From contig CP064967.1 in the NCBI GenBank assembly GCA_016699265.1, forward strand, positions 690,001 to 722,000: DNA of 32,000 bases, written 5' to 3'. How positions within the stretch are numbered: position 1 is the first letter of the stretch; each line of letters begins with the position of its first letter. This document shows positions 1 through 32,000 of the stretch, piece by piece. The stretch comes from Candidatus Saccharimonadota bacterium (lineage in GTDB: Bacteria > Patescibacteriota > Microgenomatia > UBA1406 > GWC2-37-13). Made by a program: the position numbers and the translations under genes. The notes under the pieces were generated by a model. That model was not told where the DNA came from, made no database searches, and saw only the letters and a list, made by a program, of their open reading frames with translations.

Positions 1-4
1 CCGA

Positions 5-22
5 GTCCAGGGGGAGGGATTC
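5..22 (-). repeat. Orphan copy of the last 18 nt of tRNA-Tyr (direct repeat of 114..131)
   Basis: gtccagggggagggattc is identical at 5..22 and 114..131. The second copy is the T-loop end, T-stem 3' strand, acceptor 3' strand and discriminator of tRNA-Tyr. In addition, 11..20 (ggggagggat) is complementary to 61..70 (catccctccc). Confidence 0.85.
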
Positions 23-76
23 ACATTCGACTCGCTAATGCTCGCTCAGGGTAAACTTCTCATCCCTCCCGATTAC

Positions 77-109
77 AAAAAAATGGACAGGAAGAATCCT
101 GTCATTTTT
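77..109. terminator. Bidirectional intrinsic terminator hairpin
   Basis: 7-bp stem GACAGGA (86-92) / TCCTGTC (97-103) with a 4-nt loop. An A7 run lies upstream (77-83) and a T5 run downstream (105-109). On the minus strand this places a T7 tract right after the hairpin, 3' of tRNA-Tyr. Confidence 0.7.
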
Positions 110-114
110 CTGGG

Positions 115-197
115 TCCAGGGGGAGGGATTCGAACCCCCGGAGGCTTACGCCGCTAGATTTACAGTCTAGTACAATTGGCCACTCTGTCACCCCTGG
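115..197 (-). tRNA. tRNA-Tyr (anticodon GTA), class II with long variable arm, no encoded CCA
   Basis: Hand-folded cloverleaf on the minus strand, 83 nt. Acceptor CCAGGGG/CCCCTGG. Anticodon stem CTAGA/TCTAG with loop CTGTAAA. Variable arm GGC-GTAA-GCC. T arm GGGGG-TTCGAAT-CCCTC. Discriminator A. The first base pair is C1:G72. Confidence 0.9.
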
Positions 198-290
198 TAT
201 GAAGTAATTATATCATTAGATCGTCGCCACCCGCCCTATTAATTTACCTATCTCTTCTTTTGAATTATAATAATTTGGTATAATAACACT

Positions 291-1232
291 ATGTTCAAGA
301 CTTGGTTTCAAACATTCAAGACAGCGCTAACCCAACCAAAAGAGTATAAGAACCTTTCACAAAGAAGTTTCTGGAGTGGATATTGGTATTTATTTCTACT
401 TGTCCTGATCGGCATCTTTCTTAAAACGCTAGTGTTTGCGTCGGGCATGGTTGTGGCCGTACCGTTCGTAAAATCTCAGCTCCCAATGGTTAAAAATCAG
501 ATTAGAACAGCATTTCCTCAAGACCTTGTGGTGAAAGTTGAGAACGGAACCGCATCAACAAACGTACAAGAGCCCTATGTCATCACGCTTCATCAACTCA
601 TTCCTCAACTTAAAAATGAGAAAAACGTAAATCTAATAACAATCGATACCCAAGCGCAGGTAGAGCAGTACCAAAGCTACAAGACAGGCTTTCTCCTTAC
701 AAAAATGAACCTCGTGTATCCCTCAAGAAATAACTCTTCAAGCAATGCGTACGAGGTTCTTCCTCTTAGTAATATTAAAGAACCAATTACCATTGATAAA
801 ACAACCTATGGATTGGTAATCGCTCAAGTGCTTCCTTTCGTTGATAAGGTTCCTCAGATAATGTATGGACTAGCTGCCATCTCCGTAATACTATTTCCCC
901 TTTTCGGTGCATTTTTCTTCGTCAACGGTAGTTTATTCTATCTGCTTGTCATGGCTCTTGTCCTCTTAGTTATCGCAAAAATAATGAAGCGAGACTTGTC
1001 GTATCGAGTAATGTACAAGGCATCGATGTTCGGTCTTACATTTCCACTTGTCGTAACCTATGTAGCCGATCTCCTCAGAGTGCAAATTTCAGGGCTTTAC
1101 AACCTTGCATTCTTGGGTTGGATGATTTGTGTCTTGACACTTTATCCCAAATCCATATATACTCAAATCAATGCTAAACCGAAGAAAGTTCCATCTCGTA
1201 AAACACTATCTACTCGTAATCGCAGGGCTTAA
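291..1232 (+). CDS. Multi-pass membrane protein, DUF1189-like (family call tentative)
   Basis: 313-aa ORF with several hydrophobic helices. The N-terminus MFKTWFQTFKTALTQPKEYK..SFWSGYWYLFLL resembles DUF1189-type proteins; this is from memory and was not searched. Confidence 0.7.
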   Translation: MFKTWFQTFKTALTQPKEYKNLSQRSFWSGYWYLFLLVLIGIFLKTLVFASGMVVAVPFVKSQLPMVKNQIRTAFPQDLVVKVENGTASTNVQEPYVITLHQLIPQLKNEKNVNLITIDTQAQVEQYQSYKTGFLLTKMNLVYPSRNNSSSNAYEVLPLSNIKEPITIDKTTYGLVIAQVLPFVDKVPQIMYGLAAISVILFPLFGAFFFVNGSLFYLLVMALVLLVIAKIMKRDLSYRVMYKASMFGLTFPLVVTYVADLLRVQISGLYNLAFLGWMICVLTLYPKSIYTQINAKPKKVPSRKTLSTRNRRA

Positions 1233-1392
1233 TCTTGGTATTGTTGGAATCTTTCAGGTCGATCTATTTCAGTCATTCTTCGGAGCATCTCCCCTTCTTA
1301 TCAGAGTCCTCTACGTTCTTATCGGAACATCTGCAATTATGGATCTCATGACGCATCAGGCAAACTGCAAACTTTGCCTTAAGAAAAGGTGA
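1171..1392 (+). CDS. DUF378 (YuzA-like) small membrane protein
   Basis: 73-aa ORF with two TM helices. LLVIAGLNLGIVGIF...RVLYVLIGTSAI fits the DUF378 IGxLNWGLxG pattern. It has only one in-frame ATG, which overlaps the upstream ORF by 62 nt. Confidence 0.7.
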   Translation: MLNRRKFHLVKHYLLVIAGLNLGIVGIFQVDLFQSFFGASPLLIRVLYVLIGTSAIMDLMTHQANCKLCLKKR

Positions 1393-1421
1393 ACCAACTG
1401 TTATAAATTACACAAAAATAT

Positions 1422-1568
1422 ATGGCAAAAAGAAAAGCAAATACCGTAGCTAGACGAAGCGTTCATCCTCTTGAGAGTCCAATCGTCCAGATCGGAATTG
1501 TCTTTATAGTGCTCTGCGCTCTTTTCCTCATGTTCTATGCAGGAAAAACAGTTCAGATGTATCAATAA
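1422..1568 (+). CDS. 48-aa small membrane protein (not in the ORF track)
   Basis: ATG at 1422, TAA at 1566-1568. The product is MAKRKANTVARRSVHPLESPIVQIGIVFIVLCALFLMFYAGKTVQMYQ: a basic N-terminus plus one TM helix. A terminator follows directly. Confidence 0.45.
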   Translation: MAKRKANTVARRSVHPLESPIVQIGIVFIVLCALFLMFYAGKTVQMYQ

Positions 1569-1585
1569 AACAGAAACCGTTTATT

Positions 1586-1614
1586 AAAAACCCCGCCGAC
1601 GGCGGGGTTTTTTT
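1586..1614. terminator. Bidirectional intrinsic terminator
   Basis: Stem CCCCGCC (1591-1597), loop GAC, stem GGCGGGG (1601-1607), flanked by A5 (1586-1590) and T7 (1608-1614). It lies between the convergent small ORF and groEL. Confidence 0.85.
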
Positions 1615-1630
1615 AATAACAACTGACTTA

Positions 1631-3328
<1,698 letters not shown>

Positions 3329-3335
3329 TTACTGA

Positions 3336-3647
3336 TTACTCGACTATGGCCATAACATCATGCTCCTCAATGAGCATCCAGTCTTCCTGACCAACCTTAA
3401 CTTCGTTACCTCCCCATTTTTTATATAGAACTTTCTGCCCGATCTTGAGTTCGATTGGCATTCTTTTTTCTCCGTCTTCATCGAACTTACCTGGACCAAT
3501 CGCCATTACCTCACCAATCTGAGGCTTCTCTTTGGCAGAGTCTGGAAGAATAATCCCTGAAGCTGTTCTGTCCTCCTGTCCCATAGGTCTAACAAGTACG
3601 AAATCATGAAGAGGTTTGATTGAAGGCATTTGTGTATTTTTTACCAT
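3336..3647 (-). CDS. groES: Co-chaperonin GroES (Cpn10)
   Basis: The sequence IKPLHDFVLVRP...GIILPDSAKEKPQIGEVMAIGPG...YKKWGGNEV is canonical GroES. The likely true start is the internal ATG at 3629 (MPSIKPL). Confidence 0.95.
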   Translation of the reverse strand: MVKNTQMPSIKPLHDFVLVRPMGQEDRTASGIILPDSAKEKPQIGEVMAIGPGKFDEDGEKRMPIELKIGQKVLYKKWGGNEVKVGQEDWMLIEEHDVMAIVE

Positions 3648-3715
3648 AGCTTTTACTTTTAATAACTAATAAAATGAAAATAAGTACGAAAACAATTAGC
3701 AGTCTAACTAGGTGT

Positions 3716-3744
3716 ATGATAGTACATCTCGTTTACATTGTCAA
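3716..3744 (-). promoter_or_regulatory. Sigma70-type promoter for groES-groEL
   Basis: The minus strand reads TTGACA (3744-3739), a 17-nt spacer, then TATCAT (3721-3716), about 70 nt upstream of groES. Confidence 0.5.
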
Positions 3745-3750
3745 TAAAAT

Positions 3751-4794
3751 ATGAATCCTCAAAATAGCATCCCAGAATTCGATAAACTAAGCCAACAACT
3801 CAACTCAGTAGTACTGCCACAAGAGCTTAAGGAAAAAGCTCTCGAACAGATAGAGAGAATTCACTTGACTCTTAAGTTTGGTGGATCCCTATCCCAATTA
3901 GACGTAGCTCAAAAGTATATAGAGTGGATTACTCACCTCCCATGGAACATCTCAACACAAGAAAAAATTGATATTATCGAAGTAAAAAAAACACTCGATG
4001 CAAATCATTTTGGACTTGAGAAGATTAAATCACGCGTTCTCGAGTATCTCTCCGTACTAATTCTACAGAAACAGTCGCCAACACCACAGTTATTTCATGC
4101 CCCAATACTGTTCTTTGTTGGACTGGCCGGTACTGGTAAGACGACCTTAGCTAGCTCCATCGCCGAGGCGTTAGGCCGAAAGTTTGTACGTATTCCGTTT
4201 GGAGGACTCTCCTCTTCGCAGGATCTTCGTGGTCAATCAAAAACTCAACCAAATGCTGAACCTGGAACTGTCATGAAAATTCTGAGAGAGGCCGGCTCAA
4301 ACAATCCAGTAATCTTACTTGATGAGCTCGATCGTATAGCTCCAGACTCACAGTCATCGATCATGGGAGTGCTTCTTGAGCTACTTGATCCAAATCAAAA
4401 TAAAGCGTTTACTGACCACTTTATAGATTTCCCATTCGATCTTTCCAAAGCATTGTTTGTGGCAACGGCAAACAACACAAACTCGATCTCAACAGCAGTT
4501 CTCGATCGTCTAGAGGTCGTACAGATGCCTTCTTACACAGACATTGAGAAGATAGCCATTGCCAAACAGTTTGTACTTCCAAAAACACTAAAAAATGCAG
4601 GAATGTCTTCAACCGAAATTGTAATAGACGATATTCTTTGGCAAAAAATTACAAGACCACTTGGTTTTGATTCAGGAATCAGAAGTCTTGAAAGAACCAT
4701 AGAAACAGTGGTGCGAAAAGCAGCGTTTAAAATGGTACAGGGCCAAAAGGGACCATTTCATCTCAACGAGACAAATTTCAAGGACTTTGTGTGA
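3751..4794 (+). CDS. Lon-derived AAA+ ATPase lacking the N-terminal substrate domain and the S16 protease domain
   Basis: 347 aa. YIEWITHLPW...HFGLEKIKSRVLEYLSV...FFVGLAGTGKTTLASSIAEALGRKFVRIPFGG..DLRG...PG......NPVILLDELDRI...LDRLEVVQMPSYT aligns motif by motif with the Lon ATPase module (Walker A, Walker B, sensor/arginine region). The ORF stops at 4794, and the next gene ends at 4810 on the other strand, so no protease domain can follow. Confidence 0.85.
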   Translation: MNPQNSIPEFDKLSQQLNSVVLPQELKEKALEQIERIHLTLKFGGSLSQLDVAQKYIEWITHLPWNISTQEKIDIIEVKKTLDANHFGLEKIKSRVLEYLSVLILQKQSPTPQLFHAPILFFVGLAGTGKTTLASSIAEALGRKFVRIPFGGLSSSQDLRGQSKTQPNAEPGTVMKILREAGSNNPVILLDELDRIAPDSQSSIMGVLLELLDPNQNKAFTDHFIDFPFDLSKALFVATANNTNSISTAVLDRLEVVQMPSYTDIEKIAIAKQFVLPKTLKNAGMSSTEIVIDDILWQKITRPLGFDSGIRSLERTIETVVRKAAFKMVQGQKGPFHLNETNFKDFV

Positions 4795-4809
4795 TGAAGG
4801 GAAATATAT

Positions 4810-5919
4810 TTACTTTTTGGGAATCAACGATAGTATTTCTTTCTTAAAATTCTCGAAGGTGTAGTTTTCAGATACCGACCGAGCAGCCATTCTCATTTTG
4901 AGATATGCATCCTCTGAGAGTTTTTCAAGTTTGTTCACTGCGTTAGATAATGACCCTAGTGTGAGCTCGTTAAAAAGAAAGCCATTCAGCCCTTGCTTTA
5001 CCGTTTCTCTTAGACCGCCACTATCGTATGCGATGACGGGAGTACCAAATCCCATTGCCTCAACTGGGGCAATCCCAAACTCCTCATCGACCGATGCGAA
5101 CAAAAATGCCTTAGCATTTTTGAGCAATTCATCTCGCTCTTGATCAGAGGCATCGGTAATAAACTCAACAGTGTCACCAGCCAACGATCTTAAATAATCG
5201 AGATCTCGCCCTTTACCAACGATTTTAAGGCGAACTTTTTGTACATTGGCCATCTGAATTAACAGATCGACGTGCTTTGCTCTTCCAAGACGAGAAACAG
5301 TTACATAATAACTCGGAACTTGAAACTCAAAACTTGGAACTTGTTTAGGTATATCTACCGGAGGATAAATCACAATAGAGTCTCGATTATAAAACCTCTT
5401 TATCCGCTGCTGAGTTTCATGAGAATTGGCAATTAAAATATTTGGTCTTTTTGAAGAACTAAAGTCCCATTTTTTTAGAAAGAAATTAACTATATTTGCA
5501 TAGAGTTTAACAACTGGATATTTCTGCCACTCAACCGCAGTTTCGTAACCATACAAATATTTTGGAGGGTGATGTATGTATGAAATATGAGTAGTAGGCT
5601 TTTGGGTCTTGATCCCTTTGCACATATACCAACCGGACGAAGAAATCACGACATCATACGCTGAATAATCAAAGCTTTCCCAAATGAGAGGAGCTAGAAA
5701 ACGGAGCGGAGAATATAATTTCCCAATAAACGGAATTTTAGAAGCCCAGGAAGTTCGAATATCCCAACGATACAGGTCCTTAATGTTTTTTTTAGCATTG
5801 TCTTGATTAATGAATGCCGTGTAAACCGGCGCTTCAAGAAAGATCTCATGCAGCGCAAAAAGTACCCTCTCGGCACCTCCGAACTCCTGCAACTGATCGT
5901 GAACGAGTGCGATTTTCAT
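4810..5919 (-). CDS. Glycosyltransferase family 4 (GT-B, group 1)
   Basis: 369 aa. The N-terminus MKIALVHDQLQEFGGAERVL and the C-terminal EEFGIAPVEAMGFGTPVIAYDSGGLRETV (E-x7-E motif) are typical of GT4. Confidence 0.9.
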   Translation of the reverse strand: MKIALVHDQLQEFGGAERVLFALHEIFLEAPVYTAFINQDNAKKNIKDLYRWDIRTSWASKIPFIGKLYSPLRFLAPLIWESFDYSAYDVVISSSGWYMCKGIKTQKPTTHISYIHHPPKYLYGYETAVEWQKYPVVKLYANIVNFFLKKWDFSSSKRPNILIANSHETQQRIKRFYNRDSIVIYPPVDIPKQVPSFEFQVPSYYVTVSRLGRAKHVDLLIQMANVQKVRLKIVGKGRDLDYLRSLAGDTVEFITDASDQERDELLKNAKAFLFASVDEEFGIAPVEAMGFGTPVIAYDSGGLRETVKQGLNGFLFNELTLGSLSNAVNKLEKLSEDAYLKMRMAARSVSENYTFENFKKEILSLIPKK

Positions 5920-5997
5920 ATGATTAGTATAAAGTATTTAGTATATAGAACAGAGCCCAAATACTTTATACTTTATACCTAATACTAAATATTTTTT

Positions 5998-6780
5998 ATG
6001 AATATCTTTCATGCGCTTTTACTTGGAGTCGTTGAGGGCGTGACCGAGTTTTTACCCATCTCATCTACAGCACATCTTATTCTCACAAGTAAATTTTTGG
6101 GACTCGCTCAAACAGAGTTTCAAACGTTCTTTGAAGTCTTTATTCAATCGGGGGCAATACTAGCAGTAGTCTTTTTATACCTTCGATATGTCCTCGAACA
6201 TAAGAAAGCACTTATCAATATCATTTTGTCCTTTATTCCAACGGCAGTTGTCGGACTTGTCCTTCATAAAACAATTAAGACGGTTTTCTTCAACTCAAAC
6301 CCCCTTATCATCGCCTCAATGGCGGTTGTAGCGATACTATTTTTGATAGTTGAACACCGAATAAGAACTAAGAAATTAGAACTGAAGAAAAATCTAACTC
6401 AGATAACGAGTAAACAAGCAGTCCTCATCGGACTCATTCAGTCGCTTGCCGTTGTTCCAGGAGTTTCACGTGCGGGAATCGTTATGATCTTCATGATGAT
6501 GCTTGGATTTAAACGAGATGAATCAGCTAAGTATTCATTTTTGCTAGCTATGCCAACAATTATTGCTGCAAGCGCCCTCGATCTTTATCAGTCGAAGGAC
6601 ATTCTACTTACTTCCTCATCTATGACCTCGCTCCTTATCATCGGATTTGTAACTGCATTTATAACGGCTTATGTTTCCGTGAAATGGTTACTTAACTATT
6701 TACAGAATAATACACTTGTCGGCTTTGCCTATTACCGTCTTCTACTTGCTATAATAGTCGTTATAGCTCTAGGCCTATAA
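5998..6780 (+). CDS. uppP: Undecaprenyl-diphosphate phosphatase
   Basis: 260 aa, multi-pass membrane protein. VEGVTEFLPISSTAHL and PGVSRAG are the BacA/UppP signature motifs. Confidence 0.95.
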   Translation: MNIFHALLLGVVEGVTEFLPISSTAHLILTSKFLGLAQTEFQTFFEVFIQSGAILAVVFLYLRYVLEHKKALINIILSFIPTAVVGLVLHKTIKTVFFNSNPLIIASMAVVAILFLIVEHRIRTKKLELKKNLTQITSKQAVLIGLIQSLAVVPGVSRAGIVMIFMMMLGFKRDESAKYSFLLAMPTIIAASALDLYQSKDILLTSSSMTSLLIIGFVTAFITAYVSVKWLLNYLQNNTLVGFAYYRLLLAIIVVIALGL

Positions 6781-6786
6781 GGCATA

Positions 6787-6857
6787 GGGCCCGGAGTTAG
6801 ACGGTACAACGCTGCATTCGCATTGCAGAGGAAGGAGTTCAATTCTCCTCGGGTCCA
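6787..6857 (+). tRNA. tRNA-Ala (anticodon CGC)
   Basis: Acceptor GGGCCCG/CGGGTCC with the G3:U70 alanine identity pair. Anticodon stem CTGCA/TGCAG with loop TTCGCAT. T arm AGGAG-TTCAATT-CTCCT. Discriminator A. At 71 nt it is slightly non-canonical (G8, 4-nt variable loop). Confidence 0.85.
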
Positions 6858-6859
6858 CA

Positions 6860-6936
6860 GATCTAAGGAGTTTACCGACATAAAGTCGGGATCCCGATGG
6901 CGAACCGATCGGGGCAATTCCCTGCCGGCAGGCAGG
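6860..6936 (+). repeat. 77-nt insert carrying a double-hairpin repeat (copy A) plus a 12-nt perfect palindrome, flanked by 14-nt direct repeats
   Basis: tcctcgggtccaca occurs at 6846..6859 (the 3' end of tRNA-Ala) and again at 6937..6950. The insert contains agtttaCCGACataaaGTCGGgatCCCGATggcgaaccgATCGGGg (6869..6914), homologous to the copies at 17691, 21245 and 23527. It ends with CCTGCCGGCAGG (6921..6932). Confidence 0.85.
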
Positions 6937-6992
6937 TCCTCGGGTCCACATCTCTAACGGCTGAACTCTTTAGTATAATAAGCTATTGAGAA

Positions 6993-7065
6993 GGGCCTGT
7001 AACTCAGCGGTTAGAGTGCCATCCTTATAAGATGGAAGTCCTTGGTTCGATTCCAAGCAGGCCCA
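6993..7065 (+). tRNA. tRNA-Ile (anticodon TAT, reads AUA)
   Basis: 73 nt. Acceptor GGGCCTG/CAGGCCC. D arm ACTC/GAGT. Anticodon stem CCATC/GATGG with loop CTTATAA, so positions 34-36 are TAT. T arm CTTGG-TTCGATT-CCAAG. Discriminator A. Confidence 0.9.
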
Positions 7066-7069
7066 CATT

Positions 7070-7108
7070 AGAATCTGTGTCTGATAATTTATCAGACTTA
7101 CAGATTCT
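7070..7108 (+). other. Long near-perfect hairpin immediately 3' of tRNA-Ile
   Basis: AGAATCTGTGTCTGATA (7070-7086), loop att, TATCAGAC-tt-ACAGATTCT (7090-7108). This gives 17 bp with one 2-nt bulge and no U tract after it. Confidence 0.7.
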
Positions 7109-7212
7109 TATGTCCGCCAACAATTGCAGCATGAGCCGTCTACGGATAGTAGTGAACCGAGTCTGACTCGGTGAAAAGACGAATGCTAAGTTGTGGAGGG
7201 CAGAGAAATATA

Positions 7213-7285
7213 GCGGAGATAGCCAAGGTGGTCACGGCGGTGGTCTGAAAAACCTCAGATGTCAGTTCGACTCTGACTCTCCGCA
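7213..7285 (+). tRNA. tRNA-Phe (anticodon GAA)
   Basis: 73 nt. Acceptor GCGGAGA/TCTCCGC. Anticodon loop CTGAAAA with stem GTGGT/ACCTC, which has one U-U mismatch. T arm GTCAG-TTCGACT-CTGAC. Discriminator A. Confidence 0.88.
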
Positions 7286-7346
7286 CATAGTGCGAGCAAA
7301 ATATAACCCGTTAGATTTGAGAGTTACCTTTACAAGTAAAAAAATC

Positions 7347-7375
7347 TTGAAACTAATTAATTCATCGTGTAACAT
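7347..7375 (+). promoter_or_regulatory. Candidate sigma70 promoter giving a (near-)leaderless mRNA for 7385..7657
   Basis: TTGAAA (7347-7352), a 17-nt spacer, then TAACAT (7370-7375). The ATG at 7385 is only about 10 nt downstream of the -10 box and no SD is present. Confidence 0.3.
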
Positions 7376-7384
7376 ATCAACTTC

Positions 7385-7657
7385 ATGAGCAGAATTGAAT
7401 CATTGCGATTCCCAGAAATGGGACAAGCATCTCGCATCTTAGTTACTACCGACGATCAGGGAAATCAAAGAGTAAATGGTCTTCCCGTCATCGACCAAAG
7501 AATCGCATATCAGAACGGTTCCTTTTTTCGTGAAGAGCTTATCGTCTCTGGACAATATGACTCGATGGGTCGGGTGATTGATGGCCTGACCGGTAAAGAA
7601 ACAGTTATATCTAGGATGCATCTACGACCGACTCTAATCTTCCCTGTCCGAAAATAA
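7385..7657 (+). CDS. Hypothetical 90-aa soluble protein embedded in the tRNA cluster
   Basis: ORF with ordinary, non-repetitive amino-acid composition. I recognise no family. It fills the gap between tRNA-Phe and tRNA-Gly. Confidence 0.5.
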   Translation: MSRIESLRFPEMGQASRILVTTDDQGNQRVNGLPVIDQRIAYQNGSFFREELIVSGQYDSMGRVIDGLTGKETVISRMHLRPTLIFPVRK

Positions 7658-7714
7658 TGAGGCTCTATCGAAATAACCTAGCTCAAGGTGAAGTAGTGAT
7701 ATAATTGATGTATT

Positions 7715-7788
7715 GCGGGTGTAGTTGAGTGGTACAACGCGTCCTTGCCAAGGATGAGCCGAGGGTTCGATTCCCTTCACCCGCTCCA
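7715..7788 (+). tRNA. tRNA-Gly (anticodon GCC), CCA encoded
   Basis: Acceptor GCGGGTG/CACCCGC. D arm GTTG/CAAC. Anticodon stem CGTCC/GGATG with loop TTGCCAA. T arm GAGGG-TTCGATT-CCCTT. Discriminator T followed by CCA. It is the only tRNA in the window with a genomic CCA. Confidence 0.9.
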
Positions 7789-7791
7789 GAT

Positions 7792-8214
7792 TTATTTTTT
7801 CAAAATCTCCTCAAAAGCTTCTTTTTCGGTTTTATAGCTTAAAGTTTTTCTCACCTCATCCTCTGTCACGAATTTAGCATCGGAAACCTCCCAGTCATGA
7901 TCCTTTGGGTCACCGGATTTGTACTCCATGAGAAAGTAGTAGACTTTCTTTTCTATTAGTGTTTCTTCAAATGTATATTTATAGAGCGCTTCAGCTGGAA
8001 TGGGGTTCACAATTTTTGCCACGACGCCACCTTCCTCACGAACCTCACGAAGCGCTGCGGTCTCTTTCGATTCGTTCTCATCTTCATCACCTACAAGACC
8101 TTTCGGGAATCCCCAATGCTTATGCTGTGAATGTTGCGTAACGAGCCAAAGAGTCTGCTCGCCTACTTTTTTAAACACGATGCCACCGGCTGAGGTTTCC
8201 GTTTTATATTTCAT
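7792..8214 (-). CDS. NUDIX hydrolase
   Basis: The Nudix box is GFPKGLVGDEDENESKETAALREVREEGGV (GX5EX7REUXEEXGU). The ORF track extends it to 8250, but the ATG at 8214 (MKYKTETSAGGIV) avoids overlapping the divergent gene. Confidence 0.9.
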   Translation of the reverse strand: MKYKTETSAGGIVFKKVGEQTLWLVTQHSQHKHWGFPKGLVGDEDENESKETAALREVREEGGVVAKIVNPIPAEALYKYTFEETLIEKKVYYFLMEYKSGDPKDHDWEVSDAKFVTEDEVRKTLSYKTEKEAFEEILKK

Positions 8215-8232
8215 TTCATATATAATATCGTT

Positions 8233-8625
8233 ATGGAGGAGAATAAACAATTTAAAGCGAACTTGACATCATCCGCGGCAAATTCAAAACTACATCGAGG
8301 CAAGAGAAAACGATCTTCCTTCGGTCAGTATTTCGCAAAACTAGACCAGATCGATACCGATCTTAAAGGTTCACAAGAGTTCGGCTCGTTTCTCATTCTC
8401 AATCTCGTTGAGGAAATTGGAGAGATGGCTAGAGCTTATCTTGCCAAACATGGAAGAAAGCCAACAAACATAGCTGCTCAGCAGGATGAGACATATGAAC
8501 AAGAGTTGGGTGATATTATGGTTGCGATCATTAGATTTGCACGAATAAAGAACATCGATCTTCATCATCGTGTGATGGCTTCTCTTAACAAGATTAAGAG
8601 AAGAAAAGAGCATCCTAAGCTTTAA
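8233..8625 (+). CDS. MazG-like nucleotide pyrophosphohydrolase (all-alpha NTP-PPase)
   Basis: 130 aa. LNLVEEIGEMARAY ... YEQELGDIMVAIIRFARIKNIDL fits the MazG EExxE...ExxD helix pair. Confidence 0.75.
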   Translation: MEENKQFKANLTSSAANSKLHRGKRKRSSFGQYFAKLDQIDTDLKGSQEFGSFLILNLVEEIGEMARAYLAKHGRKPTNIAAQQDETYEQELGDIMVAIIRFARIKNIDLHHRVMASLNKIKRRKEHPKL

Positions 8626-8630
8626 TTCCT

Positions 8631-9269
8631 TTAACTAAAGAGTCGGTCTTTCGGTGACTTTTTCAGAAGAAGATTCTTCCAATAACTGTAAATTGGAGCA
8701 GTAAAAAACTTTCCGTCAAGCCAAGCATCATCGCCCGATTTCATGGGAGAAAGAAATTCTTTGTAGATTTTGAATGTGTGAGCTTCGTTTGGATAAATTT
8801 CTCCCGACTCTGAATTAACACTTAAAAAGTGTACTTTGTACTCTGAACCAAGAATTCTTTTACAAAAATATCTTATTCTTTCGATGCGAAAATCGGCAAC
8901 GATAAATAGAATTTCTTTTATTTTTTTAGGCTTAAATATCAGTTTTTTAAGATAATAGAGATTGCTGACAGTATCTTTTGACTCATCTTCTCTAAGTATA
9001 AATTCTTTAGTAACTCCTTTTTCTAGTAGATACTCTGCCATTTTGTCACATTCTGTAAACGGTGGTGTTATCTTCAGCGTATCGAACCGTACTGACCATT
9101 TCCCAGAAACAATAATATATGGAGAAACTTTTTTATGATGGAGCTCTATTGCTCTATCTAAACTATTATATACGTGAGTAGGAAATGTCCATGAAACGGA
9201 AGGATTTATTGGCTGAGATCCGAGGATTACGATTCCGTCATACCTCTTCATGTTCCTAAAGTATATCAA
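8631..9269 (-). CDS. DUF218 / YdcF-ElyC-SanA family protein
   Basis: 212 aa. GIVILGS ... YIIVSGK ... TECDKMAEYLLEKGV ... ILREDESKDTVSNLYY matches the DUF218 core pattern. An alternative start is at 9251 (MKRYDGIV). Confidence 0.75.
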   Translation of the reverse strand: MIYFRNMKRYDGIVILGSQPINPSVSWTFPTHVYNSLDRAIELHHKKVSPYIIVSGKWSVRFDTLKITPPFTECDKMAEYLLEKGVTKEFILREDESKDTVSNLYYLKKLIFKPKKIKEILFIVADFRIERIRYFCKRILGSEYKVHFLSVNSESGEIYPNEAHTFKIYKEFLSPMKSGDDAWLDGKFFTAPIYSYWKNLLLKKSPKDRLFS

Positions 9270-9291
9270 AAGACTCCATCGCTGTTAGATG

Positions 9292-9376
9292 CGGAGAGGG
9301 TGAGATTCGAACTCACGGTCCGGTGAAGGACATCGGTTTTCAAGACCGACGCACTAGGCCACTATGCGACCTCTCC
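9292..9376 (-). tRNA. tRNA-Ser (anticodon TGA), class II
   Basis: 85 nt on the minus strand. Acceptor GGAGAGG/CCTCTCC. 3-bp D stem. Anticodon stem TCGGT/ACCGA with loop CTTGAAA. Long variable arm GTCC-ttcacc-GGAC. T arm GTGAG-TTCGAAT-CTCAC. Discriminator G. Confidence 0.92.
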
Positions 9377-9387
9377 TAAATTGTGAC

Positions 9388-9435
9388 AGGCCACTACCCC
9401 AACGGGGCCCCTTCGGGGTGCGACCTCTCCTAAAT
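9388..9435 (-). repeat. Partial duplicate of the tRNA-Ser 5' end (5 flank nt plus tRNA nt 1-21) interrupted by a 22-nt GC-rich double hairpin
   Basis: 9419..9435 equals 9365..9381 (tgcgacctctcctaaat) and 9388..9396 equals 9356..9364 (aggccacta). The extra 22 nt are ccccaacggggccccttcgggg (9397..9418), which fold as CCCC-aac-GGGG plus CCCC-ttc-GGGG. Confidence 0.85.
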
Positions 9436-9567
9436 AAGTTTAAAGGTTTAGAAAGTTACAGGTTTTAAGGTTTGCTATTAAGTTAACCAGTTTAACCTTC
9501 TAACTATAGAACTCACGAATCAACTTTCTAAAACATTTCAACCTTTACAACCTTCCAACCAATCTTG

Positions 9568-9639
9568 AGGTGCGGAGGGGAATCGAACCCCTGCATAACT
9601 GTTTTGCAGACAGTTGCGTTACCACTTCGCCACCGCACC
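9568..9639 (-). tRNA. tRNA-Cys (anticodon GCA)
   Basis: 72 nt on the minus strand. Acceptor GGTGCGG/CCGCACC. Anticodon stem ACTGT/ACAGT with loop CTGCAAA. T arm AGGGG-TTCGATT-CCCCT. Discriminator U73, the Cys identity element. Confidence 0.92.
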
Positions 9640-9711
9640 AAGTCAAACTTGGCTTTGCCGAGTTTTATTCGGCTTCGCCGCCAAACTATATTTTACCTTA
9701 CGAGGCTCGTA

Positions 9712-10146
9712 ATGTCTGTTAGAATGACAAAAGAAATGGCAGACAATCAATTATTCTACGTTGGACAGAAAGCCTTCATACGAAAAGGGAATGAACTCCT
9801 TCTTCTTATCGATCCGAAGTGGGGACTCGATCTCCCAGGAGGACGCATTCAAGAAGGCGAATCAAATCTCATAGCCTCTTTCAAACGTGAAATAAGCGAA
9901 GAAATCGGATTGAACATCTCGATTGGACAACCACTTACAACTTGGACTTGGAGACTGGATAAAGATCAGAGTCCTGTTTTACTTATTGGATACAGCTGTT
10001 TTTACATCTCTGGGAAAATCAGACTAAGCTCAGAACACTCAGAGTATCTCTGGTTAACAAAGGAAGCATCAAAACAATTACTAAATAAGTACAGGAAAGA
10101 TAATCCGGAGATTTGCGATGCGATTGATCTCTACTTCAAAACTTAA
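9712..10146 (+). CDS. NUDIX hydrolase (second copy)
   Basis: Nudix box LPGGRIQEGESNLIASFKREISEEIGL. The ORF-track start at 9565 lies inside tRNA-Cys, so the first plausible ATG is 9712 (MSVRMTKEM). Confidence 0.85.
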   Translation: MSVRMTKEMADNQLFYVGQKAFIRKGNELLLLIDPKWGLDLPGGRIQEGESNLIASFKREISEEIGLNISIGQPLTTWTWRLDKDQSPVLLIGYSCFYISGKIRLSSEHSEYLWLTKEASKQLLNKYRKDNPEICDAIDLYFKT

Positions 10147-11437
10147 AAAGTGTCTGGTCTCTCCCCGCTCCAACAGAAATTATTTGAACAAGACTGCCGA
10201 GATGTTTCTCCAAAAACTGTATATATTTTTTCGCATTTGTCGGTAATTTATCGAAAGATCGAATCTCAGTAGTCTTCTGTTCCCATCCTTTAAACAATTC
10301 GTAGACCGGCTTCACATCAACTAATGTATTTGTATCCATATCTGGCGGGATTGCCACAGTCTTCCCGTTAAGTCGGTATGCTACACAAACTTTAATTGTT
10401 TTAAATACGTCAAGAACGTCAAGCTTCATAAGCGCAATCGATCTTGTCCCTGAAACTAATATCCCATATTTTGTAGCCGGAAGGTCAAACCAACCACATC
10501 TTCGTGGTCGTCCCGTTGTTGCTCCGTATTCTCCTCCAACCTCTCGTAGTTTCTCACCGTGCTTATCTAGTAACTCGGTTGGCATAGGTCCACCGCCAAC
10601 TCGCGTCGCGTATGCTTTAGTAACGCCTATCACGTTAACGATTTCATGATCGTGTATTCCAGTACTTGTACTGAACCCCGTCACTCCGGTGTGACTTGAC
10701 GTCACGTATGGGAATCCCCCGAGATCAATGTCTAAGAGTGCACCTTGCGCACCCTCACCCAAAATGTTTTTCTTCTTCCTTTTATATTCCTGAATTATTG
10801 GGAAGGTCTCATCGACGAATGGTTTGAGTATCGATCTCGCTTTTTTTAAAGACAGGAGTACCTGTTTTTTATTCAAGGGTTTAACACCATACAAACTTGA
10901 AAGGATTTTATTTTGCTTCTTTAGTTCTTCCTCTATCTTTGTAGAAAAGTCTGGGGTAAATAAATCCTTTACTCGAAGACCCTCACGTGCAGTTTTGTCT
11001 GAATATGTTGGGCCTATTCCCCGACCAGTTGTTCCAATCTTTGCCGATGTACTTTTTGATTTCTTTGGTTGATCTCTAAGCAAATGCCATGGCATTACCA
11101 GATGTGCTCGACCTGCGATTCGTAGATTTTTTGGCGTAATACTGACCCCCTGTTTTTGAACATCTGCAATTTCTAGAGCAAGGGAGATAGGGTCGATAAC
11201 AACTCCTGAGTCAATTATGCACATGACCTTTGGGTTAAGAATTCCTGAGGGAACGAGATGAAGTTTAAAGATTCCTTTTTCGTTTTTAATGGTATGACCG
11301 GCGTTACTACCACCAGCATATCTCACAACCATGTCTACATGTTGCGCTGCCATGTCAACTATCTTTCCTTTTCCAGAGTCACCCCACAACGTATCAACAA
11401 CTACGTTTGTCCCCTTGATATAGCCTTTGAGATTCAT
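10136..11437 (-). CDS. purA: Adenylosuccinate synthetase
   Basis: Contains the P-loop LWGDSGKGKIVD, plus GTTGRGIGPTY and GATTGRPRRCGW, all PurA signatures. The start is chosen at 11437 (MNLKG). The ORF is open to 11467. Confidence 0.95.
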   Translation of the reverse strand: MNLKGYIKGTNVVVDTLWGDSGKGKIVDMAAQHVDMVVRYAGGSNAGHTIKNEKGIFKLHLVPSGILNPKVMCIIDSGVVIDPISLALEIADVQKQGVSITPKNLRIAGRAHLVMPWHLLRDQPKKSKSTSAKIGTTGRGIGPTYSDKTAREGLRVKDLFTPDFSTKIEEELKKQNKILSSLYGVKPLNKKQVLLSLKKARSILKPFVDETFPIIQEYKRKKKNILGEGAQGALLDIDLGGFPYVTSSHTGVTGFSTSTGIHDHEIVNVIGVTKAYATRVGGGPMPTELLDKHGEKLREVGGEYGATTGRPRRCGWFDLPATKYGILVSGTRSIALMKLDVLDVFKTIKVCVAYRLNGKTVAIPPDMDTNTLVDVKPVYELFKGWEQKTTEIRSFDKLPTNAKKYIQFLEKHLGSLVQIISVGAGRDQTLFKF

Positions 11438-11584
11438 GACGCCACAGTATAAAATCACGTTTTGCATATGTCAAACGGCAAAACATGCTCGTTGTTAGTC
11501 ATTAGATATCGGGTATCGGTCGAAAAACCTTCTATGCTTCACGTTCTACGCTCTAAGCGACAACCGTGCTATAATGAGTTTTTA

Positions 11585-12061
11585 ATGTACTACTATAGTC
11601 CTACACACGGAAAAGTAGACTTAGCAACCCTACGTGAAATCGTCTCTCGTTATATGTCTGAGGGCTCGAAAGAAAACTACCAAATCATTGTTGGTACAGA
11701 CTCGCAAAAAATTAAATCAGGGAATGGCTATGACTTCGTCTCTGCATTAGTCGTCCACCGATTGGGACGTGGAGGAATATATTTTTGGAGAAGAGAACTT
11801 TATGAAAAAACAGTAAATTTGAAGGAACGTATGTATCGTGAGGCGCTTATGTCGCTTGAGGTGTCGGAGGGATTCGTCGAGCTTCTACGTAGTAACGGGG
11901 TATCTCGTTTCAACATTCAGATTCATATCGACATTGGAAAGAATGGAAAAACAAAGGACCTAATCCAAGAGATTACAGGAATGATTCGCTCAAGCGGATA
12001 CGATGTTAAAATTAAGCCAGACTCATTTGGCGCAAGCAAAGTTGCCGACCGCCACACATAA
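11585..12061 (+). CDS. YkuK/DUF458-like (RNase H-fold) protein
   Basis: YQIIVGTDSQ ... FVSALVVHRLGRGGIYFW resembles the DUF458 core (the GTDSQ motif). The start at 11585 (MYYYSPTHG) is chosen because the upstream 41 codons look non-coding and overlap the purA 5' region. Confidence 0.65.
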   Translation: MYYYSPTHGKVDLATLREIVSRYMSEGSKENYQIIVGTDSQKIKSGNGYDFVSALVVHRLGRGGIYFWRRELYEKTVNLKERMYREALMSLEVSEGFVELLRSNGVSRFNIQIHIDIGKNGKTKDLIQEITGMIRSSGYDVKIKPDSFGASKVADRHT

Positions 12062-12067
12062 ATCATC

Positions 12068-12494
12068 ATGATCTATATTTTTCTTGCCTCAATTTTATAC
12101 ACCGTAGGAATCATGTTTGGAGCCGCTGCCTCTCGCAGCGCTAACACTAATCTAGTAGCGGGTATCATGAATGCTGTTTCAGCACTTTTGCCAATTGCCC
12201 TCGTTATCCCAATTCTAAACGCCAAAACATTCACAAACTCGAAAATGGGAATCATCTACGCAGTTGTCGCAGGACTTCTCATAGCTCTTTTTACCATGGC
12301 GCTTGGTAAAAGTTTTGCAGAAAAATAAGGTCGCTATTGTTTCACCTATGGTTTTTGGTGGAGCAATATTTCTCTCAACAATTTTGGGATATGTAATATT
12401 TAAGGAACAGGTTTCTAGGTTTCAAGCAATCGGCCTTTTCTTTCTTGCGGTAGGTCTTGGTTTTGTTATTTACGCCCGATGGACTGGTAGATAA
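12068..12494 (+). pseudogene. Single-domain EamA/DMT-type small transporter split by a frameshift at an A5 run
   Basis: ORFs 12068..12328 (3 TM) and 12303..12494 (2 TM) together form one 5-TM EamA-like domain. Removing one A from the run at 12321-12325 joins them: ...ALGKSFAE|NKVAIVSPMVFGGAIF.... The second ORF has only a TTG start inside the first. Confidence 0.7.
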
Positions 12495-12495
12495 T

Positions 12496-13041
12496 ATGGA
12501 AGGAGAAATAAAAATAGAAAATAAATTTAAGGGCAGTGTCCGACCTCTCATGGCTACGGACATCCCACACCTCAGACCAATTTTAGAATCGTGGCTCCGA
12601 TTTCCAACTATGACCGGAGAACTTTTAACTGAGGAGGTACGAGATACAATTGAGGAGATTCAAAAAAGCTTGACGCATGAGAATAATAAGCAATTTTTTG
12701 TTGCCCAATCTTCTGATGGAGCCGTTGTTGGAATGATGGGGATTCAGCCACTCAGTTGGGTCATGAGACCTTTTGCGCAAACTGTCCATCCTGCAGAAAT
12801 TATTAATGCATACGTTCATTTTGAAGAACGCCAAGGAAAGGGAGTTGGAAGAGCTTTGGTTAAAACAATTGAAGACGAATCAAAAAAGCAGGGATTTGAT
12901 GAACTCTTACTCAATAGTGGCCCACGATATAAAGAAACTGGCTGGCCATTTTGGCAGAAAACTTATGGCGAGCCTGTCGGAATAATCAAAAATCATTACG
13001 GTCCAACTCGAGATGCTCCTGTTTGGAGAAAAGTACTTTGA
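12496..13041 (+). CDS. GNAT family N-acetyltransferase
   Basis: VVGMMGIQ...ERQGKGVGRALVKTIEDESKKQGFDELLL is the GNAT acetyl-CoA-binding motif A (Q/RxxGxG/A). The ATG at 12496 follows the stop of the upstream gene. Confidence 0.88.
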   Translation: MEGEIKIENKFKGSVRPLMATDIPHLRPILESWLRFPTMTGELLTEEVRDTIEEIQKSLTHENNKQFFVAQSSDGAVVGMMGIQPLSWVMRPFAQTVHPAEIINAYVHFEERQGKGVGRALVKTIEDESKKQGFDELLLNSGPRYKETGWPFWQKTYGEPVGIIKNHYGPTRDAPVWRKVL

Positions 13042-14735
13042 GTGATGTCCTTACCGTCCTCTGTAAGAACTTTTAATTGTATAGGACTCCCACCGTGCAG
13101 ATTGACCCGCACCGCGTCATTCAATCTCCATATTTGATATTCAGCTACGTTCATATCGATTTCTTCTATTTGCTTATTTGGCCCAATCGTCTTCTCTCTG
13201 AACCTCACCTTTTGTAATTCCTCAAATAGTGACCGATCTACGTAGATGGCAATCTCTGCCTGCTGACTGCTTTGTGAACTTGGCCGAAAAACAACAGATT
13301 TCAATGCTTCACACCCACCAAAATGCTTAAATGATTCAGAATCAAGCAATACGCCTAATTCTTCTAGCTTCGTTCTGTCGTGTTGAGATATGGAAGAATC
13401 TCTATTTAAAATATTATTAATAATTGTCGATTTCACTCCTTCCTCTCCAAGATCAGTTCTTCCGAAAAACTCTCTATAGATTTGGGAGAATGCTGGATTT
13501 CTTTGAATTTGTGAGAATCGATCGTGTAATAAATCCAGGTTATCGCCAACTCGTAAAAGCGCGAGCATCGAATATCCAAGCGTATCGGCTTCACGAAACT
13601 CAAGACCAATTCGTTTATCTCCGGGTTCTAAATCAGTTTTCCTTCCATAGTAGAGCAAATCATCTGGGAGTGAGGTACTTGTCGTTGGATTGTCCCAAAA
13701 AACCCTTGGCATTTGTTCAGGATTTAACCCTCTCTTTGCAAATTCTTCTGCAAGCGCGTCTTCTATCCTCTGCTTTGCTTCTGGTGACTTTACCTTCACG
13801 ACGACCTCAGCTGGATTGAACCAGTCGAGATTCGGATCACTTTTACTTCTTTGTTCCCAAAGAGAAAGTACTTGAACTATATCCTGTTCATCTGCAAGTC
13901 CCAACCATTCACCTTTAGTCGTCTCAACTTTAGCTCCGTAGGATTTTTCTACCTTATCAGCGTTATGAAACAATACTGCTCCTTCAAAATCATTCATTAA
14001 CTTAGCTTGTTGGACATCAGTTAATTTATCTCGACCTGCAGACAGTAAATGTCTCATCTGTTCTTGGAGATTCTTATCTGAAACTATCCTCAGACCACCA
14101 ACGCTGTGAGCGACTTTATTACTTCCTCTTGCGAGGGCACAGTACCCACAGTCATGAAATAGTGCGGCATTTTCTATCATAAATTTCGCCTGGCCAGTCG
14201 AAAGACCATACTCCTCGGCCACAGAATCGAGAATCTGTGGAAAACTCTCGATTATCTGATTGGAATAATTAGCAACTCGTATAGAATGATCAAAACCGTG
14301 GGATACATACTGCTCTGGATTATCGTAGTGCTGATCGAAAGCTCTCTCTCCTAAAAAAAACATATGTTTTTGTAGAGCATCATCAAAGAGTCGTCGTTCT
14401 TCGGCGTCTGTTGGTACATCAAGCGATTCATATATCTTTGCTATTCGTTCAACCGGACTCATTCCTATAGACTCATCACGAGTATTAAAATATTTAAGAG
14501 TTTCAGTAATTTTTTTGAAATCGATTTGCTCAGTCGAGAGATGTTCTCCTATTTTTTTTACATGATTTTCAAGGCGTGCTGAAAGAAGGTTCGCTCTTGT
14601 TTTCCGTATTTCCGGAGCTTCAGCAGTAGCGATAGATCTTTCAAGATGTTGGATTACAAGATGTTGGATTACTTGTGCTTCAGGGAGAGTATTATTTACG
14701 GGAAGAGTAATCGTATGCGCCGTAACTTCTGCCAT
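12996..14735 (-). CDS. Large HD-domain (metal-dependent phosphohydrolase superfamily) protein
   Basis: 579 aa. HGFDHSIRVANY ... AALFHDCGY ... LFHNADK gives the H...HD...D pattern. About 300 further residues match no family I recognise. It is the last gene of the minus-strand ABC operon, with a 17-nt spacer. Confidence 0.85.
   Translation of the reverse strand: MAEVTAHTITLPVNNTLPEAQVIQHLVIQHLERSIATAEAPEIRKTRANLLSARLENHVKKIGEHLSTEQIDFKKITETLKYFNTRDESIGMSPVERIAKIYESLDVPTDAEERRLFDDALQKHMFFLGERAFDQHYDNPEQYVSHGFDHSIRVANYSNQIIESFPQILDSVAEEYGLSTGQAKFMIENAALFHDCGYCALARGSNKVAHSVGGLRIVSDKNLQEQMRHLLSAGRDKLTDVQQAKLMNDFEGAVLFHNADKVEKSYGAKVETTKGEWLGLADEQDIVQVLSLWEQRSKSDPNLDWFNPAEVVVKVKSPEAKQRIEDALAEEFAKRGLNPEQMPRVFWDNPTTSTSLPDDLLYYGRKTDLEPGDKRIGLEFREADTLGYSMLALLRVGDNLDLLHDRFSQIQRNPAFSQIYREFFGRTDLGEEGVKSTIINNILNRDSSISQHDRTKLEELGVLLDSESFKHFGGCEALKSVVFRPSSQSSQQAEIAIYVDRSLFEELQKVRFREKTIGPNKQIEEIDMNVAEYQIWRLNDAVRVNLHGGSPIQLKVLTEDGKDITQSTFLQTGASRVGP
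14642..14672 (-). repeat. Perfect 15-nt tandem duplication inside the HD-protein CDS
   Basis: caagatgttggatta occurs at 14642-14656 and again at 14657-14671. It is in frame and encodes the doubled peptide VIQHL-VIQHL near the N-terminus. Confidence 0.95.
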
Positions 14736-14752
14736 ACATTAGTCTAGCAAAT

Positions 14753-15958
14753 TTACTCGCTTCGAATCGCGTCTATTGGTGATAAATCAGCCGCTCCTTT
14801 TGCAGGGAATACGCCGAAGATTACTCCGATAGCCGATGAAATTCCAAGAGCCAACGCTACAGTTTGCCCGTCAACATAGGCGGGAAAGAAGCTCTGGACT
14901 GCAAAAATGATAAGGTAGGAGAGGGCGAGTCCCATTAGTCCTCCAAACAACGACAATATTACTGACTCGACCAAAAACTGAAATAGAATGTCATTTTTCC
15001 GTGCTCCGAGAGCTCGGCGGACCCCAATCTCCTTCGTCTTCTCTGTAACGGTTACATACATGATATTCATGATTCCTATCCCACCAACCACCAAAGAAAT
15101 GGCAGCAATTGCGACCAGCGCAATGTTCAAGGTACCAAAAATTTGATTCAAAGCATCTAAAATTTGGGTAGGCTCAAAGACGGAAAAATCATCTTCTTTG
15201 TAGCGACGAAGAAGAACTTCTTTAATATCCCCTTTAATACTGTCTATGCTCGTACCCGTCTTAAACTTAATTGCGAAAACAAGAAATTTCTTATCGGGAT
15301 TGAAGATATAGGCGCTCCTATAGGGAAGATAAACGAATGAGTCAAGATCAGGACCCCCAAATCCTCCACCTTTTGACTTGAGAACCCCAATAACCTTGAA
15401 CGAAGTTCCTTGAATTTTTATTGTATTGCCAACTGCATTCTCTGCCTTGCCGAAAAGCTTTTCTGCAAGTTTGGGACCAATGTCTACCACCTTCGATCGT
15501 TTCAGGACATCGGGTTTAGTAAACAGCTCACCATACTGGAGCTCCAGATTTAGTACGGGAAAAATATCTTCGTTGGTTGCATAGAGGTCTCCAAACTCTT
15601 TATTCTTCCCGTAGATTACCTCACTACTTGTAGTGAAAATAGGGGCAATATCTTCAACGACTTTAAGACGTTTAAGATTATTAAAGTCTTTTTCATCGAA
15701 TCGAATGGCTCCAACCGAAGACCCTCCAGTTCGAAACTGTCCGTTTCGAATTACAGTTCCAGGAACTATTCTTAAAGTGTTTGACCCAAAACTCTCAAAC
15801 TGCTGCTGAATGTATTTTTTTAGTCCAAGACCTGCTGCAGTTAATAGAACTACCGACATAACCCCAATTAAGATACCAAGAGATGTGAGGAAGGTCCTCC
15901 CTTTATTCCTAGAGAAGTTGAAAAGTGCCGTTTTTAAAAGGAATACGAAATACATCAT
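14753..15958 (-). CDS. ABC transporter permease, MacB/FtsX family
   Basis: N-terminal anchor ...SRNKGRTFLTSLGILIGV, a large periplasmic domain, then the FtsX 3-TM module with EIGVRRALGARKNDI. The start at 15958 is chosen. The ORF is open to 15997. Confidence 0.92.
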   Translation of the reverse strand: MMYFVFLLKTALFNFSRNKGRTFLTSLGILIGVMSVVLLTAAGLGLKKYIQQQFESFGSNTLRIVPGTVIRNGQFRTGGSSVGAIRFDEKDFNNLKRLKVVEDIAPIFTTSSEVIYGKNKEFGDLYATNEDIFPVLNLELQYGELFTKPDVLKRSKVVDIGPKLAEKLFGKAENAVGNTIKIQGTSFKVIGVLKSKGGGFGGPDLDSFVYLPYRSAYIFNPDKKFLVFAIKFKTGTSIDSIKGDIKEVLLRRYKEDDFSVFEPTQILDALNQIFGTLNIALVAIAAISLVVGGIGIMNIMYVTVTEKTKEIGVRRALGARKNDILFQFLVESVILSLFGGLMGLALSYLIIFAVQSFFPAYVDGQTVALALGISSAIGVIFGVFPAKGAADLSPIDAIRSE

Positions 15959-15977
15959 AGAACTTAAAATCAAATTT

Positions 15978-16646
15978 CTAAACGATCTTTCCATCAACTA
16001 TTCTTATCTGTCGTTTCGTTTTTGCTGCAATGTCCGGTTCGTGAGTGACTATCACAATCGTTATCTTGTCTTCCTTATTTAATTCTTTTAGGAGTTTCAT
16101 AATTTCGTCACCTGTCTTAGTATCGAGATTGCCGGTTGGCTCATCTGCCAAAATAAGACTTGGTTGCATAATGAGCGCTCGAGCAATAGCTACGCGTTGC
16201 TGCTGTCCTCCAGATATTTTATTAGGATACGACTTTGCTTTTTCCTTAATTCCAAATCTCTCGAGTAAATACATAGCCTTCTCCTCGGCTTTATATGTCA
16301 ATTTCTTTCTTGCATAGATTGATGGAAGCATTACGTTTTCAAGAACGGTAAGTTTATTGATGAGATTAAACTGTTGAAATACGAATCCTACATACTCATT
16401 ACGAAGGGTTGAGATCTCATCATCATCGAGCTTAGAAATATCTTGTCCATTTATTGAAACTTTTCCTGTCGATGGTTTGTCTAAAAGCCCGATAATGTGC
16501 ATGAGCGTTGACTTTCCACTACCGGAGGGGCCGATTATTGAGCAAAACTCGCCATCTTTTATCTGGACAGAAATATTACTTAGTGCGGTGAAGACAACCT
16601 CCTCATCGAGCTTATACTCTTTTGTAACATTCTCTATTTTAATCAT
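15978..16646 (-). CDS. ABC transporter ATP-binding protein (MacB/LolD-type)
   Basis: Walker [11 protein letters not shown]-loop, signature [15 protein letters not shown], Walker [14 protein letters not shown]-loop VTHE. The likely start is MIKIENV at 16646. The ORF is open to 16673. Confidence 0.95.
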
Positions 16647-17680
16647 AGACAACATCACCTTCTTGTAATCCATTTAGTATCACCGTTGCCGTGTCTATTT
16701 CTTCACCGACCTCCACCGTTGTTTTTACTTTCTTTTCTCCAACTTTTTTCATTACATATTTCTTGCCACTTTCTGATTTAATAAAGGTTGTTGGTACGCC
16801 AATAACACCAACCATCTTCTTAGTGATGAACTCAACGTCTCCCGTCATCCCTAAACGATATTTCAGTTGAGCGCTATCAGAACTATCGGGAGAGGTGCTA
16901 ATCTTAACTTCATATACCGTTCCTGTTTCATCTGATTTAGGAGTAAACGCAATGGACTGTATGGTAGCTGATGTGGTCTCGTCTGGAAAAGAATCGTAAC
17001 TAATTTGACCCTTCATTCCTTCGTACATTTTCACAACATCAGTTTGATCCACAGCTCCTGAGAAATAAAGAGTTTCTGGGTTTACAATTACGAACTCGGC
17101 TTGCGTAGGGGTTATATTAACACCAGCCTGCTTGGTGCCAACCGAAGTAACAACACCAGCGATAGGCGAAACCAGAGTTGAATAACGAAGGGAGATGTCC
17201 GACAGTTCAACATCTAGAACTGAGCTATTAAGATCGAACTGCACTTTTTATATGCATCGATCGTGTCCTGTCTCAGATATTTATCTGGAGATAGTGCATG
17301 CTCATCGGTATCCATTGCCGTGTTGTCAAATGTAAGCCTTTGTTTATCATAGGTAATAAGTTCTTTCTCTAGTTGTTTCTTTAACTGTCTCTGATCCAGC
17401 GATGCTATTGATTGATACTTTTTTACCACATCACCTTCTGTTACCCCTACCCATGCGAGACGACCAGATGTCTGGAAGCGAAGAGTTGCCTTCTCCTGAG
17501 CATCTACTGATCCCGAAAATGTCAATGACTCGCTTAGTGTCTGTCGTTTTACTTTATAGGTCAACTCCACAACGGTACTTTTTTTACCCACAGTCTGACC
17601 ATAAACAATCCAACCAACAACGAAAATAATTATGAGTATGATCCACCAGCGTTTTTAATAATATTAAGCAGTTTCTTCAT
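16639..17680 (-). pseudogene. MacA/HlyD-family periplasmic adaptor broken by two frameshifts at homopolymers
   Basis: The ATG at 17680 gives MKKLLNIIK and then terminates. Adding one base to the T5 run at 17652-17656 gives MKKLLNIIKKRWWIILIIIIFVVGWIVYGQTVGKKST..., which continues into ORF 17214..17591. Adding one base to the T5 run at 17245-17249 gives ...DAYKKVQFDLNSSV..., which joins ORF 16639..17244. Confidence 0.8.
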
Positions 17681-17690
17681 AGTTTATTTT

Positions 17691-17738
17691 AGTTTTTCCC
17701 GATTTACGATCGGGATCCCGATTCTGAGGCAATCGGGG
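17691..17738 (+). repeat. Double-hairpin intergenic repeat, copy B
   Basis: The sequence is agtttttCCCGATttacgATCGGGatCCCGATtctgaggcaATCGGGg. It lies directly after the stop of 17739..18869 and upstream of the macA-like gene. Confidence 0.85.
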
Positions 17739-18869
17739 TCATAGGAACGGTGCCCAGTTACCCACCGGCATAGCATTTCCTTGCAGAAAGGTCCATGCGT
17801 AGAGATATACAGCGGGCACAATCAGTATAAACGAAATGACTGTCCTTTTTGAGGTTAAATATTTTTCGAACACGATGCATGTGATTGGCAACATTGGCAA
17901 AGCGTAACGCGATATGTCTCGATGTTGTACGAAAATTAAACTAAAGAAAAAGGTAAGCGAAAAGTAAAATAAAATCTGCATCTTATGTTTATATGTATAA
18001 ACCACAGTTAAAGCATAGATTGCAAAGGTGAGTAGAACATCTTCAAGCCAGTGAGTACCTACCCATTTTGCGCTAGCATTGAATGCTGCGTATGGATAAG
18101 GCATCGGTACAACGTAACCCGTGTGCCAATATGCAAAGAGGTCACCCATCTGCTGCTGATAGATAAGACAGACCGCAGCAAGCCCTGCAGGAATAAGGAA
18201 AAGCCATAACCATCCAGACTCAAATCGCTTCTCCTCCCTCATCCTTTGTACCGCTGAAAATCCATAAGCTGCAAGTAAAAGAATTCCTGGTAGCTTTGTC
18301 ATCGTCGCGAGTCCACCTACTAAACCAGCAAATACGTACTTTTTCTTTTCGAAGAAAAAAAGTGAGAGCAAAATGAGCAACATAAATAAACTCTCTGGAG
18401 AACCGATCGACCGCACAACTAAAAATCGGGGGAACATTAAAAATACGAATGTGAGGAGTAGGGGTTTAGTACTGAGTTTTTGAGATTGTACGAAGTAATA
18501 AAAAAACCAACCGAGCAGTACTGTAGAGAGAAGCGTTACAAACATCATCGATTTTACATAACCCAAACCATATGCAAATCCACGAATGAGCCCTGGAAAG
18601 AGAGGAAGATGTGCAGCAAAGTACTCGGGAGTAAGTCCCCCTTCAAGCCGTAGCGAGTTAATTGCTGATGGTAGATACCATGATTTAGCTGCTATCACAT
18701 ATAGGAGTCCATCAAAGTTACGATATATGAGCGAGGTATCGGTATTTGGAATATGCATACCGAGAAAGCCTAATTGTTGAACAAACGGCAACCATACTAC
18801 CATGCTCGAGATAAGGGTGAAAAGAAGAATATAGAGGTAGTTTTTATACGTCCTGAAAAACCACTGCAT
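17739..18869 (-). CDS. GT-C-fold membrane glycosyltransferase, PIG-V/DUF2029-like (putative mannosyltransferase)
   Basis: 376 aa with about 10 TM helices. NFDGLLYVIAAKSWY resembles the PIG-V-type WDxxxYxxIAxxGY loop. The family call is from memory. Confidence 0.75.
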   Translation of the reverse strand: MQWFFRTYKNYLYILLFTLISSMVVWLPFVQQLGFLGMHIPNTDTSLIYRNFDGLLYVIAAKSWYLPSAINSLRLEGGLTPEYFAAHLPLFPGLIRGFAYGLGYVKSMMFVTLLSTVLLGWFFYYFVQSQKLSTKPLLLTFVFLMFPRFLVVRSIGSPESLFMLLILLSLFFFEKKKYVFAGLVGGLATMTKLPGILLLAAYGFSAVQRMREEKRFESGWLWLFLIPAGLAAVCLIYQQQMGDLFAYWHTGYVVPMPYPYAAFNASAKWVGTHWLEDVLLTFAIYALTVVYTYKHKMQILFYFSLTFFFSLIFVQHRDISRYALPMLPITCIVFEKYLTSKRTVISFILIVPAVYLYAWTFLQGNAMPVGNWAPFL

Positions 18870-20397
18870 GATTTATTATACTATGGTAATGATGAAGAGG
18901 TTGTCAGCTCTATTTGGTGGAAAACTATGGATGATTGCGGTACTTATTTTAGTAGCTATCGGGGCCTTCTTGAGATTACACCTCATCTATGAAACAGCGA
19001 CCTTTTTGGGAGATCAGGGAAGAGATGCAATTGTTATGCGCAACATCGCAACCTTGAGAGATCTTCCTGCTCTTGGACCCATCACCTCAGTCGGAAGTAT
19101 CTATCTTGGTCCTCTTTACTACTACATGATGGCTCCTTGGCTCTGGCTCTCCATCTTTAATCCGATCGGCCCCGCGGTTGGTATTGCGCTCATTACATCA
19201 GCTGCACTTTTCCTCCAATACATAGCAGTCAAAGAAATGGTGAATAAACAAACCGCCTTACTCTCAGTCGCATTTGCAACTTTTTCATGGGTTTTGGTCG
19301 AGTATTCACGTTTCTCATGGAATCCGAATCTACTACCTCAAACAACTCTTTTTGTAGCATACACCCTCTATAAGATTGTGAAGACTAAAAAACTTAGATA
19401 CTTTATTCTTCATGGAATTTTACTATCTCTCGCTATTCAACTTCACTATTTGGCAGTCTTCTTACTTCCGGTCACTATAGTGGTCCTATTGTTTAATGAC
19501 ATCAATGACCTGCCTGCCGGCAAGCAGGAAAGAAAAGATCCTCTCCTCCTTCATATCGGTAATTCACTCACCCTTGGTGCGTCGTTCGTTCTCCCCCTTG
19601 CTCCATTCCTTCTCTTTGAGGTGATACATTCATTTCCCAATTTCAGAAGCATTCTTCATTTCTCATCCACCAACTCTGGATCAAGCAACACCCCATTTAA
19701 TAACGAACTCTTTACGTCCCTTCAGAACACAGTTCAGTTTGCGACACAGTATAACTTCACGGGTTGGTGGGTAATATTCATAGGATTATTACTATTCGTC
19801 GTATTTATATATACATTGAAAAAAGGAGAAAAAATTTCGTATCTGGTTGGATCACTCCTCGTAATGATTATTGGAGTATCCTTTTACCGAGGGCCAAAAT
19901 ATGCTCACTACGTCGGAGGAACATATCTTTTGCTATATGTCACCGCGAGCTATCTCCTTGTTAAACTCGGTAGATTCAATGCTTATCTTGGCGGACTGTT
20001 GATTGCCCTTACCTTAGGAGTCTTTCTCAATCTCAACGTTCAGAAGTACTACTTCCTACGCGAGAAGGACCACCAAAATCAGATCGATAAAGCTTACCAA
20101 ATCGCACTCACAATCATCTCGATGAAACCCACCGAGACCTTCACACTCACCTCGTCCCCAGACGCTTATGCCGACTATCCGTATCGTTACTTTCTTGATG
20201 TCCTAAACAAAAAACCTATCTCAAAAGAAGCGGACTCGTACTCACCTTCAAATAGTTTATTTGTTGTATGCGAGGCTCAGTGCAACCCAATGAGTGATCC
20301 TCAGTGGGCAATTGCACATTTCAATCCTAAAAAAATTGAGGCAACAAAGACTATTTCCGCCTACCCTTGGCTCAAGGTTTATAAACTGACCCGTTAG
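18868..20397 (+). CDS. GT-C-fold glycosyltransferase, ArnT/PMT_2 (GT39/GT83)-like
   Basis: 509 aa: a multi-pass N-terminal region with an early acidic loop (FLGDQGRDAIVM) and a soluble C-terminal domain. The probable true start is an ATG at 18883-18892 (MKRLSALF). Confidence 0.8.
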   Translation: MIYYTMVMMKRLSALFGGKLWMIAVLILVAIGAFLRLHLIYETATFLGDQGRDAIVMRNIATLRDLPALGPITSVGSIYLGPLYYYMMAPWLWLSIFNPIGPAVGIALITSAALFLQYIAVKEMVNKQTALLSVAFATFSWVLVEYSRFSWNPNLLPQTTLFVAYTLYKIVKTKKLRYFILHGILLSLAIQLHYLAVFLLPVTIVVLLFNDINDLPAGKQERKDPLLLHIGNSLTLGASFVLPLAPFLLFEVIHSFPNFRSILHFSSTNSGSSNTPFNNELFTSLQNTVQFATQYNFTGWWVIFIGLLLFVVFIYTLKKGEKISYLVGSLLVMIIGVSFYRGPKYAHYVGGTYLLLYVTASYLLVKLGRFNAYLGGLLIALTLGVFLNLNVQKYYFLREKDHQNQIDKAYQIALTIISMKPTETFTLTSSPDAYADYPYRYFLDVLNKKPISKEADSYSPSNSLFVVCEAQCNPMSDPQWAIAHFNPKKIEATKTISAYPWLKVYKLTR

Positions 20398-20489
20398 AAA
20401 TTTGAATTTTGTAATTTGAAATTTGAATTCAATTATAAATATTTAAAATTGTAAATTGACTAAAAATTAAAAACTTTGAACTAAAAATT

Positions 20490-21239
20490 ATGCACGTAAC
20501 CCTTATTATTCCTTGCTATAACGAGGAGAAAAATATTCAAAAAGGAGTGTTAGATAGAATAGCAAACTATGTTCAAGATCATAAGCACTTCACGGAGGTT
20601 GTTATAGTTGATGACGGATCAACGGACTCAACCAAGGAAATTATCAAAAAAGAATATCTCCCCAAATTTAAGTTCTTCAGGTTGGTTGAAAATAATCATG
20701 AGGGAAAAGCGCGCGCTGTGATAGAAGGAATTAGACAATCTAAGGAACCGTTTGTAATGTTCACTGATATTGACCTCGCAACTCCGCTTGAAGAGTCTGA
20801 AAAACTCATAGCGCAGGCGGAAAAAGGATTCGATATTGTGATAGGATCACGTAACTCAACTCGCGAAGGTGCTCCGATTCTTCGCAAGGTAATGGCGGTA
20901 GGATTTATCGTAATTCGCAACCTCGCCCTCGGTCTTCACAAAATCCGAGACACCCAGTGTGGCTTTAAGCTCTTCAACCGGGATGTGGCACTAGCAATTA
21001 TTGATTGCATTAGACTATTCGACAGACAGAAAACGGTTACGGGCTCCTCGGTATCAGCAGCATTCGATCTCGAGTTTCTCTTTCTAGCGTCTAAAATGAA
21101 AAAAAGAATTATGGAGGTCCCGGTGATATGGCGTCATGTTGAGACAAAAAATGTTACCTTCTTCCACGACGTTTTAGAAACGCTTCGAGGAATTGCAGTC
21201 ATTATGTACCATAACGTAAGAGGAGACTATAACAATTAG
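20490..21239 (+). CDS. GT2 polyprenyl-phosphate hexose synthase (Alg5/Dpm1/GtrB-like)
   Basis: LIIPCYNEEKNI ... VVIVDDGSTDST ... GKARAV ... FTDIDLATP ... DTQCGFKLF are the signature blocks of Alg5/GtrB-type polyprenol-phosphate glycosyltransferases. Confidence 0.9.
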   Translation: MHVTLIIPCYNEEKNIQKGVLDRIANYVQDHKHFTEVVIVDDGSTDSTKEIIKKEYLPKFKFFRLVENNHEGKARAVIEGIRQSKEPFVMFTDIDLATPLEESEKLIAQAEKGFDIVIGSRNSTREGAPILRKVMAVGFIVIRNLALGLHKIRDTQCGFKLFNRDVALAIIDCIRLFDRQKTVTGSSVSAAFDLEFLFLASKMKKRIMEVPVIWRHVETKNVTFFHDVLETLRGIAVIMYHNVRGDYNN

Positions 21240-21244
21240 TTCTT

Positions 21245-21288
21245 AGTTTCCCGATTTCGATCGGGATCCTCGATTCTGAGGAATAGGG
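21245..21288 (+). repeat. Double-hairpin intergenic repeat, copy C
   Basis: The sequence is agtttCCCGATttcgATCGGGatCCTCGATtctgaggAATAGGG. It starts 6 nt after the stop of the GT2 gene and aligns end to end with copy B. Confidence 0.85.
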
Positions 21289-21290
21289 AC

Positions 21291-21318
21291 TTATTTCTTA
21301 TTTCTTATTTCTTATTTA
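21291..21318 (+). repeat. Heptamer tandem repeat (ttatttc x3 plus ttattta)
   Basis: Read directly from the sequence: ttatttc at 21291, 21298 and 21305, then ttattta at 21312. Confidence 0.9.
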
Positions 21319-21333
21319 AAAATTAATAACTGA

Positions 21334-22905
21334 ATAAAAATTAAAAACTTCAAATTAAAAATTCAATCTTATTGGCCATTAATACTCATACTTTCGGTAG
21401 TCGGTTTTCTTTTGACCTTTAGGCTTGGTCGTGATTTGTTACTGGACTGGGACGAATGTATTTATGCAGGCTATGCAATCAGCATGAAGATGGGTAGTTC
21501 GGCGCTTCATAATACGTGGAATACATTAGGTCTGTTTGAAAAATCTCCGTTTTATTCATGGATCTTGCAGCTGCCACTACTTTTTCAGAAAACTGAATTT
21601 AATCTTCGACTTCCAACAGTTCTCGCAAGTTTAACGCTTCTTGGATCGATCTACGTTTTTTGTCAGACCTATTTCTCAAAGAGAATAGCGGTAATCTCGA
21701 CGCTTCTCATGCTCACATTCGAATCGTATGTCATTTATTCTACAAAGGTCTCAACCGACGTCCTCTTTTCACTGTTTATATTTTCTGGTTTTTGGACCTG
21801 GGTATCGTCTGCAAATGGTAAAGGAAAAAGGTCGAAATTACTCGTATGGATGAGCGGAGTTTTTTTTGCGTTTGCGCTGATGGTCAAGGGATTAGGTGTT
21901 GCTCCTTATATGGGAACACTGTTCCTTTCAATTTTACTCCAACCAAAGAAAAATCGATTCTTCGATTTTTTCAAAATGCTCACCTCATTTATTGTGATTG
22001 GACTCCCATGGCATCTTCTGATGTACCTCACGCATCAAAAGGAATTTATACAGATGTATTTAGTCGATAATTTTTATAAACGTTCAACCTTTCCTGTAGA
22101 GTTTCACCGAGAGCGAATTTGGTTTTATCTTGACCTTCTTTACAAGGAATCATTTCCGTGGATCTTTGCACTATTCATAGCGCCTTTATCGGTCATCCTG
22201 AATGCAGTGAAGGATCTAGCAAAGCGAACCAAGAAAGGATCTGGATTTCTTGCATTCACCCTGCCTACCGGCAGATAGTTCGGAATGACAGTTCGGGGAC
22301 AAATTGAGAAAAATAGTCTCACTTATACAGTTTTCTTATTCGTGCTCCTACCTCTCATATCTATTTCACGAGTCCAAACTCGAATTGCATGGTATGTGAT
22401 TCCACTACTCCCGTACCTTTCCATTTTTCTCGCGATTTGCCTGAATCTGGTCTTTGATTTTATGAAGAAAAAAAATAAAGTACTAAGTAATGTACTTTTT
22501 GTTCTCTTATTAATTTTAATCATCTTGGATGTAGGAAAATTAATCCTGAACGAAACACGATTTACGCAAAGTAAACCAACAATTGATTCAAGATATGAGG
22601 TAATTTTGCAGTCCTCAAAACTACAAGGCAGTGTTCTCAACTACCTCGTTCCGTTTGGCGAACGACAGGCCAAGGTTATACTCCCTCTAGATGAGACGCT
22701 TACGAACACTTGGTACTACGGGGGCAATGCCTGCGCCGTCTACTACAGTAATAAAAAAGTAAATTACTTCTATGAGATAGAGGCATTTGAGAAAGCTTTT
22801 ACCCAAAATGATGGCCTCTTCCTCATCTCAAACCAAGACGCAAAATACGCAGAAGATAAGGTGATTTTATTTAAAAATGCCGACTATACCTTGTTTACTT
22901 TCTAG
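21334..22905 (+). pseudogene. GT-C (ArnT/PMT_2-like) paralogue with an in-frame TAG and no canonical start for its first TM helix
   Basis: ORFs 21412..22278 and 22285..22905 are in the same frame, separated only by TAG at 22276-22278 (...LPTGR*FGMTVRGQ...). Together they are about 495 aa, like the paralogues. The frame is open from 21334 and encodes the expected TM1 (YWPLILILSVVGFLLTFRLG...DWDECIYAGYA), but there is no ATG, GTG or TTG before 21412. Confidence 0.7.
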
Positions 22906-23494
22906 CCAATCTTCCTCGAAGACTAAGTGTGGCGATCAAAATATTTATCAGAAATAAATATACGGGGAATAGTAGATTTGCTACATCGAACTTCGTCGTA
23001 GACAAAACTCCAACAAATGCGGCCGTAGCAAAGATAAAAAATGCAGAAGGCGTCTCTGACATTGGATCGCTGAAAGACTTTTTAATAGTTGGCATAGAAA
23101 CAATTAGATCTGCAATTACAGATAGGACCAGAGCCGTTAGTGGATTTTTAGTTATCATCCATAACGCGATAGCCAAAAAACCGAAGATCAGACTTAATCT
23201 ATCAAACAATGTGTACTTTGTTACTCCGTACTTTAATGACAACAAAAAAGTAATTCCAGTTCCAAGTAAGTCTCCTATTAACAACAAAACGGAAAAACTG
23301 GCCCCTTCTTTTATCTGTGCAGCGGCTCCAATGCTCAATAATATTGTCCAACCAAGCCAAGAAACTGAGTTTGGCCTGGTTTTACCGTTCAAAATATCTC
23401 GAATATATGGGACGATCGCGAAGAATATGAGAAGTCCGGACAGAAGTCCGAGCACTGCATGCCAGTCGTACATTCCTAATACTACCAAATTCAA
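22895..23494 (-). CDS. 7-TM membrane protein with two PQ-loop-like motifs (paralogue 1)
   Basis: 199 aa with 3+1+3 TM helices. The motifs VPYIRDILNGKTRPNSVSW (after TM1) and MPTIKKSFSDPMSETPSAF (after TM5) are shared with the neighbouring paralogue. Confidence 0.8.
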   Translation of the reverse strand: MNLVVLGMYDWHAVLGLLSGLLIFFAIVPYIRDILNGKTRPNSVSWLGWTILLSIGAAAQIKEGASFSVLLLIGDLLGTGITFLLSLKYGVTKYTLFDRLSLIFGFLAIALWMITKNPLTALVLSVIADLIVSMPTIKKSFSDPMSETPSAFFIFATAAFVGVLSTTKFDVANLLFPVYLFLINILIATLSLRGRLARK

Positions 23495-23526
23495 CCAGAC
23501 AAGGGCCTTACAGCACTTTAATTATT

Positions 23527-23572
23527 TTTCCGAGTTCTCAGAATCGCGATTCCCGATTTTATGTTGGGAAAA
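23527..23572 (-). repeat. Double-hairpin intergenic repeat, copy D (inverted orientation, diverged)
   Basis: The reverse complement reads ttttcccaacataaaatcgggaatcgcgattctgagaactcggaaa. This aligns with copy B (tttcccgatttacgatcgggatcccgattctgaggcaatcgggg). It lies between the two PQ-loop-like genes. Confidence 0.65.
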
Positions 23573-23586
23573 TAATAGAAACAAAC

Positions 23587-24159
23587 TTATTTCTTTCTTC
23601 CCTTTATCAAAACCCCTACAAGTATAAGGTTGGCTAAAAATACAGCTGACGGGTAGAGCGCAGTGATTAGGGAAATCTTTTCTAGAGCAAATATGGATAT
23701 AAAATGTTTGATTGCCGCAAAATTATGAGTCGAAAGGGTTTCCTCGTAAGGCTTCTTTAAGCTTTTTCTAATCGTGGGATAAAACGCAGCAACATCAATA
23801 AATGTTACGAGAATGATCGAAAGTAAAGCGTTCCTCACAATTATGAACAGGAATGTGGCGCCAACAACTCCGGCCAACATGACTTTATCACTCCTCGTGA
23901 TATCTTTCGTGCCAAACTTAAAAGACAAGGCGAGTATTAACAAGCAGAGTATGGCGGTAACACCGGTGGTCCAGGCACCTGCACCAGCTCCGTCGCTCAT
24001 CTGAGAGAAGAAGGCCATAAATGTGAGAGGTGTCCAGATCACCCATGTGTAAAGATGCGGCTTAGTTTTCTTTTTTACGATATCGGATATATACGGAAAT
24101 AAACTAAAAATACTTATTACGACAGCGGTGATTCCGAGTATTTCCTTGATATTAGGCAT
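23587..24159 (-). CDS. 7-TM membrane protein with two PQ-loop-like motifs (paralogue 2)
   Basis: 190 aa. FPYISDIVKKKTKPHLYTW and YPTIRKSLKKPYEETLSTH occupy positions equivalent to the motifs in 22895..23494. Confidence 0.8.
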   Translation of the reverse strand: MPNIKEILGITAVVISIFSLFPYISDIVKKKTKPHLYTWVIWTPLTFMAFFSQMSDGAGAGAWTTGVTAILCLLILALSFKFGTKDITRSDKVMLAGVVGATFLFIIVRNALLSIILVTFIDVAAFYPTIRKSLKKPYEETLSTHNFAAIKHFISIFALEKISLITALYPSAVFLANLILVGVLIKGRKK

Positions 24160-24234
24160 AGTTGTAGACCGAATGAAGAGTTAAAACCGATCCCTCTTGA
24201 GAGTTGGACATTGAAGTATTATATAATAATTGTG

Positions 24235-25755
24235 ATGTTTGACATATCTGGCTTTGTCAATTGGTTCCGAAAAAACTTTTCAAAGCGCGATCTTTTTTAT
24301 ACTGCCTTACTACTCGTCACTTATCTCGCAACTCGCCTCATAAATCTTGATAAGTTTCCGATTTTCACCGATGAGGGCATCTATATTCACTGGTCCAAGA
24401 TTGCTTGGAAGGATGCGGCGTGGCGCTTTATTTCTCTAACTGATGGGAAACAACCGCTACACACCTGGGGAATGATTCCATTTCTCAAGATATTTTCACC
24501 CAACCTTCTGTTAGGTGGCCGAATGTTTTCTATACTCTCAGGACTGATCGCGCTCAAAGGAGTTTTTTCTCTCTCCTACTATCTCTGGGGTAAAAAAACA
24601 GCTTTTATAGCCTCACTGTTCTACATCTTCACTCCGATGTTTCTATTTTATGACAGAATGGCGCTTGCCGATTCAGCTGTTAACGCAGGATTTATCTGGA
24701 TACTATTTGGGTCGATTCTTCTTATAAGAACGCTGAGAATGGATGTAGCTCTCGCGTTTGGCCTTGCTGCAGGTACAGCCATGCTTACTAAATCTTCCTC
24801 ACAGATGTTTGTGGCGCTCAGTGGACTCGCACCTGTACTCGCTTTCAAGAAAAAGTCCTTCATCAAAAATTCTTTCAGTTTCTATGTACTTTTCGTTTTT
24901 GCCTATGTCCTAGCGCTGGTCATTTACAACGTACAAAGACTCTCTCCTTATCTTCAGTATGTCGATCAAAAAAATGGCACTTTTGTTCTCACATTCAAAG
25001 AGTTCTTCGCAGCGCCATTCTCTCTGGTGATAAGCAATCTACCCCTAATTCCGTGGTATGTGTTTTCTGAAATGGGCTACGCATTAGGAGTTATCGGAGT
25101 GGTGGGATTATTTTTCTTGATCAAAAAAGATTGGAGATTGGGTCTCTATCTTGCAGCATGGCTTCTATTCCCCTATGTTGCTATTTCATTTTTTGCCAAG
25201 GTAATCTTTCCCCGATATCTTATATTTTTTGCTACGCTCCTAACTTTGACTGCAGCTTATTTAATCAGTAGTACAAAAAATAAGACAGTCAAAGTTCTCT
25301 GTTTCACGTTCTACGCTCTAAGTGTCGGTTACTTCAACTATGCAATATTATTCGATAATCAGAAAATTCCGTTCCCTCCTGTTGATCGCGGACAGTACAT
25401 CGAAAGTGTGAACGCAGGATATGGAATCAAAGATCTAATTCAGTATGCTCGTGAAAAATCTATGGATAAACCCGTTATTCTACTCGCCGAGGGAAACTTT
25501 GGCGTCGTAGGCGACATGTTAGAGTCATCGATCGGAATAGGTGAAAAAATTAGCATCAGAGGATTCTGGCCCCTAAATGCAAAGGACCTCTACGACAATC
25601 AGAAAGAACTTGCGAATAACCATGTGTATGTGGTTTATTCCCACAGAAAGCTTTCCGAGATCGATTCCTCATGGCCATTACGCCTCATTAAGGAATATAG
25701 GAGACCGTTTGGAGACTCAAGCTTTACCCTTCTTGAACTTACCAGCGCTAATTAG
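24235..25755 (+). CDS. GT-C-fold glycosyltransferase, ArnT/PMT_2 (GT39/GT83)-like
   Basis: TM1 followed by RLINLDKFPIFTDEGIYIHWSKIA, the DE-containing first periplasmic loop typical of ArnT/PMT. About 11 TM helices and a soluble C-terminal domain. The ATG at 24235 is preferred over the TTG at 24211. Confidence 0.85.
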   Translation: MFDISGFVNWFRKNFSKRDLFYTALLLVTYLATRLINLDKFPIFTDEGIYIHWSKIAWKDAAWRFISLTDGKQPLHTWGMIPFLKIFSPNLLLGGRMFSILSGLIALKGVFSLSYYLWGKKTAFIASLFYIFTPMFLFYDRMALADSAVNAGFIWILFGSILLIRTLRMDVALAFGLAAGTAMLTKSSSQMFVALSGLAPVLAFKKKSFIKNSFSFYVLFVFAYVLALVIYNVQRLSPYLQYVDQKNGTFVLTFKEFFAAPFSLVISNLPLIPWYVFSEMGYALGVIGVVGLFFLIKKDWRLGLYLAAWLLFPYVAISFFAKVIFPRYLIFFATLLTLTAAYLISSTKNKTVKVLCFTFYALSVGYFNYAILFDNQKIPFPPVDRGQYIESVNAGYGIKDLIQYAREKSMDKPVILLAEGNFGVVGDMLESSIGIGEKISIRGFWPLNAKDLYDNQKELANNHVYVVYSHRKLSEIDSSWPLRLIKEYRRPFGDSSFTLLELTSAN

Positions 25756-27486
25756 TACGACGACTCCAATCACCGATACGATCGATGTTGCATTTGCCCA
25801 GGTTCTGATCGGAGTATCCTCAAAACGAAACTCAAGACTATGCTCGCCCTTTGGCACCTGAACCGTGATAAGTTTAAATCTATTTCTATCGTTGATAGGA
25901 AGTACGCCACCATCAATCCTTCCAGTCCACCCGGGAAAGTGAAAGGTATTGAGTTGAAACGTGCTCAATCTTTTTGCATTTAATAAAAATACTTTTTTGT
26001 TAAAGCTATTCTCGACGATCTGAACAGACGCTCGCCCCTTGATCACTTTGTAAGGATTTTTTGGAACCTGATATTTTGATATATCAAAGATACTTGTATC
26101 ATACTGAGACTTTCTCAGGGGTACTCCTCTGGGACTAAACTCAAACGAACTTGAACTTACATTCCATGCGATCTCGTTAAATGATGTTAATTCACTATCT
26201 TTTTTATACACATAATTTTCTGGTTTAAAGTATTTTTGATACTGAAGAATTGTTCCGGTAATGACAATTAATGATAAAAACATTATTACTCTATCATTCC
26301 CGACCCGATCGGGAATCCAATTTATTGGGTTTCTGGATCCCCGCTTGCGCGAGGATGACAATACCTCATGTATATATTCGAAACTGTAGCCACCAAGCAA
26401 AGAAATAAATATTCCCGCAAAGGTTAAAAACCTCCATGGAAACTGCAGGTACTGAAGTGGTTGAATAGCGTCCCAAATGATTCGCGAATACTCGGTCGTC
26501 ATGAAAAGACTGAATAATAACATTGCAACGTAGACCGCATATCGTATAGCGTATTTCGTATCAATTTTTTTCTTCAATATTAAGAATAAGAACAAAATGA
26601 GTGATAGAACGGCCAGACCAATTTGTATTTTTCCAAGTTGAAAACTCATACCATCCGTGAGTCCAAGCCCAGAGCCACCATATCCCCACTGAGAAAACCA
26701 GAGTTGAGACGGCTGGATAAAGTGAATTGAGTATGAAGCAAGTTCCTTTGTGAGAATCGAGTCTACTAGCGTAAACTTTCTTTCAAGCATTGAAGGAAGC
26801 CAATAAAAAGCTGACAGCAGCGCTCCCAACAAACCTCCTAGAGCAACGTAAACTACATACTTAAACCTTTTTGAGACATAGAAAGAAGAGCCTAGAACAT
26901 AAATCGCGCAGAAAAAAATAAAAGGAAAAGCCACAAAGACATGACTCATAATGAGTAGGGCCACAATTACACCAAAGAACACAGCGCGTCTGACCGTTGC
27001 TTTTTCTCGTAAGAGTTCTAAACTCAAAAATGCAAAAGGCAGAAGGTTCATCCCATAAAATTCGGCAAATGCCCCTCGTACATAAACCAAAACAGCATGG
27101 TATGTAAAAAAAGTAAACAAAGTTGCGGTTACTAAACCTACAACCTTTGATCTTATAACCTTCAAACCTAATAGATACATTCCCACTGCCCCCAACAAAT
27201 ATCCAGAGATTATCATTGCCTTAACCGACCAAATATACGACGCGCCGATAAGCCTGTACATTTCCGAAATATAATAAATAAACGGAGGGTAAAAATTAAA
27301 GAGCGGGTACCCAAAGTTGAATCCAAGTACGTCGACCCATCGAGGAAACAAATATCCCTGATGGATCCCTTGATCTAGTAAAAATAGCCTTGCGATATGC
27401 TGAAAGTCGTGCACTGAAAAGTACCATGGATTTAACAAACTTACAAATGAGGGAATTGCTATAATCAGAAGTAGCAGGAAGTACAT
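25717..27486 (-). CDS. Large GT-C-like membrane protein (YfhO/ArnT-like architecture)
   Basis: 589 aa. HDFQHIARLFLLDQGIHQGYLFPRWVDVLGFNFGYPLFNFYPPFIYY is an N-terminal loop typical of YfhO-like GT-C proteins (from memory). It has many TM helices and a C-terminal beta-rich domain plus a TM anchor. Confidence 0.8.
   Translation of the reverse strand: MYFLLLLIIAIPSFVSLLNPWYFSVHDFQHIARLFLLDQGIHQGYLFPRWVDVLGFNFGYPLFNFYPPFIYYISEMYRLIGASYIWSVKAMIISGYLLGAVGMYLLGLKVIRSKVVGLVTATLFTFFTYHAVLVYVRGAFAEFYGMNLLPFAFLSLELLREKATVRRAVFFGVIVALLIMSHVFVAFPFIFFCAIYVLGSSFYVSKRFKYVVYVALGGLLGALLSAFYWLPSMLERKFTLVDSILTKELASYSIHFIQPSQLWFSQWGYGGSGLGLTDGMSFQLGKIQIGLAVLSLILFLFLILKKKIDTKYAIRYAVYVAMLLFSLFMTTEYSRIIWDAIQPLQYLQFPWRFLTFAGIFISLLGGYSFEYIHEVLSSSRKRGSRNPINWIPDRVGNDRVIMFLSLIVITGTILQYQKYFKPENYVYKKDSELTSFNEIAWNVSSSSFEFSPRGVPLRKSQYDTSIFDISKYQVPKNPYKVIKGRASVQIVENSFNKKVFLLNAKRLSTFQLNTFHFPGWTGRIDGGVLPINDRNRFKLITVQVPKGEHSLEFRFEDTPIRTWANATSIVSVIGVVVLISAGKFKKGKA
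26297..26318 (+). repeat. Copy E of the first hairpin of the repeat family, inside the CDS 25717..27486
   Basis: ttcccgacccgatcgggaatcc aligns with ttcccgatttacgatcgggatcc of copy B. It contains the perfect palindrome cccgatcggg. On the minus strand it is translated as ...NWIPDRVGNDR... in a hydrophilic loop. Confidence 0.6.
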
Positions 27487-27500
27487 TTCAGAACATTATA

Positions 27501-28952
27501 ATGGATACACTAAGTCAAGAGGAACTAAAGAGAAGAGGATTTATTAGCACCATAAGTCTATTTTTTCAGAGTGGTTATTCTGCGGTTCTTGGACTTATTG
27601 CCAATCTTATCGTTACGATTCTTCTCAGTCCACATGTCTTTGGGATCTATATAACAGTCCTGTCGATAATAGCCCTCTTCAACTACTTCTCAGACTTTGG
27701 ACTTGCCGCTTCACTCATACAGAAAAAGGAGATGACGGAAGAGGACATTAAAACCACCTTTACAATTCAACAGACTTTGATAGTTACCTTAATCACTATC
27801 GGTTTTTTTGCCACTACGTTCGTACGAAAGTTCTACAATCTTCCTCAGGAAGGCATGTATCTCTACTGGTCACTACTATTTGCTTTTTTCATCTCGTCTC
27901 TTAAAACTATCCCATCCGTTTTCCTTGAAAGACATATTAAATTTAACAAGGTCGTATATGTACAGGTAGTTGAGAATACCTTATTTTATGCAGCAGTTTC
28001 GATACTCGCAATAATGGGTTTCGGCTTGATGAGTTTCACTTACGCAGTGATGATCCGCGCCGTATCAGGACTAATCCTCATCTATAGAATATCACCGTGG
28101 ACCCCTCAGTTTGGATTCAACAAACAATCTTTAAAAATACTGCTCTCATTTGGTGTTCCATTTCAGGCTACCTCTTTTCTAGCCTTATTTAAGGATGATC
28201 TCATAGTGCTCTTCCTTGGAAAAATCCTCGGGTTTGAGCTATTAGGTTACGTCGGTTGGGCGAAGAAATGGGCAGATGCACCTCTCAGGGTATTTATGGA
28301 CAATGTAGGAAGAGTCTTGTTCCCCGTAATGTCTCGTGTTCAGGATAATAAAGAAAGACTTCGAAGCATCAGCCAAAAACTACTTTACTATCAGACTATG
28401 CTACTAGCGCCCGTTATGATCGGTATGATGTTTGCCTTACCATTACTCGTTACTTTGATACCTCAGTACACTAAATGGCAACCCGCCATACCTCTCTTTT
28501 ATATTTTTGCGCTATCATCACTCATTGTTTCTTTTTCTGCCCCATTCATGGCGCTGTTTAATGCTTTGGGAAAAGTGAAAATAACCTTCACATTTATGCT
28601 TCTTATAACCATAGTGACATGGATTCTCACTCCGATTCTTACTAAGAGGTATCAAGAATACGGATTCCCCATTACTCATTTAATTGTGTCATGTACCTTG
28701 GGACTTATTTTATTAAAGGTGCGCTCAACACTTGATATGAAAATTCTTCCATTCATCTTTAAACCACTACTATCAAGTGCAGGAATGGCAGTAATATTGT
28801 TCGGAGTTCAAAAACTATTTCCGGAAGCGAGTATTCCTCTTTTTATTATCATCTCCACTACGGGTGCTGTTTCGTACTTCGCGATTATGACCTATATATT
28901 CAATACAAATATTTATAGGGAACTCGTACAGTTTAAAAATAACAATGAATGA
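27501..28952 (+). CDS. Wzx-type oligosaccharide/polysaccharide flippase (MOP superfamily)
   Basis: 483 aa with about 12-14 TM helices. The N-terminal pattern GYSAVLGLIANLIVTILLSPHVFGIY...FSDFGLAASLIQ is typical of the polysaccharide biosynthesis protein family. Confidence 0.85.
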   Translation: MDTLSQEELKRRGFISTISLFFQSGYSAVLGLIANLIVTILLSPHVFGIYITVLSIIALFNYFSDFGLAASLIQKKEMTEEDIKTTFTIQQTLIVTLITIGFFATTFVRKFYNLPQEGMYLYWSLLFAFFISSLKTIPSVFLERHIKFNKVVYVQVVENTLFYAAVSILAIMGFGLMSFTYAVMIRAVSGLILIYRISPWTPQFGFNKQSLKILLSFGVPFQATSFLALFKDDLIVLFLGKILGFELLGYVGWAKKWADAPLRVFMDNVGRVLFPVMSRVQDNKERLRSISQKLLYYQTMLLAPVMIGMMFALPLLVTLIPQYTKWQPAIPLFYIFALSSLIVSFSAPFMALFNALGKVKITFTFMLLITIVTWILTPILTKRYQEYGFPITHLIVSCTLGLILLKVRSTLDMKILPFIFKPLLSSAGMAVILFGVQKLFPEASIPLFIIISTTGAVSYFAIMTYIFNTNIYRELVQFKNNNE

Positions 28953-29760
28953 TAAGCTTGCAATCATAACGGTCTCCTTCAATAAAAAAGCCGTCACTCA
29001 ACTTATTGAGTCCCTCGCTCATCAGAATCACAAAAACTTTACTCTTTATATCGTTGACACATCAGGCAACAACGACACCTTCCCTCCACTTAACCTTAAT
29101 GTGAAGGTTCTTAACCGGATAAATAAAGGATACGCTTACGGGATAAACGAAGGCATTAAAGAAGCTATGACAGATGGAGTTAACGCATTTTGCATAATCA
29201 ATGACGATACATATGTTGAAAAGGATTTTACTCAAAAAGCTAATGCCTCAATAAAATCCCATCCAAGTTCCTTGATTGGAGGTAAGATATATTATGCGCC
29301 AGAACACGAATACCATAAAGACAGATATGCAAAAAAAGATCAAGGGAATGTACTTTGGTATGCGGGTGGAACCGTTGACTGGTCACATAGTCAACCGGGT
29401 CATCGAGGAGTAGATGAGGTCGATCTAAAACAATTTGATAAAGTGGAAGAAACGGAGTTCATTACGGGCTGCCTCATGCTCTTAGACAAGTCAGTTATCA
29501 ACTCTCTTGGATTTCTCGATGAGTCGTACTTTCTCTACTATGAGGATGCCGATTACTGTGAGCGAGCAAAGAAACTAAATATTAAACTAATCTACGATCC
29601 ATCTGTAAAGATCTGGCATCTCGTTTCACAGTCAACCGATGGGTCCGGATCTAAACTTCATCAAAAATATCAAAAGAAAAACCTCGTTAAGTTTGCTTTA
29701 AAGTATGCGCCTCTACGTACAAAGCTCCACGTATTGAAAAACTATTTTTTTGCTGTGTAA
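28945..29760 (+). CDS. GT2 family glycosyltransferase (rhamnosyltransferase/WbbL-like)
   Basis: LAIITVSFN ... GYAYGINEGIK ... INDDTYV ... ITGCLMLL ... FLYYEDADYCERAKK are GT2 (GT-A) blocks. The start overlaps the wzx stop by 8 nt. Confidence 0.88.
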   Translation: MNDKLAIITVSFNKKAVTQLIESLAHQNHKNFTLYIVDTSGNNDTFPPLNLNVKVLNRINKGYAYGINEGIKEAMTDGVNAFCIINDDTYVEKDFTQKANASIKSHPSSLIGGKIYYAPEHEYHKDRYAKKDQGNVLWYAGGTVDWSHSQPGHRGVDEVDLKQFDKVEETEFITGCLMLLDKSVINSLGFLDESYFLYYEDADYCERAKKLNIKLIYDPSVKIWHLVSQSTDGSGSKLHQKYQKKNLVKFALKYAPLRTKLHVLKNYFFAV

Positions 29761-30080
29761 TCCCCACGATCTCGAGCTACTTGTTGCTCGTTCTCAAATA
29801 CTTCCAACACAACTGTACCGATTTTCGTTCCCGTACCTGGTTGGAATCCTCGTCTTTGAAATCCCTGTTCCCAGCTATTTAGAACCTCTTCTCGACGTTT
29901 GGGGTCTACCACACTCTCTCCTAGATGGGTCTTCGCCTTTCCAATAAAATGTGCTTCTTTTAACCTCTTACCAAAAAAGTCGAAGAGATGTTCATCTAAT
30001 TTTACGATTTCCTTTCGCGCAACATCTTTAACCGCTGCCCACATCGCTCTTGTTCGCTCTATTCCTCTACGACGCTCCAT
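29742..30080 (-). CDS. Hypothetical 112-aa soluble, highly charged protein
   Basis: ORF only. I recognise no family. Its 3' end overlaps the convergent GT2 gene by 19 nt. Confidence 0.5.
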   Translation of the reverse strand: MERRRGIERTRAMWAAVKDVARKEIVKLDEHLFDFFGKRLKEAHFIGKAKTHLGESVVDPKRREEVLNSWEQGFQRRGFQPGTGTKIGTVVLEVFENEQQVARDRGDYTAKK

Positions 30081-30119
30081 AACTGCAAACTATACCACAA
30101 GTAGCCTCAAAGACAAGGA

Positions 30120-30694
30120 TTAAAAAGAGATATAGCCGAGATCTTGGAGCTTGAGTAGAATGGATTTTAGATCGGTATTCTTAATGTAGAGATCTCCTTT
30201 TAGGTCGACTCCTGTTGGATTTCTCAATACCTCGACACCTTTGACCTTCTCGAGTCTAGTGTATTTATCTCCTGCCCAGTCAAGAAAAAACTTTCCAAAC
30301 TCAAGAGCTGGAGTCTGAAAAATAGACGCACTTTGCTTAAATATAAATATTCTAGGCGGATGTTCACTAAACTGCTTCAAGTATGAGTCTCGTAACTCGT
30401 CCCCTTCTCTAAACTGAGGCAGTAGTGATGGATGTTTTCCAACCCATACACCCTTTTTACATAGAAAGATTCATTAGGTTCATACGGCCCAATGAAGTAA
30501 TAATCTCCTTGATCGAGAACCTCATCAATAAAAGTTGCAGCGGGCCCCGCATTATGAATGGTCGGAAGTTTTTGAGTGTAGATCTTATATGCGGTGTTGA
30601 AGGAATTAACCAGGAGAAATATTCCCGTGAAAATAAAGAAAATTAATGTGATTAAGCGCACAACTCTACGCAAATCACTCAACCAGTCGTCCAT
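30120..30694 (-). pseudogene. Membrane-anchored extracytoplasmic protein split by a frameshift at a homopolymer
   Basis: ATG at 30694 preceded by AGAGG. MDDWLSDLRRVVRLITLIFFIFTGIFLLV is an N-terminal anchor. The downstream ORF 30120..30380 starts only at a TTG, and its frame is open about 30 codons further upstream. Adding one base to the T5 run at 30454-30458 joins them: ...NESFYVKKGVWVGKHPSLLPQFREGDELRDSYLKQFSEHPP.... Confidence 0.6.
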
Positions 30695-31808
30695 TGCCTC
30701 TACGGAGCCTTTTGCGGGGTGGGTTTGATTTTGCTTTGGAAAATAACCAAAGAACAAAGACAGAGGATATTAGGCCAAGCACCAAAAACATCGAGGATTG
30801 GTAGTCTGTCTCCTTAAAATCCTGAAGTCCACTTCGTGGAGCTGAAAAAGACAACACCAGAAAGTACATAAGTCCCAAAACCAATTTTTGCAAACAGAAA
30901 AAGAACAGAGTTAGTGTGGAAATACCTGCTAAGGTACCTATCGGAAGATACAGATCGAGATACTTAATCTTGGTTAGAAGTGGTAGATAACCTGCGGAAA
31001 AGTTTGAGATTATTGTCCATGAAAACTTAAATGGATTAAAGTGAGGACCTCTTACATAGTTTGGAATACTGATGTAGTACTTAGTGTTGTAAACAAAGTT
31101 CGCAAAATAAAAATCGTTCCAAGTTTTTGTAAGAAAAAGGTTGAGAACAAAAATACCGTAAGGCAGTATCGACCACGCAATGAGACTCAGCAATTTTTTA
31201 TCAACTTTAAACTTATAGAGATATGCATGCCAAAGATACAATACGGCTCCCATATATAGGAATGTAGCCGAGGACATAATCATGCAAAAAACAAAAAACG
31301 AGGAAACAAATAGACTTCTACCCAGCGACTTATTATCGAATGTCTCTGCTAAAAGAATCCAGAATGCGATGCTGAAAAAGAATACTGCAAGACTATCGGC
31401 CAAAAATAAATGGAACCAAAAATATAAAGAGGCAGCGGGATACAAAACAAAAAAAGCAAGAAATGGCTTTACCAAAGAAGGATGCTTTTTATAGATCCAT
31501 CGTCCGAGTAACGCAAACCCACCGAATTGGGCAACCGCCCATAAAACTCTCGTAAGAACAAAGGACTTACCAGAAAGAAATAAAAAAATAGAAGAGATAT
31601 ACCATGCTAGAGGAAGATGATGATCCCAAAAATCTCTATACGGTAACCCACCATTGAGAATGACCTTTCCTCCGAGGAGATTTATATATTCGTCTGGGTA
31701 GTCTACGTATCTACTATTTAGCAGGAATAGACCAAAGATAATGCCCAGAAGCAAAATCGAGGTGTAATTTTTCCGTATTAGTGAACTTAGTTTCTCTAGT
31801 AAGACCAT
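30675..31808 (-). CDS. GT-C-like multi-pass membrane glycosyltransferase (DUF2029/PMT_2-like)
   Basis: 377 aa with about 10 TM helices. The early loop DEYINLLGGKVILNGGLPYRDFWDHHLPLAWY resembles the catalytic first loop of GT-C enzymes. Confidence 0.75.
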   Translation of the reverse strand: MVLLEKLSSLIRKNYTSILLLGIIFGLFLLNSRYVDYPDEYINLLGGKVILNGGLPYRDFWDHHLPLAWYISSIFLFLSGKSFVLTRVLWAVAQFGGFALLGRWIYKKHPSLVKPFLAFFVLYPAASLYFWFHLFLADSLAVFFFSIAFWILLAETFDNKSLGRSLFVSSFFVFCMIMSSATFLYMGAVLYLWHAYLYKFKVDKKLLSLIAWSILPYGIFVLNLFLTKTWNDFYFANFVYNTKYYISIPNYVRGPHFNPFKFSWTIISNFSAGYLPLLTKIKYLDLYLPIGTLAGISTLTLFFFCLQKLVLGLMYFLVLSFSAPRSGLQDFKETDYQSSMFLVLGLISSVFVLWLFSKAKSNPPRKRLRRGNGRLVE

Positions 31809-32000
31809 AACGATCTAAGTTTTTTTCTTTCAATTATCAACGTTAACAGATTAATCATAGCAAATATAATTATTACAGCATGTTTTAAACCCAGGTTATG
31901 CAGATCTCCCCATGTCCCATACAACACAAATGGATAGTAAGAAAACAATATTCCGATTAGAAATATCTGCATTCTTTTGATGAGTTCGAAGAAATACGGT
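31796..32000 (-). CDS. 3' end of a further membrane-protein gene (partial, runs off the window)
   Basis: The minus-strand frame is open from the window edge: ...PYFFELIKRMQIFLIGILFSYYPFVLYGTWGDLHNLGLKHAVIIIFAMINLLTLIIERKKLRSLWSY*. The stop at 31796-31798 overlaps the start of the next gene by 13 nt. Confidence 0.5.
   Translation of the reverse strand, partial: PYFFELIKRMQIFLIGILFSYYPFVLYGTWGDLHNLGLKHAVIIIFAMINLLTLIIERKKLRSLWSY

Follow-up and report, generated by a model that had tools for sequence, protein, structure and literature searches.

A spare tRNA-Ala tail interrupted by two palindromic elements, one of them from a mobile double-hairpin family

Directly behind an intact tRNA-Ala gene in the window (the whole 32,000-nucleotide stretch of DNA analyzed here) lies a second, incomplete copy of the 3' part of that gene, interrupted by two short palindromic elements. 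The 14-mer TCCTCGGGTCCACA, which ends the tRNA gene and recurs downstream of it, is, to judge from the alignment, the longest unbroken block of this partial duplicate. The 91 bases that the 14-mer delimits are shown by comparison with relatives to be a real, derived insertion fixed in this species. The larger of the two elements, a double-hairpin unit (DH), is shown by its occurrences elsewhere to be discrete and mobile and to leave its target unduplicated on insertion. An equivalent layout is found beside further tRNA genes and in additional CPR phyla. CPR bacteria have genomes of ~1 Mb in which tRNA genes are mostly single-copy, and to our knowledge their small repeats are little described. 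The tRNA-Ala locus comprises the following features.

6787 to 6858, plus strand: intact tRNA-Ala(CGC) gene with a G3:U70 pair (ARAGORN; Rfam tRNA, 52.7 bits)
6832 to 6866, plus strand: first copy of the duplicated unit, reading AAGGAGTT, CAATTC, TCCTCGGGTCCACA, GATCTAA (alignment to the second copy with its inserts removed)
6846 to 6859, plus strand: first 14-mer (exact match)
6865 to 6872, plus strand: block 1 of the second copy, AAGGAGTT, the T-stem 5' strand and first two T-loop bases (alignment)
6873 to 6914, plus strand: DH copy A, 42 bases, TACCGAC-ATAAA-GTCGGGA and then TCCCGAT-GGCGAACCG-ATCGGGG (boundaries common to copy B and five contigs)
6915 to 6920, plus strand: block 2 of the second copy, CAATTC, the remainder of the T loop and first base of the T-stem 3' strand (alignment)
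6921 to 6936, no strand assigned: PAL, the 16-base GC palindrome CCTGCCGGCAGGCAGG, at the junction of T loop and T-stem 3' strand in the spare copy
6937 to 6950, plus strand: second 14-mer, block 3 of the spare copy, comprising T-stem 3' strand, acceptor 3' strand, discriminator and CA (exact match)
6951 to 6957, plus strand: trailer of the second copy, TCTCTAA, of which TCTAA is common to both copies (alignment)
6951 to 6992, plus strand: ancestral tRNA-Ala/tRNA-Ile spacer, TCTCTAACGGCTGAAC... (comparison with L005, L006, L008, and L012)

The tRNA-Ala gene is located directly 3' of uppP and is the first in a run of tRNA-Ala, tRNA-Ile(TAT), and tRNA-Phe; its 3' end is ACA, and CCA is not encoded. 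The original prediction, that TCCTCGGGTCCACA ends this gene and recurs exactly at a second site, was confirmed by exact matches at both positions, the gene itself being called by ARAGORN and Rfam, and the 77 bases in between do contain a double hairpin and the palindrome CCTGCCGGCAGG. No further match to the 14-mer was found in the window with up to two mismatches allowed. At least two matches were seen in 0 of 100 shuffles, which rules out a chance origin of the pair. The neighboring genes in the window are bacterial and include GroEL/GroES, a Lon-like AAA protein, glycosyltransferases, and UppP/BacA; genes for NUDIX, MazG, and adenylosuccinate synthetase and for an export system of FtsX/ABC/HlyD type are present as well. 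Those UppP homologues that carry a taxon name come under Roizmanbacteria, Woesebacteria, or Microgenomates, which assigns this uncultured, Roizmanbacteria-like organism to the Candidate Phyla Radiation (CPR). Neither an integrase or transposase domain among the window's substantial open reading frames (ORFs) nor a RAYT (Y1 transposase) gene within the window was found; the sequence covered amounts to ~40 kb of a genome of ~0.7 to 0.9 Mb. A candidate tRNA-Phe fragment in the tRNA-Ile/tRNA-Phe spacer amounted to an 8-base match only, which we estimate to be within chance.

The flanks had been predicted to diverge immediately outside the two 14-mers, but they do not: AAGGAGTT, CAATTC, and TCTAA extend the match, and with 6873 to 6914 and 6921 to 6936 removed, the second copy is identical to tRNA positions 6832 to 6866 at 33 of 35 aligned bases. 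Since this match reaches beyond the 14-mer, the repeated unit comes to 27 to 33 bases and takes in the T arm, the acceptor 3' strand, and the trailer. In order, the first copy comprises both strands of the T stem with the T loop between them, the acceptor 3' strand, the discriminator, and 7 bases of trailer, and the two 33-base units adjoin head to tail. A chain of exact blocks of 8 + 6 bases, or one as long, was obtained in 19 of 2,000 shuffles of the insert, and the 8- and 6-base blocks found here exactly border the hairpin unit. The AGTT that ends block 1 can alternatively be read as a 5' arm that is also present at hairpin copies B and C; either parse of AGTT gives an insertion of the same 91 bases. 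Were GGAGTT (6867 to 6872) to belong to the element, a 27-48-27 layout would result that resembles a long target duplication, an observation that sits awkwardly with the explanation that we favor below. Among the genomes compared, none carried an uninterrupted 33-base tandem duplicate, and none had a hairpin in the T loop yet no duplicate.

A check for an empty site at tRNA-Ala in related genomes had been proposed, and four relatives have one. The closest relative found, L005 (UppP 94%), carries one tRNA-Ala tail and no insert (...TCCTCGGGTCCACCAGAACTCTAACGGCTGAAC...), and its single tail runs straight into the ancestral spacer (...TCCTCGGGTCCACCAGAACTCTAACGGCTGAACTCTTTAGTATAATAAGC...). L006, L008, and L012 (UppP ~70%) likewise have a single copy of the 14-mer and no insert, reading ...TCCTAGGGTCCACACTCTAACCGAG.... 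In these relatives the spacer comes directly after the single tRNA-Ala 3' end; in the window, the homologous spacer comes after the second 14-mer. Within the species, all 15 of the further contigs that span the region (UppP 98 to 100%) match the window without a single difference across 206 bases, and three contigs that end inside the region agree with it throughout their reach, save for one tRNA base in L003. These same-species contigs were drawn from ENA, JGI, NCBI, and Logan assemblies, and the identical sequence across independent assemblies rules out an assembly artefact.

In the spare T loop, DH copy A separates T55 from C56, and a target duplication is absent. Its 42-base length and T...R boundaries are common to copies A and B and to five Microgenomates-like contigs (L152, L155, L159, L165, and L167); the unit of copy C is 41 bases long and has the same boundaries. 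The pattern can be written as TCCCGAY-N5-RTCGGGA followed by TCC(N)CGAT...ATCGGGR, i.e., two tandem hairpins of like stem, with no terminal inverted repeats around a core. DH stems were also recovered from Paceibacteria, Kuenenbacteria, Peribacteria, Levyibacteriota, and Saccharibacteria genomes, as well as between portal and capsid genes on tailed-phage contigs. Hairpin contigs from a viral collection, considered as candidate small single-stranded DNA phages, are instead tailed-phage fragments with portal and HK97-type capsid genes. Searches of annotated phage and plasmid collections returned no match to DH, and a scan with Rfam 15 returned only tRNAs at threshold and nothing credible on the element at E values up to 10. 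The DH stems are nearly invariant, with only one pair that covaries, which suggests that the sequence itself may be recognized, beyond folding alone. The CCTGCCGGCAGG(CAG) motif of the palindrome recurs in CPR-type contigs L019, L132, and L167, and in L167 PAL is nested within the loop of a TCCCGAC...GTCGGGA hairpin. Our literature search returned nothing specific on this repeat family or on interrupted tRNA fragments in CPR.

Four DH copies are present in the 32 kb, each between genes or just after one, with 5' flanks in the window of GGAG-TT, TTAG-TTTT, and TTAG-TT. AGTT precedes copies A, B, and C and the unit in L081; GTAG flanks DH in L081 and L135, where it is part of the tRNA D arm. The three copies away from tRNA-Ala are as follows.

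17691 to 17738, plus strand: DH copy B, a 48-base insertion made up of an AGTTTT arm and a 42-base unit (17697 to 17738), between two minus-strand genes
21242 to 21289, plus strand: DH copy C, a 48-base insertion (unit at 21249 to 21289), 3' of a GT2 (family-2 glycosyltransferase) gene
23529 to 23569, minus strand: DH copy D, degenerate, with a diverged counterpart in L179

Empty sites for copies A, B, and C bear out the prediction that the repeat family is or was mobile. In L181 and L183, the genes that flank copy B overlap by ATGA and the insert is absent; compared with these contigs, copy B shows no target duplication, and the downstream gene starts at a new start codon. The empty site ends in ATTTT, and the AGTTTT at copy B is inserted DNA. 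Copy B is inverted relative to transcription. A 6-base TCATAG/CTATGA pair around copy B, considered as a target duplication, was resolved by the L181/L183 alignment into the old ATGA overlap plus the new start codon. Copy C is missing from an otherwise alignable spacer in L181, and its flanking repeat is at most 4 bases (CTTA). Junctions are precise and free of duplication at A, B, L081, L089, and L135, and in L081, L089, and L135 the DH flanks rejoin to the neighboring tRNA sequence with zero bases duplicated. Repeat length is not fixed from copy to copy, being 14 to 33 bases at A, depending on the parse. Since duplication is absent at B and does not exceed 4 bases at C, a repeat of 14 to 33 bases at A is no property of DH insertion. 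The original prediction took the 14-mer for a target-site duplication or an attL/attR footprint and looked to other copies for flanking direct repeats; B and C lack comparable repeats, and the flanks at A, L081, L089, and L135 rejoin to tRNA. From these comparisons, the DH family is mobile, and the 14-mer is evidently not its footprint.

Interrupted partial copies accompany two further tRNA genes in the window.

9377 to 9435, minus strand: partial 5' copy of tRNA-Ser(TGA), ATTTA-GGAGAGGTCGCA-[CCCCGAAGGGGCCCCGTTGGGG]-TAGTGGCCT, 11 bases upstream of the intact gene (9291 to 9376)
5 to 70, minus strand: tRNA-Tyr T-arm-like fragment, GGGAGGG-(insert)-TCGAATGTGAATCCCTCCCCCTGGAC, 90 bases downstream of tRNA-Tyr (113 to 197)

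The partial tRNA-Ser copy carries a 22-base double mini-hairpin in its D loop, and in L006 and L012 tRNA-Cys and tRNA-Ser are adjacent without such a spacer. In the tRNA-Tyr fragment, which duplicates the final 18 bases of its tRNA, the loop contains an insert; the fragment borders a 1.8-kb island carried by only some strains. Outside the species, L081 (Levyibacteriota) reads GCGGGTGTAGTT, DH, and CAATGGT upstream of an intact tRNA-Gly; the bases before DH are GTAGTT, as in its own tRNA-Gly, and the second repeat is 49 bases off. In L089 (Saccharibacteria), tRNA-Pro is followed by ...GGCGGTTC, DH, and GAGTCCGGC (also given as GAGTCCGGCATCCCCGACCA), and a tRNA-Asp 5' fragment with an anticodon-loop insert is present as well. 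In L135 (Saccharibacteria), which reads GATGTAG, DH, and CTCAGTTGG, a tRNA-Thr copy is split around an intact tRNA-Thr; DH units interrupt the D stem and the anticodon stem of the split copy, and a further hairpin occupies its T loop. With its pieces joined and three missing anticodon bases added by hand, the outer tRNA-Thr is a normal tRNA-Thr according to ARAGORN. The partial copy in L089 has a T stem unlike that of the neighboring tRNA, and the outer acceptor pair in L135 shows a compensatory change relative to the inner gene; both are unlike a simple recent local duplication and in that respect count against our best explanation. Fragments of the 5' part upstream of intact genes were found for tRNA-Ser in the window and for tRNA-Gly, tRNA-Asn, and tRNA-Asp elsewhere, and a tRNA-Glu fragment in L061 begins at T-loop base C56. 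In L139, which belongs to the same species as the window, an island adjoins the final 12 bases of tRNA-Ser, and only ACCCTCTCCGCA is kept beside foreign genes. The same population thus has islands at tRNA 3' ends, so that repeats made by a recombinase do occur in it, a further observation at odds with the explanation that we prefer.

The CPR-type loci were chosen solely for the hairpin pattern, and ~25 low-GC loci, mostly CPR, were used. The first pattern run on a genome collection was too loose, and most of its 120 matches, which were coding-sequence coincidences from high-GC Actinomycetota, were set aside; a metagenome scan with a subfamily-specific loop yielded only 6 true copies. Among ~25 to 30 good copies at CPR-type loci, 5 DH units lie within partial tRNA copies. 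Since these loci were picked only for the hairpin pattern, this number is far above what the tiny genomic share of tRNA fragments would give, and the proposed targeting of tRNA genes is upheld as an association far above chance.

Our best explanation, which we hold tentatively and at slightly less than even confidence, is a head-to-tail duplication of ~33 bases of the tRNA tail, the spare copy of which was later colonized by two palindromic elements. The duplicated unit would run from the T-stem 5' strand of tRNA-Ala through 7 bases beyond the gene; the upstream copy would complete the working tRNA, and the downstream copy would be spare. The duplication probably came first, perhaps by slipped-strand or microhomology-mediated copying (AA/AAGG is found at the borders). 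The 42-base DH would have entered the spare T loop between bases 55 and 56 and the 16-base palindrome the junction of T loop and T stem, in both cases leaving the target unduplicated. These elements may prefer hairpin loops as targets. It is possible that insertions are seen only in spare copies because the cell would not survive one in a functional single-copy tRNA, and that the duplicates seen are interrupted because an uninterrupted 33-base tandem repeat would be unstable and collapse quickly. Because insertion is precise and duplication-free, the unit holds two like hairpins, and AGTT recurs at the left flank, the mobilizer that would fit best is a hairpin-recognizing single-strand transposase of the IS200/IS605 or REP-associated (RAYT) type.

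Other explanations account for parts of these data. A recombinase might have integrated an element carrying a replacement tail into the segment of tRNA-Ala between T loop and 3' end, in which case the intact tRNA would be attL and the displaced tail attR, the element would have been mostly lost or always tiny, and the hairpins would be its remnants or later arrivals. We regard this as an unlikely but serious candidate. A repeat that begins in the T arm and extends a few bases past the 3' end corresponds to the identity block classically found with tRNA-integrating elements (Williams 2002, as cited in PMC9897764), and the single-copy empty site in L005, L006, L008, and L012 is consistent with such an event. 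So are the L139 island at the last 12 bases of tRNA-Ser in the same species, the strain-variable 1.8-kb island adjoining the 18-base tRNA-Tyr tail repeat, the tRNA-Glu fragment in L061 that begins at the same T-loop base C56, and the L089 T stem, which differs from its neighbor's as a displaced original tail would. However, only DH and PAL lie between the two copies, with no other foreign DNA, and in one parse the copies abut; an integrase is absent from the window's ORFs; and the 5' fragments of tRNA-Ser here and of tRNA-Gly, tRNA-Asn, and tRNA-Asp elsewhere are unlike the leftovers of a 3'-targeting integrase. If GGAGTT instead belongs to the mobile unit, an element of 48 bases (a GGAGTT arm and DH) may have duplicated 27 bases (CAATTC...TCTAA) and so restored the tRNA, with the palindrome arriving later. 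Under that parse, 27-base repeats flank the element directly on both sides, and copies B and C are likewise 48-base insertions that start with (N)AGTT. We nonetheless consider a lengthened target duplication quite unlikely: the flanking repeats of B (none) and C (at most 4 bases) argue that length is not a property of the element, the GTAGTT of L081 matches its own tRNA-Gly and not GGAGTT, so that the arm follows the local tRNA, the second repeat in L081 does not abut the element, and the tRNA-Ser hairpin lies inside the fragment rather than between copies.

It has also to be considered whether the region is a functional RNA or DNA structure under selection, in which the spare T arm would close a three-hairpin junction downstream of tRNA-Ala and so serve in termination, in processing, or in stabilizing the 3' end of the tRNA transcript. 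Folding indeed predicts a three-way junction with the spare T stem as its closing helix (-39.7 kcal/mol, z = -3.4), all four window copies lie just after or between genes, and L006 has a single TCCCGAC-TTTC-GTCGGGA hairpin with flanking A and T runs that resembles a bidirectional terminator. The region is invariant within the species, although diversity there is only ~1%, at which 0 variable sites in 92 bases is uninformative. No T run lies 3' of the fold, a terminator scan of 6700 to 7450 was empty, the closest relative found, L005, is without the element, the stems are invariant rather than covarying, which points to sequence recognition, and copy B is inverted with respect to transcription. 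We give this explanation very little credence. A broader proposal is that DH and small palindromes form a CPR-wide family of tiny mobile elements that invades tRNA loops, with each insertion mechanistically tied to the copying of neighboring tRNA sequence, whereby the gene would be repaired and the interrupted segment would persist as a leftover; the copies of tRNA-Ala, -Ser, -Tyr, -Gly, -Pro, -Thr, and -Asp would then reflect one undescribed process. This is speculative, and we think it improbable; if insertion and duplication were coupled, it would constitute a new route for a mobile element into an essential gene without killing it.

Several known systems resemble parts of this arrangement. 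Noncanonical tRNA introns of Thermoproteales archaea occur in D and T loops and, like the inserts described here, are short and structured and found at D-loop, T-loop, and anticodon positions. Unlike these introns, the present inserts are in a bacterial host (GroEL/GroES, UppP, and FtsX) and interrupt incomplete, nonfunctional copies beside an intact gene. Miniature elements derived from IS200/IS605 have hairpins at both ends and insert precisely 3' of a fixed tetranucleotide without duplication. DH may be likened to them in its two similar hairpins, its precise, duplication-free insertion, and its left-flank AGTT; however, the AGTT at copy B is inserted and not target, and no TnpA gene is present in the window. 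Unlike a MITE (a transposase-mobilized miniature element), DH has neither a fixed-length duplication nor terminal inverted repeats. Duplicates would directly adjoin DH if GGAGTT were counted as element; L081 and tRNA-Ser argue for a hairpin inside the tRNA copy. REPs and REPINs are palindromes with GTAG or CGTC tags that are mobilized by RAYTs, and some REP families are inserted in the center of other palindromes (PMC3733652). DH shares with them palindromic units of 20 to 40 bases, pairing, a location outside genes, a conserved stem, and the lack of target duplication, and PAL within a DH-type loop in L167 recalls REPs centered in palindromes. DH differs from them in that its hairpins are tandem and contiguous, a strict GTAG/CGTC tag seems to be lacking (TTAG or GGAG, then T's), copies are few (4 in 32 kb), the window has no RAYT gene, and the stem is common across CPR phyla. 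Partial tRNA genes are a known by-product of element integration beside tRNA genes (Williams 2002 and Reiter 1989, reviewed in PMC9897764). Similar to such attL/attR partial tRNAs, the locus has a direct repeat of the tRNA 3' portion, from T arm to gene end, that is absent from relatives, and islands occur at the tails of tRNA-Ser and tRNA-Tyr in this species. In contrast to them, the copies here are adjacent with no element or integrase in between, the partial copy is interrupted in its loop, and 5' fragments occur as well.

Partial tRNA copies and REP-like palindromes are thus already known; we could not find a description of their combination, i.e., precise loop insertions in spare copies across CPR phyla. 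These data present tRNA genes as hot spots in CPR genomes, where partial copies arise, hairpin elements enter loop positions, and islands come and go. The resulting fragments are open to miscalling as tRNAs or attachment sites and can mislead inference of target-site duplications. They also break assemblies; contig L003 ends inside the element.

The spacer between tRNA-Ile and tRNA-Phe (window 7067-7212) is 146 bases long, as against 17 bases in L005, the closest relative found, and 8 bases in L006, a more distant one. The extra DNA in the window includes two inverted repeats, as follows.

Start of the extra DNA in the tRNA-Ile/tRNA-Phe spacer: 44-base imperfect palindrome, TTAGAATCTGTGTCTGATAA-TT-TATCAGACTTACAGATTCTTA
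Within the extra DNA of the same spacer (7067-7212): second hairpin, CCGAGTCTGACTCGG

This DNA represents a third insertion adjoining a tRNA in the window lineage.

Variation among strains of the window species was observed at tRNA 3′ ends. A 1.8-kb island encoding a rhodanese, a HAD hydrolase, and a serine hydrolase starts exactly at the 3′ end of tRNA-Tyr (window 1-112; L136 versus L137, locus coordinates ~2200-4200). It is carried by some strains, including those represented by the window, L137, L139, L142, and L148-L150, and is absent from L001, L136, L138, and L146, while L003 has a third variant at this site. In one strain, the last 12 bases of tRNA-Ser abut foreign genes (L139 13290-15157), with weak matches to DUF559 and DUF4145 as well as an unknown protein of 250 residues. 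Contig L139 stops inside this island, and the stretch that it covers showed no integrase.

Split tRNA copies were found in two Saccharibacteria contigs. On the minus strand of L135 (4600-5000), a split second copy of tRNA-Thr holds an intact tRNA-Thr(GGT) in its anticodon loop. The inner gene is bordered by imperfect inverted repeats of ~18 bases, and the acceptor stems of the split copy and the inner gene differ by one compensatory pair, an arrangement that resembles the insertion of a cassette bearing a tRNA into a gene of the same type. On the minus strand of L089 (2100-2760), a tRNA-Pro-like sequence has its anticodon arm replaced by the single hairpin of the double-hairpin family, TCCCGAC-GTTAC-GTCGGGA. 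This sequence consists of two overlapping fragments flanking ~430 bases, which include the real tRNA-Pro(CGG); once joined, the fragments form a tRNA with anticodon TTA, according to ARAGORN.

Five viral-collection contigs (L173-L176 and L178) carry a near-identical double hairpin, TCCCGACTGAAGTCGGGATCCCGATCGTTGTCGGGA, in the interval that separates the portal gene from the capsid-region genes downstream. These are tailed-phage fragments of 52 to 62% GC, and the flanks of the hairpin are otherwise diverged. A further repeat motif, CCTGAGCG(N)AGC...GCGA(A)G, was found both in the nested palindrome of the Microgenomates-like contig L167 (6940-7070) and within the T-loop insert of the window tRNA-Tyr fragment (30-55, minus strand).

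The tRNA-Ala tail is ACA in the window species (window 6858-6860) and in L006, so that no CCA is encoded; the tail in L005 (5204-5210) encodes ACCA.

The HlyD/LcnD-like gene (window 16639-17680, minus strand), called as a single 347-residue protein in other strains, appears as two overlapping open reading frames in the window (16639-17244 and 17214-17591). Translation from its start codon at 17680 reaches a stop after 16 codons, which is not the case in L179. The split may reflect a frameshift or a sequencing error.

Follow-up and report, generated by a model that had tools for sequence, protein, structure and literature searches.

A short double-hairpin repeat of Patescibacteria as a probable non-autonomous insertion element

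Introduction

The palindromic elements of Rickettsia (Ogata et al. 2000) measure about 100–150 bp and form ten families within one genus and are palindromic selfish sequences that lie in frame within unrelated housekeeping genes and are translated with them, that are also found in intergenic regions, and that have no linked transposase (PMC10969869). In these traits they resemble the repeats that are the subject of this report, which were found in a window of 32 kb (the whole stretch of DNA that was analysed) from a Candidatus Saccharimonadota bacterium. The repeats described here differ from the Rickettsia elements in their size (36–48 nt) and in being built of two discrete hairpins, share no sequence similarity with them, and keep the sequence of their stems constant across classes of Patescibacteria and the Omnitrophota.

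Double-hairpin elements and GC clusters were reportedly described from the mitochondria of fungi by Paquin, Laforest and Lang in 2000. Like the repeats described here, they are short mobile units of two adjacent hairpins that occupy intergenic regions and sometimes the interior of genes; unlike them, they belong to the organelle genomes of eukaryotes, are unrelated in sequence, and have no stem that is common to distant lineages.

The REP and REPIN sequences mobilized by RAYT proteins provide a second bacterial comparison, being short, GC-rich hairpins, often arranged as doublets, with a preferred short flanking motif and with families specific to a genome. An enzyme acting on folded single strands moves them in trans, and they can stabilize the mRNA upstream of them. 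By definition, however, they lie outside genes, and they are species-specific, reach hundreds of copies per genome, and accompany a RAYT gene that is itself flanked by REPs, whereas about half of the listed copies of the present family are intragenic, its copy number looks low, and its stems are common to several phyla. The preliminary description of the window had called the repeats REP/MITE-like, which holds in substance; they are not REPs in the strict sense, because members also lie within genes and no RAYT turned up in the window, nor a recurrent protein family beside the copies, nor are they classical MITEs, because there is no target-site duplication.

PATE elements, which derive from IS200/IS605 insertion sequences, share with the present family their hairpin ends, the lack of an inverted-repeat and target-duplication signature, a polar insertion beside a short target motif, and a strand bias. 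They also have distinct left-end and right-end hairpins with guide sequences and an identifiable parent IS with tnpA/tnpB, neither of which was found here, and the strand bias of the present family follows transcription rather than a proxy for replication.

Finally, the units of TIGR-Tas systems in CPR genomes contain two spacers of 8–10 nt, box C/D motifs and a loop of about 9 nt, and are arranged in arrays beside or inside a tas (Nop-domain) gene (bioRxiv 10.64898/2026.09.09.750476). The similarities lie in conserved stems with variable inner segments, in the occurrence in CPR genomes, and in the ability to lie in frame in coding sequence (bioRxiv 10.64898/2026.09.09.750476). A TIGR array was considered and rejected, as the loops here are 3–11 nt long and each unit stands alone, scattered among housekeeping genes; no Nop-domain or tas-like gene was found in the window.

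We consider it probable that the repeats are a non-autonomous insertion element of 36–48 nt, made of two abutting hairpins that have the same 7-bp stem (TCCCGAY / RTCGGGA) and variable loops, and apparently constituting selfish DNA. This is the best-supported reading, and on it the element works in the manner of the Rickettsia palindromic elements and the mitochondrial double-hairpin elements, being far smaller than the former and spanning phyla.

Copies of the Repeat in the Window

Four copies of the repeat (A to D) had been listed in the preliminary description, each placed directly after a stop codon or a tRNA; all four were confirmed at the positions where they had been mapped, and the placement is true of four of the four. 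For scoring, a covariance model was built from 101 copies of other genomes together with copies A and B. Copy A (core 6873–6914, plus strand) is an intact double hairpin, TACCGAC-ataaa-GTCGGGA followed by TCCCGAT-ggcgaaccg-ATCGGGG, that begins 15 nt past a tRNA-Ala and scores 37.3 bits (E = 5e-8). Copy B (core 17697–17738, plus strand; TCCCGAT-ttacg-ATCGGGA, TCCCGAT-tctgaggca-ATCGGGG; 41.5 bits, E = 4e-9) is likewise intact, adjoins the TGA of the minus-strand gene at 17739–18869 and, measured with the start codon used by other strains, occupies most of the 59-nt spacer that separates this gene from the next start, at 17679, of a second minus-strand gene. In copy C (21249–21289, plus strand; 26.4 bits, E = 2e-5), which begins 10 nt past the TAG (21237–21239) of a GT2 gene at 20490–21239, the first hairpin is intact (TCCCGAT-ttcg-ATCGGGA), and a 1-nt insertion is found in the second, which has decayed (TCCTCGAT...AGGGA). 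Both hairpins of copy D (23527–23572, minus strand), a GGGAATC variant, are degraded; this copy lies between two small hypothetical minus-strand genes, 14 nt past the stop of the one at 23587–24159, and its model score is only 10.1 bits (E = 0.2), so that it is a weak member, resting mainly on its similarity to B and C.

A fifth copy, E (26296–26340, plus strand), is new: it is a decayed 45-nt copy that lies in frame in the ORF of a PF10131 membrane protein (25717–27486, minus strand), where the covariance-model match extends from 26294 to 26334 (12.3 bits, E = 0.06). It is translated as the 15 residues GSRNPINWIPDRVGN and keeps one perfect 8-bp hairpin, ATTCCCGA-cccga-TCGGGAAT; the 15 residues are missing from all 12 of the 12 closest homologues of the protein, which are 56–69% identical to it.

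A repeat search of the window aligned A with B (73% over 44 nt) and C with D (79% over 28 nt), and CGATTCTGAG occurs exactly three times in the window, in B, C and D. The predicted RNA folds of copies A to C contain the two hairpins, with energies of −16 to −20 kcal/mol and modest z-scores of −0.9 to −3.7. The five copies are the only ones in the roughly 52 kb in and around the window, four of them within a 9-kb glycosyltransferase cluster, and the copy number in this genome therefore looks low. At the gathering score, Rfam matched seven tRNAs across the window and nothing in the repeats, and at permissive thresholds the best sub-threshold matches had E values of at least 0.2 and belonged to unrelated families; the suggestion that a known structured RNA family might explain the repeats is accordingly not borne out.

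The surroundings of copy A include two direct repeats of 14 nt, TCCTCGGGTCCACA, which correspond to the 3′ end of the tRNA-Ala and lie on the plus strand at 6847–6860 and 6938–6951. They bracket an insert of 77 nt that consists of copy A and an extra hairpin next to it, CCTGCC-ggca-GGCAGG (6921–6936, plus strand), whose CTGCC/GGCAG module also adjoins elements in two other sequences (L054 and L100).

The window also holds a different, 22-nt double mini-hairpin on the minus strand (9397–9418; CCCC-gaa-GGGG, CCCC-gtt-GGGG), situated in a duplicated 5′ fragment of tRNA-Ser. The split fragment (9430–9419 and 9396–9388) lies directly upstream of the intact tRNA-Ser (9376–9291), a context that is the same as that of the main family in other genomes.

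Several metagenome contigs and contigs of two NCBI assemblies match the window at 99.2–99.8% identity. One of its proteins has its nearest named homologues in Candidatus Roizmanbacteria, which places the bacterium in the Microgenomates group of the CPR/Patescibacteria. The preliminary description had proposed a check for presence or absence among strains, and no such polymorphism was seen in 11 strain-level contigs of the species: copies B to E are identical in all 11 wherever the site is covered, and copy A is identical in the same-species contigs L001–L003. This result weighs against the insertion-element reading, as does the low copy number; we therefore infer mobility in this species as a matter of its history, and since three of the copies (C, D and E) are decaying, these are old insertions, not active ones.

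Anatomy of the Element

The family unit consists of two abutting 7-bp hairpins, TCCCGAY-loop-RTCGGGA repeated twice, and among the matches listed the consensus is [TCCCGAC-loop-GTCGGGA] x2. Its commonest form, TCCCGAC-GTAAA-GTCGGGA-TCCCGAC-CGAAGC-GTCGGGA, is 39 nt long, and a 36-nt form with two 4-nt loops is also found; overall the element ranges from 36 to 48 nt and its variable loops from 3 to 11 nt, the longer of them being self-complementary around GAA or GAAA. Five of the six reading frames of the consensus are open. The double hairpin that had been proposed as the shared architecture of A to D thus stands (intact in A and B, partly decayed in C and D), while the AGTTT extension at the 5′ end, which had been included in it, is a trait of this species' copies and not of the family.

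The base pairing of both stems is maintained by compensatory change. The innermost pair changes from C-G to U-A 13 times in one hairpin and 10 times in the other, with 3–4 mismatches, and the resulting covariation score was reached by none of 500 shuffles, which answers the call for covariation in the stems positively. The search pattern had left the innermost stem position free and fixed the others, so that these other positions are uninformative on covariation. No covariation was found between the two ends of the element, which speaks against their pairing as one long hairpin.

Distribution across Genomes

Further copies were sought with the covariance model and with the pattern CCGAY-N3-6-RTCGGGATCCCGAY-N3-10-RTCGGG, which was scanned over one genome per species, 596 Gb in all, where chance alone is estimated to produce about 0.5 matches to the strict pattern. 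At least 120 stretches matched, holding 122 instances, in addition to the fifth copy in the window. Among the matches listed, most carriers are Patescibacteria by record title, namely Saccharibacteria, Nomura-, Pacei-, Adler-, Gottesman-, Roizman-, Falkow- and Magasanikbacteria, together with Uhr-, Buchanan-, Vogel-, Taylor- and Harrisonbacteria and Minisyncoccia. Outside the Patescibacteria, the listed matches include five Omnitrophota and one WOR-1, and further ones carry Planctomycetota or third-party "Gammaproteobacteria" labels, yet are low in GC; two or three high-GC matches look like chance. In roughly 540 kb of unrelated metagenome contigs, picked via a glycosyltransferase gene, copies were found only in this same species, and the family is therefore patchy rather than ubiquitous. 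No match to the element was found in cultured phages or plasmids, and the only carriers in IMG/VR are tailed-phage fragments of one lineage (GC 52–61%), in which it lies between portal and head genes. A search of the full-text literature, with the motif string included, found no description of the family, which does not prove that none exists.

Pairs of copies from the same genome are more similar (0.78) than pairs from different genomes (0.62; p = 2e-12); one Saccharibacteria genome, for example, has five copies with GCAAG and YCAGAAGRC loops, and identical pairs occur in others. By this measure, copies of one genome form a subfamily of their own. Near-identical stems across lineages of phylum rank are unusual for a selfish repeat and could instead reflect selection for function.

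Location in Genes and Spacers, and an RNA-Level Role

The placement of the repeats at gene ends, as first described, fits this window but not the family: 57 of the 122 listed instances fall inside ORFs of 100 aa or more, which run on through the repeat, and the remainder lie in short intergenic spacers. Ten of the 122 are in divergent intergenic regions, and outside the window many copies begin no more than about 35 nt past a stop codon. The host genes are ordinary essential ones, and the confirmed hosts are SecA, GltX, TopA (topoisomerase I), an RNB-family RNase, GyrB, NusA and sigma-70, as well as a MurD-like ligase, ComEC, a P-type ATPase and a radical-SAM methylthiotransferase. Intragenic copies occur in different frames and on both strands, giving rise to peptides such as SRRKVGIPTEASG, PDVKSGSRPKRRD, PTxVGIPTxVG and similar ones. 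Of 49 intragenic copies, 35 have a length divisible by three, compared with 27 of 56 copies elsewhere. Split genes and translational bypass were considered as well, and the short-distance tandem cases proved to be ordinary stop-spacer-start junctions.

Alignments of SecA and GltX with PDB entries were too distant to delimit the insert, and close homologues were needed. For the SecA of one carrier (L118), most of the 120 closest homologues, which are about 80% identical, have YDATHKEE directly followed by DKERD, and about 15 of the 120 have 12–17 extra residues at exactly this point, e.g., VPTEVGIPTGVGK. At the sites of copies B and C, two syntenic relatives (L156 and L148; 46–58% protein identity) have a 24-nt spacer or overlapping genes, and they also lack the entire 1.3-kb segment that bears copy D. 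In these comparisons the unit differs between orthologues as a whole block, being there in one and missing from another, although the "empty" alleles could in principle have arisen by precise deletion. Together with the unrelated sites in at least 120 stretches and the genome-specific subfamilies, this difference between orthologues supports in substance the earlier proposal of a non-autonomous mobile element.

The orientation of a copy was defined by the strand that has the purine-rich loops (GTAAA, CGAAGC and GAA-type). This strand coincides with the sense strand of the host gene for 41 intragenic copies out of 50 (41:9), and in tandem spacers with that of the flanking genes in 25 cases out of 30 (25:5). 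Coding constraints do not explain the bias, because the opposite orientation has more open frames. A replication-strand cause was also rejected: where the local gene disagrees with its 8-kb tile, orientation goes with the gene, by 9:2 against the gene majority of the tile and by 12:4 against its GC skew, both sets of numbers being small. Overall, orientation points to a constraint or mechanism that is tied to transcription rather than to the replication strand.

This bias, strong in spacers and in ORFs alike, leads to the main rival explanation, in which the hairpins are primarily a cis-acting RNA signal (a terminator without a U-tract, a 3′-end stabilizer, or an RNase processing site at operon junctions) that is conserved by selection and has spread, or has arisen repeatedly, because it is useful. 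The position of copies A to D after a stop codon or a tRNA, and of many copies elsewhere shortly past a stop codon, is in keeping with such a role, as are the covarying stems conserved across phyla and the stable predicted folds of copies A to C. We nevertheless regard it as quite unlikely to be the primary explanation. The sequence past the hairpins is A-rich and has no T-run, and a terminator scan finds none at the copies; a canonical terminator is present elsewhere in the genome, as in the bidirectional intrinsic terminator AAAAACCCCGCC-gac-GGCGGGGTTTTT at 1586–1612, which has both A- and T-runs. An identity as terminators, one of the roles first suggested for the repeats, is thus not upheld. 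Moreover, an RNA signal at gene ends accounts poorly for the 47% of listed copies that are inside essential ORFs and for the ten in divergent spacers, for the same junctions without copies in relatives, for the decay of C, D and E although they are fixed in the species, and for the modest z-scores of the folds. An RNA-level role could coexist with mobility as a co-opted effect, and a side effect on mRNA, by stabilization or processing, is possible and is mildly favoured by the orientation bias.

Insertion Junctions and Target Sequence

The insertion junctions are best seen next to tRNA genes. Of 98 tRNA genes examined in 1.6 Mb, nine are preceded, at a distance of no more than 200 nt, by a second copy of their first 10 nt, where chance would give about 0.02, and in all nine a double-hairpin insert interrupts this duplicated 5′ fragment. 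Two loci of this kind lie in the window, that of the 22-nt mini-hairpin at tRNA-Ser and that of copy A at tRNA-Ala. The intact tRNA adjacent to each fragment supplies the uninterrupted target sequence, and one such comparison reads GCCTGGGTAG^CTCAGTT before and GCCTGGGTAG[39 nt]CTCAGTT after insertion, with no base duplicated or lost. The junction has the form TAG^[element]^CTCAG, the insertion site being nearly always directly 3′ of AG, and across the family, in copies oriented by their loops, A (62%) and G (66%) precede the element and C (46%) follows it. The left and right flanks were tested for repetition and covariation and are independent of one another, which indicates that they mark a preferred target and are neither a paired stem nor a duplication. 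Wherever the uninterrupted sequence is known, then, insertion is precise, without target duplication and mostly after AG. A tRNA intron was considered as well and rejected, since removal of the element never restores a tRNA and an intact tRNA adjoins each interrupted fragment. The presence of the intact tRNA after the fragment may, on one reading, reflect recombination with an intact allele that rescued an essential gene; on another, it would be a property of the insertion process itself.

These junctions bear on the possibility that the repeats are classical MITEs, that is, the joined ends (terminal inverted repeats) of a DDE-type insertion sequence, moved by its transposase with a target-site duplication. 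The termini TCCCGAC...GTCGGGA are inverted repeats by construction, the family is dispersed and has genome-specific subfamilies, and the SecA insert, at 39 nt compared with a core of 36 nt, leaves up to 3 extra bases unaccounted for. This explanation is nonetheless very improbable, given that no duplication is found at the tRNA-fragment junctions where the empty sequence is known, that the flanks neither repeat nor covary, that neither a longer element with these ends nor a transposase was found in about 0.85 Mb around copies, and that the internal structure is one of two complete hairpins and not a single long one.

The least likely alternative, that the four heptamers are double-stranded DNA binding sites of a conserved protein (a competence uptake signal, an operator, or the site of a nucleoid protein), can draw on a heptamer that is conserved while the loops vary and that is shared by lineages from the same habitats, and on the uptake signals of other bacteria, which also occur inside genes and as inverted pairs, but against it stand the compensatory change from C-G to T-A at the innermost position, which half-site recognition does not predict, the self-complementarity of the longer loops, and the arrival of the motif as a discrete block of 36–45 nt rather than by point mutation; copies are also far sparser (5 in 52 kb and none across 540 kb from other contigs) than known uptake signals.

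A Possible Route of Mobilization

Several searches were directed at an enzyme that could move the element. The window contains no recognizable domain of a transposase or an integrase, in agreement with the original remark that no transposase is visible there, and the window likewise has no RAYT (Y1 HUH) domain. Clustering of 899 ORFs revealed no neighbouring protein family that recurs in more than 6 of the 120 listed loci, so no RAYT-like family stands out beside the elements either. In about 0.85 Mb around copies, no ORF flanked by single hairpins and no longer element with such ends was found, and most apparently "single" hairpins turned out to be one half of a degenerate doublet.

HUH/Y1-type transposases of the IS200/IS605-RAYT kind act on folded hairpins of one DNA strand. 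The anatomy of the hairpins, the precise insertion without duplication, the polar AG target and the strand bias of the present family resemble single-strand transposition of this type. By analogy, the insertion element that we favour would be moved in trans by an enzyme that recognizes the folded hairpins on one strand, and the single-stranded DNA could be provided by the non-template strand of transcribed DNA or by a replication intermediate. Copies survive where the harm they do is small, in short spacers or, if the reading frame is kept, in the loops of proteins. Effects on mRNA, such as those of hairpins at operon junctions, would on this account be a by-product or a later co-option.

A more far-reaching version of this proposal, which we put forward tentatively and hold to be rather doubtful, is that the family represents a new class of mobile element and not a decayed transposon. 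The element would then be a module of about 39 nt inserted with a fixed polarity to transcription, into the non-template strand or by way of an RNA copy; its machinery would be unlinked and conserved across Patescibacteria and Omnitrophota; and landing in tRNA genes at AG^CT would be coupled to regeneration of the intact downstream tRNA, with the interrupted 5′ fragment left as a scar. The part of this version that concerns tRNA regeneration is supported by the 9 of 98 tRNAs that have a fragment, each with a hairpin insert.

Significance

The genomes of Patescibacteria are tiny and streamlined, and are usually described as poor in repeats. Insertions of some 40 nt that cross phyla and lie in secA, topA, gyrB, nusA and rpoD would rank among the smallest mobile DNAs known, and the element would be a source of length variation in essential proteins. 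It would also be both a practical nuisance and a marker, because it can confuse gene calling, alignments and marker-protein phylogenies in metagenome-assembled genomes. The conserved stem, the transcription-linked orientation and the constant link to duplicated 5′ fragments of tRNAs point to a mobilization mechanism or host factor yet to be named, and the family offers a defined sequence that is testable in the few Saccharibacteria that are cultivated and genetically tractable.

Elements at tRNA genes

In the window, the stretch upstream (9377-9430, minus strand) of the intact tRNA-Ser gene (9291-9376, minus strand) carries a duplicate of that gene's 5′ fragment, GGAGAGGTCGCA...TAGTGGCCT, interrupted by a double mini-hairpin of 22 nt, CCCCGAAGGGGCCCCGTTGGGG. 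The order is split 5′ fragment, 11 nt of filler and intact tRNA-Ser, and the same layout is found where elements of the main double-hairpin family lie at tRNA genes, at eight other loci in the sequences compared (L029, L052, L053, L055, which has two, L086, L100 and L110). Among the 98 tRNA genes covered, no duplicated tRNA fragment lacking an interruption was seen.

The 3′ end of a tRNA gene may also be repeated, as around copy A, which is bracketed (6847-6951) by the 14-nt 3′ end of tRNA-Ala, TCCTCGGGTCCACA. The second repeat lies 91 nt downstream of the first, and the 77-nt insert between them contains copy A as well as another hairpin, CCTGCC-ggca-GGCAGG. In L072 and L076, too, tRNAs have similar 3′-end repeats with hairpins.

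Elements in NusA genes and phage

The element recurs near the C-terminus of NusA in several genomes (L036, 80-1423, with two elements; L136, 3960-5246; L125, 4200-5444; L114, 7171-8000), and this site may be a hot spot for insertion or may preserve an old shared insertion. The same double hairpin, in the form CCCGAC-nnnn-GTCGGGATCCCGAY-nnnn-RTCGGG, is carried by five related tailed-phage fragments from IMG/VR with a GC content of 52-61% (L009, L010, L011, L018, for example at 3800-3835, and L025), where it has the portal gene on one side and the scaffold and major-head genes on the other. No other IMG/VR contigs match the strict pattern of two abutting CCGAY/RTCGG hairpins.

Surroundings of the window copies

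A (CTTATTT) tandem repeat of four units (21290-21317) directly adjoins the end of copy C, and a similar string, ACTTATTTCTT (23586-23600), adjoins copy D. Copy D lies in a segment (22905-24211) with two small minus-strand hypothetical genes (22895-23494 and 23587-24159), neither with a Pfam hit; neither of the syntenic relatives, L156 and L148, has the segment, which is possibly a lineage-specific insertion in the glycosyltransferase cluster.

In T-runs (17245, 17652 and 17693), the window has single-nucleotide indels relative to every other contig of the species. The HlyD-like gene forms two ORFs here (16639-17244 and 17214-17591) but encodes 347 aa elsewhere, and the PMT-family glycosyltransferase gene is likewise two ORFs (21412-22278 and 22285-22905) as opposed to 471-489 aa. 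The T-run indels splitting these genes are likely to be homopolymer assembly errors; otherwise the genes are pseudogenes. The ORF at 12996-14735 (minus strand) contains a 15-nt in-frame tandem duplication, two units of CAAGATGTTGGATTA at about 14642-14671, which is missing from the same-species contig L147.

Between convergent genes, the DUF1189/DUF378 side and groEL, the sequence AAAAACCCCGCC-gac-GGCGGGGTTTTT (1586-1612) is a canonical intrinsic terminator of the bidirectional type, so ordinary terminators are used by this CPR genome.

Variant hairpin modules

Triple or variant hairpins occur at six loci: a tandem triplet in L056 (5040-5115), and L054 (525-570), L100 (6940-6985), L104 (456-500), L118 (470-510) and L121 (7310-7351). 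Canonical hairpins are fused to the variant stems GCCGAC/GTCGGC, TCCGAC/GTCGGA and CTGCC/GGCAG, which suggests that the hairpin modules are interchangeable and form a set wider than the canonical stems, and that there are further degenerate copies beyond those counted by the strict pattern.

Follow-up and report, generated by a model that had tools for sequence, protein, structure and literature searches.

In actinobacteria the Ppm1 synthase works with PimE/GT87, MptA, MptB, MptC and Pmt/GT39 in lipomannan/LAM synthesis and protein O-mannosylation, and one GT2 lipid-sugar synthase there supplies many different GT-C enzymes outside the membrane. ArnC and ArnT serve the aminoarabinose modification of lipid A, and GtrA/GtrB/GtrX (Gtr) the glucosylation of O-antigen. 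Gram-positive transmembrane glycosylation, represented by CsbB/GtcA/YfhO, GtlA/GtlB and above all GacI/GacJ/GacK/GacL (the group A carbohydrate cluster of Streptococcus pyogenes), starts with a C55-P-sugar from a GT-A/GT2 enzyme; once a flippase has moved this lipid, a GT-C enzyme of the PMT_2 or YfhO type transfers the sugar to a wall polymer outside. Among these systems is a precedent for a PMT_2 GT-C that acts together with a Wzx-type flippase and a TM-less GT-A (PMC8035078). In Haloferax volcanii N-glycosylation, AglD, AglR and AglS bring together Dol-P-mannose synthesis, delivery of the lipid-linked monosaccharide, in which a Wzx-like protein is implicated, and transfer by an extracytoplasmic GT-C mannosyltransferase (PMC3871713).

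The window, a stretch of 32,000 nucleotides, contains a dense island of genes of these kinds (Table 1). We consider that the region probably represents most of a conserved ~20-22-kb cluster that assembles or decorates a cell-envelope glycoconjugate outside the membrane in a Microgenomates-type bacterium of the Patescibacteria (CPR) with a very small genome.

Table 1 Features of the glycosylation island and its surroundings (window positions).
Feature	Position	Strand	Description	Remarks
GT4	4810-5919			Upstream of island
UppP	5998-6780			Upstream of island
A	17739..18869	-	GT-C membrane glycosyltransferase, PIG-M/GT87-like type, 376 aa	Profile match
B	18868..20397	+	PMT_2-type GT-C, 509 aa	PMT_2 35.2 bits, cut-off 26.1
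Synthase	20490..21239	+	Polyprenyl-phosphate sugar synthase, GT2, 249 aa, DTQCGFK motif	Glycos_transf_2 91 bits
C	21334..22905	+	ArnT/PMT_2-type GT-C	Single reading frame, one in-frame TAG at 22276-22278
S1	22895..23494	-	7-TM membrane protein, 199 aa	S2 paralogue
S2	23587..24159	-	SWEET/PQ-loop-fold 7-TM membrane protein, 190 aa	AF2 model
D	24211..25755	+	PMT_2-type GT-C, 514 aa	PMT_2 29.7 bits, above cut-off; alternative ATG start at 24235
E	25717..27486	-	PTPS_related membrane protein, 589 aa, C-terminal extracytoplasmic domain	PF10131 45.5 bits
Wzx	27501..28952	+	Wzx/MOP-family flippase	Polysacc_synt_3 165.6 bits
GT2	28945..29760	+	Cytoplasmic GT2, rhamnosyltransferase-like	Glycos_transf_2 45 bits; overlaps wzx by 8 nt
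F	30120..31808	-	Unannotated ~555-aa GT-C-fold family	Frameshifted into three ORFs
Further GT-C	31796..32000	-	3' end of gene, 360 aa, MptA_B family	Runs off window

An earlier note on this DNA had listed six GT-C-like ORFs. All were recovered at or near the positions it gave, and all are supported as GT-C-superfamily membrane glycosyltransferases by Pfam, a family profile or an AlphaFold model. B, C and D score above the Pfam cut-off for PMT_2 and E above that for PTPS_related, a family belonging to the Pfam clan GT-C, CL0111 (PMC7801869); A and F reach no curated family threshold. The case against its reading that the note had named, profile searches showing that most of the ORFs are not glycosyltransferases and have no conserved acidic first loop, does not apply. 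Family alignments and orthologues show an acidic motif kept just after TM1 in each of the six families, namely the invariant first-loop D53 in A, FLGDQGRDA in B and FTDEGIYI in D (both kept in orthologues), a conserved DWDEC in C, a conserved HD in E, and Y37-P38-D39-E40, invariant or nearly so, in F. For A, GT87 (E 5.7e-4) stays below the Pfam threshold and the AZOBR_p60025 glycopolymer family (E 3e-8) is likewise sub-threshold, and a family profile built from 41 homologues matches GPI mannosyltransferase 1 (PIG-M) in the PDB at E 1.6e-6. B is called as 488-509 aa in sister contigs, and its true start may lie a few codons downstream. C scores 53 bits with PMT_2 and 31 bits with PMT. Neither Pfam nor NCBIfam yields a match for F, and its homologues, about 550-565 aa in length (range 535-594 aa), are likewise without a Pfam match. 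Its AlphaFold model (pLDDT 92) matches ArnT best in Foldseek (5.6e-5), together with AglB, STT3, DPY19, AftA, ALG3 and Pmt1 at TM-scores of 0.39-0.46; its nine best matches all have the GT-C fold and include eight enzymes, and the highest-ranked transporter has a probability of 0.25.

Two of these genes, C and F, are interrupted in the window. C had been described as decayed, which does not hold up: the interruption is one private C>T change, the TAG codon being CAG in L001 and six other near-identical contigs, where C is intact (471-523 aa called). Both halves of C are collinear with ArnT across the TAG, which serves as an ordinary stop codon for 6 of 29 genes here; a canonical start codon upstream of TM1 was not found. 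The sixth ORF of the earlier note, 30675-31808, is real but its limits are not those of the gene, since it covers only the N-terminal two thirds of F, which continues through 30377-30757 and 30120-30380; P0001, a 564-aa homologue, maps over all three frames. F carries five or six single-base homopolymer deletions that are private to the window and missing from the same seven contigs, where F is intact. These contigs are 99.6-99.8% identical to the window, and homopolymer indels predominate among the window-private changes. Because the breaks are private, the private changes are mostly homopolymer indels and the seven contigs are intact, they look like sequencing error, and we regard assembly or sequencing errors as the most likely origin of both.

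The synthase, the MOP flippase and the GT2 of the earlier note are also present by domain matches, the rhamnosyltransferase match being weak (TIGR01556 8e-13, sub-threshold), and uppP and the GT4 gene were located outside the island as claimed. The synthase has no C-terminal TM helices, and its closest solved relatives are polyprenyl-phosphate glycosyltransferases throughout (Pyrococcus DPMS 3.5e-16, ArnC 5e-13, GtrB 1.5e-9). In NCBIfam it comes closest to PgfS, ArnC and dolichyl-P hexose transferase, in each case below the equivalog cut-off. The Wzx protein matches the NCBIfam MOP flippase (1e-41) and then an O-glycosylation flippase (2.5e-32), both sub-threshold. Domain searches of the window gave neither a GtrA-type flippase nor a priming phosphoglycosyltransferase and revealed no genes for nucleotide-sugar pathways or acceptor proteins; Wzy and WaaL-type proteins were likewise not detected in it. 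The cluster extends for ~6 kb beyond the window with at least two further GT-C genes. One is the MptA_B-family gene at the edge (MptA TIGR03459 1.7e-7, sub-threshold), where positions 8931-10013 of L001 align with the window from 31796 onward and carry a precomputed PF26314 annotation; another PMT_2-like gene lies just outside, and so does a GT2-GT4-GT2 run.

Of the ~15 island genes 6 are GT-C, whereas a set of 140 random genes from related genomes has no more than 2 (Fisher p ~2e-6, computed for the case of 1 in 140), which is far above background, and the clustering is therefore not due to chance. Syntenic clusters with one-to-one orthologues are found in related Microgenomates, namely in three relatives whose S2 is 57-65% identical to that of the window (L003-L005, where A is also present) and in two relatives whose F is 63% and 58% identical (L088 and L089). 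In the latter two at least 12 glycosylation genes stand in the same order, and the flanking housekeeping context differs. This conservation of gene order and orthologues across the five relatives argues for one functional unit under selection. Weighing against it, the genes are spread over both strands as at least six transcription units. The relatives' cluster also holds a second synthase of the GtrB type, so that a single shared donor may not be the general rule.

Inside the cluster lies a paralogous pair that the earlier note had missed. S1 and S2 are 28% identical (E 1e-22), and S1 is 100% conserved across the seven sister contigs. The S2 model (AF2 pLDDT 94, 7 helices) has as its top 12 PDB matches in Foldseek only SWEET, KDEL receptor or cystinosin structures (TM 0.50-0.63); no Pfam or PDB sequence match was found, nor any Pfam PQ-loop or MtN3 match at E<=1. 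The PQ-loop/SWEET/KDEL-receptor 7-TM superfamily includes MPDU1 (PMC3281891; PMC9169118). S2 resembles it in its predicted 3+1+3 seven-helix fold (SWEET13, cystinosin, KDEL receptor), and both proteins do so in having a pair of internal repeats, in each of which a conserved Pro precedes a basic loop; they differ in having P-Y and P-T in place of the P-Q dipeptide. The clusters of L088 and L089 lack S1 and S2, and no conservation of the S2 neighbourhood was found across 80 species. The two are not conserved parts of the cluster, and S1 is a variable passenger of it.

In the conserved-cluster reading, the family membership of the TM-less synthase suggests that it would load a monosaccharide onto polyprenyl phosphate at the cytoplasmic side of the membrane. 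The lipid-linked sugar would then cross the membrane, most likely carried by the Wzx-type protein, a role that has been proposed for GacK and AglR. Outside, several GT-C enzymes of different families may each transfer the sugar to an acceptor, or in a linkage, of their own; by fold and family these are three ArnT/PMT_2-like, one PIG-M/GT87-like, one PTPS/YfhO-like and one of a new family, and the MptA-like and the other PMT_2-like enzyme just beyond the window would presumably act likewise. Wzx and the cytoplasmic GT2 and GT4 enzymes probably have a second task, the assembly of an oligosaccharide or polymer on undecaprenyl diphosphate that acts as substrate or scaffold.

It is possible, but in our judgement unlikely, that this last route is the core of the system, with GT2/GT4 enzymes building a repeat that Wzx flips, one or more of the large GT-C-fold proteins with C-terminal outer domains (E, F) acting as oligosaccharyltransferase, ligase or polymerase instead of using polyprenyl-monophosphate sugars, and the synthase serving side-chain decoration only. 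Wzx with its overlapping rhamnosyltransferase-like GT2, the GT2-GT4-GT2 run, UppP and GT4 upstream, the O-glycosylation flippase as second-best NCBIfam match of Wzx, and AglB and STT3 among the fold matches of F are consistent with such a core, whereas the window yielded no priming enzyme, Wzy or WaaL-type protein, ArnT as the best fold match of F is a monophosphate-donor enzyme, and no WWDxG-like oligosaccharyltransferase motif was seen on inspection of the consensus and invariant positions of the F family alignment. The Wzx route is compatible with the conserved-cluster reading and does not exclude it. Distinctly improbable, in our view, are enzymes that modify the envelope independently of each other, acting for instance on lipid, peptidoglycan or protein with different donors, and that are adjacent only through a compact, slowly rearranging genome. 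Both strands and many small units, a variable slot between D and C, and unrelated genes inside the cluster (chorismate mutase, the S1/S2 transporters) would fit, but at least 12 glycosylation genes keep their order at F identities of 58-63% between differing housekeeping flanks, and the GT-C enrichment speaks against it.

The earlier note had favoured a model in which GT-C paralogues expanded within the lineage and, supplied by a single Alg5-like synthase, glycosylate surface proteins combinatorially, with one copy decaying. Six GT-C genes with one synthase in 14 kb and the two interruptions might suggest this, but blastp and phmmer found no significant match for any pair among A to F, hhalign found nothing between the A and F families, and the breaks in C and F resemble homopolymer errors that the near-identical contigs lack. 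Each family has one-to-one orthologues in the same order in distant relatives, and therefore there has been no recent expansion. On these comparisons A to F are six mutually unrecognisable GT-C families and no datable paralogue set, and the genes look like old, non-interchangeable components rather than recent duplicates. The paralogy part of the model is already largely refuted, and we hold the whole to be very improbable. That some of the proteins, especially F and A, share only the fold and are non-catalytic scaffolds or transporters, like PIG-U of the GPI transamidase, has hardly any credibility, since the sub-threshold scores of both, the modest TM-scores of F and the presence of PIG-U (7w72_U) among its matches are set against the invariant Asp/Glu motif right after TM1 (D39 and E40 in F, D53 in A) and the almost exclusively enzymatic top matches of F.

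Compared with ArnC/ArnT and Gtr, the window synthase is of the same family and C is collinear with ArnT, but C lies at 53 bits against an equivalog cut-off of 567, the cluster is without GtrA, ArnE/F and Ara4N biosynthesis genes, and the organism is presumably a monoderm without lipid A. The Haloferax system shares the combination of synthase, Wzx-like protein and outward-acting GT-C; it differs in that it belongs to archaea and uses dolichol, has just one GT-C for that step and includes the oligosaccharyltransferase AglB, whereas no AglB/PglB orthologue was identified in the window cluster. With the actinobacterial pathway the cluster shares one GT2 synthase, TM-less like the Ppm1 catalytic domain, beside many GT-C genes, including the GT87/PIG-M-like A and the MptA_B-family gene; these are weak, sub-threshold matches (E 1e-4 to 1e-7), the window has no PimA/PimB (PIM-anchor) genes, and the actinobacterial genes are dispersed whereas those of the window are clustered. 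The Gram-positive systems are one-to-one pairs, whereas here one synthase accompanies six to eight GT-C genes of different families, with no GtrA/GtcA-type protein and no GacJ-like partner detected, in a patescibacterial host and with NCBIfam matches far below equivalog cut-offs. As in GacI/K/L, a TM-less GT-A stands together with a Wzx-type flippase and adjoining rhamnosyltransferases. The window region is a conserved gene cluster that probably places sugars on the cell exterior; its genes are densely packed, but the system is recognisably of a kind already known.

The first 17.7 kb of the window, which is densely coding on both strands and of uniform composition (GC 0.36-0.45), are occupied by housekeeping genes and seven tRNAs. 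The housekeeping part encodes GroES/EL, a Lon-like AAA protein, a GT4, NUDIX, MazG, PurA, GNAT and HD-domain proteins and UppP, as well as a MacB-type ABC exporter with a HlyD-like adaptor. From position 17739 onward the gene content switches to glycosylation, with six genes for membrane glycosyltransferases of the GT-C type (A to F), a GT2-type synthase, a Wzx-type flippase and two small 7-TM membrane proteins (S1 and S2). There is no evidence for a horizontally acquired compositional island, as the GC content of 0.38-0.42 throughout equals that of the flanks.

Features of the glycosylation cluster, in window coordinates; those beyond position 32000 are taken from the related contigs L001, L088 and L089, in their order
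Feature	Position	Strand	Length or remark
UppP	5998-6780		housekeeping part
A (GT-C)	17739-18869	(-)	376 aa
B (GT-C)	18868-20397	(+)	509 aa
GT2 synthase	20490-21239	(+)	249 aa
C (GT-C)	21334-22905	(+)	in-frame TAG at 22276
S1	22895-23494	(-)	small membrane protein
S2	23587-24159	(-)	small membrane protein
D (GT-C)	24211-25755	(+)	514 aa
E (GT-C)	25717-27486	(-)	589 aa
Wzx	27501-28952	(+)	MOP flippase
GT2	28945-29760	(+)	rhamnosyltransferase-like
Chorismate mutase	29742-30080	(-)	CM_2
F (GT-C)	30120-31808	(-)	frameshifted in window
Further GT-C	31796-32000	(-)	last 205 nt only, of the gene in the next row
MptA_B-family GT-C	from 31796 on past 32000		360 aa; MptA TIGR03459 E 1.7e-7
GT2, then GT4, then second GT2	beyond 32000, next
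PMT_2-like	beyond 32000, next		542 aa; sub-threshold in L001, above threshold in L088 and L089
Rce1-like protease, then sigma-70 and DnaG	beyond 32000, next

Some details of the gene map deserve mention on their own. A tRNA-Ile with the anticodon UAU, which reads AUA directly, is encoded at 6993-7066 (+) within a run of Ala, Ile, Phe and Gly tRNAs (6787-7788); such a tRNA is uncommon in bacteria, where a lysidine-modified CAU tRNA is usual. The NUDIX ORF (9565-10146, TTG start) overlaps at its 5' end with a tRNA-Cys on the opposite strand (9567-9639), and the true start of the ORF is probably downstream of the annotated TTG. Genes A and B are divergent with annotated start codons overlapping by 2 nt (18868-18869), so that no intergenic promoter region is left between them; in the gene calls of near-identical contigs the start of B lies 15-63 nt further downstream. 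The lone chorismate mutase inside the glycosylation cluster (CM_2, 40.6 bits) keeps its position in L001 and L088, and no other gene of the aromatic amino-acid pathway is found nearby.

Four of the six membrane proteins were assigned directly by Pfam profiles. B, C and D match PMT_2 with 35.2, 53.3 and 29.7 bits, all above the cut-off of 26.1, and E matches PTPS_related with 45.5 bits (cut-off 26.4); both families are members of the Pfam GT-C clan CL0111 (PMC7801869). The two halves of C are furthermore collinear with residues 27-278 and 289-376 of ArnT. For A the GT87 match stays below threshold (20.2 bits versus 25, E 5.7e-4), and a profile of its family (41 homologues from a full HMMER scan) matches the solved GPI mannosyltransferase 1 (PIG-M) with E 1.6e-6. 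F gave no sequence match in Pfam, NCBIfam or PDB, even when searched as a profile of 30 sequences, and since all sequence profiles were negative its predicted structure alone is informative about its identity. The AlphaFold (AF2) model of F (pLDDT 92.2, pTM 0.91) has ArnT (5f15) as its best Foldseek match (E 5.6e-5, TM 0.46), followed by AglB, STT3, DPY19, AftA, ALG3 and Pmt1, all of these and ArnT with a probability of at least 0.99, and the nine best matches, PIG-U included and ArnT twice, are all proteins of the GT-C fold.

The earlier note regarded the six ORFs as GT-C enzymes, the alternative being generic membrane proteins with no conserved acidic first loop. Such a loop is present in every family. 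A carries a YRNxDG motif after TM1 with D53 invariant in 41 sequences, and F a YPDE motif with D39 and E40 invariant in 30 sequences, while the corresponding motifs of B (FLGDQGRDA), C (DWDEC), D (FTDEGIY) and E (HD) are kept in the orthologues of five more distant relatives (contigs L003-L005, L088 and L089). In each family the acidic motif follows TM1, in what would be the first extracytoplasmic loop. Because every family retains an acidic motif directly after TM1, the assignment to the GT-C superfamily stands for all six, with lower confidence in A and F as catalytically active enzymes. The sole pointer to the donor is the adjacent polyprenyl-P-sugar synthase, which speaks for the putative use of lipid-phosphate-linked sugars by these enzymes. 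Two narrower assignments were rejected. B, C and D are not GT39 proper and are PMT_2/ArnT-like instead: PMT (PF02366) matches only C, with 30.8 bits, and MIR and PMT_4TMC domains gave no match in B, C or D at E<=0.1. Neither is C an equivalog of ArnT (GT83), scoring 52.8 bits against PRK13279 (50.9 bits for the intact copy in L001) at a cut-off of 567.

The six genes had also been described as paralogues whose duplications could be dated, and this description had to be abandoned. In all-against-all comparisons of A to F with blastp and phmmer no pair scored better than E 0.02, and hhalign, run on the profiles of families A and F, gave a probability of 0.7%, which rules out recent paralogy. Each gene has instead a 1:1 orthologue in the same order in L003-L005 (E 1e-60 to 1e-250 per gene; S2 57-65% identical) and in L088 and L089 (F 63% and 58% identical, respectively). 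With mutually undetectable similarity and 1:1 orthologues in relatives a dating of duplications is meaningless; A to F are ancient, distinct GT-C families that have been held together.

Two of the six genes, C and F, are interrupted in the window, and the earlier note took C to be decayed. For comparison we used seven contigs from independent aquatic metagenomes (L001 and L082-L087) that share 99.6-99.8% identity with the window. In all seven of these sister contigs C has no interruption and F encodes 564 aa, and the HlyD-like adaptor, split into two ORFs in the window (16639-17591 (-)), is a single 347-aa gene in all six that cover the locus (L082-L087). The changes private to the window are single-base length changes in A, T or G homopolymers at 12321, 17244, 17651, 17692, 30453, 30715, 30728, ~30880 and 30897 (those at 17244, 17651 and 17692 being the T6 to T5 deletions that split the HlyD-like adaptor), a 15-bp tandem duplication at 14654-14668 (-) in an HD-domain gene (12996-14735), giving VIQHL-VIQHL in the protein, and one clear substitution, the C>T at 22276 that creates the TAG in C. 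Across the strains a further 122 columns vary, and there substitutions predominate. The same N-terminal stretch of the HD-domain protein is also variable in length among the sister strains (566-574 aa called).

A ratio of about nine homopolymer indels to a single substitution is typical of error-prone reads or low coverage and unlike natural divergence. True pseudogenisation of C, F and the gene of the HlyD-like adaptor is therefore not favoured, although the private indels fall mainly into two regions, F and the adaptor gene, a clustering for which locally poor coverage and truly relaxed selection are equally possible causes. Read-through or recoding of the TAG is no explanation for C, as TAG is an ordinary stop codon here and terminates 6 of 29 ordinary genes. 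Either way, by error or by decay, the population behind the window sequence has intact C and F, and the "decay" of C comes down to a single private C>T. A separate peculiarity of C is found in the sisters as well as in the window: TM1 is encoded upstream of the first canonical start (TTG 21412), and with ATG, GTG and TTG missing there only ATA (21334) and ATT (21340) are available, where the L003 orthologue has an ATG. This leaves two explanations, a rare start codon or an N-terminus shortened across the whole lineage.

The cluster runs on past position 32000, as seen in L001 (99.58% identical to the window over 10.7 kb), L088 and L089, and spans in total about 20-22 kb; the window lineage has eight GT-C genes in it and L089 ten or eleven. 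In the window part GT-C genes account for 6 of about 15 genes, against a background of at most 2 PMT_2 matches in 140 random genes of related genomes (Fisher p ~2e-6, computed for the case of 1 in 140). Nothing specific on GT-C expansion in CPR bacteria was found in the literature searched. Just past the DnaG and sigma-70 genes, at the far end of the cluster, lies a gene for a LytR_C-domain protein of about 490 aa (L001 1-313, L088 1-542), which could link a polymer to peptidoglycan if it is an LCP-type ligase.

For the sugar donor, the synthase carries a DTQCGFK motif and matches Glycos_transf_2 with 91 bits. Its best PDB relatives are the Pyrococcus Dol-P-Man synthase (DPMS, 3.5e-16), ArnC (5e-13) and GtrB (1.5e-9), and its top seven distinct PDB sequences are DPMS, three of ArnC and three of GtrB. 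Within NCBIfam it comes closest to PgfS, ArnC, a haloarchaeal Dol-P-hexose transferase, AglJ and PpgS, all of them matched far under their equivalog cut-offs (for example PgfS with 68 versus 500). By these similarities the class of a putative polyprenyl-phosphate glycosyltransferase (DPM1/ALG5/GtrB/ArnC group of GT2) is supported, so that of the "Alg5-like synthase" in the earlier note the polyprenyl-P-sugar synthase class is retained and the specific reading as Alg5, with glucose, is not. The protein is without the two C-terminal TM helices found in GtrB and ArnC.

The MOP-family flippase was correctly recognised, as Wzx matches the Polysacc_synt_3 and Polysacc_synt profiles with 165.6 and 86.6 bits, above threshold. 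A GtrA-family flippase (PF04138, Pfam) was not matched by any ORF of at least 100 aa in the glycosylation region, which has the Wzx-type protein instead, and a classical three-component Gtr-type system is thereby rejected. In the group A carbohydrate cluster of S. pyogenes, which also encodes rhamnosyltransferases, the cytoplasmic GT-A GacI, the Wzx-type GacK and the PMT_2 GT-C GacL cooperate (PMC8035078), and AglR, a Wzx homologue of Haloferax, is implicated in the delivery of Dol-P-mannose to the GT-C AglS (PMC3871713). With these precedents Wzx would be the most economical candidate for carrier of the lipid-linked monosaccharide. An Und-PP-linked oligosaccharide, as a putative product of the adjacent GT2 and GT4 enzymes, may be an additional or alternative substrate of this flippase.

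S1 and S2, which the earlier inventory of the region passed over, are its only true paralogues (28% identity, E 1e-22). Their family has no sequence match in Pfam, NCBIfam or PDB, and none of 38 members matches the PQ-loop or MtN3_slv profiles at E<=1. The AF2 model of S2 (pLDDT 94.3) has seven helices in a 3+1+3 fold, and its top 12 Foldseek matches are all SWEET, KDEL receptor or cystinosin (TM 0.50-0.63, probability 0.95-1.0, E only 0.02-0.3). Two repeats, PYIxDIxKGKTKPH and PTIRKSxxKPYEET, stand out in the family alignment, and a pattern scan of GTDB representative genomes found at least 555 loci, most of them in Patescibacteria, DPANN archaea, Micavibrio/Bdellovibrio-like (predatory) bacteria and Chloroflexota.

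MPDU1 is a member of the PQ-loop/SWEET superfamily (PMC3281891) and is needed for the use of Dol-P-Man and Dol-P-Glc by a mechanism that is not known (PMC9169118). Following this precedent, co-occurrence of S genes with lipid-sugar genes was tested for the best 80 of the at least 555 loci, with four neighbours on each side and blast clustering. No neighbour family occurred in more than 6 of these 80 loci, and the immediate neighbours (132 genes, Pfam) included 4 PMT_2 and 2 GT2, versus at most 2 PMT_2 in 140 distant genes. The S genes do not travel with lipid-sugar genes. In the cluster itself the slot between C and D is variable, with S2 and S1 in the window, a GtrB-type GT2 and S1 in L005, the GtrB-type GT2 only in L088 and nothing in L089. 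This GT2 (L005 9051-10004, L088 17510-18436) is a second, classical GtrB-type synthase of 308-317 aa with two C-terminal TM helices; as it occupies the slot of S2, those clusters would have two lipid-sugar donors.

Most simply, S1 and S2 are solute transporters that by chance lie in a variable slot. A flippase of the pathway is kept only at low probability, given the heterogeneous neighbours and the absence of S genes from the L088 and L089 clusters, and we consider it very improbable that they are bacterial counterparts of MPDU1 that help to translocate polyprenyl-P sugars or present them to the GT-Cs in a lineage devoid of GtrA. If that were true, the S family would be a new class of proteins handling lipid-linked sugars.

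Patescibacterial genomes are about 1 Mb in size, and a lifestyle of attachment to host cells is assumed for these bacteria, for which reasons surface display should be central to their biology; to our knowledge it is almost unstudied. The cluster corresponds to roughly 2% of such a genome given to extracytoplasmic glycosylation. Since eight or more different GT-Cs have been kept together across a family-level clade, the cluster is likely to be a determinant of the cell surface. It also appears, from the predicted structure of F, to define an unannotated GT-C-fold family of about 555 aa, and it offers biochemistry a set of targets in one synthase, one Wzx and several GT-Cs with identified putative catalytic motifs. 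We see a moderate relevance for researchers of the patescibacterial surface and for GT-C enzymology.

The fold or family of the components, their conserved catalytic-type motifs and the conserved synteny are established by the data, and a putative mechanism can be outlined around them. The GT2 synthase would make a polyprenyl-P-sugar, Wzx or another protein would expose it outside the membrane, and each GT-C would add the sugar to a different acceptor or to a different position on a polymer or glycoconjugate, the backbone of which would be built by cytoplasmic GT2 and GT4 enzymes. Wall polymers, a lipomannan-type lipoglycan and S-layer or pilin proteins are candidate acceptors. Orthology to any characterised system is rejected, as every equivalog test fails. 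The cluster stands out by how many and how diverse GT-C genes it keeps in one block of a genome of about 1 Mb, and by the unannotated family of F. No new principle is involved: in architecture the cluster agrees with known multi-component transmembrane glycosylation systems, and it would work in the same way as these, resembling the actinobacterial Ppm1/PimE/Mpt/Pmt network.

Follow-up and report, generated by a model that had tools for sequence, protein, structure and literature searches.

We found that two adjacent minus-strand genes of the window (the whole 32-kb stretch of DNA analysed here) encode predicted membrane proteins, A and B, which are members of a large bacterial and archaeal family of roughly 190-200 aa, delimited by sequence searches, that has no Pfam model and no name. 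According to the structural models, A and B represent a new family within a known fold, that of the SWEET, PQ-loop and KDEL receptor (KDELR) proteins. We tentatively favour, a little short of even confidence, the reading that this seven-helix family is carrier-like and that the pair was captured once beside gtrB, the gene of a GT2 glycosyltransferase. The sequence-only reading had instead proposed that the pair translocates polyprenyl-phosphate-hexose as a bacterial analogue of MPDU1.

Paralogue B (23587-24159, minus strand) begins with ATG and encodes a seven-helix protein of 190 aa of the conserved type of the family, whereas paralogue A (22895-23494, minus strand) is a divergent, lineage-specific copy whose open reading frame of 199 aa begins with TTG at 23494. 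Close orthologues of A number only about 10, and because nine of them have 192 aa, the start of A is probably the ATG at 23473 (M8), which gives the same length. Both reading frames described earlier, of 199 and 190 aa, are therefore present on the minus strand, with the shorter form likelier for A, and the view that they are tandem paralogues is borne out by BLASTP (28% identity over 195 residues, E = 4e-23), by which we regard them as genuine paralogues. The four motifs that had been pointed to were all found where they had been placed. In A these are VPYIRDILNGKTRPNSVSW (23357-23413, minus strand) and MPTIKKSFSDPMSE (23054-23095, minus strand); in B they are FPYISDIVKKKTKPHLYTW (24043-24099, minus strand), at the cytoplasmic end of TM1 and in loop 1-2, and YPTIRKSLKKPYEE (23740-23781, minus strand), at the cytoplasmic end of TM5 and in loop 5-6. 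A 232-aa plus-strand frame overlapping A (22929-23627) was set aside as a shadow ORF, and a promoter and terminator scan returned sites no commoner than in shuffled sequence.

Next, we examined the predicted structures. Confident AlphaFold2 models (pLDDT 94.6 and pTM 0.88 for B, pLDDT 91.3 for A) both show seven TM helices, arranged as two three-helix bundles with an inversion-linker helix, in agreement with the 3+1+3 layout read from the letters; in the B model the helices span residues 4-28, 36-55, 60-82, 89-108, 111-135, 142-157 and 164-189. TM1 and TM5 carry the P-Y and P-T motifs in their cytoplasmic halves, and an N-out/C-in topology is indicated because 16 K/R residues fall on the inferred inside vs 3 on the outside. 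Aligning one half of the family alignment with the other places the motifs in register, P22 with P128 (fPYIsDI vs fPTIRKS), but the similarity between the halves has weak statistical support (hhalign E 0.007, probability 5%). Foldseek searches of the PDB returned only cystinosin, SWEET and KDELR above a probability of 0.2, with full-length matches that are moderate (TM 0.43-0.63, rmsd 5-7 A, E-values only about 1e-2). The probability was 0.66 for OsSWEET2b (5cth), a weaker match obtained with the B model only (TM 0.43), at least 0.91 for the other matches to these proteins, and beyond them it fell steeply to 0.18 or less. These models assign A and B to the seven-helix SWEET/PQ-loop/KDELR fold (Pfam clan MtN3-like; TOG superfamily).

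We then compared the family with known sequences. A word-index search returned 130 homologues of B, and a profile search extended the family to 5,500 clusters at 50% identity (E <= 1e-3), with 1,081 at E <= 1e-30. The PF04193, PF03083 and PF04138 profiles matched neither A nor B (PF04193 at E <= 10) nor any of 50 family members (PF04193 at E <= 1), in which a Pfam scan gave scattered chance matches only; A and B had no relevant match in Pfam or NCBIfam, and the family profile had no match at E <= 10 among all PDB sequences, SWEET and SemiSWEET chains included. The proposed PQ-loop/SWEET membership is thus supported for the fold, by AlphaFold2 and Foldseek, and unsupported for the sequence, with PF04193 and PF03083 unmatched. 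Homology to MPDU1 was not detected either (hhalign probability 0.3%, with a shallow MPDU1 alignment of 16 vertebrate sequences at 65-100% identity). The Pro-Gln dipeptide of the PQ-loop HMM is replaced by P-Y and P-T in the family, within two cytoplasmic loop motifs that are nearly invariant, PYIxDIxxGKTKPH following TM1 and PTIRKSxxKPYEET following TM5. Across 145 diverse representatives, Y23, P34, H35 and W39 of motif 1 and P128, T129, K132, P137 and E140 of motif 2 are conserved in at least 92%, with the putative hinge prolines P128 and P22 present in 97% and 62%, respectively. Every family-invariant residue is kept in B, whereas in A several near-invariant ones are replaced (H35N, G59S, G61S, W63L), and in the tree B sequences form a monophyletic clade and A sequences a long-branched one. 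Domain fusions among the top 150 representatives (DUF2066 and SUKH only) were uninformative, and no phage homologues were found.

Among known proteins of this fold, cystinosin (8dke) is the best structural match of both A and B (TM 0.62-0.63, probability 1.0), but A and B are much shorter, lack the lumenal domain and are prokaryotic. They differ from the PQ-loop/LCT proteins in general (cystinosin, PQLC2, MPDU1, CLPTM1L; PF04193) in having no PF04193 match and in carrying Y or T in place of the Q of PQ, although the P-basic-S/T spacing of motif 1 (P22...K31-T32) is presumably the PQ...KS spacing of cystinosin. In prokaryotes the fold is known from SemiSWEETs, and the SWEET and SemiSWEET proteins (PF03083; 5xpd, 5cth) share with A and B the seven helices in 3+1+3 order and the N-out/C-in topology, and their proline-containing hinge in TM1 and TM5 has a putative counterpart in A and B, AtSWEET13 being matched by both models (probability 1.0, TM 0.54-0.55). 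In contrast to them, A and B have PY/PT instead of PQ at the putative hinge, the A/B family has cytoplasmic loops of its own, the conserved KTKPH and KPYEET, and neither PF03083 in the 50 members nor the family profile against SWEET and SemiSWEET chains gave a match. KDEL receptors (6i6b and others) supply seven to eight entries of the top ten matches (TM 0.53-0.63), but these are eukaryotic cargo receptors without sequence similarity to A and B, and we know of no KDELR-like role in prokaryotes. The PnuC vitamin transporters (4qtn) are prokaryotic carriers of the 3+1+3 type, yet they match poorly (probability 0.08-0.18, TM 0.26-0.36), have no Pfam match to the pair, and no NAD or other riboswitch was found upstream of family genes in the 12 loci whose upstream gaps are longest, where the scan returned only tRNAs and RNase P and the tRNA genes account for the gaps.

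The pair is located in an island of glycan genes. The nearby GT2 that had been noted as Alg5/GtrB-like is confirmed, as an Alg5/DPMS/ArnC-like enzyme of the polyprenyl-phosphate sugar synthase type (20490-21239, plus strand; 249 aa, DTQCGFK motif, Pfam PF00535 8e-26), with PfDPMS 5mlz (3.5e-16), ArnC and GtrB sll0501 as its best PDB matches and PgfS, ArnC and Dol-P-hexose transferase as its best NCBIfam matches, all under the curated cut-offs; its C-terminal membrane helices are absent, at 249 aa vs 308-323 aa for GtrB. The GT-C neighbours are likewise present, with PMT_2-type genes flanking the pair on either side: 18868-20397 (plus strand; Pfam scan), 21412-22905 (plus strand; PMT_2 5e-14) and 24211-25755 (plus strand; PMT_2 9e-07). 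The middle one is a split gene with an in-frame TAG at 22276-22278, a codon that is CAG in a 99.8%-identical contig (L092), and it has an unsplit 492-aa orthologue in locus L009; it converges with A, the two genes sharing 11 nt at their 3' ends. The last one diverges from B across a 51-bp intergenic gap, and its orthologues (GTC3) border the same slot in sister islands. Beyond it lie a PTPS_related large membrane protein (25717-27486, minus strand), conserved in the island, and a Wzx/MOP-type polysaccharide flippase (27501-28952, plus strand; Polysacc_synt_3, 1.9e-48), which is conserved in 19 sister islands and is a rival flippase within the same island. UppP/BacA is found at 5998-6780 and in 17 sister loci. 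No PF04138 match occurred among the scanned ORFs of the window, as the sequence-only reading had stated for GtrA. A frameshifted small membrane protein with a single EamA domain (12068-12494; weak Pfam EamA match, E 1e-3) has an ArnE/F-like architecture; both this gene and the Wzx-type gene had been missed by that reading.

To assess linkage across genomes, we used 76 independent family loci outside the window's own lineage (forward test) and 80 islands built on orthologues of the window GT2, of which 69 contain GT-C genes (reverse test). In the forward test, a GT2 was adjacent in 3/76 loci and a GT-C gene lay within 3 kb in 1/76; none of the independently adjacent GT2s is GtrB-type, and they resemble TuaG/WcaA, a rhamnosyltransferase and MftF. 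The GT2 density was 2.1% near the family gene (5/242) vs 0.4-0.9% farther out (3/494), a small excess that rests on very few genes. In the reverse test, the family was present in 2/80 islands, those of the window's own organism and one other, and the remaining 78, including at least nine with gtrB, had no family member inside 10 kb. Conserved GT2/GT-C linkage in relatives, whose absence the sequence-only reading had named as grounds for refutation, is therefore not borne out, and this leaves polyprenyl-phosphate-hexose translocation weakly supported rather than refuted. Linkage of the family to both a GtrB/ArnC-type GT2 and a GT-C gene is confined to the window and loci L009, L010, L088 and L089, a narrow lineage; the island architecture is widespread and the pair is part of it in that lineage only, a warning against inferring function from one window. 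There is no conserved gene partner family-wide: no neighbour cluster occurred in more than 7/80 loci, no domain dominated among 140 immediate neighbours scanned with Pfam (highest EamA 4, GT2 3), and among the contexts sampled were genes of purine synthesis, Crp/PfkB, MFS/FMN and cyanobacterial-type signalling. A D-2-hydroxyacid dehydrogenase, which separates the two copies in L010 and lies no more than 1.2 kb away in 5/80 loci, was rejected as a partner because it only matches GT2 in frequency and is too uncommon to be meaningful.

Upon examining the sister genomes, we observe that B of L088 and of L089 is directly preceded, on its own strand, by the gene of a full-length GtrB (sll0501 E 3.6e-84, ArnC 1e-52), the two genes being 5 nt apart or overlapping (gtrB-B-A). 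The slot of the pair holds gtrB alone in at least nine related islands and, in the window, B-A without gtrB. This pattern would be explained by a single capture event, in which the pair arrived beside gtrB in the ancestor of the narrow lineage and gtrB was later lost from the window's genome. From this putative capture next to gtrB, the substrate in the window's lineage is plausibly related to glycan synthesis, whereas for the family as a whole we infer a function independent of GT2/GT-C genes. The place of the pair beside gtrB and GT-C genes in L088 and L089 is that of gtrA in gtrABC clusters, a likeness to GtrA/GtcA/ArnE-ArnF. However, GtrA (PF04138) has about 120-150 aa and 4 TM, in contrast to the seven helices and 190-199 aa of A and B, which have no PF04138 similarity and a gtrB linkage restricted to one narrow lineage. 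One bioinformatic paper has claimed that GtrA and the second repeat of SWEET-family proteins from bacteria are homologous (PMC7176098).

Under the favoured carrier reading, A and B would be, by analogy with SemiSWEET/SWEET and cystinosin, alternating-access carriers of a small polar substrate, in which the P-Y/P-T helix kinks may act as hinges and the charged cytoplasmic loops as an inner gate. B would be the working copy of the conserved type, and A a fast-evolving duplicate which, having lost H35 and the GxG turn, would serve with altered specificity or as an accessory partner. The fold alone does not establish small-solute carriage, because it includes the KDEL receptor, which is not a carrier, and CLPTM1L, which is a scramblase; a phosphate-bearing lipid substrate would fit the basic cytoplasmic loops and the sister gtrB-B-A operon equally well. 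The proposal of the sequence-only reading, which we consider rather unlikely, is that B, with or without A, moves polyprenyl-phosphate-hexose made by a GtrB/Alg5-type GT2 to the outer leaflet for GT-C transferases, filling the GtrA/ArnEF/GtcA role as a prokaryotic functional analogue of MPDU1. The position of the pair between GT-C genes and 1.7 kb from the DPMS/ArnC-like GT2, GtrB immediately 5' of B in L088 and L089, island synteny retained down to 54% identity, and the failure to find a GtrA-like gene in the window or in 80 sister islands all argue for it, as do scattered independent glycan-gene adjacencies (L045, L067, L084, L004, L169), among them an operon of family gene, GT2, Wzx and GT-C in L045 and three family copies adjoining a Bac_transf cluster in L004. 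The cytoplasmic loops, conserved and rich in K, R and H, may offer a binding site for a phosphate head group, and CLPTM1L of the PQ-loop family is an experimentally demonstrated glycolipid scramblase that scrambles GlcN-PI in vitro, with MPDU1 of the same family genetically required for Dol-P-Man and Dol-P-Glc use (PMC9169118). Against these stand the forward and reverse counts, the other types of the GT2s adjacent elsewhere, the probable loss of gtrB from the window itself, and the absence of sequence or profile similarity to MPDU1, PF04193 and GtrA. In addition, GT-associated members are scattered in the tree, where the closest relatives of each are without the association, and the mechanism of MPDU1 is itself unresolved. 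Flippase activity of GtrA has never been demonstrated biochemically (PMC9169118). We regard as unlikely that the family as a whole is the missing translocase of polyprenyl-phosphate-monosaccharide, or polyprenyl-phosphate, feeding GT-C enzymes in GtrA-less organisms, usually encoded apart from its partners but captured into the gtrB-B-A operon in one lineage. Literature searches on bacterial PQ-loop or LAB_N-type und-P-sugar flippases ('LgmD', 'SemiSWEET undecaprenyl') found nothing relevant.

If the family instead moved the carrier lipid in its free form, recycling polyprenyl phosphate in the manner of DedA/UptA or DUF368/PopT, or scrambled lipids in general, such a housekeeping role would account for the mostly solitary placement of its genes. 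The wide distribution without fixed neighbours, the conserved basic residues at the cytoplasmic membrane interface, the conservation of UppP/BacA near the islands and the scramblase precedent in the same fold (PMC9169118) are consistent with it, but direct support is absent, UppP is 17 kb off in the window, carrier-lipid chemistry is different in the DPANN archaea and cyanobacterial-type contexts that also contain family members, and tandem paralogues with diverged invariant residues are unexpected for a generic scramblase; we therefore judge this very unlikely. A non-transport role, as receptor, regulator or membrane anchor of the 249-aa GT2, appears still more improbable. KDEL receptors have this fold without being transporters, the window GT2 is without membrane helices and shorter than GtrB, and DPM2 and DPM3, which support DPM1, offer a model for an anchor; however, most family members have no GT2 neighbour, and the anchor was rejected since the family is missing near that GT2 in 78/80 islands.

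How polyprenyl- and dolichyl-phosphate monosaccharides cross membranes is an unsolved problem, hence the interest of a pair in which B, a prokaryotic protein that is small and well predicted, has the MPDU1/CLPTM1L fold and is encoded directly after gtrB in some genomes. If the translocase proposal were true, the family would do in prokaryotes what has been proposed for MPDU1 and, after CLPTM1L, would be the second branch of the PQ-loop fold to translocate lipids. Irrespective of the flippase outcome, the analysis defines a family of 5,500 clusters with unusually conserved loop motifs and no Pfam model. Among the 80 closest genome loci, the family is concentrated in reduced-genome symbionts (CPR, DPANN), whose membrane transport is poorly understood. 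Its host lineages include CPR, DPANN and Micavibrio, and the nutrient scavenging by which many of them live would be in keeping with an importer. One member, P0080, carries the JGI label 'uncharacterized protein with PQ loop repeat'.

We found that the two adjacent ORFs and all four loop motifs reported by the sequence-only reading (23357-23413, 23054-23095, 24043-24099 and 23740-23781) are present as described, on the minus strand. B (23587-24159, minus strand) is an ORF of 190 aa with an ATG start, and A (22895-23494, minus strand) is an ORF of 199 aa opening with TTG; because nine of its ten close orthologues are 192 aa long, the probable start codon of A is the ATG at 23473. A and B are paralogues that share 28% identity (195 residues, E 4e-23), and their genes form a two-gene unit of their own on the strand opposite to the neighbours, with one PMT_2-type GT-C gene (21412-22905, plus strand) converging on the pair with an 11-nt overlap and another (24211-25755) diverging from it across a 51-bp gap. 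On the plus strand, an ORF of 232 aa (22929-23627) covers all of A and has no homologue support; it was rejected as a shadow ORF, which is longer than A and could mislead gene callers. In L088, a related locus, unlike in the window, a second and extremely divergent family copy truly lies on the opposite strand (10674-11270, minus strand).

The assignment of the pair to the PQ-loop/SWEET proteins proved right structurally and not as a sequence family, because the Foldseek matches stand against the lack of any link by sequence methods. The AlphaFold2 models of A (pLDDT 91.3) and B (pLDDT 94.6, pTM 0.88) have seven helices each, and against the PDB both retrieve cystinosin (8dke), AtSWEET13 and seven to eight KDEL-receptor entries (probability 0.91-1.0, TM 0.53-0.63), with cystinosin 7zkz as an additional match for A and OsSWEET2b as a weaker match for B only (probability 0.66, TM 0.43). 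The next matches, PnuC, rhodopsins and GPCRs, have probabilities of at most 0.18, and everything above this drop, for A and B alike, belongs to the SWEET/cystinosin/KDEL-receptor superfamily. At the sequence level, Pfam and NCBIfam scans of A and B gave no match, none of 50 family members matched PF04193, PF03083 or PF04138 at E <= 1, the family profile matched no PDB chain at E <= 10, and hhalign against a vertebrate MPDU1 alignment returned a probability of 0.3%. The hinge dipeptide of the family is P-Y or P-T, not P-Q. Set against each other, the halves of the family alignment pair P22 with P128 in register, at weak significance (E 0.007, probability 5%). Lysine and arginine residues number 16 on one side of the membrane versus 3 on the other, which gives an N-out/C-in topology with both motif loops cytoplasmic.

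The best-supported reading is that A and B belong to a new, large, unnamed family with the SWEET/PQ-loop/KDELR fold, one that is well conserved and unannotated. A word-index search yielded 130 homologues of B, nearly all of 188-205 aa and unnamed, with P0080 carrying the JGI label 'PQ loop repeat' protein, and an exhaustive profile search recovered 5,500 clusters at 50% identity (E <= 1e-3), 1,081 of them with E <= 1e-30. A genome scan gave 493 loci, and the closest 80, ranked by similarity to the query and so biased to its relatives, are mostly from CPR bacteria (Saccharibacteria, Microgenomates-type groups, Paceibacteria), DPANN-type archaea, Micavibrio and Bdellovibrionales, and Chloroflexota. 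In a set of 145 diverse representatives, Y23, P34, H35, W39, Q53, G59, G61, D91, W105, P128, T129, K132, P137, E140 and A158 are near-invariant, and most of these positions belong to the motifs of the two cytoplasmic loops (PYIxDIxxGKTKPH and PTIRKSxxKPYEET). A is long-branched, has only about ten close orthologues (identity beyond them <= 49%) and carries the substitutions H35 to N, G59 and G61 to S, and W63 to L; B appears to be the conserved-type copy and A a lineage-specific derivative.

Tandem copies are rare, occurring in the window and in the loci L010, L061 and L004. The last, on a 345-kb contig, has three full-length copies (7932-9755) with a mutual similarity of only about 50%, adjoining a Bac_transf/DUF4012/GT4/GT2/NTP_transferase polysaccharide cluster. 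In rare fusions, a DUF2066 or SUKH (SMI1/KNR4) domain follows the seven-helix domain on its C-terminal side (P0179 and P0192, 579-590 aa; P0199, 329 aa), and P0192 may hold two stretches of the family domain. An Rfam scan of 12 loci found no riboswitch upstream of family genes; in four a tRNA gene lies directly upstream (L063 9805-9878, L049 1510-1583, L004 7893-7963, L051 6069-6182), which explains the long upstream gaps.

The sequence-only reading also made conserved linkage of the family to GT2 and GT-C genes one of its tests, and both directions of the context analysis go against such linkage. Among 80 non-redundant loci with a family gene, no neighbour cluster recurs in more than seven, and no Pfam domain dominates the 140 immediate neighbours (EamA 4, Glycos_transf_2 3). 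Outside the window's lineage a GT2 gene lies within 200 bp in 3/76 loci and within 3 kb in 5/76, and a GT-C gene within 3 kb in a single locus of the 76. GT2 genes constitute 2.1% of ORFs within 1.5 kb versus 0.4-0.9% beyond 3 kb (5/242 versus 3/494), a small difference resting on very few genes. The independently adjacent GT2s are not of the GtrB type and resemble TuaG/WcaA, rhamnosyltransferase and MftF. Furthermore, in a neighbour-joining tree the glycosyltransferase-associated members are scattered, with nearest relatives usually lacking the association, and the sampled contexts range over Crp/PfkB/Zn-ABC genes, purine biosynthesis, MFS/FMN-binding genes and a cyanobacterial-type signalling region.

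In the reverse direction, we started from the DTQCGFK-type GT2 of the window (20490-21239, plus strand) and examined 80 metagenomic loci built around its orthologues (43-99% identity). PMT_2-type GT-C genes are present in 69 of them, and the conserved order of these glycosylation islands is GT87-like, GT-C, GT2, GT-C, a slot, GT-C, PTPS_related and Wzx, with MacB/HlyD, GT4 and UppP genes nearby. A family gene lies within 10 kb in only two: L092, at 99.7-99.8% nucleotide identity the same organism as the window, and L169, whose divergent copy is 1.6 kb upstream and separated by two unrelated genes. Small hydrophobic genes of the GtrA kind are likewise not common in the 80 islands. In the window, a MacB-type ABC exporter (14753-17591, minus strand) comprises an FtsX/MacB_PCD permease, an ABC ATPase and an HlyD-like adaptor; this exporter type and the GT4 and UppP/BacA genes (4810-6780) are kept beside the island in many sister loci (17-29/80), so that conservation extends beyond the GT2/GT-C core.

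Upon comparing the slot that separates the second GT-C gene from the third (L088 9042-9995, L089 9127-10056, and L114, L123, L095, L100 and L135, versus window 24160-24210), we observe a single opposite-strand gene in at least nine sister islands, encoding a full-length GtrB of 308-323 aa that matches Synechocystis GtrB sll0501 from end to end (E 3.6e-84) and ArnC as well (E 1e-52). L088 and L089, whose B proteins share 54% and 63% identity with window B, respectively, have gtrB, then B right after it (a 5-nt gap or an overlap), then A, whereas the window has B-A only, without gtrB. Judging from this gene order, the window's lineage seems to have lost or moved gtrB and kept the B-A pair; the simplest reading would be that the ancestor of a narrow lineage captured the family genes once, beside gtrB, and that rearrangement came later. 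Such a capture would be one evolutionary event, which hints at functional coupling and does not equal conserved linkage. In L010 the slot holds A', a D-2-hydroxyacid dehydrogenase gene (NCBIfam 1e-65) and B, the dehydrogenase gene overlapping each of its neighbours by 4 nt (A'-DH-B operon, 3319-5416), and members of this dehydrogenase family lie within 1.2 kb of a family gene in 5/80 loci.

By analogy with characterised carriers of the fold, A and B could be alternating-access carriers of a small polar substrate, a role to which we give a little less than an even chance and in which the P-Y/P-T kinks would serve as hinges and the charged cytoplasmic loops as the inner gate. The sequence-only reading had instead made them translocases of polyprenyl-P-hexose, replacing GtrA/ArnEF and analogous to MPDU1. 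In favour of that role stand the gtrB-B-A operon of L088 and L089, islands that lack GtrA, cytoplasmic loops with basic residues and, as a precedent, CLPTM1L, a glycolipid scramblase of the PQ-loop family (PMC9169118); yet the forward and reverse context tests count against it, A and B have no similarity to MPDU1 or GtrA, the island has a Wzx-type gene of its own, and the function of MPDU1 is itself unresolved, so that we regard it as unlikely. The fold component of the sequence-only reading stands, and its functional component is unsupported family-wide and hinted at only locally, in gtrB-B-A.

These data favour a lineage-specific gene arrangement over a general replacement of GtrA. According to one bioinformatic paper (PMC7176098), GtrA is homologous to repeat 2 of bacterial SWEET-family proteins, and prokaryotic 7-TM PQ-loop proteins have been described with function unknown (Saudek 2012; PMC3281891); our literature search found no paper giving the latter a role with lipid-linked sugars. 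Carrier-lipid recycling or a scramblase role is a minor alternative of low probability, and a non-transport role is slightly less probable again. The gtrB-B-A arrangement opens a cheap and decisive experiment on an old question.

Finally, the GT-C gene at 21412-22905 is split by an in-frame TAG (22276-22278), a codon that is CAG (Gln) in the 99.8%-identical metagenome contig L092, and L009 encodes one intact protein of 492 aa; the TAG is either a real nonsense mutation, with the island decaying, or an assembly or sequencing error. At a distance of 8 kb from the island, a gene for a small and highly hydrophobic protein (12068-12494, plus strand) is frameshifted in the window, near 12303-12328, into ORFs of 86 and 63 aa. 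Its intact L092 copy (1571-1996, 141 aa) gives a weak full-length match to a single EamA domain (Pfam E 1e-3, below cut-off), an architecture shared with ArnE/ArnF-type flippase subunits, and the protein, which the sequence-only reading had not noticed, is a possible candidate for an alternative small flippase. Additionally, 30377-31808 (minus strand) encodes a 126-aa protein and a 377-aa polytopic membrane protein, neither with a Pfam match at E <= 0.01; the syntenic counterpart of the larger one in L088 and L089 carries the annotation MptA_B_family (GT-C).
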